Shown here: positions 1 through 64,000 of the stretch, in pieces | Position numbering within the stretch: position 1 is the stretch's first letter | How the letters are laid out: the number at the start of each line of letters is the position of its first letter | Source: Arenicellales bacterium | GTDB lineage: Bacteria; Pseudomonadota; Gammaproteobacteria; Arenicellales; JAJDZL01 | Assembly (NCBI GenBank): GCA_965205205.1 | Contig: CBDBFX010000002.1 | Span: 1,821,506 to 1,885,505, forward strand | Reading direction: 5' to 3' | DNA length: 64,000 nt | Made by a program: the position numbers and the translations under genes | The notes under the pieces: model-generated | Told to the model about the DNA's origin: nothing | The model's database searches: none | The model's input: only the letters and a program-made list of their open reading frames with translations

Positions 1-218
1 GACGAGTATCACTTGCACAAGGGCCCCGAATTCGCTCATGGATTTATTTTCTGCAAACGGTGCGGAAACGGCGAGGTCAAAAGCGCAAAGTATAGCGTAT
101 GTGGATTTGCAGAACGATTGCCCTGTCCATAATTTATCGATCCTGAACTAGTGTGCGGTTTCTGTAGAGATCAAGCTGGCGCGCAGTTGATGGTATTCTG
201 CGAATCTGCTGTACGCGA

Positions 219-1280
219 CTAGAAATCGAAGTGTTTTAGAAGTACGCCACCTGCCTTGACGCAGCATTTATACCGCGCCCAATAGTTCCAAATGTAGCGG
301 CCGCTTTTGGAGATGCTCGGATGTGGCCATTCGGGTCTCCTTCCAAAAGTTTCGCACCGTCTGCTGTGATGTGGCAACAGCATCTGCCATCGGTCAGTCC
401 TTTCGTTCTCAACGGGCAGCCACTGGTGCCACTCCTGTCGAACGCAGCTGGCCTGCTCGTTGAATGGTGGCTCTCGCTGCCATTTTCCACCGCTCCTTTG
501 ACACTCACTGGGGCTCCGGGCCGTCGGATTCCCACGGATGGCCCGCGTTTCTCTTTTTAAGTTGAATGGTTCGGTTATGTGTCCGCTGCTGTCTCGCAGT
601 ACGATGTCAATCGCTCGTTGGCTAGCCACTGCCGCAGCCTTGCCCGCATGCGTCTGCATAATGAAGCCTGAGCGCGGATAGATGGACCCCCAGGAAAAAT
701 CGGGCCAGTATCCGATCTCACGAACTCCTGGCTGTCGCGCTTCGCGCCGATTCGCATCGGGTAGCCCGCTTCGCCAGGCGGTTGCATCGCGTACAGTGGA
801 ATAATAGGTAAACAGTGGCTGTGTGGCGCGCTTACACAGATAACGTGCCACATTCGGCAGCTGGGTCACGGGACTGCCATCTATATCCACTTCGTAGAAT
901 TTGAGATCGTCCTGTAGCAGATGAGAGGCGCCGACCCCGGTGATACCACCACCCGAAAGCGATGCCTCCAAGCTGCTCCGACTGCTGACCATCTGCTGGG
1001 CTCTATCCGACCATGGTGAATCACCGGTGTGTGGATAAGCCGCGACTACAAAATCTGGCAGACGATGTGAAATTTTCGGTGTCGTTACGACGCGGCATCC
1101 CAATATGGAACATCGCAGCCAGATGCAGGCGCCGACGATTTTCCACTCCAGGCAATCGGTACTGACCGAACGATCGACAATCTGCGCGGTCGATAAGGAA
1201 TCACTATGACAATTGAGCGGTAGAGCGCCGGCCAGTATCGCTAACAGCGCAATCGTTCGGCTCACCGGGATGCACGCCAA
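219..1280 (-). CDS. ICE conjugation protein, TIGR03756 / PFL_4710 family (TraU-like)
   Basis: 353-aa ORF. A signal peptide is followed by the Cys/Trp-rich block CLEWKIVGACIWLRCSILGC, typical of TraU-like proteins. It sits at the expected position after the TIGR03757-like gene and overlaps the upstream gene by 19 nt. Confidence 0.65.
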   Translation of the reverse strand: MACIPVSRTIALLAILAGALPLNCHSDSLSTAQIVDRSVSTDCLEWKIVGACIWLRCSILGCRVVTTPKISHRLPDFVVAAYPHTGDSPWSDRAQQMVSSRSSLEASLSGGGITGVGASHLLQDDLKFYEVDIDGSPVTQLPNVARYLCKRATQPLFTYYSTVRDATAWRSGLPDANRREARQPGVREIGYWPDFSWGSIYPRSGFIMQTHAGKAAAVASQRAIDIVLRDSSGHITEPFNLKRETRAIRGNPTARSPSECQRSGGKWQREPPFNEQASCVRQEWHQWLPVENERTDRWQMLLPHHSRRCETFGRRPEWPHPSISKSGRYIWNYWARYKCCVKAGGVLLKHFDF

Positions 1281-1681
1281 GCTGAAATCACCTCATCAAT
1301 GTCAATAATGCCGTAGAACGTAACATTCTCATTGACTACGGCGGCAGGAAATCTGTTGATGCCAAATCGTTCCAAAAGCAGTCGAATTTCAACTTCTGTC
1401 TTCAATGCCGTCCTGATGGCATTTAGATTCCGTTCTATTCGCGAGTCAGCCTGCCGTCTGGCAATCGAATTCTGACTCGCAAGATGTCGGCTGAGAAACC
1501 GGTCGGTGGCTCCCAGATCCTGCACATTGTGTACCCAGGTCTCGATGTGCGGGTGCTGAAGCGACGGGTGTTCACCAATGATAAAGAAGTGAATGCTGTG
1601 CGGGTATTCCGCTCCCAGGCAAACTGCTGGCGACCATCCGAACATCAGCACCAGTACGAAGGCGAGGTGCGTTTTTCTCAC
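1262..1681 (-). CDS. ICE protein, TIGR03757 / PFL_4709 family (assigned by position)
   Basis: 139-aa ORF with a signal peptide. Its ATG overlaps the stop of the TraC-like ATPase gene. The assignment rests on colinearity with PFGI-1-type transfer operons. Confidence 0.5.
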   Translation of the reverse strand: MRKTHLAFVLVLMFGWSPAVCLGAEYPHSIHFFIIGEHPSLQHPHIETWVHNVQDLGATDRFLSRHLASQNSIARRQADSRIERNLNAIRTALKTEVEIRLLLERFGINRFPAAVVNENVTFYGIIDIDEVISAWRASR

Positions 1682-4521
1682 GTCGCATCCTCACCCATTC
1701 TTTGTGTCCGTACGGATTCCGCAAGCAGATAAGCGGCCTCTATTTCCGAAATGTTTCGTAGTTTCATCAATTTCGCCCGCGCCGCTTTTTCATTTTTTTC
1801 CGTCTGACTGAGTGCCAGTGCCAAGGCGGGCGGAACATTTCTGAACAGCGTTATCAGACGTGGTGATATCAGCGTCCCTTCTGTGTACTGACCGGGCGCC
1901 TTGCGGGCCTGCCGCAACAGATCGCGTTGCGGGTCGGATAGGGATTTGAATCGTTCGATCTGGGCGATTTCATCTTCATCCATCGACAGGCAATACCACC
2001 ATTCGGGTTGATTGAGCAGTTCCTTTGCACTGTCCGGAAACTGACGGATACTCTGAGTGGCGATCCACAGCCAAGCGCCAAACGTACGCCACATTGCGCT
2101 GATGCGGTTGATGTAGGGTGAAATCAAAGGATTCTGCAGCAGGATGTGGGCTTCATCGATCACCACAATCGTCTGTCTGGCTTCGTACTGATTGCGTTCA
2201 ATTCGATTGTTGATTGATGCGATGAGTCCAGTCAATGCGACAGCCAGCCGATCTTCATAACCCCGTCTGGCCAGCAGATCCAGCTCGACGACCGTTACGT
2301 CGGCGTCAGGCCACGATTCACCTTCAGAATCGAATAGTTTCCCATTCAGTCCAGTACAGAAGACATTGCACGCGCTGGCCATCTGTGCGGCGCGCTGTCG
2401 TTGATGTTTGGACAAGCTGTGCTGACCAATCACCCCGCTGGATGATGCGTCATAGAGCGCCTCGACCAGATCTGAGGTCAGGGTCTGTCGCCGCCCGGCA
2501 AGTTTCGAGCGGCGGGCGGCGTCAAACAGTGTATTGCGAATTAAATCGATGTCGTCCCTTCTAAGACCGTTCTCTTCATTCGGCTGGCCACCGGTGATCA
2601 TCAGCCGCGCCTGAATTTCCATCTCACCGAGAAGATCTCGATAGTTGCCTGAGGTGGCTTCCTGTTGGTTGAATTCCTGAGTCAGAAGATCCTGTGCCTG
2701 GCGAAACGGAGGAATGGCGGAGTTGCGCTGGCCGTCAACTCGGAAATAATGAACGCTGAGTCCCTGAAGGCGGCAGTGCTCGGCGAACAGACCAAATGTC
2801 GATAGTGCTGATATCAATACGACTCGCGGGCGATGAACCGCAAGCGCGTGTAGCATCAGATAGATCACGAACGCGGTTTTACCTGAACCCGTCGGACCCA
2901 GCACTAACGAATGCGCATTCTTATCTCGTCCATTCGGAGCCAATGGATCAAACATGAGTGGTTCCGCACCTCGATTGAAGAGTATGCAGCCTGGCACGCC
3001 GGACCCAGTGGACGGCCCAAAGACGGGCGCGACTCTTGCAATATGACTGGAATACCATAGCCGCGCCCGGCGCGCGTTGGGCTTAGCGTCTTGATAGGGA
3101 TCGAATCCGAAAGGCAGCGCGCGGACATAACTGTCAAGCGCGATTGGGTCGTAGCGGGGTACAATCGGCCGAAGAGCGTGCAAAGACAGAAGATTCAGCA
3201 ACCGATCAGTTTTTCGATTGAGTTCCTTCAGGTTGGAACCGAACACAAAAACACCGGCAAACACCCGGTAAATCGGGTTGCCTCGAACGATTTCGCTCAG
3301 TGCGCAATCGGCCAGACTGCGTCGCTCTGTAGCGGCCGCATCATCACCGACTGAATTGGCTTTGACTCTGGCAATCTTTTCTTCAATCTGTTCCTGTGGT
3401 GAGTAGACGACGCTCATCGACCAGATAGAGCCTTCCGGAACCTGATCCCAGAGGGTGGCGACGGTGTTGCCAAACCGTCGTTCGATGGTCAGGTGTCCAA
3501 TTTTTGGCTCGGCACTCAGCTCATCAATTGTGATGAATCGACTCGGTTGGCTTCTGAACCACCAGATGCCAGGTCGTTTCCAAGTCCATGGCGCCGCACC
3601 ATGCAGAGCCGCCCGACCGATATCCGCACTTGCGGAACCCGAATAAAGTGCCATCGATCGAGATTTTCGATCGTTGTTCCATGGCCGAGCGTCAAGCAGT
3701 TCGAACGTATCCTTGAATCCAGTGTATTGGTCAGGTCTGGGGACGAACCAATAGGTCAACCACTCGTATAGATCCTCGGCGTTGGCCGGCAGCAGGTGGA
3801 TTTCCGATTCCGCCAGAGACTGCTGCAGCCGCAAACACAGCTGTTCAATAGTGGTGTCATCATCACTCTGCTTCGGGTTGCTCTTTCTCCAGATGCACAA
3901 GCGAATGCGGCGCAGTTTCCCTCGCCAGCCGATTGCGTTTGCCGCACCTTGCCGATAGAGGCCTCCAGGTCGGGTGAGGTCTCGAAAATGCTCTTCGATC
4001 GTGCGAAACCAGTGCTGGGTATAACGACTTTTCTGTAGCGTTTTTTCAGTATGCTCCGCCAGTCGACTTGAAACCAGACGCGTCAGTCCGTCACTGTCAT
4101 CCTGCACAAACCACTGTGTCAGCCATGGCTGAGAGTGGTGTTGTGGAAAAGTATCAGAAAGGGCGAGTTGCACTTTTTCCTGCATGCGTAACAATGTCGC
4201 CTCATTCTTGGCTTCCAGGTTCCCACAGGTAACCTCGAACATGCGACCGACGCTGGTTAGGTCCTGCAGTCCAATATTGCCGTTGCCAAGATCGACTCGC
4301 GGCGCCAGCAGATCAGAAAATGAAAGTGTGTTTTTCACCACCTTTCGATATTCTGGATCGGGATGCAGCAGTGGTTCCAGGTACTCGCTGACGGTCAGCG
4401 GCGTACAGTCCCGGCCGTCCCATTCGACTCGCGGCGTTTCCTGGCGGTCGGCCATCTTGGATTGATTCTCATGCGTAGCGGACCGAGTGCCGAGCGCGAG
4501 AATTTTTGACCAGATGTTCAT
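1678..4521 (-). CDS. Conjugative transfer ATPase, VirB4/TraC-like (TIGR03744, PFL_4706 family)
   Basis: 947 aa. It has Walker A GPTGSGKT and a Walker B-like VVIDEAH, and the size and position are typical of the ICE TraC ATPase. Start overlaps the upstream stop (ATGA). Confidence 0.9.
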   Translation of the reverse strand: MNIWSKILALGTRSATHENQSKMADRQETPRVEWDGRDCTPLTVSEYLEPLLHPDPEYRKVVKNTLSFSDLLAPRVDLGNGNIGLQDLTSVGRMFEVTCGNLEAKNEATLLRMQEKVQLALSDTFPQHHSQPWLTQWFVQDDSDGLTRLVSSRLAEHTEKTLQKSRYTQHWFRTIEEHFRDLTRPGGLYRQGAANAIGWRGKLRRIRLCIWRKSNPKQSDDDTTIEQLCLRLQQSLAESEIHLLPANAEDLYEWLTYWFVPRPDQYTGFKDTFELLDARPWNNDRKSRSMALYSGSASADIGRAALHGAAPWTWKRPGIWWFRSQPSRFITIDELSAEPKIGHLTIERRFGNTVATLWDQVPEGSIWSMSVVYSPQEQIEEKIARVKANSVGDDAAATERRSLADCALSEIVRGNPIYRVFAGVFVFGSNLKELNRKTDRLLNLLSLHALRPIVPRYDPIALDSYVRALPFGFDPYQDAKPNARRARLWYSSHIARVAPVFGPSTGSGVPGCILFNRGAEPLMFDPLAPNGRDKNAHSLVLGPTGSGKTAFVIYLMLHALAVHRPRVVLISALSTFGLFAEHCRLQGLSVHYFRVDGQRNSAIPPFRQAQDLLTQEFNQQEATSGNYRDLLGEMEIQARLMITGGQPNEENGLRRDDIDLIRNTLFDAARRSKLAGRRQTLTSDLVEALYDASSSGVIGQHSLSKHQRQRAAQMASACNVFCTGLNGKLFDSEGESWPDADVTVVELDLLARRGYEDRLAVALTGLIASINNRIERNQYEARQTIVVIDEAHILLQNPLISPYINRISAMWRTFGAWLWIATQSIRQFPDSAKELLNQPEWWYCLSMDEDEIAQIERFKSLSDPQRDLLRQARKAPGQYTEGTLISPRLITLFRNVPPALALALSQTEKNEKAARAKLMKLRNISEIEAAYLLAESVRTQRMGEDAT

Positions 4522-4925
4522 GGTTGAACTATTTCTCCTGGCAGTGCGTATTCAGCTGATTCGTACATTGGGAATGTTGTGGAATATCCGGGCACCGGCG
4601 CTCCTTCGAGTGAAAGATGGGGGAATACATACAGAATAATTGTTGGATTTGGCAGGCGCTGAAAATGCAGTGACAGCTCATTATTCACGTCTCTGGTATA
4701 CCCACCCAATTGGGTTGCGCGATCAGGGAGATGACGTAGACGTCGGAGTACCGGATCTGACGCGGCCTGATGTTGACTATAGATCTGTTCAATGGTCATC
4801 GCATTCTCAGAATGCAGTCTTTGCGAATCAAAAGGACTCGAGCAGGCGACGAGACTGGCTACCAGACTAATCAATCCAACCCTGAGAAGCATGAAAATCA
4901 TAATTGGCGGTTGAATATGAAACAT
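4518..4925 (-). CDS. Conjugal transfer lipoprotein (TIGR03751-like)
   Basis: The ORF track gives 4518..5039. The internal ATG at 4925 yields MFHIQPPIMIFMLLRVGLISLVASLVAC, with the lipobox LVAC. It lies between the TIGR03752-like gene and traC, as in PFGI-1-type ICEs. The start is uncertain (alternatives 4901 and 4892). Confidence 0.55.
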   Translation of the reverse strand: MFHIQPPIMIFMLLRVGLISLVASLVACSSPFDSQRLHSENAMTIEQIYSQHQAASDPVLRRLRHLPDRATQLGGYTRDVNNELSLHFQRLPNPTIILYVFPHLSLEGAPVPGYSTTFPMYESAEYALPGEIVQP

Positions 4926-6204
4926 GGATTTTACGGGCCGCAGGATCTTGGTCGATGGCAATCGTCTCTTCGATATGAACCGCAACGCTTTGACCTGCTG
5001 GAACGTAAATCGCATCAAATGAGTTGAGCTGTCGATCATTCAGCCACTCCGCGACCGTGGATAGAGACTCCTCTGTAGCGTACCCCACGACGTATCGGTC
5101 AAGATCACCGACCAGCGACGTCCTTGTTTCTCCGGTTCCCGGTACGGTCGCAGTTTCCGTTTGGGCATTGGCGATCGCTTCGGCTGTGGCCTGGGCGGTA
5201 TTGACAAGCGTTGCCTGTGTCAGGTATTGCAGCGCATTTGATTTCAGTTCTCCTGAGATGCATGGATTGCCGAACTCGTCCGATATCCAACCCAATCCGG
5301 TGTATGCGTTTGCCGGATCAGAAAATTTACGAGTGGTCTGAATGGTACCGTCGGCAAAGATGAACGTTGCGGTATCGATGTTGCCCGACACACAGGAAAG
5401 CGACAGGTCGCCCCGCGCGGTTCCGGCCAGCAGCATTCCTGCGAGGCGCGGAATTCGATGTCCGTTTGAGGCGATGTTCTGCGCTCCGACCAAGACTTTG
5501 AATCGCCATGGATCTTCCAGTTGGCCGCGTATCGGAATCCGACCGACCAATGCGGTTAATGCGGTTGCATCCAACAGTGTCGTCGTGGCGGGAATGGTGT
5601 AATAGGGGAACTGACGTGGCCCGCTTTCGGACTGTAGCAGCTCAGTGTCCATCAGTTCGCCACCGGTAGGAGAAAGATCGCGCTGCAGAGTCTCGTAGGT
5701 GGAATCAAACCAGTCAGAATCTACCGATGAAATCCAGTGGATCTGTGCGTCTTCAAATGGAGCTGTCGCTGATTCGTCGGCGGGTGGTAAACGCTTGTCT
5801 TCAAGACTTGACAGGCGCATCTCAAGATCATTCAAGCTGTCGGCGAGTTGTGCCATTGATGATGCCGGTGAATTGTGCTCGATTGTCGCGACGACGTTTT
5901 CAATTTCACGCTGCATGGATCTGCGCAGTCGCTCGCGCTCTGTGCGGTTGATTTCGGTTTGGTTCTCAATCACCTGTTCAATGTTGGAAATTCGGGTGGC
6001 AACCGCGCGCACCTCCTCCGCCGCATTGTCGCGGTCGGTTGATTTTGCGCCGTAACCGGCGTCGTCGCCTGAATACGGTGAGGAAGGCTCTGAGTCCATG
6101 ACTGCATCCAGCCCACCTTCTTTGCCGATGATTGTCCACAGCGCCAATGCGCACAGCGCTAGGACGCTGAACCAGAATAAAGGATGGGTTCCGAGTATTC
6201 GCAT
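4867..6204 (-). CDS. ICE protein, TIGR03752 / PFL_4705 family
   Basis: 445 aa with an N-terminal TM helix, a coiled-coil segment (EQVIENQTEINRTERERLRR) and a conserved C-terminal domain. Assigned by position in the colinear operon. Confidence 0.55.
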   Translation of the reverse strand: MRILGTHPLFWFSVLALCALALWTIIGKEGGLDAVMDSEPSSPYSGDDAGYGAKSTDRDNAAEEVRAVATRISNIEQVIENQTEINRTERERLRRSMQREIENVVATIEHNSPASSMAQLADSLNDLEMRLSSLEDKRLPPADESATAPFEDAQIHWISSVDSDWFDSTYETLQRDLSPTGGELMDTELLQSESGPRQFPYYTIPATTTLLDATALTALVGRIPIRGQLEDPWRFKVLVGAQNIASNGHRIPRLAGMLLAGTARGDLSLSCVSGNIDTATFIFADGTIQTTRKFSDPANAYTGLGWISDEFGNPCISGELKSNALQYLTQATLVNTAQATAEAIANAQTETATVPGTGETRTSLVGDLDRYVVGYATEESLSTVAEWLNDRQLNSFDAIYVPAGQSVAVHIEETIAIDQDPAARKIHVSYSTANYDFHASQGWID

Positions 6205-6205
6205 C

Positions 6206-7006
6206 TCAAAAATTGGCTGTTTCGAATGGAAGGTCGGAAATCAATATCAGTAAAGTGGTATCCCCAGGATGCCCTTTGGCATGCAGTTGGGTGTGAACGA
6301 AAGCCGCACTTCGCCAATTGCCCCGCAGTTCCCTTGGATCGAGAATGAGCTGTTGGGTGAGATTGTTGCTGATTTTAATCGTCGTAATGAAATGGTGTGG
6401 TGACTGCCAGCTGGACATGGGAGTTGATGTAACCGCGCCGGCGCAGGGGGTTGGAATTCGCAGTGCGCATCGAAATATTTCAAGTGGATTCGGATCAACC
6501 GACAGTCGCTGAACACCGGGTAGCTCATGCAGCAGTCTTTTCGGTGCATAGTGCTGCTGCACCACCCAGCGGGTCAGCTGCACGAAACCGTATTTTGTCT
6601 GCGCGAAGGGTTTTTCACGCCGGGTCTCAGCCGATTCAGCCAGAATCACCATGGGTTGATTGAAGCGTTCCGAGTGTTGTGCCCTGACCTCTAGAATAAT
6701 CCGCCCTGTGGGATTGGCCATCACTACCAGCCTGGTCGTAGATAGCGTGTCGACGGCTTTCAACCACAAGTGATTGCCGATGATTTCGACCTGCAGTTTA
6801 GATTTGACGGTCGGCGGAATGCCCAATCGCAGTGTCGTCGCACTAGGAATTGATATGTGCTGTTCTTCACCCACTGCGAGGTCGATTTGAAGCGGTGTCT
6901 TCGGCCAATAGTAGGTGGTTTCGGAAGCGCAGGCGACGTTCACAGCCAAGAGCTGCCATAGGAAGCATGCAAAAAATCGTGTGTTTCGACCGGAGGATGG
7001 CATCAT
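6206..7006 (-). CDS. ICE protein, TIGR03749 / PFL_4704 family
   Basis: 266 aa with a signal peptide. Start overlaps the upstream stop (ATGA). Assigned by synteny. Confidence 0.5.
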   Translation of the reverse strand: MMPSSGRNTRFFACFLWQLLAVNVACASETTYYWPKTPLQIDLAVGEEQHISIPSATTLRLGIPPTVKSKLQVEIIGNHLWLKAVDTLSTTRLVVMANPTGRIILEVRAQHSERFNQPMVILAESAETRREKPFAQTKYGFVQLTRWVVQQHYAPKRLLHELPGVQRLSVDPNPLEIFRCALRIPTPCAGAVTSTPMSSWQSPHHFITTIKISNNLTQQLILDPRELRGNWRSAAFVHTQLHAKGHPGDTTLLILISDLPFETANF

Positions 7007-7620
7007 GATTTGTCAGTGAACAGCCTTTCCGGCGATTTCTGCATGGTGTCAAGCAGTAGACCCCATGGATTGAACTCTGGATCTATGGCCTTTGAAATGA
7101 CCCGCAGGTGATAGCGAATCTTGGTGTCTTTGACCGATACGCCGTCGATGTTTTCCTTGAGCTCAACATCCAGTATGACGGTCCATCGCCCCGAACCATC
7201 CAGAATGACCGTGTTACGGAAGTCGGTGTTTCCAATGGGTAGGAGAAAACGGGTACGACCCAGCATCTCAGAAGTTCGTTTTTCGCCGTCGCGTCTCAGC
7301 CAGGCTTTGAACTGCGGCGTAAGAAATTCAGTCAGCCGCTCAAGATTTTTGGGGTAGTCATCAATGCAGTTGCGCGGGCAGCGGTTCAGCTGCTGCCAGA
7401 TGTAGCCGGCGAAGTTGTAGACCTCCCAGGGATGAATGGTGTTGAGTGAGATTTGGCCACCGTATCTCAGATCCGGTGGAATGCTGATGCGCTGCACTTT
7501 CGCCGCGTGCAGCCAGCCATACAGTGAGCCCACAAGACAGAGGCCGAGAAAAATCGAAACCGCCCGAAGCGTTCGGATATGACTGTACAGATTGGCGTCT
7601 GCGTGCAGATAACGGGGCAT
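7003..7620 (-). CDS. ICE protein, TIGR03746 / PFL_4703 family
   Basis: The ORF track gives 7003..7764. The ATG at 7620 lies 5 nt after the upstream stop (7625) and yields MPRYLHADANLYSH followed by a TM helix. Assigned by synteny. Confidence 0.5.
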   Translation of the reverse strand: MPRYLHADANLYSHIRTLRAVSIFLGLCLVGSLYGWLHAAKVQRISIPPDLRYGGQISLNTIHPWEVYNFAGYIWQQLNRCPRNCIDDYPKNLERLTEFLTPQFKAWLRRDGEKRTSEMLGRTRFLLPIGNTDFRNTVILDGSGRWTVILDVELKENIDGVSVKDTKIRYHLRVISKAIDPEFNPWGLLLDTMQKSPERLFTDKS

Positions 7621-7624
7621 CGCG

Positions 7625-7972
7625 TCATTCCTCCCGGACGGTTGACCAGCGTCCGGATTTGTAGACCATACCGCTGTCAAGTAGCGGGTGAAACTGGCAG
7701 TAGAACTTGCGCAGATACCAGCCATCGGGTTTGCCCTGCTTGATGGTCTTGAGAAGATTGGCAATACCAGCCACGATGATCAGCAGACCACCTAAGAACA
7801 ATGCAAACCCGAGAAAAATGGCATGCAGTCCATCCAGAACCAAAAAACCAATGACAGATGCCAAAGGCAACCAAACGCATCCGGTCAGTACTGTAATGGA
7901 CAGGAGTTCGCTCGCGCTGCAGCCTTTATAGAGCCGGGTTTCGTAGTCCAGTGCCGCGCAGGGAATCAGCAT
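7625..7972 (-). CDS. Conjugative transfer region membrane protein (TIGR03750-like)
   Basis: The ATG at 7972 lies 2 nt after the upstream TAG (7977..7975). The 115-aa product has two TM helices. Assigned by synteny. Confidence 0.5.
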   Translation of the reverse strand: MLIPCAALDYETRLYKGCSASELLSITVLTGCVWLPLASVIGFLVLDGLHAIFLGFALFLGGLLIIVAGIANLLKTIKQGKPDGWYLRKFYCQFHPLLDSGMVYKSGRWSTVREE

Positions 7973-7974
7973 GA

Positions 7975-8370
7975 CTAGATGTTCAGTATGCCGCTCAATC
8001 TTTCCGATCCCCACCAGGCGCCGAAAATGACGACCAGTATGACCAGCAGACCTGCACCGAAATAGATGCTGAATCGACCCCATTCCCCTTTTTGCCTTGC
8101 ATCGTTCACCTCCGAAATCAATCCGCTTGAGAAGCCGATCAGGGCGAAGACCACGATGATGGTCAGACCGAGAAATATGATGTAGCGAATGCTCGCCACA
8201 ACGTACCCGATGGGGTCATTTTCGCTGAATGTCGCAGTCCCAATTTTGGGTGGAGCCGGCAGAGCGTTCTGCGCTTCGCAGGCACTGGCAAACAACCACA
8301 GCGCGGCCGCCAGCATCGTGACCAAAAATCGCCAGCCGCGATATTTTTCATGTTTTGATGATCTGTTCAT
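7975..8370 (-). CDS. ICE membrane protein, TIGR03745 / PFL_4702 family
   Basis: The ATG at 8370 follows the upstream stop (8372). The product has a signal peptide and two TM helices. Assigned by synteny. Confidence 0.5.
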   Translation of the reverse strand: MNRSSKHEKYRGWRFLVTMLAAALWLFASACEAQNALPAPPKIGTATFSENDPIGYVVASIRYIIFLGLTIIVVFALIGFSSGLISEVNDARQKGEWGRFSIYFGAGLLVILVVIFGAWWGSERLSGILNI

Positions 8371-8371
8371 A

Positions 8372-8605
8372 CTATAGAAAAGCAATTAGTGTCAGAAAAA
8401 TCAGTACCACGCAAAGCGATCGAAGACATTCGAAAAGTAATTCGACGAACCCCGTCTGATGGCTTCGTAACTTTTCGAGAGAGCCATATACGATCCAAAT
8501 CCACCACGCGATGGAAGTGGATGCAAGTACACTTGCGATGATGATTTTGAGAATCTCAAAATTGACATCGGGATTGACGCCCAGACCGATCGATTCATCT
8601 TCCAT
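8372..8605 (-). CDS. ICE membrane protein, TIGR03758 / PFL_4701 family
   Basis: 77-aa, two-TM ORF in the expected position between the RAQPRD-family and TIGR03745-like genes. Confidence 0.45.
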   Translation of the reverse strand: MEDESIGLGVNPDVNFEILKIIIASVLASTSIAWWIWIVYGSLEKLRSHQTGFVELLFECLRSLCVVLIFLTLIAFL

Positions 8606-9092
8606 AATTTCCTACGATTGGGTCCAGATTTCTTGGTGAATAGACGGGCGTTTGAATATGTGCATGAATACCCTGCAGTATCGATAGGATGTCAGTGCGC
8701 AGCTGATAGTAGTCAAAGCGAATGCGCGCATCAGGATCCGCGCTGGATTCAGCCTCTCGAATCAGCGCTTCCAATTCTTCAATCGTTCTTGCCAGTCTGG
8801 TGAGAACCTGTAGTTCCGATGAACCGGTGCGCAGAACGACGATCGGCTGATGGGTGTGAGATTCAGTCTCGAAAGTTGCCGGTGCATCTAGGTTCGTCTT
8901 GATGGGTGAATCCTCCTTTGCTGCGCAGGCGTTGAGACTGACGACTGCAGTCAGCAGCATGATTTTTAAGATTGATTTGATTGTTAATGGCATCATAGGC
9001 ACGAACCGACTGCTCAGTCCAGTCGAAATAGAAAGTTCATCTGACCACATTTTTTTACCTGTTGCTGTGTGTCGTTCTTTCGAGTCATTCAT
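8595..9092 (-). CDS. RAQPRD-family ICE protein
   Basis: The C-terminal block ELEALIREAESSADPDARIRFDYYQLRTDILSILQGI matches my recollection of the RAQPRD-family signature (xRxHFDYxRLxxDLxxIxxGI). A lipobox-like LNAC is present. The start may be the internal MM at about 8996. Confidence 0.6.
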   Translation of the reverse strand: MNDSKERHTATGKKMWSDELSISTGLSSRFVPMMPLTIKSILKIMLLTAVVSLNACAAKEDSPIKTNLDAPATFETESHTHQPIVVLRTGSSELQVLTRLARTIEELEALIREAESSADPDARIRFDYYQLRTDILSILQGIHAHIQTPVYSPRNLDPIVGNYGR

Positions 9093-9781
9093 TTCACTCG
9101 ATAAATTCCGGGTTTAACATCAACCATTCGCCCTTTGGCCTGTCTGATGGTGATTCTGTCATGTCGAAGATCCCTGAGCGGAATTTGGTTGGCAATGGCC
9201 CAGGATTTCAAATCCGCAACATCAAATTCGTTCTGAACATAGATGTCCAGCGAGCCTCCGTGCCGGACATGTTTCAGTCCATCGCGCAGCTGATCCGTAC
9301 ACGTCGAATCGGTGCAGAGAAAAGAGGTGATCAGTAGGAGACGATCGCTTTGCTGTGTTGTCTGTTGCGTTTCGGCGGTCAACTCTGCGATCGCATTCGC
9401 ATAGGCCGTTTCAAATTGAAGTATGGCCATCGTTGTGTGGAGTTGTCGTTGCGCGAACAGCCTGGCATAGTGGTTGCGCCGTTCGTCGCTGATTGCGAAA
9501 ATTCCCAACCACTCGAGCGGGGTAATCGCCGGCGATAGTAAGCCTTGATACTCCGTTTTAAGATGTTTGATCTGCAGGTATTCGTCGGCAGACAGGTTCC
9601 AGGCTTTTACGGTTTCGAGTTCTGACTCTGTCAGTTCCGTATTGACGCCGACGGAATGTTTTATGGTGGTCGTTTCGATCGCGGTAGACAAAGACGGAGA
9701 TATCGCAGTCAAAACGGCGAATAGGATCATCGCGGTCAATCTGCGGGTCATCGTTTCCATCCTGAGGGACTGTTCATTCAT
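9089..9781 (-). CDS. ICE protein, TIGR03759 / PFL_4693 family
   Basis: 230 aa with a signal peptide. The block WNLSADEYLQIKHLKTEYQGLLSPAITPLEWLGIFAISDERRNHYARLFA resembles the conserved core recalled for this family. Confidence 0.5.
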   Translation of the reverse strand: MNEQSLRMETMTRRLTAMILFAVLTAISPSLSTAIETTTIKHSVGVNTELTESELETVKAWNLSADEYLQIKHLKTEYQGLLSPAITPLEWLGIFAISDERRNHYARLFAQRQLHTTMAILQFETAYANAIAELTAETQQTTQQSDRLLLITSFLCTDSTCTDQLRDGLKHVRHGGSLDIYVQNEFDVADLKSWAIANQIPLRDLRHDRITIRQAKGRMVDVKPGIYRVK

Positions 9782-9808
9782 ATCAATCGGGTAAACCGAC
9801 TCCTGATT

Positions 9809-10522
9809 CTAACCAGACACCTTGATCCGTACTTTTCTGCCTGATCTCGCCTGAAAGAGTGCGGAACGATTGTCGGGATCAACTTCGAGTAGCAGCCATC
9901 CTGCACGAGAAAGGTGTGGGCCGATCATGGATATTTTTCCATCAAGTTCAATGACTGCATTCCATTCATTGTTCCAGCGGTCAATGGCGATGAGACGGAA
10001 AGGAGGAACGCCATCGGCGGAATCAGCAGATGATTCGGGTCTGTCCAGCGTTGCGGCGAGCTGCAGGACCTGCCCCTCAAGGTTAAGCATCCGCTCATCC
10101 AGTCGTTTCGCCACCGCTGACTGCAGAGCGATGACCGACTCGAGTTTCGGCAGGATCGCGTCGATCGGCTGCAGGCGCTCATCGAAATAAAGGCACGAGT
10201 CGTTTTGCTGTTTCAGTCCGATCTTGATTTCCTCCAGCAGGGATACGATTTTGGGTTCCGCTGCCACCGATTCCTTAGGTGTCGGGTCCAGCGTGGGATC
10301 GGTGGTTTCTGCAGTTTCGGAGGCGGTAACATCGGAGTGAGCGATCCCGTCAGCTGGCTCCAGGGTTTGGGCATCTACGATTTCCTGAATCGAGGCCGGA
10401 GGTGAGCTGTCGCTTCGAGCATTCGAACGGGAAAACCACTGTACCCACAAGATCGAACCGACCAGAATGACAGTTGTGACCGAGATGATCAACCTGCGAG
10501 ACATATTTTTTGAAAAATTCAC
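9809..10522 (-). CDS. Hypothetical membrane-anchored protein at the pilM position of the type IVb pilus cluster
   Basis: 237 aa with one N-terminal TM helix (LIISVTTVILVGSILWVQWF) and an acidic, coiled-coil middle. It is the last gene of the pil block. No motif was recognised. Confidence 0.3.
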   Translation of the reverse strand: MNFSKNMSRRLIISVTTVILVGSILWVQWFSRSNARSDSSPPASIQEIVDAQTLEPADGIAHSDVTASETAETTDPTLDPTPKESVAAEPKIVSLLEEIKIGLKQQNDSCLYFDERLQPIDAILPKLESVIALQSAVAKRLDERMLNLEGQVLQLAATLDRPESSADSADGVPPFRLIAIDRWNNEWNAVIELDGKISMIGPHLSRAGWLLLEVDPDNRSALFQARSGRKVRIKVSG

Positions 10523-10739
10523 GATTGTTCTCTCCCCTTTTTGTTTTCAGTTCAATCTTATGAACGCCATCATGGCGGAGCTGTTCAACGGTTCTAGGTT
10601 CATCGTTCCGCCTGCTGAGTGAGACTACCGACCACAAGCGCCATTTCCGGCCATTCCAACTGATGCTGGTTCAGCAGGTATTCAGAACCGATGCTGGGAA
10701 GGACCAGTGTACGGAAAGAATCTGACGGGACTGAGAGCA

Positions 10740-11213
10740 TCATTTGATCAGCTGTGTGCCGTAAATCCCTGCGGCGGTCAATCCCAGCCCCACGCCGAAT
10801 GGTTTCTCCTCCCTTCGCAGATAGACGGTCAGCATCAGCACCGACGCACCGACCAGGAGAAAAGGAATTGACCGGTGTCCCAGCCAAGCGCCCAGGGCAC
10901 CGAGAAATTTGGCATCACCGAATCCAATCCCTGCCGTTCCATATCTTTTCGTCTGCCAGATTCGTAGTACCTGAATGCTGAAGAAACCGGTTACCAATCC
11001 CAATATTGCGGAATTGAAGGGAACGATCAGATTGAAACAATTGATGGTGATGCCACTGACGGTCAGTGGCACGACGATGCGATCGGGCAGCTGATTCCAC
11101 CGATGATCTTCAACCGCTAAGACTGTGACAGCCAGACAGAAAACGAGATACAGAAGGGGCTGAATCACTGCTGCGAACATGGGTATGATCCGTTGGTTTC
11201 GAGCAGGACCCAA
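10740..11213 (-). CDS. Prepilin peptidase (A24 family, peptidase domain only)
   Basis: 157-aa polytopic membrane protein with the A24 active-site block GIGFGDAKFLGALGAWLG. It lies directly after the pilin genes. Confidence 0.75.
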   Translation of the reverse strand: MGPARNQRIIPMFAAVIQPLLYLVFCLAVTVLAVEDHRWNQLPDRIVVPLTVSGITINCFNLIVPFNSAILGLVTGFFSIQVLRIWQTKRYGTAGIGFGDAKFLGALGAWLGHRSIPFLLVGASVLMLTVYLRREEKPFGVGLGLTAAGIYGTQLIK

Positions 11214-11288
11214 GTCATCATCAGCTGCCGTTCGAATTCAACCGTCATTGCAGAATGCAAGCAACAAATAGGATGGGTGAATGGACGG

Positions 11289-12713
11289 TCAGCATGCATT
11301 GCTGGCATTACCGCCACAAATCCCGCCGTCGCAATTTCCATTGGCGTCAAAGCAGCAGGAGGAATAAATTCTGATTGAATGATTGCTGCAGCTAAGGTCA
11401 TCGCTATTTCTCGTCTGATAAGAATATGTATTTGATATTCCGATGTAGCGGCCGCAGCCTGATGAGCAGATGCCGGAACAGCTGGTTCGCCTGCCATACG
11501 TTGAAAGCACCGATTCTCTGGACGGTGTGCAGTTTTGAATGGAGCTTCCTGAGATGTTGAGTATGCTATGAGCATTCTGATCAATCAACTTGCGGTTGGC
11601 TGCAATATTGTCTGTGTTGTTGTCCACCCGATCATTCAGGCCGTCGATATCAGCTGTATTTTTTACAATTTCCCGTCGATTTGCTGAGATGGCATCGGCA
11701 TTCGTCTGGATTCCCCGTTCATTGACGGTTACCCGGGAAGTCAGGGTGTTGATTTCCGAGTCTATTCTTGTGATGTCGGGCGCCTGATCGAAGCGATCGA
11801 AACCGGTTCCCGTAACACCGTCTGTCGGATCAACATTGAGTGCATCAAAATCACCCGACGAAGCCTGCAGCGTATTCGCGTCGATGTTTCCGGTGACGAC
11901 AAGATCGCCGGAAGTCGTGTTTATTTCAACGTTTCCCGTTCCCTCCAACTGCAGTCCGGCGGTGGACATATTGATCTGCATGCCGTTTTCAAAATTCAAC
12001 CCGCCGGTCATTTTGTTACCACCGTCGATGCGGAGAAATGGTGTTTCACCCGTACCCAGTACGCCAACCCTCGCCTGCAGGCGGGCGAGGTTTTCCACCT
12101 TATCAAAATCATAGTTGGGATTGTTCGGATCGAAAATCACGGCTGACGCATCGGCCTCGGCGAATGTCAATTCGAAAAAATCCATAACACCCGCTCCGGT
12201 TTCTTCAGTCGCGGTCTGAAATGCGGCGGCCGCCAGGTCCGCACGCGAATCCGGCAGTCCATCGCCATTGGCATCAGCTCCACTTCGAAATACACCAAAG
12301 TCGACGAACCCAAGTGTACCACTCGGACCGAGGGTAACATCAATCTCAAGATCGCCAAAGGTCATCGGATCGCCCGAATCCGTATACAGATAAGAAATCT
12401 GTGTGGCGGCGCCATAAGTACAGGACAGAAACCGTCGGCCATTCGGAGCACCACAGTCCTGCAGTTCATTGACCCTGTAAATGCCATTTGCAGTGGGTGG
12501 TGATTCGGCCAGCCAGGTGGCCGCGGCGCGCGCATAGGTTGCAATGGCGCGCCCGGCATTTCGTGCACTGTCAATTTCCATCTGACTCAGTCTAGACTGA
12601 GCCCATAGTGCAATCACAACAATCCCGACGCTCAGGACAATCAAGGTCTCCGCCATTGAAATCGCCCCTTTCTGAGAGCGTCGAATCGGCTGACTGTTCG
12701 GATGATGAAGCAT
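11289..12713 (-). CDS. pilV: Type IVb minor pilin / tip adhesin PilV-like with a fibre-like C-terminal region
   Basis: The ATG at 12713 has a GAGG 8 nt upstream and follows the pilS stop at 12724. The prepilin leader ends in KG|AISMAETLIVLSVGIVVIAL. The C-terminal half carries the heptad-like repeats NADAISANRREIVKNTADIDGLNDRVDNNTDNIAANRKLIDQNAHSI. The extreme C-terminus is uncertain. Confidence 0.7.
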   Translation of the reverse strand: MLHHPNSQPIRRSQKGAISMAETLIVLSVGIVVIALWAQSRLSQMEIDSARNAGRAIATYARAAATWLAESPPTANGIYRVNELQDCGAPNGRRFLSCTYGAATQISYLYTDSGDPMTFGDLEIDVTLGPSGTLGFVDFGVFRSGADANGDGLPDSRADLAAAAFQTATEETGAGVMDFFELTFAEADASAVIFDPNNPNYDFDKVENLARLQARVGVLGTGETPFLRIDGGNKMTGGLNFENGMQINMSTAGLQLEGTGNVEINTTSGDLVVTGNIDANTLQASSGDFDALNVDPTDGVTGTGFDRFDQAPDITRIDSEINTLTSRVTVNERGIQTNADAISANRREIVKNTADIDGLNDRVDNNTDNIAANRKLIDQNAHSILNISGSSIQNCTPSRESVLSTYGRRTSCSGICSSGCGRYIGISNTYSYQTRNSDDLSCSNHSIRIYSSCCFDANGNCDGGICGGNASNAC

Positions 12714-12723
12714 CGGTTCGCCT

Positions 12724-13293
12724 CTAACCTCGGAACGTCCACTCGACATCATTGGGAGGAGTAGTGGCACAGAGTCCGGCGATGTCCGCTGCGGATGAAT
12801 CTTCCTGATCGGCCGCGCTTAGATCAAGTTCCGTGCCGCCGATGTCGACTGACTCCGCCATCTCCGCGGTCGTCGCCACGAGCGACGAGCAGGCCGCATC
12901 GGGCAAATCTTCGAATACAACGGAGAACGACTGTCCATCTCCGGTAATTTCCACATTGCCGTTCCAGGGATGCTGGGGAGATGTACTTCCGGCCACGATG
13001 AAATGGCGGGGAAACCCCGCCAAACTACTGGCGAGTGTCGTATTCAAACCTTCAAAATTGTTTCGTATGCCAAAAGTCATGCGCACGGTTGACACGATCT
13101 GCGTCAGCCCATTCATGCCGGTTGATGCGTTTCGCGCGGCCACGAGCGCTGGAATTCCAGCAAATACGACCGCGAGCACGGTTGCGCCGACGCCAAGAGC
13201 GATCAGTGTTTCGGCAACGGTGATTGCACCTTTTTCCCGTTCGCTCGGTGGTTTCGCGCGAAAAAAGTGGGATATGAAGTGATGTATTTTCAT
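12724..13293 (-). CDS. pilS: Type IVb major prepilin PilS-like
   Basis: The ORF track gives 12724..13569. The ATG at 13293 follows the pilR stop (13328) and yields MKIHHFISHFFRAKPPSEREKG|AITVAETLIALGVGATVLAV, a classic long-leader type IVb prepilin. Confidence 0.75.
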   Translation of the reverse strand: MKIHHFISHFFRAKPPSEREKGAITVAETLIALGVGATVLAVVFAGIPALVAARNASTGMNGLTQIVSTVRMTFGIRNNFEGLNTTLASSLAGFPRHFIVAGSTSPQHPWNGNVEITGDGQSFSVVFEDLPDAACSSLVATTAEMAESVDIGGTELDLSAADQEDSSAADIAGLCATTPPNDVEWTFRG

Positions 13294-13327
13294 GTTTGTA
13301 CTCCAAGTAATGGTCAATGGTGATGAT

Positions 13328-14386
13328 TTAAAAAGTTGAGTTCTGAAGGGAAAACACCACCCGTGCAATGCCGATGTAAATCCAGATTGAGATGGCGCCA
13401 ATGCAGAGCAGCAGTATTGATGAGAGGGATTTGGTCGTGCGTTCGAGTCGGCGTAGCGCCAGTTCCAGTTCTTCTTCGGCGATGCGTTCCGCATGCGTGG
13501 TGAAATCACCGATCCGTTCGTAAATTCGCAACGTATCCAGAGTTTCAGCGGAAAAAAGACCAGTGTCAAGCGCCTGATCGACGCTGTGACCGCGGTACAG
13601 GTTGGAACGCATCATCCGAACGTGGGATGCCAGGTAGACAGGCAGCCCACTTTCCAGCTGACTGAGCGCCTTGAATCTCTGCACACCGGCTTGCATCAGT
13701 GCCAGCAGGGCATTGAAGATCTCAGGACCGGTAAACTGCCGATACAGCGCAAAGGGTGGAAACCAGTCCAATCGTTGGCGAAGGGGGCCGGTCCAGCGGG
13801 GTGCAGCCCAGATGGAGAGGCCGAATATTAATCCGATGAATGTTGCCAGCAACAAACCCCAATTGGAGAGAAACTCCGAGAATGCCAAGACGCTGAGCGA
13901 TACTTTCGGCCATTTTGATTCGTCGAGAATTGAGGTCATGGCGGATAACGCCTGACCGGGTAGCAGCGAGATGATCAGTCCGCCGCCGAACAGCAGAATG
14001 ATCGGGTAGGTCAATCCTGAGACCAGGGTCGTTCGAAGTTTACGTCGGACCGTCGCGATTCGCGCGGCCTGTTCAAAACCGTCTGCGATTCTTCCCTCCT
14101 GAGTAATTTGAATGATCACCAGCTCTTCCTGTGGTACCCATCCGTCTGCGGCCGCCGCAAACCCGCCGTAGCGGATTGCAGTTCGCTGATGTTGGGCAAA
14201 GTGCATGGATACCGAATTCTCGACTTTACTCTCGCATAGAAAGTCAATCGCCGCGGTAATGGGTACGCCGGAACGGCTGAGCGAGGCGAGCCGCATCCAC
14301 AATCGGGCGCGAGTGGATGCGGACTGCCGGAATCGCTGCCGGTAGATGAAGTTCTTGGCACGTTCGATCCAAATCGGCGTCAACAT
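13328..14386 (-). CDS. pilR: Type IV pilus platform protein PilR-like (GspF family)
   Basis: 352-aa polytopic membrane protein directly downstream of the GspE-like ATPase. Length and TM layout fit the GspF/PilC family. Confidence 0.75.
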   Translation of the reverse strand: MLTPIWIERAKNFIYRQRFRQSASTRARLWMRLASLSRSGVPITAAIDFLCESKVENSVSMHFAQHQRTAIRYGGFAAAADGWVPQEELVIIQITQEGRIADGFEQAARIATVRRKLRTTLVSGLTYPIILLFGGGLIISLLPGQALSAMTSILDESKWPKVSLSVLAFSEFLSNWGLLLATFIGLIFGLSIWAAPRWTGPLRQRLDWFPPFALYRQFTGPEIFNALLALMQAGVQRFKALSQLESGLPVYLASHVRMMRSNLYRGHSVDQALDTGLFSAETLDTLRIYERIGDFTTHAERIAEEELELALRRLERTTKSLSSILLLCIGAISIWIYIGIARVVFSLQNSTF

Positions 14387-14422
14387 GGGTTCATTCGTTC
14401 CGCATCGGGTGTTTGTCTGAGT

Positions 14423-16012
14423 TCAGGCAACTTTGGCTTTTCCTGCCCGGTTCAATTCCGTTTCCAGCGTACCGATCTGCCATTCGACATCGGTCGGTGA
14501 CACCAGACCTTTGGCGATCAGCTCGATCCCCTGCCGATTTACCGGACGACCGTTGAGGTCATTGAGCCAGTGTTGGCGGGCGCTGTGGTAGTCGCCTTTA
14601 CTGAGTCTGAAAATCATCTCCTCATCAGGTACCACTATTTCGGCCATGACCGTGCGGCCAATGACACCGCTCCCACCGCAGCTTTCGCAGTGGCCATCAC
14701 CCCGGTAACAGATTCTGGCGCTCTCCAGGCCGTGTGCTTCAACGACCGACTGCGCTCGCCGCATGCTGTTCAGGCGCCGATGATCACTGTCGCGGCGATT
14801 CCGGATCCATGCATCCGCGCGAACTTTGCAGTCGGGACACAGTTTCGGAACGAGAGCCTGAAATATCAGTCCTTTCAGTACGTCAGGCGTACACAGCAGC
14901 TTGGCGTTGATTCCAAGTCCCGTGAGGCGACCGACGATCCCGAGCGCGGTGGAAGCATGCACCGTGGTATAGACTCGGTGCCCAGACTGAGCGAATTTAA
15001 TCGTCAGCAGTCCCGACTGCAGGTCGCGAACCTCACCGACCATCAGCGTATCGGGGTCGCAGCGCAGTGCTCCACGAATCGCAAAGCTGAACTCGTCGCC
15101 GTCGATGCGTCCAATTTTCCTTATTACAGGCACCTGCGTCGCACCCGGAATGAGCCGCTCCGGCGGGTCTTCAACGGTGATGATTCGGAGCCGAAACTGA
15201 TGCATTTCGAGTTCCTCGCACAACATGCTGACAATTGATGTGCTTTTTCCACTGCCGACACCACCTGCAATGACCAAGAGACCCGATGAGCGCTGTACGA
15301 TGGTTCGAATGGCCTGAATTTGGTCCTGTTCATATCCCAATTCTTCAAGAAGCATAATGTCTTCACTGCTCGGCAACAATCGCAGCACCATGTCATAACC
15401 GTCGGGTGATGCGGGAATCGTTCCAACCCGAACGCGGACTCGTCGCCCGTTTGCGAGAATGGTGTCGGCCACCGCATCCTGAGGTTCGTGGCGGTTCCAG
15501 GTAACCGCCTGATCATGCCCCATCACCTCATAGATGAACCGGCAGGTCTGATCGGCCGTCAACTCGGTCCATTCGGCATAGCGGACAATCTGACCGCTGA
15601 TTCGGAAACTGACTTTAGCGGTTACTCGGCGGCGCACGATGTGAATGTCAGATGCTTTTTCCGCCACTGCTTTGGCTAGTAGCACGCGCACGATGTCCTG
15701 TCCTCTCTCATAATCCAGATCGGCTGTGCTTGGGTTGGCTATCTTTTCCGCATCGGCGTAGACATCTTCCAAATCACTCGGTGCCACTTCTATCTGATCG
15801 ATCACCTGTACGTTGCGTCTTTTGAGATTCTCCCGAAGCTGAGCCTTCAGTCGCGCCGGGTACTGGAGGGTCGTGAACAGAATGTAAGCGGCCGTCGGTG
15901 GCTCATCTTCCGAAACTGCAGCATAAAACATACGTTCTGACTGGTCTATCGGTACCCAGGACCCCGGGCCACCAGTCAGTACCAACTTGTATGACGGTAG
16001 ATTCGTACTCAT
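14423..16012 (-). CDS. pilQ: Type IV pilus assembly ATPase PilQ-like (GspE family)
   Basis: 529 aa. It has Walker A GGVGSGKST, a Walker B-like IITVEDPPE, and a tetracysteine cluster (CPDC ... CESCGGSG) typical of GspE ATPases. Confidence 0.9.
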   Translation of the reverse strand: MSTNLPSYKLVLTGGPGSWVPIDQSERMFYAAVSEDEPPTAAYILFTTLQYPARLKAQLRENLKRRNVQVIDQIEVAPSDLEDVYADAEKIANPSTADLDYERGQDIVRVLLAKAVAEKASDIHIVRRRVTAKVSFRISGQIVRYAEWTELTADQTCRFIYEVMGHDQAVTWNRHEPQDAVADTILANGRRVRVRVGTIPASPDGYDMVLRLLPSSEDIMLLEELGYEQDQIQAIRTIVQRSSGLLVIAGGVGSGKSTSIVSMLCEELEMHQFRLRIITVEDPPERLIPGATQVPVIRKIGRIDGDEFSFAIRGALRCDPDTLMVGEVRDLQSGLLTIKFAQSGHRVYTTVHASTALGIVGRLTGLGINAKLLCTPDVLKGLIFQALVPKLCPDCKVRADAWIRNRRDSDHRRLNSMRRAQSVVEAHGLESARICYRGDGHCESCGGSGVIGRTVMAEIVVPDEEMIFRLSKGDYHSARQHWLNDLNGRPVNRQGIELIAKGLVSPTDVEWQIGTLETELNRAGKAKVA

Positions 16013-16524
16013 TTCGATTCCGTTCCTTTCTGCTGTATTGAATGGGGAAGTCCGGATAGCCCGACTGAAATGTGATGTCCGGAAACGAGCAGATGAATGC
16101 CCCGAGGATGAACTTCGGTAACCTGCGCCAGACGGATTGAATCGCCGGCCTGCAGTCTGTATTCCCGTCCATCTAGGCGCGCGTAAGCGATCAGCGCATC
16201 CTGAGTACCGGCAATCGCATAAACTTTCAGGTTCTGATCAAACCAGTTGACGCGATCCATGCCAGGTTCCGGATCATCGGCCGATTCATCGTCAAGCACC
16301 TGTGGGGGCGGACTGTTATGGTTCAGATTCAGTTCAGAAATTTTGGCGGCCAGCTGTTGGTATTCAAGCACGCGCTGAAGTATGTCTTTTTGATTGTGAA
16401 GACAGTCCAGGAGAGCAACCGTGCCTGAGCTGTCACTGCAGGCCTGTGGGATGCCTGGGAACTGCTGGGCATGCACCGGAGGAGACGCAATGAACGCCAG
16501 GACGACGATCATTCTATTCAGCAT
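16009..16524 (-). CDS. pilP: Type IVb pilus biogenesis protein PilP-like
   Basis: The ATG at 16524 overlaps the pilO end and gives the signal peptide MLNRMIVVLAFIASPPVHA. The small periplasmic product sits between pilO and pilQ, as in R64/PAPI-1-type clusters. Confidence 0.5.
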   Translation of the reverse strand: MLNRMIVVLAFIASPPVHAQQFPGIPQACSDSSGTVALLDCLHNQKDILQRVLEYQQLAAKISELNLNHNSPPPQVLDDESADDPEPGMDRVNWFDQNLKVYAIAGTQDALIAYARLDGREYRLQAGDSIRLAQVTEVHPRGIHLLVSGHHISVGLSGLPHSIQQKGTESK

Positions 16525-17737
16525 GTGCAAAGTAGTCTGCCTCCACTTCCCAATTGAATGAATCGGCCAGTGACACCTTGACTCTGGACACGTGCAGAGG
16601 CAGATCCTGCAGACCGACTGCACTGGTGATGAGCTGATGCAGCTGACCGCCGCTCCCGCTCAGTTGCGAGCGCGTAACAGGGTATTGTTTCCCAGTAATT
16701 TTCGCCGGCTCCAGCTCCCATCGCCCGGGTAAACGGGTAAGCCGGTCCATCAGTTCAATGCGATCGTCTTTCTCATCGAGCCGCGGTTCGTATGTACTGT
16801 CATCCGGACGCACCGCCGCCATGAATGGTATTTTTTCAACGACGGCATTGGCGTGCTGGTTGAATTCGATCTGATGCCGGTCAAGATGCATCGAAATATC
16901 ATTGATGCTTCCGTGTTCGCGGTGCCAGGTGACGGAAATGACATCTTTCTGCCATTCGTATGAATGAGCTTTCCAGCCACCGGCCCGCAGCGGTCGATCG
17001 TAAATGGTATCCGCCAGTGTGGCCATCAGCGCCGGGGCATGCTGGCTGATCGTCTGCTGAACTGCGATTTTCTCCTGTTCAAAGACCTGTCTGGATGCCT
17101 GCTGGCGCAGTCGCTGTTGGCTGTTGGTGTCGGCCAGGTGGTCATAAAACAGCCAACCGCCGATGGCAACGGCCGCCAGCAGAACTGCAGACACAATGCT
17201 CTGCACCGGTTTCCTGAATTTCTGTTTACGCAGTGGCTGGCAGATGACTTCCGCAGCTGGAGTTGCCGGGCCGATCAGGTCAGCAAAATCAAGCTGCAGC
17301 GCGCCTTCAATCTGGAACACTCCGGATTTATCGTAGAACGGTATTGTTTTCCCGGCGATATCAATTCGGATTTCCACCAATCGTTCTTCGATCCGTTCCT
17401 TACTGCCAATCAGATCGCCAGCAGGGAAAACTGCGCCATCCTCTATCGTGCAGAGCCAATACAGCTCATCGGTCAACCGTTCAATCAGTATGGCCGAGCG
17501 TTGGGCTTGGGCGAGTTGCGCGGCCCCGCTTTTGTGCCCCAGATCTTCCTTTTCAGTGGTGGCCCCCAGCTGATAGCCGGCTGGAGTCTCCAATTCGAAG
17601 TAGCCGACGACTTCCTTTTCGATGGACAGAAGTTCGCGGTTTTTCCGTCGCTCGCGACCGGCCGGTGGCCACCATACGGGAGCCAGCCACATCAGTCCAA
17701 TCACGGTATCTTCATTACATAATCGATGAATCGCCAC
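16514..17737 (-). CDS. pilO: Type IVb pilus biogenesis protein PilO-like
   Basis: 407-aa ORF with a central TM helix (VQSIVSAVLLAAVAIGGWLFY), located between the secretin and pilP. The start may be the ATG at 17692. Confidence 0.5.
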   Translation of the reverse strand: MAIHRLCNEDTVIGLMWLAPVWWPPAGRERRKNRELLSIEKEVVGYFELETPAGYQLGATTEKEDLGHKSGAAQLAQAQRSAILIERLTDELYWLCTIEDGAVFPAGDLIGSKERIEERLVEIRIDIAGKTIPFYDKSGVFQIEGALQLDFADLIGPATPAAEVICQPLRKQKFRKPVQSIVSAVLLAAVAIGGWLFYDHLADTNSQQRLRQQASRQVFEQEKIAVQQTISQHAPALMATLADTIYDRPLRAGGWKAHSYEWQKDVISVTWHREHGSINDISMHLDRHQIEFNQHANAVVEKIPFMAAVRPDDSTYEPRLDEKDDRIELMDRLTRLPGRWELEPAKITGKQYPVTRSQLSGSGGQLHQLITSAVGLQDLPLHVSRVKVSLADSFNWEVEADYFAHAE

Positions 17738-19283
17738 TGTTTCTCCTCCATTGTCTACGTCCGGAAAAATCGATGCTCGGACGAATGATGTACGGTGTTA
17801 TGAGCAGTATCAAACTGGTGCGCGTCGCGGTTATCTTGGACTCGGAGCCCAAGATCTCCTTAGCTCGGGAATCATCTGTTCGAAAGGTGTCAAGTCCTGC
17901 GACGAACAGCAGTTCTCCTGAATTCAGGACCACCGGCAACAGGGCCGATCGAGATTCCAAATTGGGCAGCTGAATCACCGGATCATTGGGTCCGGCATCC
18001 TTTGGGAAACGGCTGATTTCCTTGATTCTGCTCGTTCTTACTGTCAGATTCAACATGATTCGATTGCTGTCTGGCAAGATGCGCGGCAGGACATTGATGG
18101 CGATGCCATCTTGGATTTTGCCAGGTAACAGACGCACCGCCGTCGATCCCTCCCGATTGACCACTTCCCGTCTTTCGAGATAGGAGGTCTCATCACCGAA
18201 AAACACGGGTACCGGCATCCCATTCAGTCCTCGAATGACAGTCGACGTGAGTTTCGCGACTCGGCTTTCACCGGCTGACTGGCGTAGAATGAATTCAATA
18301 TCACTGGTATCCGACTGCTGCGTCGGTGAATGCGTCAGTTGAAAGCCGAGCAGGCTGCCTGCATCGTCACTGCCAAATTTGATTCGGGCCGCGCTTTTTC
18401 CGAATGCTTTTTGCATGAAACCCGTCATGTTGAAACCCGCCGTCGCGTTTTCGCCCTGGTGAATCTCGTACAGATCCACATTGATGAGAACCTGGCTTGT
18501 CAGAGTCTGATTCTTGACCGCAACCCACTCGGCAATCCGCTGCAGCGCCATCGGTATATCAATCACGGTCAGTTCGCCTGAAAGACGGTTGATCGAAAAT
18601 TTCCCAACTTTTGACAGGAGACCGCTCAGTGACGCCTCTATCTGCTCCCAATAATCTGAAGTGTCCAAAGACACGGCGACTTGGTCCTGGGCGCGCAGGT
18701 CGGAACCACCGGAACTGCTCTGAGATGACCCTGAGAGGCCAATCGAAGCCTGCCACTTCGTATCGATTGACGGAACAAAAAGGGTCCACATACCGAGTTC
18801 AGTATGAAAAATCTCAACCTGATCGCGGCGAACACGCCAGCTGTAGCCCAATCGATCCGTAATGTGGCTCAGTGCGCCTTTAGCTGTACCATTCCAGTCG
18901 ACTGTCGGCAGTTCGATGACCTGAAGTTCTGTGGGAATGGTAATGGGCACGTCAATCTGACGGGCGATCTGACGCGTCAGTTCCAGCAGTGAAACCGGTT
19001 CAATGAAAGTGAGTTTGATCACATCGGACAGTGCCGCTGGCTCGGGGTCGGGTGAATCGACGACTTGAATCGGCGCTTGTGGACCGAGCCATGCCTGTGA
19101 ATATTCCTGTACCAGATTGGCGGCAGGTATGCTGCTTTGAGTCTGGGTCGTTTGGATGACTTCGGTTTGTACTTCATCGATGAACTCTTCGGTCACCGCA
19201 CTGATGCCGTGAGGGAGACGGCAGGCGGCAACCAGCACTGCAGAGGCCAAAATCATCATCGTATTGAAAATGCGGCTGATCAT
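17715..19283 (-). CDS. pilN: Type IVb pilus secretin lipoprotein PilN-like
   Basis: 522 aa with the lipobox LVAAC. The C-terminal secretin-like domain ends in SLILLITPYIIRP. It lies downstream of pilL. Confidence 0.75.
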   Translation of the reverse strand: MISRIFNTMMILASAVLVAACRLPHGISAVTEEFIDEVQTEVIQTTQTQSSIPAANLVQEYSQAWLGPQAPIQVVDSPDPEPAALSDVIKLTFIEPVSLLELTRQIARQIDVPITIPTELQVIELPTVDWNGTAKGALSHITDRLGYSWRVRRDQVEIFHTELGMWTLFVPSIDTKWQASIGLSGSSQSSSGGSDLRAQDQVAVSLDTSDYWEQIEASLSGLLSKVGKFSINRLSGELTVIDIPMALQRIAEWVAVKNQTLTSQVLINVDLYEIHQGENATAGFNMTGFMQKAFGKSAARIKFGSDDAGSLLGFQLTHSPTQQSDTSDIEFILRQSAGESRVAKLTSTVIRGLNGMPVPVFFGDETSYLERREVVNREGSTAVRLLPGKIQDGIAINVLPRILPDSNRIMLNLTVRTSRIKEISRFPKDAGPNDPVIQLPNLESRSALLPVVLNSGELLFVAGLDTFRTDDSRAKEILGSESKITATRTSLILLITPYIIRPSIDFSGRRQWRRNSGDSSIM

Positions 19284-20089
19284 TTTTCGGTCGGTCCCTG
19301 ATCTGGCAGGCCTGGTTCAATAACGAGAACGGAGTTGCTGCTGTAGAACTTGGCGATTAATGGGATGGGAGCGCTTCGATAGTGCTTGAGCAGTGCGCCA
19401 ACTGCGTCTACCAGTGTGCCGGCAAACGATGCAGGATGGGTGATGGCATAGTCGTGTCGAGTGCGCCATTCCAATGACCAGTCAGCTGACCGGGCCCAGT
19501 TATCCAGATTTTCCCTTAGCGTCAGAGATTTCTGTAGGGTCCATGTCGTCGGACTCGTTACGGTGGAGTCGGCGATGACTGGATCCGGGATTTCCGCGCT
19601 GTCTGATGACCCGATCAGGTCGCGGCTGATCTGAGGCTCCGGTATACCTGCCGAACTTTCAGTCGGGTGGACCGATTCAGTACCCGCGCGCTGGAACCAC
19701 AGAATGCGTTGACCTGGGTCTTCGTACAGCTGCCAGGGCTGTCCGACGATCGTTTCTATGGCGGTTTTTATATCCAGCGGTCCGATGGCGCGATGTGTCT
19801 GCGGAAGTGGCAGATTGAGAGTTGGCTGAATTTCTGCGGTCGCAACATGCCGATACCCGGAGCGATGCAGAATGTAGTCAATCGCGGCTCCCACCGTTTC
19901 GACGTGAGAAGGAAAACGGGTGTCAATGACCGCGGACAGCAGTTTCATCTGGCTGGAATCGGCGGCCAGCGAATGTAGAGAATAACGATTGACTCGCTGT
20001 ACATCTTTACCAGAGGCGATTTGCGAGTGGGCGATCAGAGCGATCGCGGCGACTGCGCCACCGCAGAATGTGAATCTCAATAATTTCAT
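19280..20089 (-). CDS. pilL: Conjugative transfer region protein PilL (TIGR03748-like)
   Basis: 269 aa with a signal peptide. The block RVNRYSLHSLAADSSQMKLLSAVIDTRFPSHVETVGAAIDYILHRSGY matches the recalled PilL N-terminal signature. It is the first gene of the pil block. Confidence 0.6.
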   Translation of the reverse strand: MKLLRFTFCGGAVAAIALIAHSQIASGKDVQRVNRYSLHSLAADSSQMKLLSAVIDTRFPSHVETVGAAIDYILHRSGYRHVATAEIQPTLNLPLPQTHRAIGPLDIKTAIETIVGQPWQLYEDPGQRILWFQRAGTESVHPTESSAGIPEPQISRDLIGSSDSAEIPDPVIADSTVTSPTTWTLQKSLTLRENLDNWARSADWSLEWRTRHDYAITHPASFAGTLVDAVGALLKHYRSAPIPLIAKFYSSNSVLVIEPGLPDQGPTEK

Positions 20090-20161
20090 TTGAGGGAGTA
20101 TGTACCAAGCTGAAGAAAAAACAACCGTTTAATTGAAAACCCGCCGAAATCAATTAAATTT

Positions 20162-21124
20162 CTAGATTTCATCGGTATCGAATCGTTCCGAATCACTGCC
20201 ATCCGATTGATCTACGAAATAATTCTCCAGGAGATAGTTTCGCGCCTTCCAGGCCGCGGCACTCGAAGCAAAGATCGCTTTATGGTCGTTCTCCAGGATA
20301 TTTACCCAATCAAGGACGTAGGATTCATGGTGCAGTTCGCCGAGTATGTGAAAGTCCGCACACAGAAACGCCGAGCCAATTTCAGCGATCAGTTCTTCCC
20401 GGGCGTAGCCAGCCGATCGAAAGGGATAGGGTTCGACGATGCCGATACGGTTCAATCTGTTCTTGTGGCCAGTCCAGTGAGTCAGTTCATGCATCAGTGT
20501 GCTGTAGTATCCACCGGTTGAATCGAAGGCGGCTTTGGGTGGCATGCAGATGACATCCGATTCAGGGAAGTAAGTGGCCGCTGAGCCAGTATGGCGGATT
20601 TTCGCACCGCAGCATCTGATCAGTTCGTCAGCGCGGCGATGGGATTGCCAGTCGTGTTTCCGCGTCTGTACAGGATGCTCGCCTGTAACAATCCTGTTCG
20701 GCAGTCCGGTGCACTGATGAACATTGAATAGAGTGAATGCGCGGGCGATCTTGTAGGTCTGGCAAAAGGGTTGGTTGTCCTCGTCGCCAGCTTCATTGGA
20801 GGTTGATTGACGGGTGACGTCGATTTTCTTGAACAGGACCGCAATGGTCCCCTTTTCTCCTTTGCGAACCGTGCCGCCAAGTTTTTTGGCCTGTCGGAAT
20901 GACAGCCAGCGATCGTATTCGTAGCCGTGGGTGATGGCGGCCGCCCAGAGAATCGTTACATTGACTCCGGTATACCGACGCTCAGTACCGGCGTTGACTG
21001 GAAAGCCCGGTGTGAGTGAACTTTCCGACCAGGGTTTTCGCCAGGGTGGCGCACCATTGTTCAGTGCGTCGATAAAAACTTTGGTAACTTTGGTAAATAC
21101 GCTTTGGGAATGGGTAGAAGTCAT
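20162..21124 (-). CDS. ardC: ArdC-like antirestriction protein (ssDNA-binding N-domain plus zincin metalloprotease domain)
   Basis: 320 aa. The N-terminal motif is ALNNGAPPWRKPW (DUF1738-type) and the C-terminal domain has the HELTHWTGH zinc motif. Confidence 0.85.
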   Translation of the reverse strand: MTSTHSQSVFTKVTKVFIDALNNGAPPWRKPWSESSLTPGFPVNAGTERRYTGVNVTILWAAAITHGYEYDRWLSFRQAKKLGGTVRKGEKGTIAVLFKKIDVTRQSTSNEAGDEDNQPFCQTYKIARAFTLFNVHQCTGLPNRIVTGEHPVQTRKHDWQSHRRADELIRCCGAKIRHTGSAATYFPESDVICMPPKAAFDSTGGYYSTLMHELTHWTGHKNRLNRIGIVEPYPFRSAGYAREELIAEIGSAFLCADFHILGELHHESYVLDWVNILENDHKAIFASSAAAWKARNYLLENYFVDQSDGSDSERFDTDEI

Positions 21125-21278
21125 TTCATATTTTCCGTTCGATGGTTGAATTTGCGATCAAAAAATAATTTGATCTGCAACCAATTCGGTCAAAAAACTG
21201 AAAATCGGTTTGGTGGTCATTTCGTCGACCCGGCGACTCAATGACTCGGTCGCGGCGACCGGTGGGAAGTTTTGCCGC

Positions 21279-21299
21279 GCTGGCGGCTGGGATTCGAAC
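21279..21299 (-). other. tRNA 3'-end-like 21-mer (T-loop, T-stem and acceptor arm), possible att-type remnant
   Basis: The minus strand reads GTTCGAATCCCAGCCGCCAGC, which parses as a TTCGAAT T-loop, a 5-nt stem half and a 7-nt acceptor half. The 5' T-stem partner and the rest of a tRNA are absent. Confidence 0.3.
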
Positions 21300-21321
21300 T
21301 ATAGAAAGCAGAACATTGGCA

Positions 21322-22596
21322 TCAGCTGCTGTTCTTCATTGCGCGCTCCAATGTTCGCTGCTCATATCTTCGTCGAACTTCGTCGAGCAGTTCTCGGTTG
21401 GTTTCGCCCTCGGTCCGCTGCTCGTATACAAGTTCCGCATTTTCGATTTGAAACTGTCCATTCTCTTTCAGCCCGATTCCGTTCTCTATGAGTCGTTTAC
21501 AGTAGGTTGACATCAGTGAGACCGGATTCCAGACTGGCGTGCACTTCTTGGCCAATCCCGCTTTGATTCGACCGTCAAGTTCATCTAGGAGAAGTTGGTG
21601 CCAGGATTGCCATGGCTTTGGAACTTCCGGCAGATGATCGGGTAGGCGTTTCAGGTTGAGTTCAATCAGCTGCTTCTGGTTCTCCGTTACCGAATCCGGA
21701 AACACCAGATGAACGTCAGGCTTTGAATTTTCCTGACCGTTCATTTTGTGGTAGTGGTTATTTTTTACTACTTCCTTACTACTACTAGTATTACTTGACA
21801 GGTGGTCAGTGCGAACTGGGCTGGCAGTCTGATCTTCATCCAGGTTATTGATATTGCCGTAGTTCATCTCGTGAACTACGGTGTTTTTCAACGAACTGCC
21901 GTGGCATAGACCGTCTGCATTGCCATATTGAGATTCGGCGTCTGCGAGATTGGGATAGCTGCCGAAGAAACTGTTTTCGGTATCGCCACTGACAGCCATC
22001 CAGGCTTCCGCCCGTCTTTCAAATGGGTGTTTGTGCTCCATGACATTCTGCCCCAATTCGATTTCGTGGCGCAGTGAGCTCAGGATCAGCTCGGCTATTT
22101 TCCGTACGTCTGAATTCCGGTGTTTTCGGCAGTCGTTCACATATCCCATGTAATTGGTGTCCAACGCGAACGTATCTGTCAAATTCAAAGGTTCGCCATG
22201 CACCATATAGATGTTGCCGTCGCGAACAAATTGGCCGGATTCATCGCGTTCCCGTTCCCGAGACAGCAGCGTTATCCAGCGTGTCATGCGCAGTTTTGCT
22301 ATGGAACTGGAAACGGTTCCCCGCGAAATGCTGAGCAGCGACTGAATTTCGCTGTAGCTGGGAAAGGAAGCCATTGACATATCCGGCGTACAACGGGATC
22401 GAATGGCGAGCCAGACCAGTTTGTCATAGGGGTTGAGTACCGGGTCAAAAATCAGAAGACGAGGATGGGAATCGTACCAGTTGTCCGTAAAGACCATGCC
22501 GGTCGAGGTGGAATCAATCTGGCGAAAGTTCTTCGCGGCGGAAAGAATTCTAGACAGATCGAGATCAATCGATTTGGATTCAGGTTTGTTCATCAT
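21322..22596 (-). CDS. STY4528-like genomic-island replication protein (winged-helix)
   Basis: 424 aa with the HTH-like segment SYSEIQSLLSISRGTVSSSIAKLRMTRWITLL. It follows the parB and DUF2857-like genes, as in SPI-7/PAPI-1-type islands. Confidence 0.5.
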   Translation of the reverse strand: MMNKPESKSIDLDLSRILSAAKNFRQIDSTSTGMVFTDNWYDSHPRLLIFDPVLNPYDKLVWLAIRSRCTPDMSMASFPSYSEIQSLLSISRGTVSSSIAKLRMTRWITLLSRERERDESGQFVRDGNIYMVHGEPLNLTDTFALDTNYMGYVNDCRKHRNSDVRKIAELILSSLRHEIELGQNVMEHKHPFERRAEAWMAVSGDTENSFFGSYPNLADAESQYGNADGLCHGSSLKNTVVHEMNYGNINNLDEDQTASPVRTDHLSSNTSSSKEVVKNNHYHKMNGQENSKPDVHLVFPDSVTENQKQLIELNLKRLPDHLPEVPKPWQSWHQLLLDELDGRIKAGLAKKCTPVWNPVSLMSTYCKRLIENGIGLKENGQFQIENAELVYEQRTEGETNRELLDEVRRRYEQRTLERAMKNSS

Positions 22597-22711
22597 GGAC
22601 TTCGCATCAGGTCAATCAATATTCGGAGTCGCGTTCGCTCACAGCCGCCGCCGCCGAAGGGTATGGACGATTGTGGGAGATAGATCGGACTCGGCACTGA
22701 GAAATTGGCTG

Positions 22712-23284
22712 CTATTTGAGTGAGCCATCACTTTCCCACTCTTGGATCAGGATCCAGATCGTTCGAAGCGAAACCTCACGCTTTAGCGAATTGAAGATAT
22801 CCAGAAATTCTTGGGGTCCAAGGCTGGTCGAGTTCTGTAAGGTTTTTTCTACTGCTTTCCAGACGGTTTTCTCAACTTCTACAGTCGGTTGGGGAGGGCG
22901 GCCTGAAGGTATGGCAAGAGCCGGCAACCCCATTTGTATTCGCTTGATTCTGAATTGTTTGTTGCTGATGCCGGCGAGCGAATACATCAGTTTTGGTGGC
23001 GCATCACATCTGATCAGTTCATTGATCACTCCTTCCTTTGCCCTTTCCTTGAGAATGTAGTCAATCATCCGCCAGTAAATCTTGCAATTCAGTTTGATGG
23101 TCAGGAAGTGCGATTTCATTGATGCCAGACGTAATGTGTCGGCGGATGAGAGTGAGCTCAGGGCGCGAATCTCGCTTGGACCAAACCCCATTTCATAGAG
23201 TGCGTCGTAATCGCCTTCTTCCTCGCAGCGGTGGAAGAAAACCACAATTGATTTGATCAGTTCAGCTTCTTTGTTTAGGGACAT
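22712..23284 (-). CDS. DUF2857 / STY4526-like island protein
   Basis: The ATG at 23284 has GAGGAA 7 nt upstream, and the gene overlaps the parB end. The product is about 190 aa and sits directly downstream of the ICE parB. Assigned by synteny. Confidence 0.5.
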   Translation of the reverse strand: MSLNKEAELIKSIVVFFHRCEEEGDYDALYEMGFGPSEIRALSSLSSADTLRLASMKSHFLTIKLNCKIYWRMIDYILKERAKEGVINELIRCDAPPKLMYSLAGISNKQFRIKRIQMGLPALAIPSGRPPQPTVEVEKTVWKAVEKTLQNSTSLGPQEFLDIFNSLKREVSLRTIWILIQEWESDGSLK

Positions 23285-24971
23285 TTGATTTTCCTCTTCT
23301 GTTGGGCGGTTGAAAAATATGTACATTGTTTTCTGTCGCCAGTTGATGAATACTGTGATAGGTGTCTATCAGATCAAGCAAGCTGTTCCGGGTGTCATTG
23401 TCCAACTGTCTGAGACAGAAGCTGAACAATCTCAGATGTGGAACGTTGCATTTCATCTTTCCTTTCGCATGGAAAGACAGTGATTTAATATCACCCGATT
23501 TAATGAAATGGATCAGACCCGTGTTACCGATCAGTTTCGCGGTGAATGGACGGGCGCATTCGACCGCCCATTGCAGATCAGAGAATTCCAGTAGCAGCCA
23601 CCATAGCGCGTCGCGGGTCGCAATCACACTGGGTGCCACGCGCTCGACGGGTGGTGGGTAGTCAGCAACAAGATAACCCATACCCCAATCACCGGTATTC
23701 AATACAATCCTTCGCTTCGTTTCAGGACTGTTCAGGAATCTGTAGTTTTTTGCGATTCGCGATGCGGCCTTAAAGGCCGTCGTCTTCAGCTCTTTGAACC
23801 GCAGGTCCAGTGCAGTCTGCTGAGATGACAGGGCAGCTGTTGCGGGTGATGGCTTATCAGGCCGTGGCCGATTGCTCTGATTCTCCCGCGTTGATGGTAC
23901 ATCTTGAGACTCTTCTGTTATTCCGGTCGACCGTTTGTCATCATGAATTGGAACGTTAGTCTCAGTTGATATATTGTCTGATGCAGTGTCGACTTCGGGC
24001 TTAACTTCGACAGGCCCGGGATGAAGAAGCTGATGCTGTTCGAGCTTGACCAATTCGGGATAGATTCTGTCGAAAGATTCCTCTAGCGGAACAGGCGACA
24101 GATTGAGATATCCATCCAGTCGCAGTGAGACATCCTGAATTGAAGCTGTAACTTCGGCGGTCAGGTTCGCTTCCAATGAACGGCGGAACGTTTTGTAATT
24201 CCATTCTGATTCTGGGAAATCGATTAGGGACTGCTTGAACAGTTGGTTGGCTTCGTTTTCTGATTTGTCGAATTCCTTACACACACTGGTAAACGCCTTT
24301 TGGATTTTGCGCAGATTCTGAATGGGTCTGCGTCCCATCGTTTCACAGGCATCTGATGACAGGTAGGGCTCCACCATGTCGGAAGCATAAAGCATGATGG
24401 AAAGTGAACTCAGCGTCAGACTGTAACCTTTTGCGATGAGCCTTGTGTGACATTCGCGGATTGACAATTCCTCATTTTCTTCTGACTCAATCTGTAGCAG
24501 GTCGATAGCGGACTTTATTCCAGCAGATTTATCAATGAAACACAATGATTTTCGCATCTCGTTTTCCTGTAGATGACCAATGACGGCATCGGACTCATTA
24601 CCGGACCAGGGAATAAAGGAACACTCAACGAATCTGAATCTGTGATCTCCGGTTTCAGCAAACAGTTCTTTAATCGCTTTCAATCTTGTATTGCCTCCTT
24701 TGTAGACAATGAAATCGTCTTTATCAGGACGACGGGTCACAACGAGTGGCTGATTGAGCCCATCTTTGAAGATTGATTCTTTAATCTTGCCATAGTTAGG
24801 ATTGTTGCGCCTGCGCGGATTGTTTTCGTATGGCTGAACGCGGGATATCGGAAGATAAACCAATGCCCGCTCGTTCAGTGAGTTCAGAGCTGTCGCATTG
24901 CGCGAAGTTTTGGTGCCAAGGCTGGTTGACCGTATTGGATTGACTTTTTCGGCTAACGAATGGTCTTGCAA
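23262..24971 (-). CDS. parB: ICE ParB-family protein (PFGI-1 class, TIGR03764-like)
   Basis: 569 aa. The N-terminal ParB/Srx box reads LPISRVQPYENNPRRRNNPNYGKIKESIFKDGLNQPLVVTRRPDKDDFIVYKGGNTRLKAIKEL. The long C-terminal extension is typical of the ICE class. The ORF-track start is TTG. Confidence 0.85.
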   Translation of the reverse strand: MQDHSLAEKVNPIRSTSLGTKTSRNATALNSLNERALVYLPISRVQPYENNPRRRNNPNYGKIKESIFKDGLNQPLVVTRRPDKDDFIVYKGGNTRLKAIKELFAETGDHRFRFVECSFIPWSGNESDAVIGHLQENEMRKSLCFIDKSAGIKSAIDLLQIESEENEELSIRECHTRLIAKGYSLTLSSLSIMLYASDMVEPYLSSDACETMGRRPIQNLRKIQKAFTSVCKEFDKSENEANQLFKQSLIDFPESEWNYKTFRRSLEANLTAEVTASIQDVSLRLDGYLNLSPVPLEESFDRIYPELVKLEQHQLLHPGPVEVKPEVDTASDNISTETNVPIHDDKRSTGITEESQDVPSTRENQSNRPRPDKPSPATAALSSQQTALDLRFKELKTTAFKAASRIAKNYRFLNSPETKRRIVLNTGDWGMGYLVADYPPPVERVAPSVIATRDALWWLLLEFSDLQWAVECARPFTAKLIGNTGLIHFIKSGDIKSLSFHAKGKMKCNVPHLRLFSFCLRQLDNDTRNSLLDLIDTYHSIHQLATENNVHIFQPPNRRGKSNVPKQRS

Positions 24972-25021
24972 AGTTACACCTATTGCTGGATGAATGAAAT
25001 AAGAAAAGAGATGATCCTACA

Positions 25022-27028
25022 TCAAACAATTCGATTTGGTACCGCAGACTTTGATTTTTCGTCCGTATTTACAACCATCTGCACGGTTTTCAGTACGTCG
25101 TTGCAACTCATAAAACAGCGCGGCCCATTTGGTGGGAATTGGATTGTGGCTAGCATGTCGCGTGTACCAGACCGAATCCATGAGTCTGCCGAAAAATTGG
25201 TGTTTACCAGGTAAACACTGCAGAAATGCCTGTATTCCGAGGCGGGCTGACTCATTGGTTGGAGTGAAAATGGGGTGTTTACCAGGTAAACACTCAGGAA
25301 AAGTCTGATATTTGTGTTGGCGGATGGTCCGCGGCTCAGGTCGATCGCTCCTACAGACAGGTCTACAGCTGCGGATGCCATTGTCAGTAGTAAGTCTCGA
25401 ATATTTAGGAATAAGTGATGATGATGCCGTATCCCACCGCCACCGACCGACCATTCAGGCCGAGGTTGACAGTGATCGAAAGCAGTCCCAATTTGGACAT
25501 CAGAAGCTAATGGTGGACCGGGTGGAATGATGGTGCATGTTGAAATGTCGCGTGTTTCAGATCGAATCTTTGAATTTTCAGAAAAATGGGTGTTTACCAG
25601 GTAAACACTGCAGAAATGCCTGTATTCCGCGCCGGGCAGACTCATTGATCGGTGTGAAAATGGAGTGTTTACCAGGTAAACACTCAGGACAAGCCCGGTA
25701 TTTGTGTTGGTGGATGGCCCCTGGCTCGGGCTTGTCGGTCCTGTTGATCGGTCTCCAGCTGCGGATGCCAATGTCGGCGGCAAGTCTCGAATATTTAGGA
25801 ATAAGTGGTGATGATGTCGTGTCCCACCGCCACCGATCGACCGTTCAGGAAGAGGCTGACACCGGTCGAAAGCAGTCCCTATTTGGACATCAGAAGCCAA
25901 TGGTGGGCCGGGTGGAATGATGGTGCATGTTGAAATGTCGCGTGTGCCAGACCGAATCCCTGAGTTTTCAGAAAAACGGGTGTTTACCAGGTAAACACTG
26001 CAGAAAGGCCTGTATTCCGCGCCGCGCAGACTCATTGATCGGTGTGAAAATGGAGTGTTTACCAGGTAAACACTCAGGAAAAGCCCGGTATTTGTGTTGA
26101 TGGATGGCCCGCGGCTCGGGCTCGTCGGTCCTGTTGACCGGTCTCCAGCTGCGGATGCCAATATCGGCAGTAAGTCTCGAATATTTAGGAATAAGTGGTG
26201 ATGATGTCGTATCCCACCGCCACCGATCGACCGTTCAGGCAGAGGCTGACACCGGTCGAAAGCAGTCCCTATTTGGACATCAGAAGCCAATGGTGGGCCG
26301 GGTGGAATGATGATGTATGTTGAAATGTCGCGTGTGCCAGATCGAATCTCTGAATTTTCAGAAAAACGGGTGTTTACCAGGTAAACACCCCTGCAATGAC
26401 TGAATTTGGCACACGCGATCCCTCCAACATTCCAATTGAATGGTTGATTTGAACCGTAGTCAATTGTTAGACTCGCCTTAGCAGAATCAGTGGATTTCCC
26501 GTGCAGGATTTGAGCCATCGGCAGTAAACCTTGCCGTCGGGTCTTTGAAATTTGCTCAGGACTTATTTCTGGATGATGAAACAGGAAGATTAGAATCAAT
26601 GGTCTGAGCACACCGGTGCATTGAGGATGGAAGTCAATCTCAATGAAACGAACTGAAGTTGAATTTGGTGTGGAACTCAAGATTTTGCCGTGTTTTTTAT
26701 TAAGTTCTAAGAATGTCCGAGTGCACACATACCTGTCAGTTAAACGTTGATCCCGTTTGCTTTCTAGCAGGTGGACAGGCAGGTTGATACCGATTCGATC
26801 TGGCGAGTGGAAACAAAGATAGCGTTTGGTTGTGAAATGTATGCGTACAACGAAAATGGAACAGTATTTCTGTTCTGTCCCAAAAATGTAGAATCTGACC
26901 GGTGCATGGAGATTCAACAGCACAATGTACTCATTCAGTCTGTACTCAGCAGAGCGGATGACGGCAGAGTCGGCGAATGAGACTTCTGTCTCAAATTCAC
27001 GGTTGGTGGATATAATTACCATTGACAT
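25022..27028 (-). CDS. Doubtful 668-aa ORF: a unique AT-rich N-terminal part (about 27028-26400) read through the tandem array
   Basis: The frame stays open because 390 bp equals 130 codons. Unit-to-unit changes are mostly non-synonymous (11 or more aa changes from about 19 nt changes). Composition is odd (HHHH, many Cys) and no SD precedes the ATG. The unique part contains HSPDRIGINLPVHLLESK, a PD..ExK-like spacing. Confidence 0.2.
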   Translation of the reverse strand: MSMVIISTNREFETEVSFADSAVIRSAEYRLNEYIVLLNLHAPVRFYIFGTEQKYCSIFVVRIHFTTKRYLCFHSPDRIGINLPVHLLESKRDQRLTDRYVCTRTFLELNKKHGKILSSTPNSTSVRFIEIDFHPQCTGVLRPLILIFLFHHPEISPEQISKTRRQGLLPMAQILHGKSTDSAKASLTIDYGSNQPFNWNVGGIACAKFSHCRGVYLVNTRFSENSEIRSGTRDISTYIIIPPGPPLASDVQIGTAFDRCQPLPERSIGGGGIRHHHHLFLNIRDLLPILASAAGDRSTGPTSPSRGPSINTNTGLFLSVYLVNTPFSHRSMSLRGAEYRPFCSVYLVNTRFSENSGIRSGTRDISTCTIIPPGPPLASDVQIGTAFDRCQPLPERSIGGGGTRHHHHLFLNIRDLPPTLASAAGDRSTGPTSPSQGPSTNTNTGLVLSVYLVNTPFSHRSMSLPGAEYRHFCSVYLVNTHFSENSKIRSETRDISTCTIIPPGPPLASDVQIGTAFDHCQPRPEWSVGGGGIRHHHHLFLNIRDLLLTMASAAVDLSVGAIDLSRGPSANTNIRLFLSVYLVNTPFSLQPMSQPASEYRHFCSVYLVNTNFSADSWIRSGTRDMLATIQFPPNGPRCFMSCNDVLKTVQMVVNTDEKSKSAVPNRIV
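25125..26390. repeat. Tandem array, 390-bp unit x about 3.25, with seven identical 19-bp palindromes
   Basis: GTGTTTACCAGGTAAACAC (8-bp arms, CAG centre) starts at 25200, 25275, 25590, 25665, 25980, 26055 and 26370. That is a period of 390 bp with 75 bp within each pair. Units 2 and 3 differ at about 19 of 390 positions. Unit 1 is more diverged (7 of 56 in the inter-palindrome spacer), yet all palindromes are identical. Confidence 0.95.
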
Positions 27029-27285
27029 TAATTAATTTGTTGATCCAGATTGATGTCGATTTGTAGTCAAACAGAGAAAATTTGAGTCCCAATCAGTTTT
27101 TCTGAGACATCTTTTGCCAATTCTTGACTGTTCAAGAGTGGTTCTGCGGCTGGCATGAAAGGACTCGGTCAGGTGTCGCGAGACAACAGAAATTGGTGAT
27201 TGACCCCTCCTTTCTGCCGGTTGCTATTTCCGTTTATTGTCGGGATGGTGGTGAAGGAATACGCTTAAGCAGGAATCTTCCGAAA

Positions 27286-27335
27286 GCGTCATTTTGATTT
27301 TCAGCTTGCCGGCGCGAAAATCGGCTAAAGCGAAT
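27286..27335 (+). promoter_or_regulatory. Candidate SAM-II-like pseudoknot riboswitch in the metZ leader
   Basis: GATTTT (27296-27301) pairs with AAAATC (27317-27322). The loop contains AGCTTG and the 3' tail contains TAAAGC, which can pair with the loop GCTT. This is the H-type architecture recalled for SAM-II, and it sits 45 nt upstream of a methionine-biosynthesis gene. Confidence 0.35.
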
Positions 27336-27378
27336 GCTATTCGGTTTGCCGGTTGTAGTGCGCGGCTAGATATTCAGT

Positions 27379-28551
27379 ATGAAAAATTTCCGGCAAAAAA
27401 CTAAGGCGGTGAGAGTTGGGCAAGTTCGAACTGCTGAAAGGGAGCACAGCGACCCAATTTTCGCAACCTCAAGTTTCGTATTTGACAGTGCCGAGCACGC
27501 CGCGCAGATGTTCGCCGAACAAAGTTCCGGCAATATTTATTCCAGATTCACCAATCCTACGACACGTGCGTTTGAGGAACGTCTCGCCAGCCTTGAGAAT
27601 GCGCGTTTCTGTAGTGCAACGGCATCGGGAATGTCAGCAATCCTAGCTCTCTGCATGAGCACTCTTCACGCCGGTGATCGGATTGCCGCGACCAGGGGGC
27701 TGTTCGGTTCTACAGTTAATTTGTTTTCCAATGTCCTGACGCGGTTCGCAGTTGCGACGAGCTTCTATTCGCCAAGCGAAATCTGTTCCACCCAGCTTGA
27801 CCCCGCAACGCGTATTATTTTTATTGAAACTCCATCGAACCCAATCTGTGAAATTGTTGATATCGCCCGATTGGGGAAAATTGCCAAAGCACTTCCCAAC
27901 TGCATTTTGGTCGTTGATAACTGCGCCTGTACGCCCATCTTACAACAGCCACTGATGCTCGGTGCCGATGTTGTCATTCATTCGTCGACCAAATATCTGG
28001 ACGGTCAGGGTCGGGCGGTCGGTGGTGCAGTGGTCACCGATAATGCTGAGCTGGCGAAAGCAGTGCATGGCTTTCTGCGTACCGCGGGTCCTTCGATGAG
28101 TCCATTCAACGCATGGATTTTTCACAAAGGTCTCGAGACCCTGTCGGTTCGGATGAAGGAGTCCTGTTTAAACGCGACGAAAATTGCCAGCTGGCTGAAA
28201 GTTCAGCCAAGTGTAAACCGGGTGTACTATCCCGGATTGGAAGATCATCCCGGACACGAACTTGCCAGCCACCAGCAGAATGACTTCGGAGCACTGCTGT
28301 CTTTTGAATTGCAGGGTGGTAAAACAGCTGCGTGGAAATTTATTGATGGAGTACGTGTTTTTTCAGTTACCGGCAATTTGGGAGATGTGAAAAGCACCAT
28401 TACGCATCCTGCATCAACGACCCATTCGAGAGTGCAGGGGTCCGACCGAAAGCGGATGGGAATCAGTGATGGTCTGATTCGGCTTTCGATTGGCCTGGAA
28501 GACATTGATGATCTGATCGACGACCTGCAGTCTGCCATGGACTCCATCTGA
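27379..28551 (+). CDS. metZ: O-succinylhomoserine sulfhydrylase (PLP-dependent, Cys/Met metabolism family)
   Basis: 390 aa. The N-terminus RTAEREHSDPIFATSSFVFDSAEHAAQMFAEQSSGNIYSRFTNPTTRAFEERLASLE is MetZ-like, and the PLP lysine context STKYLDGQG is present. Confidence 0.85.
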   Translation: MKNFRQKTKAVRVGQVRTAEREHSDPIFATSSFVFDSAEHAAQMFAEQSSGNIYSRFTNPTTRAFEERLASLENARFCSATASGMSAILALCMSTLHAGDRIAATRGLFGSTVNLFSNVLTRFAVATSFYSPSEICSTQLDPATRIIFIETPSNPICEIVDIARLGKIAKALPNCILVVDNCACTPILQQPLMLGADVVIHSSTKYLDGQGRAVGGAVVTDNAELAKAVHGFLRTAGPSMSPFNAWIFHKGLETLSVRMKESCLNATKIASWLKVQPSVNRVYYPGLEDHPGHELASHQQNDFGALLSFELQGGKTAAWKFIDGVRVFSVTGNLGDVKSTITHPASTTHSRVQGSDRKRMGISDGLIRLSIGLEDIDDLIDDLQSAMDSI

Positions 28552-28798
28552 TGACACTTGCAGGTTTTCATCTATATTAAACAGACAAATAATTAATATT
28601 CATAATATCAATGCCATAAGGGAATAACTAATGTCAATTATGGCACCATTTAATGTACCGCAGGTGGCACTATTTCAGTTCATTTGACAATTATTGTAAA
28701 GTGCACGAACTATCGCTACATTGTCATTCGCAGATAATTTTGTCAATTTCCAATGACATTTTAGGCTGTTTCTTTTGGTTTCGAAATTTTGGTTATTG

Positions 28799-29974
28799 AT
28801 GAGGTGCAAAATGATGCTAATCCGCTATATTTCCCTTACCTTGCTAATGATACTGGTATCAATTCGTATCATCCAAGCTCAAGAGACGGAGTCGATATCT
28901 ACCTCGGTATGGTTGGAAAGTATGCAGACGGCTGCAGAGCAGGGCGATGCCGAAGTGCAGTTCGGCCTTGGAATGATGTATCGCTCTGGCGAGGGCGCCA
29001 TACCCTCCATCCAAGATGATGTTGAAGCCGCGCGCTGGTTTCAGAAGGCTGCGGAGCAGGGCCATGTCGAGGCTCAGTTCAACCTTGCATTGATGTATGA
29101 CTTAGGTGAAGGCGTGCCGGAAGACGATGTGGAAGCTGTGCACTGGTATCGGAAGGCGGCGGAGCAGGGTTATGTCGAGGCTCAGTTCAAGCTAGGACTG
29201 ATGTATGGCTTAGGTGAAGGCGTACCGGAAGACGATGTCGAAGCCGTGCGCTGGTTCCGGAAGGCGGCGGAGCAGGGTCATGGCAATGCTCAGTTCAACC
29301 TTGGCGCGATTTATGACTTAGGTGAAGGCATGCCGGAAGACGATGTCGAAGCCGTGCACTGGTATCGGAAGGCGGCGGAGCAGGGTCATGACAAGGCGCA
29401 GTACAACCTTGGCGCGATGTATGACTTTGGTGAAGGTGTGCCGGAAGACGATGTGGAAGCTGCGCACTGGTATCGGAAGGCGGCGGAGCAGGGTCATGAC
29501 AAGGCGCAGTACAACCTTGGCGCGATGTATGACTTTGGTGAAGGCGTGCCGGAAGACGATGTCGAAGCCGTGCGCTGGTACCGGATGGCCGCAGAACAGG
29601 GAGATGCCGATGTACAGTTCAACCTTGGCGCGATGTATGACTCTGATGAAGGTGCACTTCAAGACGATGTGGAAGCCGTGCACTGGTATCGGAAGGCGGC
29701 GGAGCAGGGTCATGACAAGGCGCAGTACAACCTTGGAGTGATGTATGACTTTGGTGAAGGTGTCCTCGAAGACGATGTCGAAGCCGTGCGCTGGTACCGG
29801 ATGGCCGCAGAACAGGGGGTTGCCCGTGCACAATTCAGCCTTGGCATGAAGTATAGCTTCGGTGAAGGTGTGTCTGAAGATGATGTCGAAGCAGAACACT
29901 GGATTCGGAAGGCCGCAGAGCAAGGTCATGCCCATGCGCCGCTCTTCCTTGAAATGATGTTGATGGATGACTAA
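28799..29974 (+). CDS. Secreted Sel1-repeat (SLR/TPR-like) protein, ten 36-aa repeats
   Basis: It has a signal peptide (MLIRYISLTLLMILVSIRIIQAQE) and ten repeats of the type AEQGhxxAQfNLGxMYdxGEGVPEDDVEAVxWYRKA. The start is uncertain (ATG at 28799, 28811 or 28814). The flanks are AT-rich. Confidence 0.85.
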   Translation: MRCKMMLIRYISLTLLMILVSIRIIQAQETESISTSVWLESMQTAAEQGDAEVQFGLGMMYRSGEGAIPSIQDDVEAARWFQKAAEQGHVEAQFNLALMYDLGEGVPEDDVEAVHWYRKAAEQGYVEAQFKLGLMYGLGEGVPEDDVEAVRWFRKAAEQGHGNAQFNLGAIYDLGEGMPEDDVEAVHWYRKAAEQGHDKAQYNLGAMYDFGEGVPEDDVEAAHWYRKAAEQGHDKAQYNLGAMYDFGEGVPEDDVEAVRWYRMAAEQGDADVQFNLGAMYDSDEGALQDDVEAVHWYRKAAEQGHDKAQYNLGVMYDFGEGVLEDDVEAVRWYRMAAEQGVARAQFSLGMKYSFGEGVSEDDVEAEHWIRKAAEQGHAHAPLFLEMMLMDD

Positions 29975-30222
29975 TGTCAGAAATCCCGACACAATCCAAT
30001 CATTATGATCAATATTCCAACTGTGGAGCAACCGGACGCGTCCATCGCTTGGCAGATTTTCAGCGGCCGTTCCGCTTCCTTTGTCTGAACTTTCAGCTAT
30101 GATGGCCCGACGGTCAATTGTTCCATTTTTACGACCGTCCATTAACCCACTGATTTGACAAACCTATCAGTGAACGACTGTTGATATCGACTGCCTTGGT
30201 TAGGAAGTCTGAGTGTAAGTGT

Positions 30223-30353
30223 GTACCTGATGACAATGTCGAAGTCGAAGCCGTACGCTGGCATCGCAAGGCCGCGGAGCAGGGAGACGCCTATCTGCCC
30301 ATATTGCGTAGACTGTTCAAGTTCATATTGGGAAAATCTAAATTCAACCATTA
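30223..30353 (+). pseudogene. Orphan Sel1-repeat fragment
   Basis: It translates to VPDDNVEVEAVRWHRKAAEQGDAYLPILRRLFKF, matching one Sel1 unit of the upstream gene at both DNA and protein level. It has no start codon or upstream repeats. Confidence 0.4.
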
Positions 30354-30365
30354 ATTGTTCTGAAT

Positions 30366-30787
30366 TTAAATCGAGTCGGAATTCGTTCTATCCATTAAAC
30401 AATTGAAAATGATAGCGAAATGACATGTTTTTACATTCTGCCAAGTTATCCTTATATACTTGTGAGCGATACACGAATCCGCTGTCTTCCAGTACCAGCT
30501 TGAGTAACCGCGCATCCCAGCGGCGTTCCTTGGAGCGTCCGTGGTTGGACTTGGTTTAACCTCGATCTGACCCTTGAAGAAAGTGCTCGTCAGATCGAAC
30601 AGACGGTCCATGCCCAGTCGGCTGTCCGCCCACAGGCCGACATGTTCGATGCCGACCGCATGGGGCGGCGGTTCTCAATCTGCTTCAGGCTGAACCTCCG
30701 GTTGCACTGGTAAGTCTGATCGCTGGAACCGTCTTTTCGGGTGCTGGTTTTGGTCTGTCGAATATACATAGCGTCAATAGACACCAA
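30366..30787 (-). pseudogene. Multi-frame coding debris, possibly a mobile-element remnant
   Basis: Two consecutive short ORFs lie in different frames (VSIDAMYIRQTK..., then ...GYSSWYWKTADS...). A third frame gives ERRWDARLLKLVLEDSGFVYRSQ. No intact gene is present and the family was not identified. Confidence 0.2.
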
Positions 30788-30982
30788 ATGTGGGTTGCGA
30801 TGGATCGAATATTGAATATGATGGCACTATATTCGGCAGGACAAAATCGAAGACGAAGATGTCTGAATACAGTGGCACTGAGATGGACGAGAATAATGAA
30901 AGCGGTGGGTTTCAGCCTGAAGTCGCCGAAATCTTGTTAAACGCGGGTTCGGCACATGACTGCGGCCTGCATCCACGGTTGT

Positions 30983-31900
30983 TCAGTGTGTAACAGAATC
31001 CAAAAGCGCATTGGCTACGCGAGACATGGGACGCCGATTGAAATGCGAGCAAATGAACGCCGACACTCTGAGCAGGTCATCCAGTCCCACGCCCGTGTTT
31101 AGACCCATTCCGTTCAGCATATAGATAACGTCCTCCGTCGCAACGTTGCCACTGGCTCCTGGCGCATAAGGACATCCGCCCAATCCACCGATTGAACTGT
31201 CTATGACGCGGATGCCGCGGTCCAAGGCGACCGTGATGTTGGGAAGGGCTTGACCGTATGTGTCATGAAAGTGAACGGCAATCGATTCCGACGCGACGGA
31301 ACCGGCGAGTGTGCGCAGCAGGTCGCGGGTGGTGTTGATGGTTCCAACGCCAATCGTATCGCCAAGAGAAACTTCATAACAGCCCAGTTCAATCAGCCGC
31401 TCAACGACTGTTACCACACTGCCACAGTCAATTTTTCCCTCATAGGGGCAACCAAGTACACAGGAAACATAACCGCGAACAGGGATGCCGAGTTCCTGCG
31501 CTTTGGCGACGACCGGTCGGAATCTCTCAAACGACTCATCGATACTGCAGTTGATGTTCTTTTGTGAGAAAGATTCAGAGGCCGCTGAAAAGACCGCGAT
31601 CTGGTCGACCCGGGCGGCAATCGCATCGGTCATTCCGGTCATGTTTGGAACCAGCGCCAGCAGGGATACATCACCCAGACGTTTGACTTTTTCCAGCACC
31701 TGTGCGGTGTTGGCCATCGTCGGTACCCATTTGGCCGATACGAAACTACCCACTTCAATGGTCTTTAGGCCGCAGGTGGACAATTGATTGATAAGTTCAG
31801 AGCGGAAATCCTCCGAAGTGCACTCCGGTTCATTCTGAAGTCCGTCACGAGGTCCGACCTCCACAATTCGGACGAAATCAGGTGGACTCGTACTCATCAT
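30983..31900 (-). CDS. liuE: Hydroxymethylglutaryl-CoA lyase
   Basis: The motif VRIVEVGPRDGLQNE is followed by an HMGL-like TIM barrel. The start is taken at the MM at 31900/31897, overlapping the liuD end. It is the last gene of the liu operon. Confidence 0.85.
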   Translation of the reverse strand: MMSTSPPDFVRIVEVGPRDGLQNEPECTSEDFRSELINQLSTCGLKTIEVGSFVSAKWVPTMANTAQVLEKVKRLGDVSLLALVPNMTGMTDAIAARVDQIAVFSAASESFSQKNINCSIDESFERFRPVVAKAQELGIPVRGYVSCVLGCPYEGKIDCGSVVTVVERLIELGCYEVSLGDTIGVGTINTTRDLLRTLAGSVASESIAVHFHDTYGQALPNITVALDRGIRVIDSSIGGLGGCPYAPGASGNVATEDVIYMLNGMGLNTGVGLDDLLRVSAFICSHFNRRPMSRVANALLDSVTH

Positions 31901-33914
31901 GAAGCTTTCCTTCTGACCCGTCTGCAGGCTCGACAACAATACAGCCCACTCCTTCTTCCACTAGATCATTTTCACTAAATGGAATTGATGTTACCACACC
32001 ATTGATCGGACTGGCGATCGGGTGTTCCATCTTCATCGCTTCGATAACAATCAGAAGTTGTCCAGTCGACACCATGTCACCCTTGTTAACCAATACGCGG
32101 GCGATTCTACCCGGAAGTGGGGCCGTCAGCGATCCTGCGTCTGAACTTGAGGGGTCCGCTTTCGAAAGCTGTTCCGATAGAAGTAGCTCGTATCGCCTGC
32201 AGTTCGCAAACAGGTAGATCGTATCGTCCTGCAGTGCCACCGCAACTGACCAGTTCTTATCGTCAATCGTAAATGTCACCTGATTTTCGGTCATGTGAAA
32301 ATTCGTGCAAGTCAGTTTATGATCTTTGCTTTTTACATTGATCTCCCGCTTGCCAAACGATGCCAGGACATTGTAAACGCGGTGCCCATCATCGAAACTG
32401 CAGGCGAACTCTCTCCGTGAATTGAGTCGCCAGCCGCCACTCCTGCGCCATGGCGAATGAAGATCGTCACTGTCGACGAAATCGGTCGTTTTTTCTTTCG
32501 CCGACCGTGCGGCGAGATAGAGCAGTGCCGCCACCAGCATCTCAAAAGGCAGCGCCGTTTCTGCATAGGTCAGATGCTGCAGATGATTTTCGACGAACTT
32601 GATGTCAATCGCATCTTTCTGGAATGCAGAATCTTCCAGCAGCTTCGATAGAAACTCGATATTGGTGTCAACCCCTCCCACATGCAGATCGTTCAATCCC
32701 TGCCGCAATCGTTCAATGGCGTTCTTTCGGTCTTTGTCGTGGACTACGATTTTTGCAATCAAGGAGTCATAATGCACATCGACCAAGTCACCCTGCCGCA
32801 CCCCTATGTGCATCTGTAGGCGATCTGATTCGACCGGCAGGTGCAGATATCTTATGTGCCCGGGCGACGGCAGAAAATCCTTTGCCGGATTTTCTGCATA
32901 GATGCGCGCCTGAATGGAGTGTCCGGTCGGTTTTTTCGGCACATGGATTTGCGAAATCGATTCACCGGCGGCAATTCTGAGTTGCCACTCGACCAAATCA
33001 ACTCCGGCTATCCGCTCGGTTACCGGGTGTTCAACCTGTAGCCTGGTGTTCATTTCCATGAAGTAAAACTGATCATTCGCCAGCAGAAACTCTACGGTCC
33101 CCACGTTGTGATAGTTCAGAGCCTTGGTGAGAGATGTCGCAGCATCGTACATTTGTTGCCGAATTTTTTCGGAGATTGAAGGTGAACGCGCCTCTTCCAC
33201 GATTTTTTGATACCGCCGCTGTGCGGAACAGTCGCGGTCGAACAGATGGATGACATGGCCGCGTTTGTCAGCCGCAATCTGAACTTCGACATGTCTGGCT
33301 GGCGAAAGATACTTTTCGACGATCATCAGGTCATCGCCGAAGAATTCGCGGGCCTGTGCTCTGACAGCCTGCAGGCACTTGGCAAACTCTTTTTCCGAGT
33401 GTACGATGCTCATGCCTCGGCCACCGCCGCCGAAAGCCGCTTTGATGAGCACCGGGAAGCCGATTTCGCGTACCCGCTCAAGCATTTTGGCGCCATGCTG
33501 CTCCGATTCGCGAAATCCGGGTAAGACCGGGATGCCTGCCTGGATTGCGATTTCAGCCGCTTTCAGCTTGGAAGCCATACATTGGATGGCGATCGAAGGC
33601 GGACCGATGAACTCGATGCCGGTATCTTCACATGCCTGACTCAAGATGCCACTTTCGGACAGAAAGCCGTACCCTGGATGAAGTGAATCGGCACCGACCT
33701 GTCTCGCAGCCTGCATGATTCGTTCAACATTCAGGTAACTCTCGGACGGGCGCGAAGCACCGATATAAATTGACTCGTCGGCCAGCGTCGTGTGCAGAGC
33801 GTGACGGTCGGCATCGGAATACACGGTGGCGACTGGGATTTGGAGACGGCGCGCGGTTCGAATGATCCGGCAGGCGATTTCCCCGCGGTTGGCGATCAGC
33901 AGTTTACGGAACAA
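31878..33914 (-). CDS. liuD: 3-methylcrotonyl-CoA carboxylase alpha subunit (biotin carboxylase plus BCCP)
   Basis: It has KLLIANRGEIACRIIRTARR, an ATP-grasp domain and the C-terminal biotinylation motif EAMKMEH. The likely start is the TTG at 33914 with AGGA 8 nt upstream, 14 nt after the liuC stop. The ORF-track start at 34013 overlaps liuC. Confidence 0.9.
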   Translation of the reverse strand: MFRKLLIANRGEIACRIIRTARRLQIPVATVYSDADRHALHTTLADESIYIGASRPSESYLNVERIMQAARQVGADSLHPGYGFLSESGILSQACEDTGIEFIGPPSIAIQCMASKLKAAEIAIQAGIPVLPGFRESEQHGAKMLERVREIGFPVLIKAAFGGGGRGMSIVHSEKEFAKCLQAVRAQAREFFGDDLMIVEKYLSPARHVEVQIAADKRGHVIHLFDRDCSAQRRYQKIVEEARSPSISEKIRQQMYDAATSLTKALNYHNVGTVEFLLANDQFYFMEMNTRLQVEHPVTERIAGVDLVEWQLRIAAGESISQIHVPKKPTGHSIQARIYAENPAKDFLPSPGHIRYLHLPVESDRLQMHIGVRQGDLVDVHYDSLIAKIVVHDKDRKNAIERLRQGLNDLHVGGVDTNIEFLSKLLEDSAFQKDAIDIKFVENHLQHLTYAETALPFEMLVAALLYLAARSAKEKTTDFVDSDDLHSPWRRSGGWRLNSRREFACSFDDGHRVYNVLASFGKREINVKSKDHKLTCTNFHMTENQVTFTIDDKNWSVAVALQDDTIYLFANCRRYELLLSEQLSKADPSSSDAGSLTAPLPGRIARVLVNKGDMVSTGQLLIVIEAMKMEHPIASPINGVVTSIPFSENDLVEEGVGCIVVEPADGSEGKLHDEYEST

Positions 33915-33927
33915 TATTGAATTCCTG

Positions 33928-34728
33928 TCAGGAATGACGCCAGTTGGGACGTCGCTTGGCAAGAAAGGCGCCAACACCTTCACGACCCTCATCGGATGCT
34001 CTGATCTCAGCAATCAACTCGGCCGTATGGGTTCGAATATCGCCGTCCATTGCCGGTGATAAGGCACCTGCGATAAGGCCTTTAGCCGCTTTCTGCGCCT
34101 GGGGAGCGGCCGCGAGCAGTTCACGGAGCATGCGGGCTTCAGCCGCCGGCAGTTCATCTTTGTGAATCGTTTCGTGAATCAGATTTGAACGATGGGCTGC
34201 CGCCGCATCAAACCTTTCGCCGGTCAGAATATAACGTCTGCCAGTTCGAGGGCCCATTGCGTTTACTACATACGGGCCAATGACGGCTGGAATCAAACCG
34301 AGTTTGACTTCCGACAGGCTGAAAATCGACGCACTCTCCGCAATGACGACATCACAACAGGCAACGAGCCCGACGCCACCGCCGAAAATTGAACCATGAA
34401 CCACTCCCAAAGTAGGTCGTGAGAAACTGTATAACGCATACATCATGTCCGCCATCCGCAGTGCATCGCGGTAGTTTTCATCCGCCGCACGGTCGGCACT
34501 GCGCTTCATCCAATTCAGATCTGCGCCAGCGCAGAAACTCGTCCCCGCGCCTTTAACGCACAGTACCCGAATCGTATCATCCGCCTGCAGCTGCTGCAGC
34601 GCGTTCGTGATCTCTTCAATCATCATTTCATCGAACGCATTGTGAACCTCCGGGCGATTCAACAGCAGTGTGCAGACTCCTGCAGAGTTCACATCAATTC
34701 GGATGGTATGGTAACCGTCAGACGACAT
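33928..34728 (-). CDS. liuC: Methylglutaconyl-CoA hydratase (enoyl-CoA hydratase family)
   Basis: 266-aa crotonase fold (FCAGADL ... GGGVGLVACCD) located between the two carboxylase subunits. Confidence 0.8.
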   Translation of the reverse strand: MSSDGYHTIRIDVNSAGVCTLLLNRPEVHNAFDEMMIEEITNALQQLQADDTIRVLCVKGAGTSFCAGADLNWMKRSADRAADENYRDALRMADMMYALYSFSRPTLGVVHGSIFGGGVGLVACCDVVIAESASIFSLSEVKLGLIPAVIGPYVVNAMGPRTGRRYILTGERFDAAAAHRSNLIHETIHKDELPAAEARMLRELLAAAPQAQKAAKGLIAGALSPAMDGDIRTHTAELIAEIRASDEGREGVGAFLAKRRPNWRHS

Positions 34729-34736
34729 GAAGACTA

Positions 34737-36338
34737 CTACATTCTGAAAATGCCGAACCGAGTCGGTTCAGTTGGTGCGTTGTAGGCGACTGACAGCCCC
34801 AGCCCCAGTACGGTCCGCGTATCTAGTGGATCGATGATGCCGTCATCCCATAGTCTGGCACTTGAATAGTATGGGACGCCCTCGGATTCATACTGCTCCA
34901 GGATCGCACGTTTGAATTCGCGCTGTTCCGACTCAGGCCATGATCCGTTCTTCATTCCGTCGGCCCGTACCTGTGTAAGCACGTTGCCGGCCTGTTCACC
35001 ACCCATTACGGAGATTCTCGCATTTGGCCACATCCACAGAAACCTGGGTGAATAGGCGCGCCCACACATGGCATAGTTTCCAGCACCAAAACTGCCACCA
35101 ATGATGACTGTAAATTTGGGCACCTGCGCACAGGCAACAGCGGTTACCATCTTCGCACCATCCTTGGCTATACCGCCTGCTTCATACTTTTTTCCAACCA
35201 TGAATCCAGAGATGTTCTGCAGAAAAATCAGCGGAATATTTCTCTGGCAGCACAGCTCGATGAAGTGCGTCGCTTTAAGTGCCGATTCAGAGTAGAGAAT
35301 CCCCCGGTTGGCGATCATTCCAACGGGATAGCCCATCAGGTGGGCAAATCCACACACTAGGGTATCGGCATACAGTCGTTTGAATTCATGAAATTCACTG
35401 CCGTCGACGATGCGTGCGATGACTTCTCTTACATCGTATGACTGTCTGAGATCCGTGGGTACGATGCCATAAATGTCACTTGCCTCATACAGAGGTGCCC
35501 GCGGTTCTCGCACTTCAATATTCAAGCGCTTCGGTCGATTCAGGGTTGCAACGATGTCGCGGATCATGGTCAGCGCGTGCTCATCGCTGTCGGCGCGATG
35601 ATCGGTAATTCCAGATTGCTTTGAGTGAACATCTGCGCCGCCCAGCTCTTCGGCCGAGACATCTTCACCCGTCGCCGCCTTCACCAGTGGCGGTCCTCCC
35701 AGAAATATGGTGCCTTGGCCCTGAACGATGATGGACTCGTCGCACATCGACGGCACATAAGCGCCGCCCGCGGTACAGGATCCCATGACTGCGGCGATTT
35801 GAGGTATGCCGGCGGCTGACATGGTCGCCTGATTGAAAAAAATCCGTCCAAAGTGATCCCGATCTGGAAACACCTCATCCTGTTTGGGAAGAAAGGCGCC
35901 ACCTGAATCAACCAGATAGATGCAGGGCAGGTGATTTTGAGACGCTATTTCCTGGGCGCGCAGATGTTTTTTGACCGTTATCGGGAAATAGGTGCCACCC
36001 TTGACCGTCGCATCGTTGGCAAAAACCATGCACTCCCGTCCCTGGATCGATCCGATGCCAGTTACAATGCCGGCGGCCGGTACGTCTTCGTCGTACAACT
36101 TATAAGCGGCATAAGGTGCGATTTCCAGAAACGGTGATCCTCGGTCAAGCAGCAGATTGATGCGGTCCCGCGCGTGCAGCTTGCCCCTCGATTCATGCTT
36201 TCTGCGCGCCAGAGAATCCGTTCCTTCCTGAATGTCTCTGAGTGTTTCATTGAGCGTGTCAACCAGACCTGACATGGCTTTGGCACGCGCGATGAACTCG
36301 GGGCTCCGGCAGTTGATGCTAGACGGAATAACTGGCAT
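34737..36338 (-). CDS. liuB: 3-methylcrotonyl-CoA carboxylase beta subunit (carboxyltransferase)
   Basis: 533 aa with carboxyltransferase N and C domains ([38 protein letters not shown]). Confidence 0.9.
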
Positions 36339-36371
36339 TAAATGATCGGAATGACTGAACGGGTGATGCGC

Positions 36372-36977
36372 TTACCAGCCACCGGAAGTAATCCACGACT
36401 CGACGTGATTGAGACGGTCGTGTCCCCAGAATGGTTCATCGTCGACAATAAAAAATGGCGATCCGAATACGTGTCGCGCGATGGCCTTATCGGTCTCCTC
36501 CCGCACCTTGACTTTGATATCCTCGTTCTGCAATGCGGCCGTCACTTTTTTGCCATCATATCCGCATTGTGTGGCGATTTCGATCATGGCGGATGCTTCG
36601 GCAATGTTCACGTCATCAATGAAATAGGCTCGAAAAATGGCCTTGGCCAGCCTGCTGGCCGGATCGTCGCCATACCTCTCTCTCACCCAATAGAACGTTC
36701 GGTTCGCAGTTACGCTGGAGACCGGAAACAGACTGGGAATATTGAATTCAATGTCATGGAATCGGGCGACCCGCGCCAAATCGCGGGCGCTGTAGTCGTT
36801 AATCATCGGAATCTGAACCAGCGGTTGACGGCCGGTTACTTTCATAACCGCCCCCATGACATAGGGGCGCCAGTTGATCCTGCAGTCACAGCGCTGGGCG
36901 AAGTCGTCCATCATCTCACTTGAAAAATAGCCGTACGGCGATGAAAAATCAAAGTAAAAATCGACAATTCGGTCCAT
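36372..36977 (-). CDS. 2-hydroxychromene-2-carboxylate isomerase / DsbA-like thioredoxin-fold protein
   Basis: The N-terminus reads MDRIVDFYFDFSSPYGYF, and FGSPFFIVDDEPFWGHDRL lies near the C-terminus. Both are signatures of the HCCA isomerase family. An alternative GTG start is at 36992. Confidence 0.75.
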   Translation of the reverse strand: MDRIVDFYFDFSSPYGYFSSEMMDDFAQRCDCRINWRPYVMGAVMKVTGRQPLVQIPMINDYSARDLARVARFHDIEFNIPSLFPVSSVTANRTFYWVRERYGDDPASRLAKAIFRAYFIDDVNIAEASAMIEIATQCGYDGKKVTAALQNEDIKVKVREETDKAIARHVFGSPFFIVDDEPFWGHDRLNHVESWITSGGW

Positions 36978-37010
36978 GACTGATACTTTCACTGAGCAGG
37001 ATTGATGACC

Positions 37011-38195
37011 TCAGCGCCGAATGACGCCGATAGCGGTGGCTTCGCCACCGCCGATGCACAATGAGGCGACTCCGCGCCTGCAGTCATAACGTTCCATCGC
37101 CGAGATCAGGGTAACCAGTATCCGCGTTCCCGATGCACCGACCGGATGGCCGAGCGCGCAGGCTCCGCCATGCACGTTGACTCGTTCATGTGGAATATTC
37201 AGACTGTGCATGGCGGCCATGGTGACGACCGCGAATGCCTCATTGATTTCAAATAGATCGACATCATCGACAGACCACTTGAGCTGTTCCAGCAGCTTCT
37301 TGATTGCACCAATGGGTGCGGTCGGAAAAAGATTGGGTTCGGCGGCATGGGTTGCATGGCCGACAAGGTGCGCGCGAGTCTTTTTTCCCCGCCGCTCCGC
37401 TTCGGCCTCGGCCATTAAGATCATGGTCGCACCACCATCGGAAATCGAACTCGAATTCGCCGCCGTAACGCTGCCATCCCGTCGAAAAGCCGGCTTGAGA
37501 AAAGGAATTTTTTCTGAATTGGTGGTTTCCGGCTGCTCATCGGTCGCAACTTCACAGGTATTTTTTCTCGTTGGCACCTGTACGGGAGTGATTTCATTTT
37601 TGAAGGTGCCGTTCTCGGTTGCTTTCTGCGCTCTAGTGAGAGATTCAATGGCGAATTCGTCCTGCGCCTGCCGGCTGAACCGATAAGCTTGCGCACAATC
37701 TTCCGCAAACTGTCCCATCAGCGTTCCTTTCTGGTAGGCGTCTTCAAGTCCGTCTGCAAACATGTGATCAATCATCTGACAGTGCCCCATGCGCAGGCCC
37801 TGTCTGGCTTTCGGCAGAAGATATGGTGCATTGCTCATGCTCTCCAGGCCACCGGCCGCAACCACGGAATTGGTACCTGCGACGATGGAATCAAATCCGA
37901 GCATGACCGTTTTCATACCGGAACCGCACATCTTGTTCACGGTTGTGCAACCGACCGATTGTGGAACGCCGGCTGCCAGCGCGGCCTGTCGGGCCGGTGC
38001 CTGGCCGATACCCGCTGGCAGTACGCATCCCATCAGTACTTCATCAACATCCGCGCCCGATATGCCAGAATCCTCAAGGGCGGCCTTAATGGATGCAGCT
38101 CCCAATGCTGGTGCCGAGAGTGGTGAAAGACGGCCTTGAAAACCGCCTATCGGTGTGCGCGCCAGTCCTGTAACGACAACGGCTAAATGTTTCAT
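37011..38195 (-). CDS. Acetyl-CoA C-acetyltransferase (thiolase II)
   Basis: The product starts MKHLAVVVTGLARTPIGGFQG, has the active-site context VNKMCGSGMK, and ends GGACALGHPVGASGTRIL ... CIGGGEA. Confidence 0.9.
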   Translation of the reverse strand: MKHLAVVVTGLARTPIGGFQGRLSPLSAPALGAASIKAALEDSGISGADVDEVLMGCVLPAGIGQAPARQAALAAGVPQSVGCTTVNKMCGSGMKTVMLGFDSIVAGTNSVVAAGGLESMSNAPYLLPKARQGLRMGHCQMIDHMFADGLEDAYQKGTLMGQFAEDCAQAYRFSRQAQDEFAIESLTRAQKATENGTFKNEITPVQVPTRKNTCEVATDEQPETTNSEKIPFLKPAFRRDGSVTAANSSSISDGGATMILMAEAEAERRGKKTRAHLVGHATHAAEPNLFPTAPIGAIKKLLEQLKWSVDDVDLFEINEAFAVVTMAAMHSLNIPHERVNVHGGACALGHPVGASGTRILVTLISAMERYDCRRGVASLCIGGGEATAIGVIRR

Positions 38196-38226
38196 TGGAT
38201 TGGTTCTGCCATCGATCATAGGTCCA

Positions 38227-39399
38227 TCAAGATGTTTCGGCGAACAGTTCCCGGCCGATCAGCATGCGTCGAATTTCGCTGGTGCCGGCACCGATTTCAT
38301 AAAGTTTGGCATCCCGCAGCAGGCGGCCGGTCGGCATATCGTTAATGTAGCCCATCGCACCGAGCGTCTGAATGGCTTCGAGCGCACACTCAGTGGCTTT
38401 TTCCGCGGTAAATAGAATCACCGCCGCGGCGTCTTTACGCGTTGTTTCATTTCTGTCGCAGGCTCTGGCAACGGTGTACGCGTATGCGCGCGACGCATTC
38501 AATGCCGCATACATGTCCGCTAGTTTTCCCTGAATAAACTGAAACTCACCGATTTTTTTACCAAACTGCCGGCGCTCATGAATGTATGGCAGGACAACAT
38601 CAAAGCAGGCCTGCATGATGCCAAGCGGGCCGCCTGCCAGCACCACTCTTTCGTAATCGAGGCCGCTCATCAGCACCTGAACACCACCACCGATTTCGCC
38701 AAGCACGTTTTCTTCCGGCACGCGGCAGTCACGAAAAATCAGCTCACAGGTGTTGGACCCACGCATACCCAGTTTGTCAAGTTTCTGAGCGGTCGAAAAG
38801 CCCTCGAATTCCCGCTCAATCAGGAATGCAGTAATACCGCGGCTACCCGCGCGCGGGTCGGTTTTTGCATAAACCACAAGCACGTCGGCATCAGGGCCAT
38901 TGGTGATCCACATTTTATTCCCGTTCAATACGAAGTGATCGTCTTCCGCTATCGCCTCCAGGCGCATGCTGACGACATCGGAACCGGAATTTGGCTCTGT
39001 CATTGCGAGTGCCCCGACATGTTCGCCACTGATCAGTTTAGGCAGATACTGCTGCTTCTGCTGATCGGTACCATTGCGATAGATCTGGTTGACTGCGAGA
39101 TTCGAGTGTGCGCCATAAGACAGACCAACTGAGGCCGAGGCGCGGCTGATTTCTTCCATGGCGACGACATGTTCCAGATACCCCATGCCGGAACCGCCAT
39201 ACTGTTCGCTGACTGTGATTCCCAACAGACCGATCTCACCCATCGCCTGCCACAGGTGAAGGGGAAACTCGTTGCGCTGATCGATTTCCGCCGCCAGTGG
39301 CGCGATCTGTCGCTGTGCGAATTCCTGGACACTTGACCGTAGCAGGTCCACCGTATTCCCCAATCCAAAATTCAGTGTGGCGTGTTGTAAGCCCATCAA
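38227..39399 (-). CDS. liuA: Isovaleryl-CoA dehydrogenase
   Basis: 390-aa acyl-CoA dehydrogenase fold with the IVD-like N-terminus [38 protein letters not shown] and a C-terminal [12 protein letters not shown]. It is the first gene of the liu operon. Confidence 0.85.
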
Positions 39400-40402
39400 T
39401 CCCCACTGGCTGCCGTAGTCCCGTAAAGCGTCATCAGATTAAATTCGCAGTCGCGTGGGAATTGGAGAACGCCGCGATCATTGCGACGATTTCATGTAAC
39501 TGACCACACATGAATTCCAGATTCCCATTCATTCAGTTCTCCAATATTTCGATGTGCGTATGGCAGAACATTATAGATGCTGGACCGGCTCCGTTGATTT
39601 AACAAATTCGCATATCGGTGGTTCATCGATTCACCTCCGTTGTAGTCGTTCGGCAGATACCAGCAGGCAGGTAAATTCTGAGATTGAGAATGTGGAGCGA
39701 GTCGGTCCGTCTGCAGACTCAACTACGAATTGACACGGTGAAGGATAATGACGTAACCTGCGCGGGGAGTAATCGTGATGGAGATTTCTGGGTCGGATTC
39801 GTCTGCGGGCCCGGTGTTCAGATCACTTTCAATCGTTGAATTGACTTGGCTGAAGTCAGGCGAAGATTGCTAAACGCGGCGACGGGCAATCGAAGTCGCT
39901 CAGACCCCATGCAGACGAAAATCGCCTCAGGAAAACTCCCAGCTCATCATCGGTGTCGGCACGCTGGCCGGTAAGATGTCGATACATCCATTGGCATCTT
40001 CACGGTCTTGGACTATTCATGGTGATTGCACACCAGAGTCGGTCCGCGGATTCTCAATTTGATACCTGCGCCTGAATTTGGCAGACCATGGGCTCTCCAA
40101 GCAATGGTTGACATGTTCGAAAATTCAGACCGGTATTCTTGAATTAATCAAGGTGATGGAGTCTCTGCTTCTGACTATCGGCGCACAGTAATGTCACGAA
40201 TTGATGAGGTGGTTATTGGGCACCATAAAATTGGAACTCGAACTGAAGAAATCAACTTTCCGCTGTGTGGTAATGATGGCGGGGAAATTTCATCTGTGTG
40301 GGGTGTACGCGTCCACAATTCGTAGGTGTCTGCGATGAACGATTGATCCAGCCATCCAATCGAATGGATATCTCTAACGATCAGTCGTAAGACAATGCGG
40401 TG

Positions 40403-40864
40403 TCAATCGCTTTGTGAGCGGATGCAGATCGTGGTCTGCTGAACAATCGCACAGAGCGTGGGCTGACCACCGTTTAGGCAATTCACCTCAACGGTTGCGA
40501 CAGTCAGGGTTTTACCAGCCTTGACAACTGATGCTTCAGCTGAAAGAAGGTCTCCACTTGCCGGTGACAGTAGATTGATCTTGAATTCGACTGTCAGTAT
40601 GCGGCTGCCCGCTGGCATAAGAGAATAAGCAGCATAACCACCCGCAGAATCCGCAATCGTGCTGGTCGCACCGGCATGAAAATAGCCATCCTGCTGTGTC
40701 AGTTGCGATTTAAACGGCAACTCGATTACGCAGAACCCGGGTTTGATGGTTCGCATCGATGCGCCTAGCAGATGCATGATGCCCTGGCTTTTGAAACTGG
40801 ATCTCGCATCCACCTCATAGTTTGAATGGATTGGGGTAAACGGGAGTTTGGGTGTAGGTTTCAT
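40403..40864 (-). CDS. PaaI-family hotdog-fold thioesterase
   Basis: 153 aa with GYFHAGATSTIADSAGGYAAY and a hotdog-fold layout, matching the TIGR00369-type 'uncharacterized domain 1'. Confidence 0.7.
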   Translation of the reverse strand: MKPTPKLPFTPIHSNYEVDARSSFKSQGIMHLLGASMRTIKPGFCVIELPFKSQLTQQDGYFHAGATSTIADSAGGYAAYSLMPAGSRILTVEFKINLLSPASGDLLSAEASVVKAGKTLTVATVEVNCLNGGQPTLCAIVQQTTICIRSQSD

Positions 40865-41020
40865 GGTGATGTTCGTCGTCTGGTATGTAACTGCCGTCAG
40901 TGGCCATCTGAGGCGCGGATCAGACCATATCGTCGCAATAATCTGAAAACGTCAGGCGGCCGACAATTAAAATCTCATTCATGTGTTCCGCGACAATTAT
41001 CCAACAATCCGCGCCAAGTT

Positions 41021-42106
41021 TTATGGAAGCCGTTGCCGGGCGTCATCCCATAGACGTCCGACCAGGTCGCCAGCCGGTTCCGAACGCGCCAGATAGCCGG
41101 ACTGCCCACTCCATGCCTGCATTCCCGCCAGCGTGTTCCCGCGTCGCGATTCGGCTGTCATGATGGCCGTCAGTTGACGCTGAATGGGATAGGGTGCTGG
41201 CTCCGGTGCATCGGCTGATACGGCGGCCTTGGCGTACTCGGTGACGAGCGAGCGGCCCAACCGTCCCGTAAACGCCCGCGTGAGGATCGTCTGGCTTGGA
41301 ACTGCCGTGCTGAGAGCCGCGGACCACGCAGATGGGATGGCCGCTTCAGGCGTTCGCAGAAACCCTGTTCCGATCTGTACGGCAGACGCCCCAAGCGTAA
41401 TCGCGGCGGCGATGCCACGGCCGTCTGCAATGCCGCCGGTGGCTACCACAGGAACATCCACCGCGTCGACGATTGCCGGCAAAAGGGAGATCAGACCCGC
41501 TGCAGATCGCTCGGCTTCCTCAGCGGCAAACGTACCCCGATGTCCCCCAGCTTCAGTCCCCTGTGCAACAATGACATCGGCACCCTGATGAACAGCCAGC
41601 TTCGCTTCATCAACGGTAGTTGCGGTTGCGAGCCATGGGATGCTGGCGGATTTCATACGATTGATGGCTGTTTCCGTGTAAACGCCCATGATCGAAGATA
41701 TGGCAGTCGGCTGAACTTCAAGCATCGCTTCAAACTGCGCTTCAAAGTCGGGCGAACGGGTTGCCTTCTCAATGGGACTGCTGTCAGCTCGCCAACGGGC
41801 AATGAAATTCCGTATTTCACTTTCATGTTTTTCATTGCGAACTGGCGCCGGATCAGGTATCCAGTTGTTCATCTGGAAGGCGCCGTTGGACTGCGATCGA
41901 AACTCGGATGCCCATTTGATGATGTCAGGCGGCTGCATCAGCAATATGCCGCAGGCACCCAGACCTCCCTCATTCGCGATGGCACTTGACAGGGAAACAG
42001 GACAGGCACCGGCCATTGGTGCCAGGAGGATGGGAATCGAAAGATCCAGGCGATCGCAGATTCGATCGATTCTGTCCTTCCACGACTGATTGGTTGGCAT
42101 GTTCAA
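41021..42106 (-). CDS. Nitronate monooxygenase (NMO / 2-nitropropane dioxygenase family, FMN)
   Basis: 361 aa with PILLAPMAGACPVSLSSAIANEGGLGACG and VATGGIADGRGIAAAITLGASAVQIGTGF. Confidence 0.8.
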   Translation of the reverse strand: MNMPTNQSWKDRIDRICDRLDLSIPILLAPMAGACPVSLSSAIANEGGLGACGILLMQPPDIIKWASEFRSQSNGAFQMNNWIPDPAPVRNEKHESEIRNFIARWRADSSPIEKATRSPDFEAQFEAMLEVQPTAISSIMGVYTETAINRMKSASIPWLATATTVDEAKLAVHQGADVIVAQGTEAGGHRGTFAAEEAERSAAGLISLLPAIVDAVDVPVVATGGIADGRGIAAAITLGASAVQIGTGFLRTPEAAIPSAWSAALSTAVPSQTILTRAFTGRLGRSLVTEYAKAAVSADAPEPAPYPIQRQLTAIMTAESRRGNTLAGMQAWSGQSGYLARSEPAGDLVGRLWDDARQRLP

Positions 42107-42777
42107 CTATTTCGATTTTGTTGGTTCGAGTTCAAGATTATCTTTCTTTCTGTAGTTCCGATGGCGAATAACTGAACTATCAATTCTCAAAAAATCGCAT
42201 CTTCCAACCTGACATCATATTATCAGACACTTACGTTTTCCAACCCAGTGAAAATCGATCCAAGCCTCCCATTTAAATCAATAAATGAAATATTGGCCCG
42301 CGGCCCGTTGCGCTTCCGTTATTCGACCAAAAATTCGTGTGTCGGTTTCGGTGAGTGTCCAGCAGACAATTTCAGTCCCCACCCCCGTCGGTACCAGATC
42401 CATCGCCCTGAACCGCTCTGATTTCGAGAACCACACCATTGTCGTTTCTCATCCATACTATAGTGGCTTTTCAATCAATTTCCAATTGCTCAAAATGGTG
42501 ACAGAGAAATTGCCTCAGACTTCGCGTTGATGGGATTCAGAAAATTTCGATCGTATAATGGACAATTGCAGAATTGGCAATGGTTGATTGTAAGGTGGCG
42601 GGGAGGTGTTCCCCAATATTACGAACCTGCGGTATCGGAAGTCAAATCAGCCAGTGGTGAACATTGGGACTGATGTGATTCAAAGAACATGACATGAAGA
42701 CATTAGTTGAACGATCGACGGCGAGCGTTTTGGAGTCGCCATAACCGCTTACCGATGCCGAATGGAGGATACGAAAG

Positions 42778-44247
42778 ATGAACGCAGACATTGATACAGT
42801 CGGTATGGAACACAATCCATTCCGCCCCGGAACCGGCGTCGCCCCGCCGTTGCTGGTCGGTCGTGAGGACCTCAAACGCAGGGCGTTGAGCCTGCTGACC
42901 GACATCGCCGCCGGGCGATGCAACCCGACGGCACTGCAGCTCGAGGGGCCCCGCGGCTGTGGCAAGACAGTCATGCTTGACTGGATGGAGAAAGAGGCAC
43001 AGAAGAAGGAGCTTTCCATCATCGCGTTGCCCAAGCAGGCGTTTGGTAGTGACGACACGCTGGCTGGCGTGTTGCGCTGGCTGCGGGAGAGCCTGTCCCG
43101 CATGGGTCGGGTGAACCTGCACCTAAATGGTGAGGTGGACATCGCCGGCATCAAGGCGTCCGCCGGTGTGGGCGACAAGAATGATTCGGGTGCGTCGCGG
43201 TCGACCGTCATTTCGGAGTTGAGTGCGCTGGCCCGCCAGCGGGCGCTGTTGATCGTTGACGAGGCGCATGGTCTGCCGGCCGATGTTGCCGGGCGCTGGT
43301 ATGACACCTATCAGCTGGTGGCGCGACGACATCCGCTTTTGCTGGTGATTGCCGGCACACCGGACCTGACCCGGGCGCTCGGCCGGTCGGGGTCGTCGTT
43401 TACTGAACGGTTCGACATCTGGCTGGTTGGTCGGCTCAGCCGCGAGGAGTCGCAGCGGGCGTTGACCGAGCCGTTCGCTGATCGGGTGCGTTTTGAGGCT
43501 GATGCTCTGTCGGCGGTGCTTGATGAGGCGCAGGATTATCCCTATTTCATCCAGGTGTGGGGACGGGCGCTGTGGGATGTGGTGGCCGCCTCCGGCAGGG
43601 CCGTGATCGGTCGGTCGGAGGTGGCGTTGGCGGCGACGGCGGCGACGCAGGCGCGGCAGGCACTCTATCGACGGCGGGTGGATGAGATTAAGCTGGGAGG
43701 CATGCAGACCGCCATTGCCGAGATGGTGTTCGAGATTGAGAGAGATGGTGGTGCCGACAACTTGAGCCTGCCGACGGCGGCGGGGAGAATCGTTGCCAGA
43801 TCGGGTGGTAACGCGGTGACGGTTGAGGAGCGGCTGTTGCATACGGGATTTTTGTGGGAAGCGGACTTCGGCGAGTGGGAGTATGGCATACCGAGCCTTG
43901 CCGACCATGTTCGCAGAATGGCGGTGCAGGACACCGTCAAGGCCGTTGCCAGGTCTGGTGTCAGTGCTGAATTGGAGAAGTTGTTGGAGATTCTACCCAA
44001 CCCGCAGTTTGCCACTGAGACCGAGTTACTGGAGGATCTTGCGATGAATGGGCAAAGCGAACGAGACGCGAAAGCTGCATTGAACGAGTTACAGAATATC
44101 GGGCTCTTGCTTCCAGTGGGGGACCGGGAGGGCAATTTCAAAGTCTACGCTCCGTTGCTGTCCCGGCGGGTGCTGGTAGAGATGGAGAAGATGAAAATCA
44201 CTGATGGTCATCACCGGGCGACGCCCAATCTGCATGGCACTACTTAA
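42778..44247 (+). CDS. Orphan AAA+ ATPase (Orc1/Cdc6- or STAND-like, ATPase_2/AAA_16 type) with a C-terminal helical/wHTH-like region
   Basis: A strong SD (GGAGGA) lies 8 nt upstream of the ATG. The product has NPFRPGTGVAPPLLVGRE, then Walker A GPRGCGKT and Walker B LLIVDEAH, and later YPYFIQVWG. The body is visibly GC-rich (41 of 60 in one hand-counted sample) compared with its neighbours. Confidence 0.7.
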   Translation: MNADIDTVGMEHNPFRPGTGVAPPLLVGREDLKRRALSLLTDIAAGRCNPTALQLEGPRGCGKTVMLDWMEKEAQKKELSIIALPKQAFGSDDTLAGVLRWLRESLSRMGRVNLHLNGEVDIAGIKASAGVGDKNDSGASRSTVISELSALARQRALLIVDEAHGLPADVAGRWYDTYQLVARRHPLLLVIAGTPDLTRALGRSGSSFTERFDIWLVGRLSREESQRALTEPFADRVRFEADALSAVLDEAQDYPYFIQVWGRALWDVVAASGRAVIGRSEVALAATAATQARQALYRRRVDEIKLGGMQTAIAEMVFEIERDGGADNLSLPTAAGRIVARSGGNAVTVEERLLHTGFLWEADFGEWEYGIPSLADHVRRMAVQDTVKAVARSGVSAELEKLLEILPNPQFATETELLEDLAMNGQSERDAKAALNELQNIGLLLPVGDREGNFKVYAPLLSRRVLVEMEKMKITDGHHRATPNLHGTT

Positions 44248-44255
44248 AGCTTTCA

Positions 44256-44745
44256 TTGGATGCTATATTTGGAAGTGACAATTTTCGGATCGAAATTATC
44301 TGGTGCTATAGCCAATCTTCCGCGCCCAACAAAAATGGTTGTCTCGCGTGCGTGATACAGTTTTTGGTATTCAGTTGGAAACTCATGGATGTTATGTTCT
44401 CGATACCATTCGCCAACCATATGCTGAATCCAGCCGCAGATGTGAAGAATATTCAGTCGCGGCATCGAAAATTGCTGCAGGAACTGTACAGCCTGGTTCG
44501 AAGGGGATGTTTCCAGAGAGCTGGTTTATTGTGACTGCGATCACCATGAAAATCATTCGGGAATATAGTAACGGCGCAACGAACTGAGCACAGCCGCGCA
44601 TATCCATATAGTTTCGAAGCGACGACGTCGCAATCAGGGTGAGCAGGACCCATTCGCGAAGATCAGGCGACTCGCAGACCAGCAAGTGCCGGTGGCGACC
44701 TGCCCAGTCCCAATATGACTGAAAAATACAGGACGATCGTACCCT
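44256..44745 (+). pseudogene. 5'-truncated, frameshifted N6/N4 DNA methyltransferase remnant (PF01555-like)
   Basis: The motifs appear in the correct order but across three frames: LDAIFGSDNFRIEIIWCY, then SRVRDTVFGIQ...YVLDTIRQPY, then GMFPESW, then NQGEQDPFA (compare GDxVLDPFxGSG). The N-terminal DPPY region is absent, and the remnant begins 9 nt after the ATPase stop. Confidence 0.5.
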
Positions 44746-44929
44746 CACTTTCGGTTGTTGACAGCTGCATATCCGTGATCAGAGCAGCGAAAAGGCCATA
44801 TTTCAATGGGAAAATTGGTAATAGCTCTGCAGTCTGTTAAAATAAGCAGGCTCAGAAACCACTTTCATGGATCATCTACATACTATTTGTGGTTTCAGCG
44901 TCGGTTACTTCAATTAGAAAATATCAGCC

Positions 44930-47900
44930 ATGGCGACAGCTGTCGAAAATCTAAGCATCCCCCACAATCAGCCGGTTGATGGTCGTCCTTTGCGATTTCT
45001 GACCGCGACCAGTCTGTTCGACGGTCATGATGCGGCGATCAATGTAATGCGACGAATTCTGCAGAGTTCCGGTGCTGAGGTCATTCACCTGGGACACAAC
45101 CGATCGGTGCGTGAAGTGGTGCGAGCCGCAGTCCATGAAGATGTGGATGGTATTGCCGTGAGTTCCTATCAGGGTGGCCACATTGAATATTTCAGGTACA
45201 TTCTGGATATGCTTGAGCAATACGGCCGCCGCGATATTCGCGTTTTTGGAGGAGGAGGTGGTGTCATTGTTGAGCACGAGATCAAGCAGTTGCATCAGTA
45301 TGGTGTGGCGCGGATATTCTCACCGGCAGATGGGCAGCAGATCGGTCTACAGGGAATGATTGATGTGATGCTCGATAGCTGTCGCACAAAGCCGCGAGCG
45401 GACAGACGGTCTGCGCCTAGTGCTCTTTGCATTGACGATTTCGTTGATCTGGGGATGCTTATCAGTGGGCTTGAATCGGGTGCGTCAGTGAGCGTCGAAT
45501 TTGTGCGCCAACACGCAGGTAAGAAGAACTCCACGCCGGTACTTGGCATCACCGGTACGGGCGGGTCCGGTAAATCTTCGTTGACCGATGAGCTAGTGCG
45601 AAGAATCAGACTCTATGGTGCGGCCGACACCCGCGTCGGCATTCTTGCGGTTGATCCAACGAGGAAGAAAACGGGTGGCGCGCTACTGGGCGATCGAATT
45701 CGCATGAATGCCGCTGATTCGGATCAGATTTACTTTCGTTCCATTGCAACCCGAAACGCAAGCGGGATACCGACCTGCCTGAACGATGTCGTCAACGCCT
45801 GCAAATTATGGGGATTCGATCTGATCATTATTGAGACTCCTGGTATTGGACAGGGCGATACGGGGATCGTTCCGTATGTGGACCATACCGTTTATGTGAT
45901 GACGCCGGAATACGGGTCGGCCAGTCAGCTGGAGAAAATTGACATGTTCGACTATGCGGATCTGGTGGCCATCAACAAATTTGACTCCAGAGGTGCGGAA
46001 GACGCCTATCGCGAAGTGTGCAAGCAGGTGCAGAGAAATCAAGAAGCGTTCGATTCAGATTTCAGGGACATGCCGGTCTACGGAACCATTTCCGCCCGAT
46101 TCAATGACGATGGCGTAACGGCACTCTATCAGGCTGTTGTTGAACTTCTGGGTGTGCCGGAGAAGAATGAACGATACCCCGCGCCGGCGACGTCCAAGCT
46201 GCCATCCGAACGTACAAGCGTCATTCCCAGCGAACGCATCGGGTATTTGGCGGAAATCTCCTCAACCATCAGACACTATCGAGACCATGTCGAACTTCAG
46301 GCGCAGCTGGCGAGGGAGGTACAGCGGCTGAGCACGGCATTGGACATTGTCGAGGAATCTGGCGGTGACCAGAACGTGGCATTGCGGGAGGCGCTGGACG
46401 TCAGGCGATTGGCCATGGACGAATCCGCAGTTGAACTGCTTGCCGCATGGCCCGAACGGGTGAAGGCTTATCAGTCGGGTAACGAAGTGGATTCGACGGC
46501 CATGTATTCAGAGACCATATCGGGCACCAGGGTGGCGAAAATAGCCCTGCCGCGCTATTCCGATCACGGTGATCTCCTACAGTGGCTGCTACTGGAAAAC
46601 CTGCCTGGCCATTTTCCCTTTACAGGTGGTGTATTTGCTTTCAAGCGCGAGGACGAAGACCCCACCCGAATGTTTGCCGGGGAAGGAGGTCCGACCAAGA
46701 CCAACCGCCGCTTCAAGCTGCTGTCCAGTCACTCCGAAGCCAAGCGTCTGTCCACCGCTTTCGATTCGGTTTCGCTCTACGGCTATGATCCCGATGAGCG
46801 GCCTGACATTTACGGGAAAATTGGTAATTCAGGGGTTTCCATTGCCACACTGGATGACATGAAAGATCTCTATAGTGGGTTCGACCTGTGCAGTCCTCGA
46901 ACTTCAGTGTCAATGACCATCAACGGTCCCGCGCCGACGTACCTGGCGATGCTGCTCAATACCGCGATTGATCAGCAGTTGGATGCGTTCTCGAACGAGT
47001 ACGGTCGCGCACCAAGTGCGGAGGAAGCCGATGAGGTCAGAGCCCACACGCTGCGCAATGTGCGCGGAACGGTTCAGGCCGACATTCTAAAGGAAGATCA
47101 GGGACAGAACACCTGTATCTTTTCGACCGAATTCAGCCTGCGGCTGATGGGAGACATACAGGAATATTTCATCCGCCACGGGGTGCGGAAATTTTATTCG
47201 GTTTCCATATCGGGCTATCACATCGCCGAAGCCGGTGCGAATCCAATCTCTCAGCTTGCGTTTACGCTGGCGAACGCATTCACGTATGTGGAAATGTATC
47301 TTGCAAGAGGCATGAATATCGATGATTTCGCGTCCAATCTGTCGTTTTTCTTTTCCAATGGACTGGACGCCGAGTATACGGTCATGGGACGCGTTGCCAG
47401 GCGAATTTGGGCCGTCGCGCTGAAAGAACGATATGGTGCCAGTTCCAGAAGTCAGCGTCTGAAGTATCACATTCAGACGTCCGGTCGCTCGCTGCATGCG
47501 CAGGAGATTGATTTCAACGATATTCGCACCACGCTGCAGGCGCTGATCGCCGTCTATGATAACTGTAACAGTCTGCATACGAACGCTTTCGACGAAGCCA
47601 TTACCACGCCGACGGAAGAATCCGTGCGACGGGCGGTGGCCATCCAGCTGATCGTGAACAAAGAGTGGGGTCTGTCGCGCAACGACAATCCCAACCAAGG
47701 CAGTTTCATCCTGGAAGAATTGACGGATCTGGTTGAAGAGGCGGTGTTGTGCGAGTTTGAAGCCATCTCCAGACGGGGTGGTGTACTCGGCGCGATGGAA
47801 TCGGGCTATCAACGCGGCTGCATTCAGGATCAATCGCTTTACTATGAGCGTCTTAAACACGATGGTACACTGCCAATCGTGGGTGTGAATACCTTTTTGA

Positions 47901-48163
47901 ATCCGCATGCATCGGAGGAGACGGCGACGATTGAACTGGTGCGGTCGACTGAAGCCGAAAAACGGTCACAACTCAGACGACTGCACAAATTCCACGACCG
48001 CAACCGAGCCGAGGCGCCGGCGGCACTGAACGATCTGAGACTGGCTGTGCTGGAGGGGCGAAATGTGTTTGCGTCCCTAATGGTGGCTGTGCGCCATTGT
48101 TCTGTCGGTCAAATTACATCGGCTCTTTTCGAGGTTGGGGGGCAATACCGTCGCAACATGTAG
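44930..48163 (+). CDS. icmF: Fused isobutyryl-CoA mutase IcmF (B12-binding domain, MeaB-like GTPase, mutase domain)
   Basis: 1077 aa with an N-terminal B12 domain ([23 protein letters not shown]), a G-domain P-loop GTGGSGKSS, and a C-terminal methylmalonyl-CoA-mutase-like barrel. Confidence 0.9.
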   Translation: [1077 protein letters not shown]

Positions 48164-48256
48164 AGATGATCGACTGACCACTGATCGAATTGTCAGCGAT
48201 TATTATCTTGTTGTTCAGGAACCGCTCATGTCAATCCATCGATAGAGATTCGGTCG

Positions 48257-49015
48257 TTGCGCTCGCTTTTTGACCTGCAGGGCCAAGTTGTGGCAATCGC
48301 CGGTGCGGCCGGTGCCTTCGGTTCCGTCATCGCCGACGAACTGGCGGCCAGAGGATGCCGGCTTTCATTGCTTGACATCAATGCGGCTGGCCTTGAGAAG
48401 CTGTCCCATGACCTTGCATCGGTGCCGTCGGCTCACACTGTGGTGTTCGACGCCGCCCGGGAAAGCGAATGTGAGTCAGCTCTTAACGCATGTGCCGCGT
48501 ATTGGGGCCGTATCGATGCATTTGTCAACTGCGTCGGTCTGTTTGAGATTGTGCGGGCGACGGATATGACGCGCGAGGTTTTTTCTCGAGTGATTGAAAC
48601 GAATGTTAGCGCCGCACTGTCAATGAGTCGGTTTGCCGCCAAGCACATGATCCCCAACAGCTGTGGCACAATCGTCAACATCTCGTCAGTATCGGATGTG
48701 GTTGCCAATCCCGGCTACGCCGCCTACGCCGCCAGTAAATCAGCACTGACCCATCTGACTCGAGTGATGGCTGTTGACTGGGCTCCTTACTCGATCACCG
48801 TCAATGCCGTCAGCCCAGCCATGTGTGAGACATCGCTGACCGCCTCATTTCTTGCGCAGGATGGCAACCGGGAGCGCGTTCAGTCACAGATTCTGCTGAA
48901 TCGGCTGCTAGAGCCTAAAGACATACTGGGTGCTGTTATTCTGCTGCTGTCTCCAGGCGGCAGCTTTATCACCGGACAGGCCATTCATGTTGACGGCGGC
49001 AGAACGATCGCATGA
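48257..49015 (+). CDS. SDR-family oxidoreductase
   Basis: 252 aa with the glycine-rich VAIAGAAGAFGS and the catalytic YAASKSAL. The start codon is TTG. Confidence 0.75.
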   Translation: MRSLFDLQGQVVAIAGAAGAFGSVIADELAARGCRLSLLDINAAGLEKLSHDLASVPSAHTVVFDAARESECESALNACAAYWGRIDAFVNCVGLFEIVRATDMTREVFSRVIETNVSAALSMSRFAAKHMIPNSCGTIVNISSVSDVVANPGYAAYAASKSALTHLTRVMAVDWAPYSITVNAVSPAMCETSLTASFLAQDGNRERVQSQILLNRLLEPKDILGAVILLLSPGGSFITGQAIHVDGGRTIA

Positions 49016-50217
49016 ACCGGACCGATGAAATCATGCCGGGAATGCGACGGAATGTGCTGATTCTGTCACTATGCCAGGCATGCATGTATTCGTCAAACGC
49101 CGTATTGATCGCCTCGGCCGCACTTGTCGGCATGGTTTTGGCACCGAATCCGCTCTATGCGACCGTGCCGATTGGCGCGGTATTCCTGTTTGGAATGGGA
49201 TTCGCTCTGCCAGCCTCTCTGTTGATGAGATGGATGGGTCGACGGCGCGGATTTCAGCTCGGTCTTCTGTCTTCAATTCTTGGGGCCTTGGTTTCAGGCT
49301 ATGCAGTGGTACAGCACAGTTTCATCCTGTTCTGTTTCGGCATCGCAATGATTGGAATCGGCAATGCATTTGGCGGATTTTACCGGTTCGCGGCCGCCGA
49401 CGTAGCAACGGTAAGTTATCGCAGCCGGGCGATCTCATACGTTCTGGCAGGTAGCGTCGCCGCCGCTTTCATCGGTCCGAACCTAGTCACTCTGACCAAG
49501 AACTCGTTGGCTGGAGCGGCTTTCGCCGGCTCGTACTTTGCCCTGGCTGGGGTTTATGCCCTATCCTTGATTCTGGTTTCATTTCTACGCGTACCACAGG
49601 CGACCGAATCTGAACTTGACCACAAGAAGCGTCCCCTTTCCGTCATTGCCAAACAGCCTGAATTTCTACTCGCAGTAATCAGTGCAACTGTCGGGTACGG
49701 CGTGATGAATCTTCTGATGACATCAACTCCGCTTGCCATGGATATGCGCGGTCTGAGTTTCGGGCAGACCGCGCTGGTTATTCAATGGCATATATTCTCA
49801 ATGTTCGCTCCCTCTTTTTTCACCGGTCATCTAATCAGAATATTTGGCGACCTACGCGTGATCGCTATGGGATTGATGGCCCTGTTTCTGTCCATATCGG
49901 TAACCTTCGTCGTTGGAGACAGTTTTGCCGCTTTCTGCCTTGCTCTGATGCTCTTGGGACTTGGTTGGAATTTCACCTTCCTCGGTGGGACAACGCTCCT
50001 GACCAAAGTTTATCATCCGAGTGAGAAGGCAGTCGTTCAGGGCTTGAATGATCTTTGTGTTTTTTCCGTTGTAACGCTGACCGCGGTCATGTCAGGTGTG
50101 TTGCACCATGTCTGGGGCTGGCATGTGTTGAATGCTGGTGCCGCATTTCCGCTCTTATTGGTTGTTCTGATGTTGGTTTGGGTGAGAAGGACGCGCATTT
50201 CGGTGCCGGCGACATAG
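49012..50217 (+). CDS. MFS transporter
   Basis: 401 aa with about 12 predicted TM helices. The start overlaps the SDR stop (ATGA). Confidence 0.7.
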   Translation: MNRTDEIMPGMRRNVLILSLCQACMYSSNAVLIASAALVGMVLAPNPLYATVPIGAVFLFGMGFALPASLLMRWMGRRRGFQLGLLSSILGALVSGYAVVQHSFILFCFGIAMIGIGNAFGGFYRFAAADVATVSYRSRAISYVLAGSVAAAFIGPNLVTLTKNSLAGAAFAGSYFALAGVYALSLILVSFLRVPQATESELDHKKRPLSVIAKQPEFLLAVISATVGYGVMNLLMTSTPLAMDMRGLSFGQTALVIQWHIFSMFAPSFFTGHLIRIFGDLRVIAMGLMALFLSISVTFVVGDSFAAFCLALMLLGLGWNFTFLGGTTLLTKVYHPSEKAVVQGLNDLCVFSVVTLTAVMSGVLHHVWGWHVLNAGAAFPLLLVVLMLVWVRRTRISVPAT

Positions 50218-50228
50218 TGCTTCAGTCA

Positions 50229-51107
50229 TCAATTCGAGTACAAGTGGAACAGCGCGCTGTGATCAAGTCCGCCATGACCCGACTGGATCAGTTCTTCATA
50301 GCGATTGCGGCACAGTTGGGTAGATGGTAAGTCAATGCCAATGGCCGATGCATACTCGAGAGCCTGGTCCAAATCTTTTTTCTGAGTATCGGCTGTTCCG
50401 CCGGGCCGAAAATTGCGATCAATCATGCGTTTTCCGTGAAGTTCCAATACTCTCGAGCCGGCGAACCCACTTTCCAAAGCCTGCCAAACCCGATTCAGGT
50501 CCGCACCACCGGCTTTTGCAACAGCAAAGGCTTCGGCCACCGCGCTGATGGTCAATCCGACGATAATCTGATTGGCCGTTTTCGCTATCTGTCCGCAGCC
50601 GACGTTACCGATATGGGTTACCTGTCTGCCAAGTACCTGCAGAACTGGCAGTACGCGCCGCAGACTCGTTGCCGATGCACCGACCATGATTGAGAGTGTC
50701 CCTTCAATTGCGCCGACTTCCCCGCCTGATACGGGAGCATCGACGAATTCCACTGCGCGCGCGGTGAATCGCCGGGCGAAAATTCGGGTTGCCTGAACTT
50801 CGGTCGTGCCCATATCGATGACGACTGAACCGGTCCGGATGCCATGTACAACCCCCGAATCGCCGAACAGAACGGACTCCACCGCCGACGTGTCTGACAC
50901 CATACAAATCACAGAGTCTGCATCTTCTGCCGCCGAGGCTGGAGATCTGGCCACTGAAAAGCCTTCTTTTTCCAGTTCTTCCATTGCTGGTTCACTGCGA
51001 TTGAAAACGGTTACCTCAGCACCGGCATATTTCAGATTGCGAGCCATCGGTCTGCCCATCAGACCCAGTCCGATGAAACCGATTTTGGTATTGTGCAGGT
51101 GGGGCAT
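50229..51107 (-). CDS. NAD(P)-dependent 3-hydroxyisobutyrate dehydrogenase-family oxidoreductase
   Basis: 292 aa with the Rossmann N-terminus KIGFIGLGLMGRPMARNL and a 6-PGDH-like C-domain. It converges on the MFS gene with only an 11-nt gap. Confidence 0.7.
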   Translation of the reverse strand: MPHLHNTKIGFIGLGLMGRPMARNLKYAGAEVTVFNRSEPAMEELEKEGFSVARSPASAAEDADSVICMVSDTSAVESVLFGDSGVVHGIRTGSVVIDMGTTEVQATRIFARRFTARAVEFVDAPVSGGEVGAIEGTLSIMVGASATSLRRVLPVLQVLGRQVTHIGNVGCGQIAKTANQIIVGLTISAVAEAFAVAKAGGADLNRVWQALESGFAGSRVLELHGKRMIDRNFRPGGTADTQKKDLDQALEYASAIGIDLPSTQLCRNRYEELIQSGHGGLDHSALFHLYSN

Positions 51108-51164
51108 TAGATTTCTCCATTGACTGACTGTGGTTCAAGATAGTTTACGTTCTCTACAGGATAA

Positions 51165-52298
<1,134 letters not shown>

Positions 52299-52612
52299 TA
52301 CCGGAATCCGGATGGCTCGTTGGTAACGACACAAAGGTTGACAAAGTTTAGCCACTCACGATTAATGGTTCTGCACCCAGAAGGTTCGAACAGATGTCCA
52401 CGGTCGACTTACCTGTCACATTGTCGCATGCCGAATTGCATGCTCATCATTCAACAGATCACTTTCTTCGTTTGAAGTGTGACGTAGTGACAGGGCGGTG
52501 GTAGCCGTCCGGCTGAGTTTAGGACCTCCTATACCAATCGGGGCCAATGGCGGACCCGCCCCAGGAAGTGTGCGGTCCCCGAAGCGGATCTGCCATCAAT
52601 CAGTGCGTTGAC

Positions 52613-55420
52613 TCAGAATCTGAAAGCCAGCGCCACACCCCCGCTGAGCGAACTGTTGCCACGACCGGCCGTGGTGTGGTAAATGGCGCCGGACAAAGTC
52701 GACCGACCTTCATTCCAGCTCTTCGAGCCACCGAATCCAAGACGGATCGAGGTCGGTCGGGTCTCGGTGCTGACCGTGTCCGATCTCAGGTCGCTGGACA
52801 CCGAGATGCTGCGCTTGGCATTGAAATCATGCATCAGACCCAGCGAACCGAACAGACTGCAGCAGTCGCCTCCGTCCGCACCATACTGGGTGTCGATCCG
52901 GACCTCGTAGCCGCCCTGCAGCCCGGACCCATCTTTCATGGCCACGGTCTCTTCCAGGGTCGCCGTTATTGCATTCTTAAATGCGTTGCCGGCGGTATTT
53001 GCTCGGTGCGTGTATGTGGTCCTGAAATCCTTCATTGACACCGACGTCCAGGCCAGCGAGCCGCGCTGCGTCACCGTCGCGTTGCCGAGTACCAGTTCCA
53101 TGGCGGCGCCGATGCCCAAAGCATAACTGGTGCCCTTGGTTTTGGCATTCACCGTAAACGGTGTCGCCTGTCCCGCGATCGTTTCCGAGGACTGCACCTT
53201 GATGTCATCATACTGGGTCACCCCCAGCCAGCCGTCCAGCACCCAGCCGCCAGCCTGGCGCTTCGCCACGCCGAAGCCGGCACCGATACCCGATGCCTCG
53301 ACCTGACCGCCACCGGTCACCTTGGCCCGACCCTGCCGATGATGGAGACCGGCCCGGTAGGAGAGGCCATTGTCACCGGGCAGGTCGGCGCCCACCGCAA
53401 AGCCGGCTGATGACAGCCGGTAGGAAACCGCCTCGCCCAGCGACTTTTTCAGCCGCCGATCACCACTGCCACCTTCCACGCGCACCCAGCCGGCGTTGCC
53501 GCCGCCTGCCCCTGCACCACCGTCAGCAGAAAACTGCATCGCTTCACCGTCCGGCTCAACCGAGGCATCGGGCGCCGACGGCACATAACGCTCCATCCCA
53601 CCGCTCAGGTCCCACAGCACCGACGGCAGGGACTGATAGACATTGCCTCGCTTGGAAACCTGACGTTGCCCGGTGGGCGCAGTCAGCTCGGTTGCCAGCT
53701 GACTCGTGAAATCCAGCGAGAAGACGCCGGCACTGCCCGGAACATCCGTGATTTGAGGCGTCAGTTCCAACTGGCGTTGCCAGTCGTTGTAAAATCCGCT
53801 CGGCACGTTTTCCAGCGTCAGCAACGGAATCTTGGTGCCATGCGTTAGGGATTTATAAGTTGTCTCGCCAACCAGTTTGTATCGGAATTTGGTCTTGGCC
53901 TTGTTGCTCTCGATCTTCTGAATGCCCCGGAAATTTCCGTTCAGTAGAATCAGCAGATCCGTGGTCTGCGTGTCGTCCTGTTGGGAGATTTTCACCGACC
54001 GGCTATTCGTCCCTTCGGCGTGTGGCACCAGCCGGCCTTTGGCGTCAAGCCTGATCGTGCCGCCGCCCATCATATGCACCGCCGCACCGTTCTTACCGCC
54101 CCGGACCTCACCTTCGACAATGACCTGCTGATGGTACATACCGGCGATCGCCGCCTTCTTATCAATCAAATCCTTATCTTTAATGGCGTCAAAGGTTGTT
54201 GGTAGGGCGATGGTTTTGGGGGTGACATCGTCTAGGTTCCCAGCAGTCGTCAGCGGATTCGGATATTGATGCGTGCTGATGAAAATGCCGTGTTTGCCTT
54301 CGCCGGCCACCACCAGACCACCCGCCGCAACCGTTACCGCCACCTTGCCACTCCGGCCGCCGTCATAGACACCATCCACATCTTTTAGATACTCAGCATA
54401 AGTACGTCCTTCACTTAAGTTTGTATGTTCATCTTCTGTTAATTCCCCAAGTTTGTAATCTGACCACCGATGATCCACCCAGATGCCGTGCCCGTCCGCA
54501 TGCAGCTGGCCGGCATGCGTCACATTGATATCGCGGATAGTCGATTTCCCGGCGCCTTCAAGCATCACGAAAACACCATCCTTCTTCACCGGCTTATCAT
54601 CGGTGCCAATGCGCGCGCCAGCCTTGATATCCAATGTAACCCCTCCTTCGTAAGCCGCTTCCGAATTCTGACTGTGGATTTTAACACCGTGGCCAATGTC
54701 GCCACCGATCTGAGTCTCGCCATTCAACGTCATATCGATGCTGCCTCCATCTTTGGAATTCTCATAAATTTCAATGCCGTTCCGGTTCACATTCAAACCT
54801 TTCACCTGTCCGTTGAAATCGATTATGATATCGCTCTCGTTGTCTTCTGAACTGACCTTGACAGCAGCTCCAGAACCGGTCGTGCCTTTCATTGTGAATA
54901 CACCTTTCGGTATGTTCAGGATGATCGGAACTTTTTGAGGACCTACACCGGCTTGCTTTACGACTTGAGCAAGGATGCCATTGAGTAAGGCGGTATAATC
55001 GCCACTCGAGGTGATTTCAACCTTACTGTCTCCTGCCAGCTTTCCTTTCGCCTCCACCAGCAACCCGTAAGAAAATTCTTTATCAAGGTCGACCCCTTCC
55101 TGAACCGTCAGTTTCAAACCCTTGGTTTGATGGTTGACGGTATATTTAATTTCGGCGTTGTTAGCTCTATTACCTGCAGTAATAGAACCAGGGGCGCAGG
55201 TTACCGTCGGCGGTGTTACGGTTCGGTCCACTGGACCACACTCGTTCGCCGATGCCGTCGGCGGAGTCAGGATTAGAGTGGCCGCGAAGACGGCCGCGAA
55301 GTGGATAAGATTCGGGCGAGAGTGTTCACCCCCCCCCCTTTTCGAAATCAACCGATGCGGAACCGTTCCGTCGAATCCCCTTCCCAGTCCAGCACCAAGT
55401 GAATAATTTTGCCATATCAA
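52613..55420 (-). CDS. Autotransporter (type Va) with passenger domain and C-terminal beta-barrel
   Basis: 935 aa with a signal sequence (LIHFAAVFAATLILTPPTASA) and a Gly/Thr/Val-rich passenger. The C-terminal beta-barrel ends in the OMP signature GGVALAFRF. The ORF-track start is TTG, and start-codon choice is complicated by a G10 tract. Confidence 0.8.
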   Translation of the reverse strand: MIWQNYSLGAGLGRGFDGTVPHRLISKRGGGEHSRPNLIHFAAVFAATLILTPPTASANECGPVDRTVTPPTVTCAPGSITAGNRANNAEIKYTVNHQTKGLKLTVQEGVDLDKEFSYGLLVEAKGKLAGDSKVEITSSGDYTALLNGILAQVVKQAGVGPQKVPIILNIPKGVFTMKGTTGSGAAVKVSSEDNESDIIIDFNGQVKGLNVNRNGIEIYENSKDGGSIDMTLNGETQIGGDIGHGVKIHSQNSEAAYEGGVTLDIKAGARIGTDDKPVKKDGVFVMLEGAGKSTIRDINVTHAGQLHADGHGIWVDHRWSDYKLGELTEDEHTNLSEGRTYAEYLKDVDGVYDGGRSGKVAVTVAAGGLVVAGEGKHGIFISTHQYPNPLTTAGNLDDVTPKTIALPTTFDAIKDKDLIDKKAAIAGMYHQQVIVEGEVRGGKNGAAVHMMGGGTIRLDAKGRLVPHAEGTNSRSVKISQQDDTQTTDLLILLNGNFRGIQKIESNKAKTKFRYKLVGETTYKSLTHGTKIPLLTLENVPSGFYNDWQRQLELTPQITDVPGSAGVFSLDFTSQLATELTAPTGQRQVSKRGNVYQSLPSVLWDLSGGMERYVPSAPDASVEPDGEAMQFSADGGAGAGGGNAGWVRVEGGSGDRRLKKSLGEAVSYRLSSAGFAVGADLPGDNGLSYRAGLHHRQGRAKVTGGGQVEASGIGAGFGVAKRQAGGWVLDGWLGVTQYDDIKVQSSETIAGQATPFTVNAKTKGTSYALGIGAAMELVLGNATVTQRGSLAWTSVSMKDFRTTYTHRANTAGNAFKNAITATLEETVAMKDGSGLQGGYEVRIDTQYGADGGDCCSLFGSLGLMHDFNAKRSISVSSDLRSDTVSTETRPTSIRLGFGGSKSWNEGRSTLSGAIYHTTAGRGNSSLSGGVALAFRF
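55329..55338 (-). repeat. Homopolymeric G10 tract (C10 on the plus strand) in the 5' end of the autotransporter ORF
   Basis: The plus strand reads cac-CCCCCCCCCC-tttt. On the coding strand the tract encodes K-R-G-G-G (codons 27-31 of the TTG-initiated ORF). Confidence 0.95.
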
Positions 55421-56459
55421 TCATTGAATTTCCTCCGTCATCCATTAACGTATTGGCAGCTTACATGAAAAACTCAAAATAAGCTCAGAATCAAACCCCG
55501 CATTTTACTTGATTCAACTTTGTGTGAGGTAAAAATTACGAAAGGTAATTACATTGTCACCCATTTATCCATTCTGAGCAATTCAACTAGAGAACAATAT
55601 AATTGCATGGATTAAAGATGGGAATGGGCGTTTTTCAGACGCACCGGCTGTCGGTGGCGGAACACACTGTGGGTGACGGTCGAAGGCGATATCATTGGGT
55701 CCAGGTTGTCAGGCACCGCGGGGTGGGTGTGAACAGTCGTCGGTCGAGCCGCTACTGAACTTTATGAATGCTGTGGCAGGGGCATGTTCCGTTGCGGGAA
55801 TTGATTCTTATCAATTGTCGCTCAGAAGCCACAGCATGATCCAGAATGAATAGATTTAAGTGCGGTATGTTGTGAGGCCCCGGGATGGTGGCGAGGTGCG
55901 GTTGCTCATCAGGCGCGGAAGTTTCTTTGACCGTAGACTAGTGCGCCAGTTGCTTCGGCAGATGGCGAACCTGTGGGACGATGAAATTAAGAACGTCGTT
56001 CCGATGAAGGTTGGCGCGGCTGGACGGGCGCGAAGACGTATTTGGCCTTTCAGTAGGCAGGTATGTCTGCAGGGTACTGGCGTGTTTTCAGTTTCATCCA
56101 CCATGATTTCGGCGCGGTATTCGTGATTCTGCGCCATGACGGGGGTCGCGCGTGCCGGACCGGTCTGCCGCCAATTGATTGACGCGCCGGCACATCAACA
56201 TTAGATAACGTTACGGTCTACGGTATGCAGTGGATTCACGGCTGATTTCGCCTGTCAAAGGGAGCCAATCGAATTTGACTAGGCGACCGGTCATAATTTT
56301 TCGAACACAAAAGCGTGAAAACTTGGCATTGATTCAGATTCGCACAGATGACAGTGAGACTGCGAATTTAAAAAAATTACTTTAAACTCAAGGTGAGAAA
56401 CGGCGATAAAAGTGTTAAAATTTTACGCTTGTATCCAAATATGCAATGGGTGAAAACCA

Positions 56460-56900
56460 ATGAATTTTTTCATATCAGACGCGTTGGCGCAATCGGGTGG
56501 TGAAGCGGGTGGATTTCTGAGCCTCGTGCCGCTGATCCTAATTTTTGTTCTGTTTTATTTTCTGTTGATTCGTCCGCAGCAGAAACGTGCAAAAAAACAC
56601 AAGCAGCTGGTCGCTTCGTTAAAGGTTGGCGATGAAGTGGTGACCAGTGGTGGACTGGTCGGCAGGATTACCGTCCTGCAGGGAACGGAGGAAAAAGAAT
56701 CAGCCGGACAGGTTGTCAACTATGTTGGGATTGAACCGCAGCCCGGTTCACTGATGTTCGTGCAGCGCGATGCGGTTACGCATCTTCTGCCAGCTGATAC
56801 GATTAAGGAGTTTGAAGCCTGGGCCACCCGAAAGAAATCCAAAGGCAAACGCAAAAAAAAGCCGATCGCAGAAATTGAGGTTGCCACTGGTGAAGACTAA
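56460..56900 (+). CDS. yajC: Preprotein translocase subunit YajC (with a Lys-rich C-terminal extension)
   Basis: The block LVPLILIFVLFYFLLIRPQQKRAKKHKQLVASLKVGDEVVTSGGLVGRI is the YajC core. At 146 aa it is longer than the usual 110 or so. Confidence 0.85.
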   Translation: MNFFISDALAQSGGEAGGFLSLVPLILIFVLFYFLLIRPQQKRAKKHKQLVASLKVGDEVVTSGGLVGRITVLQGTEEKESAGQVVNYVGIEPQPGSLMFVQRDAVTHLLPADTIKEFEAWATRKKSKGKRKKKPIAEIEVATGED

Positions 56901-56922
56901 ACCGCATTCCATTCAGACATAG

Positions 56923-58812
56923 ATGAATCAAAATTCCTGGTGGCGCTATCTGCTGATCGCCGCGGTCTTGATCCCTGGTATTTTTTATGCCCTGCCCAAT
57001 CTGTTCGGCGATGATCCTGGGCTGCAGGTCAGGGTGGCGCGGACAACAGGGGCCGACCCCATGCTGTTGGGTCGAATCGAAACCATTCTGCAGCAGGAAC
57101 AGATCCAGCCACTGGGTCTGATTTCTGATGATACCGGAGTGCGCGTTCGATTTCAGGATGCCGAACAGCAGCTGCGAGCCCGCGACCGACTGCAGGAACT
57201 GCTGGGGAATCGCTACACCATCGCGCTGACTCTGGTACCGTCGGCACCGTCATGGATGAGTTCTCTCGGCTTGAATCCGATGTATCTCGGCCTGGATCTG
57301 AGAGGGGGTGTGCACTTCCTGATGGAGGTGGACCTGGACAGTGCGATCGATAGGGCCGAAGACCGCTATGTGGAGTCGATTCGCAGAACTCTGCGCGAGA
57401 ATGCCGTCCGATATGCATCCGCTCGCCGTTCGAGTTTCGAAAGTGGTGTTGAGATTAAGTTCCGCGATGCAGATGCGCGGTCTGCGGCATCCGATGTCAT
57501 TGAAGATGAGTTTCCCGAACTGCAGGTGCGAGAGTTTCAACGTGAAGGCGAGATCTATCTCGCAGTCGAACTCAATGAAGCTGAGATTGATGAACTGAAA
57601 GCTTTTGCCATCGAACAGAATATTGTCGCGCTACGAAACCGTATCGATGAGCTTGGCGTCGCCGAGCCGGTGGTGCAAAGACAGGGAGAAAATCGCATCG
57701 TCATTCAGCTGCCCGGCGTGCAGGATACCGCCCGCGCGAAACGCATACTTGGCCGCACCGCGACATTGGAAATCCGATTGGTTGATGAGGAGCATGACCT
57801 GACCGCGGCGCTGCAGGGATCCGTACCACTGGGCTCGGCATTGTATGAAATGCGCGATGGTTCTCAGATCTTACTCAAGAAACCTGTCATTTATTCGGGT
57901 GACAACATTGTCGATGCCGCGGCCAGTCTGGACACACAGACCGGCGGGCCCATTGTCAGCATTACGCTTGATTCCCGAGGAGCGTCCATCAATCAGAAAG
58001 TTACCGGCGAAAACATCGGCCGGCGAATGGCGGTGGTCTATATCGAATCGCGCTCGGAACCCAAGCGAGATGCCGCCGGTCAACTGGTGTTTGATGATGA
58101 AGGCAATCCAGTACGGGTCAAAGAACGGCTGGAGGAGGTGATCACCGCACCGGTTATCCGCGATCAACTTGGCCGCCGCTTTCAGATTGAGGGTCTTGAC
58201 AGTGTTACGGAAGCAAGAGATCTGTCTCTGCTGCTGCGGGCTGGCGCCCTGGCGGCTCCGGTTGATATTATTGAGGAGCGCACGGTCGGTCCCAGTCTCG
58301 GAGAGCAGAACATACTGCAGGGGCTGCAGTCCGTCACCGTTGGATTTGTATTGGTTTTGATCTTCATGATCGTCTACTACCGATTGTTTGGACTGGTGGC
58401 CAATCTGGCGCTGGCGCTCAATTTGGTATTGATTGTCGCAGTGCTGTCCGCCATTCAGGCGACGCTGACCCTGCCAGGAGTGGCTGGCATCGTATTGACG
58501 GTCGGAATCGCGGTGGATGCCAATGTGCTCATTTTCGAGAGAATACGCGAAGAACTGAGAAACAGAAACACACCCCAGAACAGCATTCGAGTGGGTTATG
58601 AACGCGCCTTTTCCACCATTGTCGATGCCAATATCACCACGCTGATCGCGGCGATCGTATTGTTCAATTTTGGCACCGGACCCATCAAGGGTTTTGCCGT
58701 AACCCTGAGCATCGGCATCGTCACATCGATGTTTACTGCGATACTCGGTACTCGAACGGTGATCAACCTGATCTACGGTCGGCGGCGGCGCCTGACCGCG
58801 TTGGCGATCTAG
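56923..58812 (+). CDS. secD: Protein translocase subunit SecD
   Basis: 629 aa with an N-terminal TM helix, a large periplasmic domain, and a C-terminal 5-TM block (GIVLTVGIAVDANVLIFERIREE). Confidence 0.9.
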   Translation: MNQNSWWRYLLIAAVLIPGIFYALPNLFGDDPGLQVRVARTTGADPMLLGRIETILQQEQIQPLGLISDDTGVRVRFQDAEQQLRARDRLQELLGNRYTIALTLVPSAPSWMSSLGLNPMYLGLDLRGGVHFLMEVDLDSAIDRAEDRYVESIRRTLRENAVRYASARRSSFESGVEIKFRDADARSAASDVIEDEFPELQVREFQREGEIYLAVELNEAEIDELKAFAIEQNIVALRNRIDELGVAEPVVQRQGENRIVIQLPGVQDTARAKRILGRTATLEIRLVDEEHDLTAALQGSVPLGSALYEMRDGSQILLKKPVIYSGDNIVDAAASLDTQTGGPIVSITLDSRGASINQKVTGENIGRRMAVVYIESRSEPKRDAAGQLVFDDEGNPVRVKERLEEVITAPVIRDQLGRRFQIEGLDSVTEARDLSLLLRAGALAAPVDIIEERTVGPSLGEQNILQGLQSVTVGFVLVLIFMIVYYRLFGLVANLALALNLVLIVAVLSAIQATLTLPGVAGIVLTVGIAVDANVLIFERIREELRNRNTPQNSIRVGYERAFSTIVDANITTLIAAIVLFNFGTGPIKGFAVTLSIGIVTSMFTAILGTRTVINLIYGRRRRLTALAI

Positions 58813-58827
58813 ACGGTGTATATTGGT

Positions 58828-59817
58828 ATGGAGTTTCTCAAGAAAGACCTCGCACTTGATTTTCTCGGTCACAGGCGTATTGCGGCCATCGTCTCTGGCG
58901 TGTTGATTGTGGTCTGCCTGGCATCCATTGTGTTTCGAGGCATCAATTTCGGACTGGACTTTACCGGTGGCACGCTTGTTGAAATTCGATTCGAGGAACA
59001 GGTGAGTGTTGACGATGTGCGCGAACAGTTGGCGGCGGTGGGCATTGAAGATACGACGGTTCAATATTTCGGTACCAGTCGCGACATCATGATCAGACTG
59101 CCATCTCGAGAACAGGTCGGCAGTGCCGCTGAACAGAGCACCAAGATCATTGAAACTCTGCGCGCTCCTTATGGTGAGAATCTGGTCGAATCGCTGGCCG
59201 GTGGTCTGCAGTCGTGTAGCAAGAGCGATGGGGTGATTGGCGATTGTTTCGTACAGATGCGTCGGGTTGAATTTGTCGGGCCGAAAGTTGGACAGGAGCT
59301 CACTGACCAGGGCGGGTTGGCCATGATCTATGCTCTGATCGGCATTCTGATTTACGTAGCATGGCGGTTCGAGTGGCGGTTTTCAGTGGGTGCGGTCGCC
59401 GCACTCGTGCACGATGTGTTGATCACTGTGGGTATGTTTTCAATTTTTCAGATTGATTTCTCACTGGCCGTGATGGCGGCCGTCCTCGCCGTCATTGGAT
59501 ATTCTCTTAACGATACGATTGTCGTGTTCGATCGGAGCCGGGAAAATTTCAGGAAAAGCCGCAGTGGAACGGCACTTGAAATTATGAACCGCTCCATCAA
59601 TCAGACATTGCGGCGCACCATTCTGACTTCCACGACAACGCTTCTGGTGGTGCTGACCCTGCTTCTGTTCGGTGGCGAGGTGATCTGGGGGTTCGCGTTC
59701 GCACTGCTGGTTGGCGTGCTGGTTGGTACTTATTCATCAATCTTCATTGCCAGTCCAGTCGTACTGGCGCTGCGGATATCGCGGGAAGATATGGAAGTGG
59801 AGGAAAAGACTGGCTAG
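58828..59817 (+). CDS. secF: Protein translocase subunit SecF
   Basis: The product starts MEFLKKDLALDFLGHRRI and contains GINFGLDFTGGT and YSLNDTIVVFDRSREN. An alternative GTG start is at 58816. Confidence 0.9.
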   Translation: MEFLKKDLALDFLGHRRIAAIVSGVLIVVCLASIVFRGINFGLDFTGGTLVEIRFEEQVSVDDVREQLAAVGIEDTTVQYFGTSRDIMIRLPSREQVGSAAEQSTKIIETLRAPYGENLVESLAGGLQSCSKSDGVIGDCFVQMRRVEFVGPKVGQELTDQGGLAMIYALIGILIYVAWRFEWRFSVGAVAALVHDVLITVGMFSIFQIDFSLAVMAAVLAVIGYSLNDTIVVFDRSRENFRKSRSGTALEIMNRSINQTLRRTILTSTTTLLVVLTLLLFGGEVIWGFAFALLVGVLVGTYSSIFIASPVVLALRISREDMEVEEKTG

Positions 59818-59911
59818 AATCTTCGGCGCGTCAAGCCGGCGAGTCAGTTCGGAGATCGGTGACTTCGTCGCGATGAATCAGGATCGCAAGCAACGGAAAA
59901 AAGAAATCGCG

Positions 59912-61012
59912 ATGGCAGACTGTTCCGATGCTTTCTATATGAGACGAGCCATTGAACTGGCTGGTCGACCCGTTTCAGCACCTCACCCCAACCCGCGCGT
60001 CGGCTGTGTGATTGTAAAGGATGGGCGCATCGTTGCGGAGGGTTTTCACCGGGCGTCCGGCACTGCTCATGCGGAAATCGCGGCGCTGGACGCCGCGCCG
60101 GATGTTGAAGGAGGTACCCTTTATGTTACGCTTGAACCCTGCGCGACCCATGGTCGGACGCCACCCTGCGTCGAGCGCCTACTGAGTGCTGGAATCAGAC
60201 GGGCGGTCATCGCCGATTCCGACCCCAATTCTGTCAATCGGGGATTGGGCATCTGCCGATTGCGTGAAGCGGGGATTCAGACGGACGTCGGTACGCTCGC
60301 CGTGCCGGCGCGGGCGCTGAACCGCGGCTTCTATGCGCGGCATCAGCGAGGCATGCCATGGGTGACTGCGAAGATAGCCGCCACACTGGATGGACGCATT
60401 GCGACCGCTAAAGGTGAGAGTCAATGGATAAGCGGGGAAGCCGCCCGCGCCGACGTTCAAAGACTGCGGGCGCAGTCTGCCGCGGTTATGACCGGAGTGG
60501 GTACGGTGCTTTTTGACAATCCCAGACTCAGCTGTCGTCTTGATGATGTACGAGTTCAGCCTCTGCGCGTGATTGCCGACAGTGAGCTGCGGATGCCTGC
60601 TGATGCAAGACTGTTCGCTGAGCCGGGCGACATACTGATTGCAGTCAGTCGGGATGTCTCTCCGCAGCGTCGCCAGATTTTCTCAGCCCGGGCGAGCATC
60701 GTCTCATTCAAAGCGGCCGACGGACGGGTGGACTGCGAGAAACTGCTAGCCTTTCTGGCGCAGCAGGAGATCAATGAAGTACTGGTCGAAGCGGGGCCGA
60801 CGCTGTTGGGAAGACTTCTGCAGGCGCAGCTGATTGATGAAATCGTCGTTTATCTGGCACCGGCGATATTGGGAGATTCGGCAATGGGGATGTTACGAGT
60901 GCCCCCGATTGAAGCGCTCAGCGATCGATATGGCGGGCGCTTTACGGACCTTCGGCTGATCGGTGATGATGTCTGTCTGCGCATGGAGTTCGGTCGGTCA
61001 TCCGCTGGATGA
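59912..61012 (+). CDS. ribD: Bifunctional riboflavin biosynthesis protein RibD (deaminase/reductase)
   Basis: The ATG at 59912 gives MADCSDAFYMRRAIELA. The deaminase zinc motifs HAEIAAL and PCATHGRTPPC are present, followed by a reductase domain. The ORF-track start at 59711 overlaps secF. An alternative ATG is at 59873. Confidence 0.85.
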   Translation: MADCSDAFYMRRAIELAGRPVSAPHPNPRVGCVIVKDGRIVAEGFHRASGTAHAEIAALDAAPDVEGGTLYVTLEPCATHGRTPPCVERLLSAGIRRAVIADSDPNSVNRGLGICRLREAGIQTDVGTLAVPARALNRGFYARHQRGMPWVTAKIAATLDGRIATAKGESQWISGEAARADVQRLRAQSAAVMTGVGTVLFDNPRLSCRLDDVRVQPLRVIADSELRMPADARLFAEPGDILIAVSRDVSPQRRQIFSARASIVSFKAADGRVDCEKLLAFLAQQEINEVLVEAGPTLLGRLLQAQLIDEIVVYLAPAILGDSAMGMLRVPPIEALSDRYGGRFTDLRLIGDDVCLRMEFGRSSAG

Positions 61013-61025
61013 ATCGGCAGTTGGT

Positions 61026-61661
61026 ATGTTTACAGGAATCATTGAATCAGTCGGTAGCATCAGGCGTCTGGAGCAGTCGGCTGCGGGCCTTCAACTCAGT
61101 GTTGCGCCTGGTGCCGTGGAACCAGCGAGCCTGAATATCGGCGACAGCGTTGCAGTGAGCGGTGTCTGCCTTACCGTAGCGGGCATTCGGGAACAAATGG
61201 TTGATTTTCATGTGTCAAATGAAACGGTTTCGCGCACGCGATTCGCTCAATGTTCGTTGGGTCAGCGGGTGAACATCGAACGGTCGCTGACGCTTGCCGT
61301 GCCGCTCGGCGGACACTTGGTTTCGGGGCATGTTGACGGAATGGCGCGCTGTAGTGCAAAAACACCCGATGGCGCTTCCTGTCGGCTCGAATTTGAGGTG
61401 GCAGGCGATGCACTGGGTCAGTTTATGGTTGAGAAGGGTTCGGTGGCGATAGATGGCGTCAGCATGACCATTAATTCCGTCGTTGACCGGGCGGACTTGA
61501 CCTGTTTTACGGTCAACGTGATTCCGCACACTTCAGTTGCGACAACTTTGGGAGAACTCGAGGTGGGCCAGCAGGTTCATATTGAAATTGACATGCTGGC
61601 CCGTTACGCATACCGAATGATGGAATATGCGGGTTTGGTACATCGTGACCGCGGGATGTAG
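61026..61661 (+). CDS. ribE: Riboflavin synthase
   Basis: The internal ATG at 61026 gives the canonical MFTGIIESVG N-terminus. The duplicated lumazine-binding domains are present. Confidence 0.85.
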   Translation: MFTGIIESVGSIRRLEQSAAGLQLSVAPGAVEPASLNIGDSVAVSGVCLTVAGIREQMVDFHVSNETVSRTRFAQCSLGQRVNIERSLTLAVPLGGHLVSGHVDGMARCSAKTPDGASCRLEFEVAGDALGQFMVEKGSVAIDGVSMTINSVVDRADLTCFTVNVIPHTSVATTLGELEVGQQVHIEIDMLARYAYRMMEYAGLVHRDRGM

Positions 61662-61830
61662 ATCGACATGCTTTGCAGTCTCGTTATTGATGCGGTTGGA
61701 AACGGAATGAGTGATCCTCTGAACTTTTCGAGATCGAAATGGACGTTTGGAAATCTCGCAATTGATCATCGGCCCCGTTCAAGCACTAAAATATGGAAAC
61801 TGTTCGGTATCCGTCAATAGGAGATGCAGC

Positions 61831-62979
61831 ATGGCAACCGCACCCAATCCGACCCCGCTGACTGGTAATGCCGCGTCGGGCATCAGCCCGATGGAGTCCA
61901 TTCTGCAGGATTTCGCCGCCGGCAAGATGGTTATTCTGGTTGATGACGAGGCGCGGGAAAACGAAGGTGATCTTTTGCTCGCGGCAGAATGTGTGTCCGC
62001 CGAGCACATCAACTTCATGGCGACTCATGGCCGCGGTCTGATCTGCCTGTCACTGACCAAGGAACGCTGCAGAACGCTACAGCTGCCGCTGATGGTCAGA
62101 GAAAACACCTCTCCGTACGCGACGGCGTTTACGGTTTCCATTGAAGCGGCCAAGGGTGTGTCGACTGGCATTTCCGCCGCCGATCGGGCGACCACCGTTC
62201 AGGCTGCGGTCCGTCGGTCCGCGAAACCGTCGGATCTGGTTACTCCGGGTCATATTTTTCCAGTCATTGCGGAGCCAGGAGGCGTTCTGATTCGTGCTGG
62301 ACATACGGAGGCAGGAAGTGATCTTGCGAGACTTTGTGGGTTGGAGCCGGCGAGCGTGCTGTGCGAGATTCTGAATGCCGACGGTACCATGGCCAGGCTG
62401 GGTGATCTCATTGAATTCAGTAAGACTCACCACATCAAAATCGGTACGATCGCTGATTTGATCCGCTATCGGCTGGCAACCGAGTCAACGGTTGAACGGG
62501 AGCACGAGACCGATCTGCAGACCGATTATGGGGAAGTGCGAGCCATCACTTTTCGCGACAAGGTGAGTGGCAAGTCGCATCTGGCGTTGGTCAGAGGTGA
62601 AATTGTGGCCGCTCGACCAACAATATTACGCGTGCATGCGTTCACCGGTCTGTCGGAAGTGCTTGACGCGATGACGCCAGGGGGTCATTCGTATACGGTA
62701 CGAAGCGCAATGCGGCGCATTATGCGTGAAGATTCGGGAGCCGTCGTCGTACTGAATTATCAGCGCGACTTCAGTGGCCAGCAGATGTCTGGTATTGAGG
62801 ATGACACGCAGTTGGGAGACGGTGCTGGTACGCATGATGTTCGAATGATCGGTATTGGCAGTCAGATCGCGGCCAATCTGGGGTTTGGCAAGTTGAAGGT
62901 GTTGGGTCATCCGCTCAGAATGCATGGCCTGTCCGGTTTTGGCTTGACGGTTGTCGAATATCTCCCGCCGGAGGACTGA
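61831..62979 (+). CDS. ribBA: Bifunctional 3,4-dihydroxy-2-butanone-4-phosphate synthase / GTP cyclohydrolase II-like protein
   Basis: The ATG at 61831 is preceded by AGGAG. The DHBP synthase motifs DDEARENEGDL and RAGHTEA are present, followed by a C-terminal GCHII-like domain. Confidence 0.85.
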   Translation: MATAPNPTPLTGNAASGISPMESILQDFAAGKMVILVDDEARENEGDLLLAAECVSAEHINFMATHGRGLICLSLTKERCRTLQLPLMVRENTSPYATAFTVSIEAAKGVSTGISAADRATTVQAAVRRSAKPSDLVTPGHIFPVIAEPGGVLIRAGHTEAGSDLARLCGLEPASVLCEILNADGTMARLGDLIEFSKTHHIKIGTIADLIRYRLATESTVEREHETDLQTDYGEVRAITFRDKVSGKSHLALVRGEIVAARPTILRVHAFTGLSEVLDAMTPGGHSYTVRSAMRRIMREDSGAVVVLNYQRDFSGQQMSGIEDDTQLGDGAGTHDVRMIGIGSQIAANLGFGKLKVLGHPLRMHGLSGFGLTVVEYLPPED

Positions 62980-62980
62980 G

Positions 62981-63466
62981 TTGGTGCTGACGGATCAAAG
63001 CGACGGGCAGAAGTCGCTCAATGGCGATATCAGTTTGGGTCTGGTCGTCAGCGATTATTATCGCGATATCGCACAGGGTCTGCTGAGCGGTGTGATGAGT
63101 GTGTTGGACGAGCACTCAGAAGTTCGCCATGAAATCGTCCGGGTCAGTGGGGCATGGGAAATCCCGCTGATCGGTCATGTGATGGCGCAGTCCAAACGCT
63201 TTCAGGCGCTGATTGCCATTGGTTGCATCATTCGCGGCGAGACATCGCACTTTGATCATCTCTGCCAACAGTGCGCCCGGGCATTGATGACATTGAGCAT
63301 GGACTACACCATTCCAGTCGGATTTGGTGTACTGACCGTTGACGACCATATTCAGGCGCAGCAGCGGTCAAGCGTTGAGGATCTGAAGAAAAACAAAGGC
63401 TGCGAAGCGGCTGTGAGCGTACTGCGCTCCATCTATGCCATCGATGAAATTCGTCGGAATTATTAG
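62981..63466 (+). CDS. ribH: 6,7-dimethyl-8-ribityllumazine synthase
   Basis: A TTG/GTG start at 62981/62984 follows GGAGGA and the ribBA stop. The product contains VRVSGAWEIPL and GCIIRGETSHFD. Confidence 0.8.
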   Translation: MVLTDQSDGQKSLNGDISLGLVVSDYYRDIAQGLLSGVMSVLDEHSEVRHEIVRVSGAWEIPLIGHVMAQSKRFQALIAIGCIIRGETSHFDHLCQQCARALMTLSMDYTIPVGFGVLTVDDHIQAQQRSSVEDLKKNKGCEAAVSVLRSIYAIDEIRRNY

Positions 63467-63477
63467 TTCAGTTCGCC

Positions 63478-63903
63478 ATGAAAGTATCAGCAAGGCACTA
63501 TGCGAGACTCGGTGCCGTTCAATATCTTTACTTTCTGCATGCACAAAGCCACTCATTTGATCGTTCCGACGATCAGATTCTGCTTGATGCGGATGTTCTG
63601 CTCAATGGCGATCTGAGTTACTTTCAGAAACTGCTCCGAGCCATTCCGCCAAGAATTCCCGAAATCGACGAATTGCTGTCAACGGTCATTCATCGCGGGA
63701 TTGATGCGATTGATGCTGTGGAACTCGCCATTCTACGGCTTGGGGTGTATGAACTGATTGCAGAATACGATGTACCCCTGAAAGTGATTGCGAATGAGTG
63801 CATTGAACTGTCTCGAGAGTTTGGCAATCCGGACAGTTACAAGTTTATCAATGGTACGCTAGACAAACTGGCATTCGGTAGCCAGGCTCGCCTGCACCAG
63901 CAG
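63478..63903 (+). CDS. nusB: Transcription antitermination factor NusB (no stop codon; frame continues into thiL)
   Basis: The product has ARHYARLGAVQYLY and ends in the NusB-like ...YKFINGTLDKLA. My hand translation finds no in-frame stop between 63478 and 64000. Confidence 0.75.
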
Positions 63904-64000
63904 ATGGGTCGGAGTAACGGAACTGGTGGCAGCCGCGAGTTCGATATCATTCGACGGTACTTCGCCAACCGGCAGAACGGTGACGCAGGCATAGTGACAG
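63904..64000 (+). CDS. thiL: Thiamine-monophosphate kinase ThiL, 5' fragment (runs off the window)
   Basis: The ATG at 63904 gives MGRSNGTGGSREFDIIRRYFANRQ. EFDxIxRYF is the ThiL N-terminal signature. The gene is in the same frame as nusB. Confidence 0.6.
   Translation, partial: MGRSNGTGGSREFDIIRRYFANRQNGDAGIVT

Follow-up and report, generated by a model that had tools for sequence, protein, structure and literature searches.

We find that a tandem array in the window (the whole stretch of DNA analysed here, 64 kb long) carries seven identical copies of a perfect palindrome, and that the ParB-like protein encoded downstream probably has its cognate sites here, an equivalent of bisS or parS through which, by analogy with the element ICEclc, transfer genes would be controlled. 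A ParB loading array is the best-supported reading, because the dyad appears to be under selection, is associated with the gene and has arms that changed in a compensatory manner. We describe the sites, their conservation and co-variation, their exclusive association with the gene, the architecture of the encoded protein and the absence of ParA.

Results

A single array was reported in the window by Tandem Repeats Finder, with a period of 390 bp, 3.2 copies, 90% matches and 0 indels (25155..26388, unstranded; about 1.2 kb), and every complete unit contains a pair of core palindromes spaced 75 bp apart. Aligned in register, the units are 86–95% identical within the array, with background-level identity outside it, and the final base of the array is the final base of palindrome 7. 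The core palindrome is GTGTTTAC-CAG-GTAAACAC, with an AT-rich stem in which 3 of 8 pairs are G-C. An exact search for the 19-mer GTGTTTACCAGGTAAACAC gave exactly seven occurrences, with starts at 25200, 25275, 25590, 25665, 25980, 26055 and 26370 and with dyad spacings of 75 and 315 bp. Core site 1 (25200..25218) is the nearest to the gene, 246 nt upstream of the start of the bisD-like ORF, and on the minus strand CAATTTTTC comes next; core sites 2 (25275..25293) and 5 (25980..25998) are exact matches to the 19-mer, and core site 3 (25590..25608) has the flank AAAAATGG-GTGTTTAC. Arms of 10 bp are present at core site 4 (25663..25685; GAGTGTTTAC-CAG-GTAAACACTC), at core site 6 (26053..26075), which has the same arms as site 4, and at core site 7 (26368..26390; GGGTGTTTAC-CAG-GTAAACACCC). 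The seven sites, none of which has a strand, span 246–1416 nt upstream of the ORF start. Beyond the array the 64-kb window holds 0 copies of the 19-mer at up to three mismatches (shuffles expect 0), and the 8-mer half-sites were not found in the window outside the array.

The units have diverged: of the 390 positions, 18 are different between units 2 and 3 and 53 between units 1 and 2, the latter including 7 of the 56 positions of the inter-site spacer. Outside the palindromes 63 of 352 columns vary (18%), against 0 of 38 within them, and with this amount of variation the invariance of all 38 palindrome columns by chance has P ~6e-4. An earlier note on this DNA had described a 390-bp unit repeated about 3.25 times directly upstream of parB, seven identical 19-mers at these starts, 10-bp arms on copies 4 and 6 and about 19 differences between units 2 and 3; our searches agree, with copy 7 added to those that have the longer arms. 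Its argument for selection on the palindrome is strengthened by the probability above and by the comparison with a related locus given below. An assembly artefact was considered and rejected, because the units are diverged, unlike collapsed or expanded assembly copies, and because a separate ENA contig (ERZ26693861 ctg27138, locus L017) matches window positions 27094..23675 with 0 mismatches and 9 indels and has the same array with all seven sites.

The downstream gene (23262..24971, minus strand; start codon uncertain) encodes a BisD-type ParB-like protein of 569 aa, which matches TIGR03764 with 200.9 bits against a cut-off of 143.75. In an alignment of 33 homologues the CTP-pocket motifs, G93-N-T-R96 and E136-N-E-M-R140, are invariant, and a helix-turn-helix lies at about residues 171–203. 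The AlphaFold2 model has a disordered linker of 66 aa (residues 317–382, pLDDT <50) followed by a separate, mostly helical C-terminal domain (residues 383–557, pLDDT ~90). Foldseek matched the protein to ParB-CDP (7bnk, 6sdk), Noc and KorB (8qa8, 8qa9) with E = 2e-6 to 1e-4, the matches in the PDB being restricted to the N-terminal ~250 columns, and a word-seeded homologue search returned only relatives at least 36% identical and three distant ParB_N proteins. The 3′ end of the gene is overlapped by a DUF2857 gene (22712..23326, minus strand; PF11198, E = 2.1e-26), the candidate BisC-type partner, and a DUF2857 gene follows the parB homologue in all 19 related loci that we compared. From these predicted features, the downstream "parB" is better described as a BisD-type protein with a BisC-type partner; its presumed orthology with the BisD of ICEclc is argued from the family model, from motifs and domain architecture and from the DUF2857 gene beside it rather than from a direct protein alignment.

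Downstream of the array, genes of ICEclc/PFGI-1 type, the presumed target region, occupy 219..22596, all on the minus strand. They include an STY4528-family gene, ArdC, type IVB pilus genes (PilL2, PilN, an ATPase and others) and the type IV secretion genes TIGR03744 TraC, TIGR03746, 03749, 03751, 03752, 03756 and RAQPRD, so the array and the bisD/bisC-type pair stand at the head of >24 kb of co-directional transfer genes. The far side is bounded by a divergent housekeeping gene, metZ (27379..28551, plus strand; NF006003, 578 bits), which encodes O-succinylhomoserine sulfhydrylase and neighbours the parB homologue in 17 of the 19 related loci. The element occupies the same chromosomal place in 17 of the 19, and its divergence tracks that of metZ. 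Judged by these comparisons, the element seems to have descended vertically as part of the chromosome and may no longer be a transferring ICE.

A palindrome of the form GTGTT-N9-AACAC accompanies the homologous gene in 18 of the 19 related loci (L011 and L020 have degenerate versions), and across these loci it is confined to the parB homologue. The looser pattern TGTT-N9-AACA has 41 matches in the 410,736 nt of the window and the 19 related loci. All 33 of those that are perfect palindromes lie upstream of or inside the parB homologue, and the number of imperfect matches (8) is about that expected by chance (6.3). Every site found is a perfect DNA palindrome, free of asymmetry of the G-T type.

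The part of the parB homologue that encodes the linker contains the site in L006–L011, L019, L020, L022 and L023, in L011 and L020 as a degenerate version, and at this place the consensus of the 33-sequence family reads VYxVNT. On the evidence of the deep branches, most of which keep parA, this linker-coding region of the bisD-type gene itself is the predicted ancestral position of the site. Upstream sites, some 250–300 bp before the gene, occur in one derived clade, in 1, 2, 3, 4 or 7 copies, and parA has been lost in most of its members including the window; the site nearest to the ORF start is 173–304 nt away in all ten loci of the upstream type. Since a hidden Markov model (HMM) of the array unit of L018 matches only the site cassette of ~80 bp, at upstream and internal sites alike, we consider the two kinds of site to be homologous.

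How little else is kept is seen when the window is compared with L001. The ParB proteins are 62% and the MetZ proteins 77% identical, and in the 2-kb gap between parB and metZ, otherwise unalignable, only the 19-mer and a few flanking bases are shared; between lineages in general the inter-site sequence is without conservation. Copies of the site within L001 differ in the orientation of the central base, and this, together with the perfect dyads, is as predicted for a symmetric dimer that reads duplex DNA. L002, L003, L012 and L013 each have two copies of GTGTTCGC-N3-GCGAACAC, in which both arms have changed together from TAC/GTA to CGC/GCG, and this clade is the only one with T186P, I192T and L194H in the predicted recognition helix. 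The co-variation of helix-turn-helix and site is consistent with the model but is not statistical proof, as it represents one evolutionary event in one clade. An analogous array of three 369-bp (123-codon) units is present in L018, within a called gene of 413 aa, and palindromes of a second type, TGCACCA-N3-TGGTGCA, flank the core in L018, L004 and L010. In L023 the palindrome extends to 41 bp and has the core site 3 flank AAAAATGG on both sides. The comparison of loci supports the view that the palindrome itself is under selection and is tied to the adjacent ParB-family gene.

Discussion

In ICEclc of Pseudomonas the BisD–BisC pair is known as a transcriptional activator of transfer genes, with bisS as its loading sites, and not as a segregation protein (Carraro et al., 2020, PMC7423338; Antar et al., 2025, PMC12409273). 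Loading of BisD takes place at the two perfect inverted repeats of bisS; BisD hydrolyses CTP in the presence of this DNA and spreads about 50 kb in the direction of transcription, and promoter activation requires both BisD and BisC (PMC12409273). The protein of the window is like BisD in having a ParB-like N-domain with GNTR and ENxxR motifs (G92NTR95 and E136NELR140 in BisD; PMC12409273), a disordered linker (~70 aa in BisD) and a separate C-terminal domain; that of BisD (BisDact) is likewise helical and is not known to have structural relatives. Immediately downstream of both genes lies a DUF2857 partner, as reported for BisC (PMC7423338), and the conjugative backbone is of the same class. 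In both elements, furthermore, two or more perfect inverted repeats lie close to the gene pair, inside transcribed or open-frame DNA and upstream of a long block of co-directional transfer genes. On the other hand, the sequence of the window site is unrelated to that of bisS (GAGCTATCCCCnGGGGATAGCTC), and its arms are 8–10 bp with a 3-nt spacer, whereas those of bisS are 11 bp with a 1-nt spacer. The seven window sites are arrayed in tandem, upstream of the bisD-type gene, whereas the two of ICEclc are in inrR and ssb, downstream of bisDC and 2 kb from each other; the window lacks alpA-parA-shi upstream, and its element is apparently fixed beside metZ across many species. Binding, stimulation of the CTPase and spreading have been demonstrated for ICEclc BisD, and for the protein of the window they are predicted by association and analogy.

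The earlier note had likened the half-site to that of chromosomal parS (TGTTNCACGTGAAACA), which in Bacillus subtilis has one copy inside spo0J/parB. In sequence the likeness is confined to the outer TGTT...AACA bases; the perfect dyad, the ParB/Noc-fold N-domain of the protein and what would ancestrally have been one copy within the parB gene are also shared. It does not extend to the geometry, since the dyad covers 17 bp between the outer T and A and has a spacer of 3 nt, as opposed to 16 bp and none, or to the inner arm bases, and an extra C-terminal domain replaces the C-terminal dimerisation domain of ParB; the window has 0 matches to canonical parS at up to two mismatches. KorB of plasmid RK2 also serves partition with IncC (ParA), whereas the window has no ParA. 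KorB at its OB sites, acting with KorA, is nevertheless similar in being a ParB-fold CTP clamp that regulates genes with a partner and has several palindromic loading sites per element. Its repression is short-range, and the 12 OB sites are scattered over the plasmid (PMC12409273 and general knowledge) and not arranged in tandem as those of the window are.

The earlier note had also suggested a centromere or ParB loading array. The loading array stands, but a classical ParABS centromere, that is a parS cluster that maintains the excised, replicating element in the two daughter cells, is unlikely because the window is without ParA: tblastn with four ParA proteins of related loci (E < 1) found neither ParA nor a remnant of it in the 64 kb, and the ParA family was not found among the annotated ORFs of the window. 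Tandem units that each bear a dyad are typical of plasmid centromeres, and in sopC of F there are 12 units of 43 bp, each with an inverted repeat that is bound by SopB. The array resembles sopC in its tandem dyad-bearing units beside a ParB-family gene whose product, with its ParB fold, is predicted to bind them, but its units are 390 bp with two dyads, there is no ParA partner and the sequence between the sites drifts freely. ParA (AAA_31/CbiA) is encoded directly upstream of parB in L006–L011 and L018–L020, where the site is in or beside parB as in many ParABS operons; it was not found in L001–L005, L012 and L013 by tblastn with the same four proteins, and the copy number of the site is highest (2, 4, 7) in loci that lack ParA, although L018 has ParA and 3 sites. 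Moreover, the parA beside bisD in ICEclc works together with Shi to arrest growth, independently of ParB (PMC6812849), and BisD is needed there for promoter activation (PMC12409273). Finally, a centromere would not be needed by an element that is inherited vertically in the chromosome, as this one appears to be.

We consider it very unlikely that the sites belong to a different protein, be it as an iteron or origin array of the STY4528 family, as operators of the DUF2857/BisC type or as sites of a host factor. It is true that a gene for an STY4528-family "pathogenicity island replication protein" lies 2.5 kb from the array, that origins typically have repeated units close to replication genes, and that the TGCACCA-N3-TGGTGCA palindromes beside the core in three loci suggest further proteins on the cassette. 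Still, the repeated element is a perfect dyad and not one of the short direct repeats by an initiator gene that characterise iterons, and the 390-bp units are not conserved between lineages, which speaks against the iteron-type maintenance site that the earlier note had offered. Across the 19 loci the site tracks parB and not the STY4528-family gene, which contains a different conserved palindrome of its own, CCGTAGTTCA-N5-TGAACTACGG (21857..21881 in the window); this second palindrome could be the true loading site or a further one. The BisC motif of ICEclc, a weak inverted repeat with 12-bp spacing at promoters (PMC12409273), is unlike the window site, and in an unsystematic look we noticed neither an AT-rich unwinding element nor a DnaA-box pattern.

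The ORF listing and its translation contain an open frame of 668 codons (ORF668; 25022..27028, minus strand, that of bisD) that spans the whole array and was missed in the earlier note, as was the fact that 390 bp is exactly 130 codons. If it were a gene, ORF668 would encode a protein of three 130-aa repeats and the palindrome would be kept as code for VYLVNT, each core site being translated as (S/G)-V-Y-L-V-N-T. Its openness exceeds chance, since a run of 344 open codons as observed was reached in 0 of 5000 Markov simulations of the de-duplicated sequence. All ten upstream-type loci likewise have long frames in the sense of parB, with the site read in the same frame, that stop 30–110 nt before parB; ORF coverage of the sense strand is above simulations in all ten (per-locus p 0.000–0.05), and the array of L018 lies in a called gene. 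Yet ORF668 is without a signature of protein coding. It has no Pfam or NCBIfam match, and its only homologues among 5.8e9 clustered proteins and 1.84e9 representatives are its own fragments. In codon log-likelihood ratio it scores −0.027 per codon, 4 SD below the real genes of the window (0.112 ± 0.034), and substitutions between units fall on codon positions 1, 2 and 3 in numbers of 14, 27 and 22, with a synonymous to non-synonymous ratio of 30:70 that is like that of other frames. Between type-B loci the dN/dS of the open frame is 0.84–0.87, as opposed to 0.10–0.13 for parB at equal dS, and the spacing of sites in the four type-B loci (415, 417, 416 and 416 bp) does not preserve the reading frame. 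The products from different lineages are similar neither to one another nor to BisD outside the site, and a peptide motif would require neither a perfect DNA dyad nor identical synonymous positions. A repeat-protein gene is thus highly improbable.

Action at the level of RNA, with hairpins that attenuate or terminate the bisD leader transcript or with units that each encode a structured small RNA, as in the RNA array that the earlier note had raised as its alternative, hardly seems tenable, for although a minus-strand T-run comes after four sites (25200, 25590, 25980 and 26370), which resemble weak terminator hairpins (6 terminator-like sites observed in the region against 2.6 expected), and although the second helix flagged in that note does contain one compensatory pair, the T-run is missing at L004, L005 and L006–L010 and is symmetric in L023 (AAAAAATGG...CCATTTTTT), hence part of an extended DNA palindrome, Rfam gives no match at gathering thresholds or at E <= 1, RNAalifold gives covariation of about zero (+0.04 on the plus and +1.9 on the minus strand, from three sequences and so with low power) with many broken pairs, only the dyad is conserved between lineages, the stem is AT-rich, the central base flips in L001, and in many relatives the site is within the coding region of parB.

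We favor the reading in which the seven palindromes are loading sites of the BisD-type protein, and by analogy with ICEclc BisD we infer binding, clamp loading, sliding and a regulatory output. Dimers of the ParB-like protein would recognise the dyad GTGTTTAC-N3-GTAAACAC, close as CTP-bound clamps and then slide off the site. The clamps would travel mainly with transcription into the pilus and type IV secretion genes, which lie co-directionally over >24 kb, and could there co-activate promoters at which the BisC-type partner is bound. Seven sites within 1.2 kb would make the array a high-capacity, multi-copy loading platform, which may have grown by unequal recombination of a unit of ~370–420 bp that was already present in the common ancestor of the clade.

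It is conceivable, though doubtful, that loading sites of this clamp family need DNA that is both transcribed and translated. Behind this thought lie the observations that the cassette sat ancestrally in codons of the disordered linker of bisD and moved to an upstream open frame in the derived clade, that the arrays have periods divisible by three (390 and 369 bp), and that the amino acids drift neutrally (dN/dS ~0.85). If it were true, frames like ORF668 would be "translation-only" ORFs that lead RNA polymerase and ribosomes across the loading platform, and this traffic would either drive the clamps in a single direction, into the transfer genes, or shield the 2-kb leader from Rho-dependent termination. 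The increase from one to seven sites would then be a compensation or retuning after the loss of ParA, and the setting would be an ICE-derived conjugation-pilus module that is vertically inherited beside metZ across Arenicellales.

Results

Tandem Repeats Finder reported one array only in the window, at 25155..26388, where a 390-bp period is repeated 3.2 times with 90% matches and without indels, which confirms the tandem array of about 390-bp units described in the earlier note. The seven identical palindromes claimed there were likewise recovered: there are exactly seven copies of the 19-mer GTGTTTACCAGGTAAACAC, starting at 25200, 25275, 25590, 25665, 25980, 26055 and 26370, and no further copy was found elsewhere in the 64-kb window at up to three mismatches (shuffles expect 0). 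Between units 2 and 3 there are 18 differing positions, close to the 19 or so first counted, and between units 1 and 2 there are 53, seven of which fall in the 56-position inter-site spacer, as had been noted. Of the 352 columns that do not belong to a palindrome, 63 are variable, and the probability that all 38 palindrome columns would be invariant is about 6e-4, in agreement with the proposed selection on the palindrome itself. Arms of 10 bp, previously ascribed to copies 4 and 6, are present at both, and copy 7 has them as well. The possibility of an assembly artefact is countered by the divergence of the units and by a separate ENA contig of the same array (L017; ERZ26693861 ctg27138), which has all seven sites and aligns to window 27094..23675 with 0 mismatches and nine indels. 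Neither a canonical parS nor an enrichment of half-sites was found in the window. A helical-phase reading of the 75-, 315- and 390-bp spacings (at 10.5 bp/turn, 315 bp makes 30.0 turns) received no support from the other loci and was set aside as numerology.

The neighbouring parB gene (minus strand, 23262..24971) scores above the curated cut-off of TIGR03764, which is the ParB family of PFGI-1-class ICEs. In ICEclc the gene once called parB has been renamed bisD, and its partner BisC carries DUF2857 (PMC7423338). ICEclc BisD, a CTP clamp of the ParB-like kind, has G92NTR95 and E136NELR140 motifs and a linker of ~70 aa followed by an activation domain at the C-terminus; its loading takes place at bisS, which consists of two perfect inverted repeats, and it spreads ~50 kb in the direction of transcription and activates BisC-bound promoters (PMC12409273). 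GNTR and ENEMR stand at the equivalent positions of the window protein, and its AlphaFold2 model shows a confident N-domain, disorder at 317-382 and a confident C-domain; it is like ICEclc BisD in its GNTR/ENxxR motifs, disordered linker, separate C-domain and DUF2857 partner gene. Foldseek matched Noc, ParB-CDP and KorB, with the N-domain only, and a sequence search of the PDB gave only a marginal match to Spo0J (E = 0.15), so that it took the fold comparison to bring out the ParB relationship. Together, the motifs, the modelled domains and the Foldseek matches identify the predicted protein as BisD-type, a likely counterpart of ICEclc BisD by motifs, architecture and DUF2857 partner. The earlier assignment as parB stands at the level of family, by TIGR03764 and the ParB fold, but a BisD-type gene with a DUF2857 partner is the better description.

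After parB follow the DUF2857 gene, an STY4528-family gene, ArdC, type IVB pilus genes and PFGI-1/ICEclc-type type IV secretion genes, and these transfer-type genes are all on the minus strand, reaching position 219. The other flank of the array holds a divergently oriented metZ and then housekeeping genes. As there is no tRNA gene in the 64-kb window, no tRNA-type attachment site is visible in it; no integrase was seen in the window, and a sigma-70 promoter scan of 24800..27500 gave 0 matches. A stretch of 63% G+C with strong GC skew lies at 43001-44000, where long open frames overlap, 42778..44247 on the plus strand with 42642..43307, 43123..43908 and 43665..44141 on the minus strand.

We compared 19 related loci, 13 from a genome scan, all Arenicellales metagenome-assembled genomes, and six from contig look-ups. 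In all 19, parB is followed by the DUF2857 gene, and in 17, namely L001-L013, L018, L019, L021 and L022, the ICE-like module (bisD, bisC, the STY4528-family gene, ArdC, PilL2, PilN and others; window 219..28551) adjoins metZ. Thirteen of these 17 loci are from different Arenicellales species, and across them the identity of module proteins to the window is correlated with MetZ identity (r = 0.94), which suggests long vertical inheritance or domestication of the module rather than repeated insertion. Transposase_31 (Rpn/PDDEXK-type) genes are inserted near metZ, beside the element, in L019 (2454..3542) and L021 (509..1507).

The search in relatives proposed by the earlier note, for the palindrome next to TIGR03764-type parB genes, found perfect palindromes only at the parB homologue. 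The loose pattern TGTT-N9-AACA has 41 matches in the 410,736 nt of the window and the 19 loci; 33 of these are perfect palindromes, every one upstream of or inside a parB homologue, and the eight imperfect ones equal the chance expectation. On the deep branches of the ParB tree, there is one site ~1 kb into the gene, in codons of the disordered linker and translated as VY(S/T)VNT; this is the majority state in the 33-sequence family alignment, the site is degenerate in L011 and L020, and most of these loci keep parA directly upstream. One derived clade lacks the internal site and has its sites upstream, the nearest 173-304 nt before the ORF. Here L018 retains parA and carries a 369-bp tandem array with three sites, and parA is absent from the loci with one (L004, L005 and L021), two (L002, L003, L012 and L013), four (L001) and seven upstream sites (the window). 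An HMM of the L018 unit matched upstream and internal sites alike, but only over a cassette of ~80 bp, and on this sequence evidence we regard the two as homologous. Between the window and L001, the dyad alone is conserved in the gap, and proteins of the flanking genes are 62-77% identical. A metagenome scan for GTGTTTACCWGGTAAACAC gave three single sites on G+C-rich contigs, on which no ParB, ParA or other element genes were found; the scan therefore added no new relatives, and the three are most likely unrelated single events.

The dyad has the form GTGTTTAC-N3-GTAAACAC in the window class and GTGTTCGC-N3-GCGAACAC in the L002 group, where both arms have changed and the dyad is kept. The substitutions T186P, I192T and L194H, which fall in the predicted recognition helix, are found in the L002 group alone. 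In L020 (Acidiferrobacterales), an asymmetric hybrid, TGTTCGC-AGT-GTAAACA, lies at 2187..2203, a linker position ~1010 nt into parB; as it has one half-site of each arm type, it may be an intermediate in the specificity change.

Further palindromes were observed near the element. A second conserved and perfect one, CCGTAGTTCA-N5-TGAACTACGG, lies inside the STY4528-family "replication protein" gene of the window (21857..21881) and of most relatives. Copies in relatives are at L004 13015 and 7117; L007 13041 and 13092; L009 12921 and 7524; L018 8070; L019 8106; L020 4319-4350; and L021 2368. In L004, L009 and L021 an extra copy just past the 3′-end of metZ means that this gene is bracketed by element-type sites. 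The palindrome may represent an origin, the boundary of the element or an additional site of loading. Several relatives have, on either side of the core dyad, TGCACCA-N3-TGGTGCA or TTGCACAA-N-TTGTGCAA, forming a three-part cassette of ~80-90 bp (L018 3930..4010 and its repeats; L004 9594..9675; L010 10925..11013, wholly within bisD linker codons), and the window units have only a single TGCACCA half-site ~55 nt from one core. A third conserved palindrome, AAACCTGATTAAGACTCAGGTTT, occurs in the divergent region beside the metZ start in many relatives (L001 8394; L002 8070; L003 8560; L012 8586; L013 8551; L018 2836; L022 4477) and is absent from the window at up to three mismatches; its role may be that of an operator, either of metZ or of the upstream promoter of the element.

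Discussion

We suggest that the dyad is most likely the cognate site of the BisD-type protein and the array a multi-copy loading platform heading the co-directional transfer genes. By analogy with ICEclc, the protein would recognize the dyad, close as a clamp in a CTP-dependent manner, slide with transcription and co-activate together with the DUF2857 partner. The kind of site is known, namely the bisS/parS-type sites of ParB-like CTP clamps; the site sequence, its organization in a tandem array and the informative evolutionary series are new. The earlier proposal of a ParB loading array or a centromere/iteron site thus survives in its first part, as the dyad is tied to parB. A classical centromere is unlikely since the window is without ParA; for the ancestral system, which had ParA, an additional role in segregation is plausible. 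A reading of the gap as a decayed parA was rejected, as tblastn with related ParA proteins found no remnant. Its ORFs are unlike Shi, an 85-aa HicA-like protein (PMC6812849), and were rejected as shi homologues.

That the array is instead the gene of a repeat protein, encoded by the 668-codon frame ORF668 (25022..27028, minus strand), we consider improbable. An open run like that over the array was reached in 0 of 5000 simulations, and two gene callers annotate the frames over sites as hypothetical proteins. Against this, codon usage of ORF668 is 4 SD below that of real genes, dN/dS is ~0.85 in relatives versus ~0.1 for parB, and the site spacing breaks the frame in the type-B loci, four loci with two sites ~416 bp apart. 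No homologues were found in a search of 5.8e9 proteins or by exhaustive phmmer against 1.84e9 representatives, there is no Pfam/NCBIfam match, and codon-position substitutions and the BisD-profile and lineage comparisons also speak against a conserved protein. All ten upstream-type loci nevertheless have long sense-strand frames that read the site in one frame, always as VYxVNT or, for the CGC/GCG variant, VRTANT, and that end 30-110 nt ahead of bisD (for example L018 3727..4968, L021 3948..4958, L004 8647..9888 and L001 8455..9790). As these frames stay open while the encoded sequences evolve neutrally, unconstrained and without homologues, either translation itself matters or the openness is a relic of the origin of the cassette in the bisD linker.

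The structured-RNA alternative of the earlier note is more improbable still. T-runs make four sites resemble weak terminators; they are not conserved, being missing at L004-L010, and in L023 are part of a 41-bp DNA palindrome. Rfam was empty at gathering and permissive thresholds, no covariation was detected among the three sequences compared, in L001 the central base switches orientation, and relatives have sites inside coding sequence. An iteron origin we reject, as the element is a dyad that follows parB and the STY4528-family gene has a palindrome of its own.

To our knowledge, experiments have defined the loading sites of such BisD-type clamps in one element only, ICEclc, in 2025. The window sites, GTGTTTAC-N3-GTAAACAC, represent a second, sequence-unrelated class of candidate BisD-type loading site. 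As the CGC/GCG arm variant comes with matching changes in the recognition helix, it offers natural specificity-swap material for how the clamp reads DNA. Loci with 1, 2, 3, 4 or 7 sites, with or without ParA, could show whether site number sets clamp loading, or the strength or probability of transfer-gene activation. That the cassette can shift out of the gene of the clamp itself and into an array upstream of it gives a rule for finding sites in ICEclc/PFGI-1/SPI-7-class elements, those of pathogens included. Finally, from its fixed position and its divergence in step with metZ, the conjugation module appears to be a long-term and possibly domesticated resident of a marine lineage that is known chiefly through metagenome-assembled genomes.

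Follow-up and report, generated by a model that had tools for sequence, protein, structure and literature searches.

Known switches in surface-protein genes

Homopolymer-based phase variation of surface proteins is textbook knowledge for small-genome animal pathogens; reports of it from uncultured bacteria, environmental or symbiotic, are scarce. Opa of Neisseria, one of the classical switch systems, is a small 8-stranded barrel and not an autotransporter. The PmpG autotransporter family of Chlamydia has poly-G tracts (bioRxiv 10.1101/506121), and CTCTT repeats are present in the leader-peptide region of ~11 opa genes (PMC3745409). The nalP gene contains a C9-13 tract and is phase variable (PMC5953494). 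In Campylobacter, the tract length of capC was found not to be linked to the intactness of the gene, and lineage-specific decay was favoured over switching (PMC7168839).

The gene described here lies in a 64-kb window, the whole stretch of DNA that was analysed, and belongs to a family of paralogues. The mechanism proposed for it is the classical one of Chlamydia PmpG, Opa, and NalP, and the gene family and the lineage are new. Like the Chlamydia PmpG subfamily (bioRxiv 10.1101/506121; PMC3932018), the window family comprises type V autotransporters with many paralogues. In both, poly-G tracts of at least 8 nt lie in the coding region, with some copies in frame and others not; there are also traces of gene conversion among the paralogues, and a few copies have decayed. 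The window protein has no sequence relationship to Pmp, and in its family the tract always lies within a leader of its own, ahead of the signal peptide. The hosts also differ, the window host being an uncultured marine gammaproteobacterium and Chlamydia an obligate intracellular pathogen.

In Neisseria Opa (PMC3745409), dispersed paralogues each have their own slippage-prone repeat in the leader-peptide coding sequence, and every copy switches independently with no change to the mature protein. The window family would resemble Opa in these respects, but the Opa repeat is the pentamer CTCTT and not a homopolymer. Meningococcal NalP, like MspA (PMC5953494), is an autotransporter whose gene contains a poly-C/G tract, 9-13 nt long in NalP. 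Unlike the window family, NalP is single-copy, has a protease passenger, and lacks both paralogues and a separate leader. Campylobacter capC and capD (PMC7168839) are also G-tract autotransporters, with the tract upstream of the start in capC and in the coding sequence in capD. The first arrangement parallels the related genes L081 and L082, where the tract lies upstream, and the second parallels the window gene, whereas the copy number of capC and capD is small.

Start region and poly-G tract of the window gene

All features of the window gene are on the minus strand. A Shine-Dalgarno sequence (SD), GGAGGA, is read directly at 55431..55436 and is separated by a 6-nt spacer from an ATG at 55422..55424. 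This ATG, the start of the leader and the conserved start of the family, aligns with the starts of the paralogues P0004 and P0011 and has the same position after the SD in the related genes L083-L088. The leader extends over 86 nt (~29 codons) from the start codon to the tract (55339..55424). It is followed by a G10 homopolymer (55329..55338; C10 on the plus strand), which occupies codons 29-32 in the ATG frame and is proposed to be the slippage switch. With G10 the ATG frame encodes MIDMAKLFTWCWTGKGIRRNGSASVDFEKGGG, in which the tract is crossed before a TGA (55326..55328) terminates translation after 32 codons.

The 935-codon ORF as read with G10 (52613..55420) is offset by 1 nt from the ATG frame. 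Before the tract, it can start only at one of two TTG codons. The TTG at 55418..55420 is a possible weak alternative start, 10 nt past the SD and the first codon after a TGA. The second, at 55349..55351, has no SD and matches the annotated start of P0006 (MFSKKGGG). The next in-frame ATG, GTG, or TTG past the tract is the GTG at 55231, downstream of the predicted signal-peptide cleavage site. In a simulated series from G7 to G14, G9 and G12 produce a 936/937-aa ORF from ATG 55424, and G7, G10, and G13 open the long ORF from TTG 55420, while with G8 and G11 no upstream start gives the long ORF. The preliminary description had reported the start at ATG 55424 with its 32-codon frame, the offset of the long ORF with its two TTG starts, the lack of a start codon between tract and signal peptide, and the joining of ATG and full-length protein by G9 or G12; re-reading and simulation confirm all of these, with their coordinates. 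A putative promoter-like site, TTCCCA-17-TATATT (55596..55624), lies ~170 nt upstream of the ATG and is a weak candidate from a consensus scan alone (9/12 matches). Tandem repeats and tRNAs of relevance were absent near the gene.

The G10 tract is the sole G/C run of 7 nt or more in the 64-kb window, and only one further run (a G6) reaches 6 nt. A base-composition model predicts 8.7 runs of at least 7 nt and 0.17 of at least 10 nt for the window. Because the observed runs fall short of this expectation, the genome avoids long G/C runs, and the tract is a clear outlier. Across 79.9 kb of related loci, the only other G/C run of at least 8 nt is a G11 that splits a defence-type gene. The long uninterrupted repeat is present at codons 29-32, where a change in length alters the frame, and in silico such a change toggles between the full-length product and an early stop; the same logic applies to seven related genes.

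A divergent type Va autotransporter

Classical (type Va) autotransporters combine a Sec signal peptide, a passenger that is usually a right-handed β-helix, an α-helical linker, and a C-terminal barrel of 12 strands (PF03797) whose terminal aromatic residue is a signal for insertion into the outer membrane. The window protein has no match in Pfam, NCBIfam, or PDB sequences, even at E ≤ 10. Five of 12 family members match PF03797, the best at 5e-27, and the C-terminal 300 aa of the window protein align from end to end with the part of P0015 that matches PF03797. A Sec signal peptide is predicted by inspection and a hydropathy scan, with its core at 55247..55327 (EHSRPN-LIHFAAVFAATLILTPP-TASA). 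It consists of a hydrophobic stretch, LIHFAAVFAATLIL, and an AxA motif, with cleavage predicted between TASA and NECG (residues 58 and 59). The mature N-terminus A-(N/D)-E-C-G is conserved among relatives.

The predicted passenger domain is β-rich and spans residues 59-589 (53654..55246), with all-β strands in the AlphaFold model at a pLDDT of mostly 80-97; residues 60-580 are modelled as all-β with confidence. It is followed by a predicted α-helical linker, residues 590-612 (53585..53653), and a C-terminal β-barrel, residues 643-935 (52616..53494), which is assigned from Foldseek and the PF03797-region alignment and ends in ALAFRF. In the AlphaFold model built from a 38-sequence alignment (pLDDT 78), the helix at 590-612 precedes long antiparallel strands at 643-934. 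The best Foldseek matches overall are the barrels of EspP, EstA, BrkA, NalP, AIDA-I, and Hbp (E 2e-10 to 3e-6), and include EspP 3slo (E 2e-10), BrkA 3qq2 (TM 0.76), and NalP 1uyn (TM 0.79). A first model made from the 14 paralogues only had an unfolded barrel and non-significant Foldseek matches; those to β-helix proteins, namely tailspikes and the passengers of Vag8, Ag43, and Hbp, had non-significant E values of 0.2-2.4. The aromatic C-terminal ending ALAFRF is shared by 12 of the 13 paralogues, three of which show minor substitutions, and by most relatives; the one paralogue without it, P0014, is frameshifted upstream. The PF03797 relatives and the modelled barrel indirectly bear out the earlier labelling of the gene as an autotransporter and indicate a divergent, classical (type Va) surface protein.

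Two other assignments were considered and rejected. An extended signal peptide of the ESPR type (PF13018) has no Pfam match at E ≤ 10 in either the reconstructed in-frame N-terminus or that of P0004. For membership of the Chlamydia Pmp proteins, the sequence has 0 GGA[ILV] motifs, 1 FxxN motif, and no Pfam Chlam_PMP match.

Paralogues in the window genome

The genome contains 14 copies, the window gene and 13 paralogues, all on the same 3,805,514-bp contig. The N-termini of P0004 and P0011 ("MI..") align residue for residue with the window ATG frame at z = 14-18, and with the TTG frame at z ~0-2. This match to the ATG frame and not to the TTG frame indicates that the ATG is the family start. 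Both leaders read in frame through GGG or GGGG into the signal peptide, and by these N-termini P0004 and P0011 have the switch in the ON state. Eight other paralogues are annotated with starts inside or past the signal peptide (MILTP.., MVFAALL.., MTC.., MKLTVEE..), a pattern that at the protein level marks a frame break further upstream. Glycine runs of 3 or 4 residues occur among the paralogues of this genome, and those of paralogues and relatives stand at the position of the window tract. Tracts of the paralogues are deduced from protein N-termini and not from DNA, and each of the 14 copies probably carries its own tract. Profile scans of genome contigs and metagenome contigs gave no DNA match for these 13 paralogues.

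Related genes in two other genomes

Comparison DNA is provided by seven related genes from two other genomes, on contigs ctg6934l and ctg6937c (ENA assembly ERZ24894574). All seven have the same layout of SD and ATG, a leader of 95-108 nt, a tract of G10-G14, a signal peptide, and A(N/D)ECG. An SD-like GGAG, GAGG, or AGGAG is found 5-9 nt before each leader ATG. The tracts are G10, G10, and G11 in one genome, and G11, G10, G14, and G11 in the other. Four of the seven genes are in frame and three are out of frame, and with the window copy, which is out of frame, the count is four ON and four OFF. Downstream of the tract, the ORFs of OFF copies stay open for more than 850 codons (850-935).

Leader sequences show no relationship between the three genomes, and the tract and its position are nevertheless kept. 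Upstream of the gene, no DNA conserved between the window and the two other genomes was found. A conserved leader peptide was considered and dropped, as counts of synonymous and non-synonymous changes gave no coding constraint in any frame, at low power. L083a and L083b are 98.7% identical over 531 nt at the 5' end, although identity between their proteins is only 66%. In L086-L088 the tract is closely followed by an in-frame ATG, which the window copy lacks, and the tract might therefore act differently in those genes. That the poly-G serves as the SD of an ATG directly behind it is plausible for L086-L088, and was dropped for the window gene, which has no start codon there.

The subfamily is small: a search of 1.84 billion representative proteins gives 156 matches at E ≤ 0.001. 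A glycine run is present in all 11 proteins of the close subfamily that have an N-terminal extension. In more distant members, from co-occurring high-GC bacteria, the tracts are G20/C22 and lie instead in the promoter or 5'UTR.

Proposed mechanism

The G10 tract is very likely a translational phase-variation (contingency) switch that acts by slippage. Translation would begin at the SD-preceded ATG 55424, read the ~29-codon leader, whose sequence seems unimportant, and cross the poly-G. The autotransporter would be made and exported only if the frame at the tract exit is that of the signal peptide, passenger, and β-barrel. Slipped-strand mispairing during replication would add or remove a G, and so move the gene between the in-frame lengths G9 and G12 and out-of-frame lengths. 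A gain or loss of three bases would only add or remove a glycine in the cleaved part of the pre-protein, and the mature protein would thus be unaffected. Since every paralogue probably carries a tract, the combination of these surface proteins on display in a population would keep changing. The sequences show the anatomy, the frame logic, a layout shared by three genomes, and a mixture of ON and OFF copies; we infer that slippage occurs at a useful rate and is selected for.

The preliminary description had proposed a phase-variable, adhesin-like gene in an OFF or low-expression state. The first part gains support from the paralogue N-termini and from the seven related genes, with their G10-G14 tracts, mixed frames, and intact OFF copies. 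As to the state, the window copy needs G9 or G12 for the frame, and is therefore OFF from the conserved start at G10. The suggestion of low expression stands as a caveat on TTG 55420: the long ORF is open from this overlapping codon, and its product would have a credible signal peptide in extended form. Expression may therefore not be switched off completely, and the copy is at most leaky.

Alternative explanations

The same TTG could make the tract a three-state switch, with high expression at G9/G12, low expression at G10/G13 from TTG 55420 (through the shared SD at 10-nt spacing), and none at G8/G11. The TTG product has a basic HRLISKR before the hydrophobic core and a workable signal peptide by prediction, P0002 has an identical 28-residue TTG-frame N-terminus, and graded expression from alternative starts is known from lic1 of H. 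influenzae. The overlapping and better-placed ATG, on the other hand, would capture most ribosomes, and the TTG frame would stay open over 28 codons by accident in about 1 in 4 cases. L084 and L085, which have the same phase as the window gene, carry a stop directly before the tract in the TTG frame, so the alternative start is not a conserved feature. The identity with P0002 is most simply a copied 5' cassette, as in L083a/b, and the three-state reading is unlikely.

An assembly artefact would leave the tract real, with a true length of G9 or G12 and the gene ON, and would make the ragged paralogue starts homopolymer miscalls. Homopolymer length is the main residual error of long-read metagenome assemblers, and an error of a single base suffices. 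The related contigs are judged from their names (ctg..._50x_c), which are typical of such assemblers, to be long-read metagenome assemblies, in whose consensus homopolymer length is the weakest part. Against this, the neighbouring conserved genes tgt and secD align with relatives over their full length and are free of frameshifts, and miscalls would be required at many independent tracts. Mixed reads at the tract are a prediction of phase variation itself. An artefact, which is improbable, would alter the call of OFF or ON alone and not the nature of the element.

Decay of the genes is quite improbable as an explanation. It would mean that a redundant family loses copies by frameshift at a mutational hot spot, with no adaptive reversible switching. 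It is the reading favoured for Campylobacter capC (PMC7168839), and in the window genome 11 of the 13 copies of full length lack a conserved start in frame. In addition, P0014 carries a second frameshift inside the gene, and only a fragment of 590 aa is present in P0013. The open 850-935 codons downstream in OFF copies argue against it, as does the avoidance of other G/C runs in these genomes. Point mutations would interrupt a long, unstable G run that is not maintained, yet the run occupies the same site in three genomes, in genes that are only 37-50% identical and have unrelated leaders.

Restoration of the frame by RNA polymerase slippage or ribosomal frameshifting at G10, with constitutive low expression, is very improbable: runs of at least 9 identical bases can cause transcript slippage in bacteria and ten could in principle suffice, but the efficient known cases are A/T runs, Rfam has no match at E ≤ 1 in 52200-56600 (for which a structured RNA, whether riboswitch, attenuator, or frameshift element, was dropped), and the differing tract lengths and phases between copies would be left unexplained.

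Significance for the subfamily and its hosts

A full-text literature search found nothing relevant on phase variation in sponge symbionts and nothing on autotransporters in Arenicellales. The finding flags an autotransporter subfamily that is invisible to Pfam. The switch would also explain the ragged or split starts given by gene callers, namely separate 64-aa "leader ORFs" and truncated signal peptides.

Bacteria with the expanded subfamily are probably invertebrate-associated. We tentatively propose, with slightly less than even confidence, that the poly-G tract is the defining 5' module of an undescribed autotransporter subfamily, multigene in several uncultured marine bacteria, and that slippage-based variation of surface and defence functions is general in such symbionts. 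The G20/C22 tracts of distant members and the G11-split defence gene suggest homopolymer slippage as such a general strategy. The hosts of these symbionts lack adaptive immunity, which suggests that the driver may be phage pressure or host-cell recognition. The family of 14 copies with its proposed switch, together with relatives in at least two other genomes, is a testable case of population-level surface heterogeneity, and existing long-read metagenomes can be mined for heterogeneity in tract length.

The 5′ end of the gene

On a direct read of the window, the minus-strand 5′ region of the autotransporter gene is GGAGGAaattcaATGATTGATATGGCAAAA...TTCGAAAAGGGGGGGGGGTGAACAC. It comprises an SD (55436-55431), an ATG start (55424-55422), a G10 tract (55338-55329), and a TGA (55328-55326) that closes the ATG frame after 32 codons. 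The 935-codon ORF (55420-52613, minus strand) lies one base out of step with this frame. The coordinates in the preliminary description are all correct on re-reading. 5′ of the tract, TTG 55420 and TTG 55351 are the only possible starts of the long ORF, and 3′ of it the first in-frame ATG, GTG, or TTG is GTG 55231, past the predicted cleavage site between TASA and NE. With simulated tract lengths, G9 and G12 give a 936- or 937-aa product from the ATG, G7, G10, and G13 give the ORF from TTG 55420, and G8 and G11 leave the long ORF with no upstream start. No other G/C run in the 64-kb window reaches a length of 7, against 8.7 runs of at least that length expected from base composition.

Identity of the protein

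The window protein has no matches in Pfam, NCBIfam, or PDB sequence searches, even at E ≤ 10 or with a family profile. Its homologues, the Pfam matches of its relatives, and AlphaFold/Foldseek structure identify it as a divergent type Va autotransporter. The only non-paralogous matches in a search of 5.8 billion proteins, P0015 and P0016, both carry PF03797, and the last 300 residues of the window protein align end to end with this domain, terminal F included. PF03797 is matched by five of the 12 family members tested. The family is small: among 1.84 billion representative proteins, a profile retrieved 156 at E ≤ 0.001, of which 11 reach E ≤ 1e-30. In the AlphaFold model (38 family sequences as input; mean pLDDT 78), the passenger is rich in beta structure, residues 590-612 form a helix, and long antiparallel strands span 643-934. 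The model finds its best PDB matches in the barrels of EspP, EstA, BrkA, NalP, AIDA-I, and Hbp (E 2e-10 to 3e-6, target TM 0.6-0.8). The leader was also considered as an ESPR and this was rejected, the Pfam scan giving no ESPR match.

Genome context

The gene is flanked by tgt (51204-52298) and yajC-secD (56460 onward). The nearest relatives of Tgt, at 76-65% identity, are Arenicellales metagenome-assembled genomes. In the closest of these (L001), yajC-secD directly follows tgt, while in the window a 4.1-kb insertion (52299-56459) separates the two, with the autotransporter gene encoded on the opposite strand. About 1 kb of the insertion lies upstream of the gene (55425-56459, GC 48%) and has no match in Rfam or Pfam. 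An autotransporter homologue is found in none of 80 tgt loci, and two other relatives (L003 and L004) have insertions of 2.2 kb and 4.7 kb with different content at the same site.

Repeats also occur elsewhere in the window. A 108-bp unit is present in 8.5 tandem copies at 29012-29937 (ORF 28775-29974, plus strand), and its translated consensus looks like a Sel1/TPR-like, eukaryote-like repeat protein, a kind frequently reported from host-associated bacteria. Within a 668-aa ORF on the minus strand (25022-27028), 3.2 copies of a 390-bp unit, 90% identical, span 25155-26388.

Paralogues in the same genome

The window protein has 13 paralogues, 63-76% identical and all on one 3,805,514-bp contig, which were judged from their annotated N-termini. 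Those of P0004 and P0011, MIGTTISFSWRGTVPGIRRNGSAPIDFVGGGQRHS... and MIGITKSFSWCAAVPGMRRHGAAPIDFVGGGGRDD..., match the window ATG frame (MIDMAKLFTWCWTGKGIRRNGSASVDFEKGGG*) with z = 14-18 and show no match to the TTG frame; the SD-ATG leader is therefore joined in frame to the signal peptide there through a Gly run. P0002 has exactly the TTG-frame N-terminus of the window, which is identical in P0001, and P0006 starts at the position equivalent to TTG 55351. Eight others have annotated starts within or past the signal peptide (MILTP.., MVFAALL.., MTC.., MKLTVEE.., MAEGVHV..). These starts would not give an exportable protein and appear to be the gene caller's response to an upstream frame break. 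P0013 comprises just a C-terminal fragment of 590 aa. In P0014 the frame shifts internally after some 500 codons, and the tail then corresponds to the window gene read in a different frame. Some family members thus look degraded, beyond mere switching off.

Tracts in related genes

DNA was compared for seven closer relatives that the profile search retrieved from other genomes; they lie on a 3.33-Mb and a 3.43-Mb contig of ENA assembly ERZ24894574. All seven genes share one layout, in which the SD and ATG are followed by a 95-108 nt leader, the poly-G tract, the signal peptide, and an A(N/D)ECG mature N-terminus. The conserved start is in frame, taken as the ON state, in four of them, namely the L083 genes at 6677 and 10001 (both G10, in-frame length 10), L088 (G11, in-frame 11), and L086 (G14, in-frame 14). 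It is out of frame, taken as the OFF state, in L084 and L087 (both G11, in-frame 10 or 13) and in L085 (G10, in-frame 9 or 12), and likewise in the window copy (G10, in-frame 9 or 12). The out-of-frame copies have more than 850 open codons 3′ of the tract, and for L084 and L085 the gene caller gives a separate 64-aa leader ORF.

Leader sequences show no relationship between the three genomes, and a per-frame synonymous/non-synonymous count finds no coding constraint in them. What is conserved across these genomes is the start, the approximate leader length, and the tract. The tandem pair in L083 is 98.7% identical over 531 nt at the 5′ end, with proteins 66% identical; in this pair, as in P0001 and P0002, the 5′ cassette seems to be homogenised between paralogues. 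A Gly run is present in all 11 N-terminally extended proteins of the close subfamily and in several distant members, such as P0025 with seven glycines.

Three relatives have an in-frame ATG 2-3 codons past the tract (..AIMRS.., ..AVMRT..; L086 3109-3133, L087 2985-3003, L088 3106-3127), which the window gene lacks. This ATG would yield a normal short signal peptide, and the G run, 5-7 nt before it, could act as a ribosome-binding site. For these three genes the effect of the tract may be to modulate expression rather than abolish it.

Long homopolymers are also found at the 5′ ends of both non-paralogous homologues from the first protein search (ENA ERZ25068400). A G20 tract (L082 2920-2939, ctg22294_48x_l) lies about 60 nt before the ATG of P0015, a PF03797 autotransporter of a 72% GC genome; it looks like a promoter-spacer tract because a TATAGT hexamer adjoins it directly and TTGCGC precedes it. 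A C22 tract (L081 2959-2980, ctg22247_50x_c) lies 20 nt before the P0016 ATG, just 5′ of GGAGG, and a second PF03797 gene stands in tandem immediately 5′ of that gene.

The only other G/C run of at least 8 in 79.9 kb of the relatives' loci is a G11 (L083 5557-5567, minus strand) that splits a DUF499 ATPase gene. Its N-part (145 aa) matches the PADLOC profile over positions 6-137 and its C-part (799 aa) over 242-1021. The split gene adjoins DUF3780 and a DUF1156 methyltransferase in a defence-type operon; this may represent a defence system that is phase variable or inactivated, in a genome that also encodes poly-G autotransporters.

The proposed switch and its alternatives

The best reading of the G10 tract is a translational slipped-strand switch. 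The preliminary description proposed this, and the paralogue N-termini and the relatives' DNA support it; actual switching we infer. Tract length would set whether ribosomes from the SD-ATG enter the signal peptide in frame, and the mature protein would be unchanged by in-frame length changes because the tract sits in the cleaved pre-sequence. Low-level expression from TTG 55420 is possible, but this start is not conserved, since in both L084 and L085 a stop codon immediately precedes the tract in that frame. Transcriptional slippage is a further rival. A one-base assembly error in the tract would alter the state call only. Plain gene decay is opposed by the intact ORFs and the maintained tract.

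Comparison with known systems

The closest analogue of the family is Chlamydia PmpG, an autotransporter family expanded into paralogues, with polyG tracts, some copies frameshifted, and gene conversion (bioRxiv 10.1101/506121; PMC3932018), although the window protein lacks the repeated Pmp motifs. Closest in logic is Neisseria Opa, with about 11 copies and CTCTT repeats in the leader-peptide sequence (PMC3745409). The autotransporter NalP has a genic C9-13 tract (PMC5953494). Campylobacter capC/capD have upstream and genic G tracts, which their authors interpret as decay (PMC7168839).

The G10 layout is real and the proposed mechanism itself is of a known kind. What appears to be new is a Pfam-invisible subfamily of autotransporters that shares a conserved module of leader, polyG, and signal peptide and has expanded to form multigene families in uncultured marine gammaproteobacteria.
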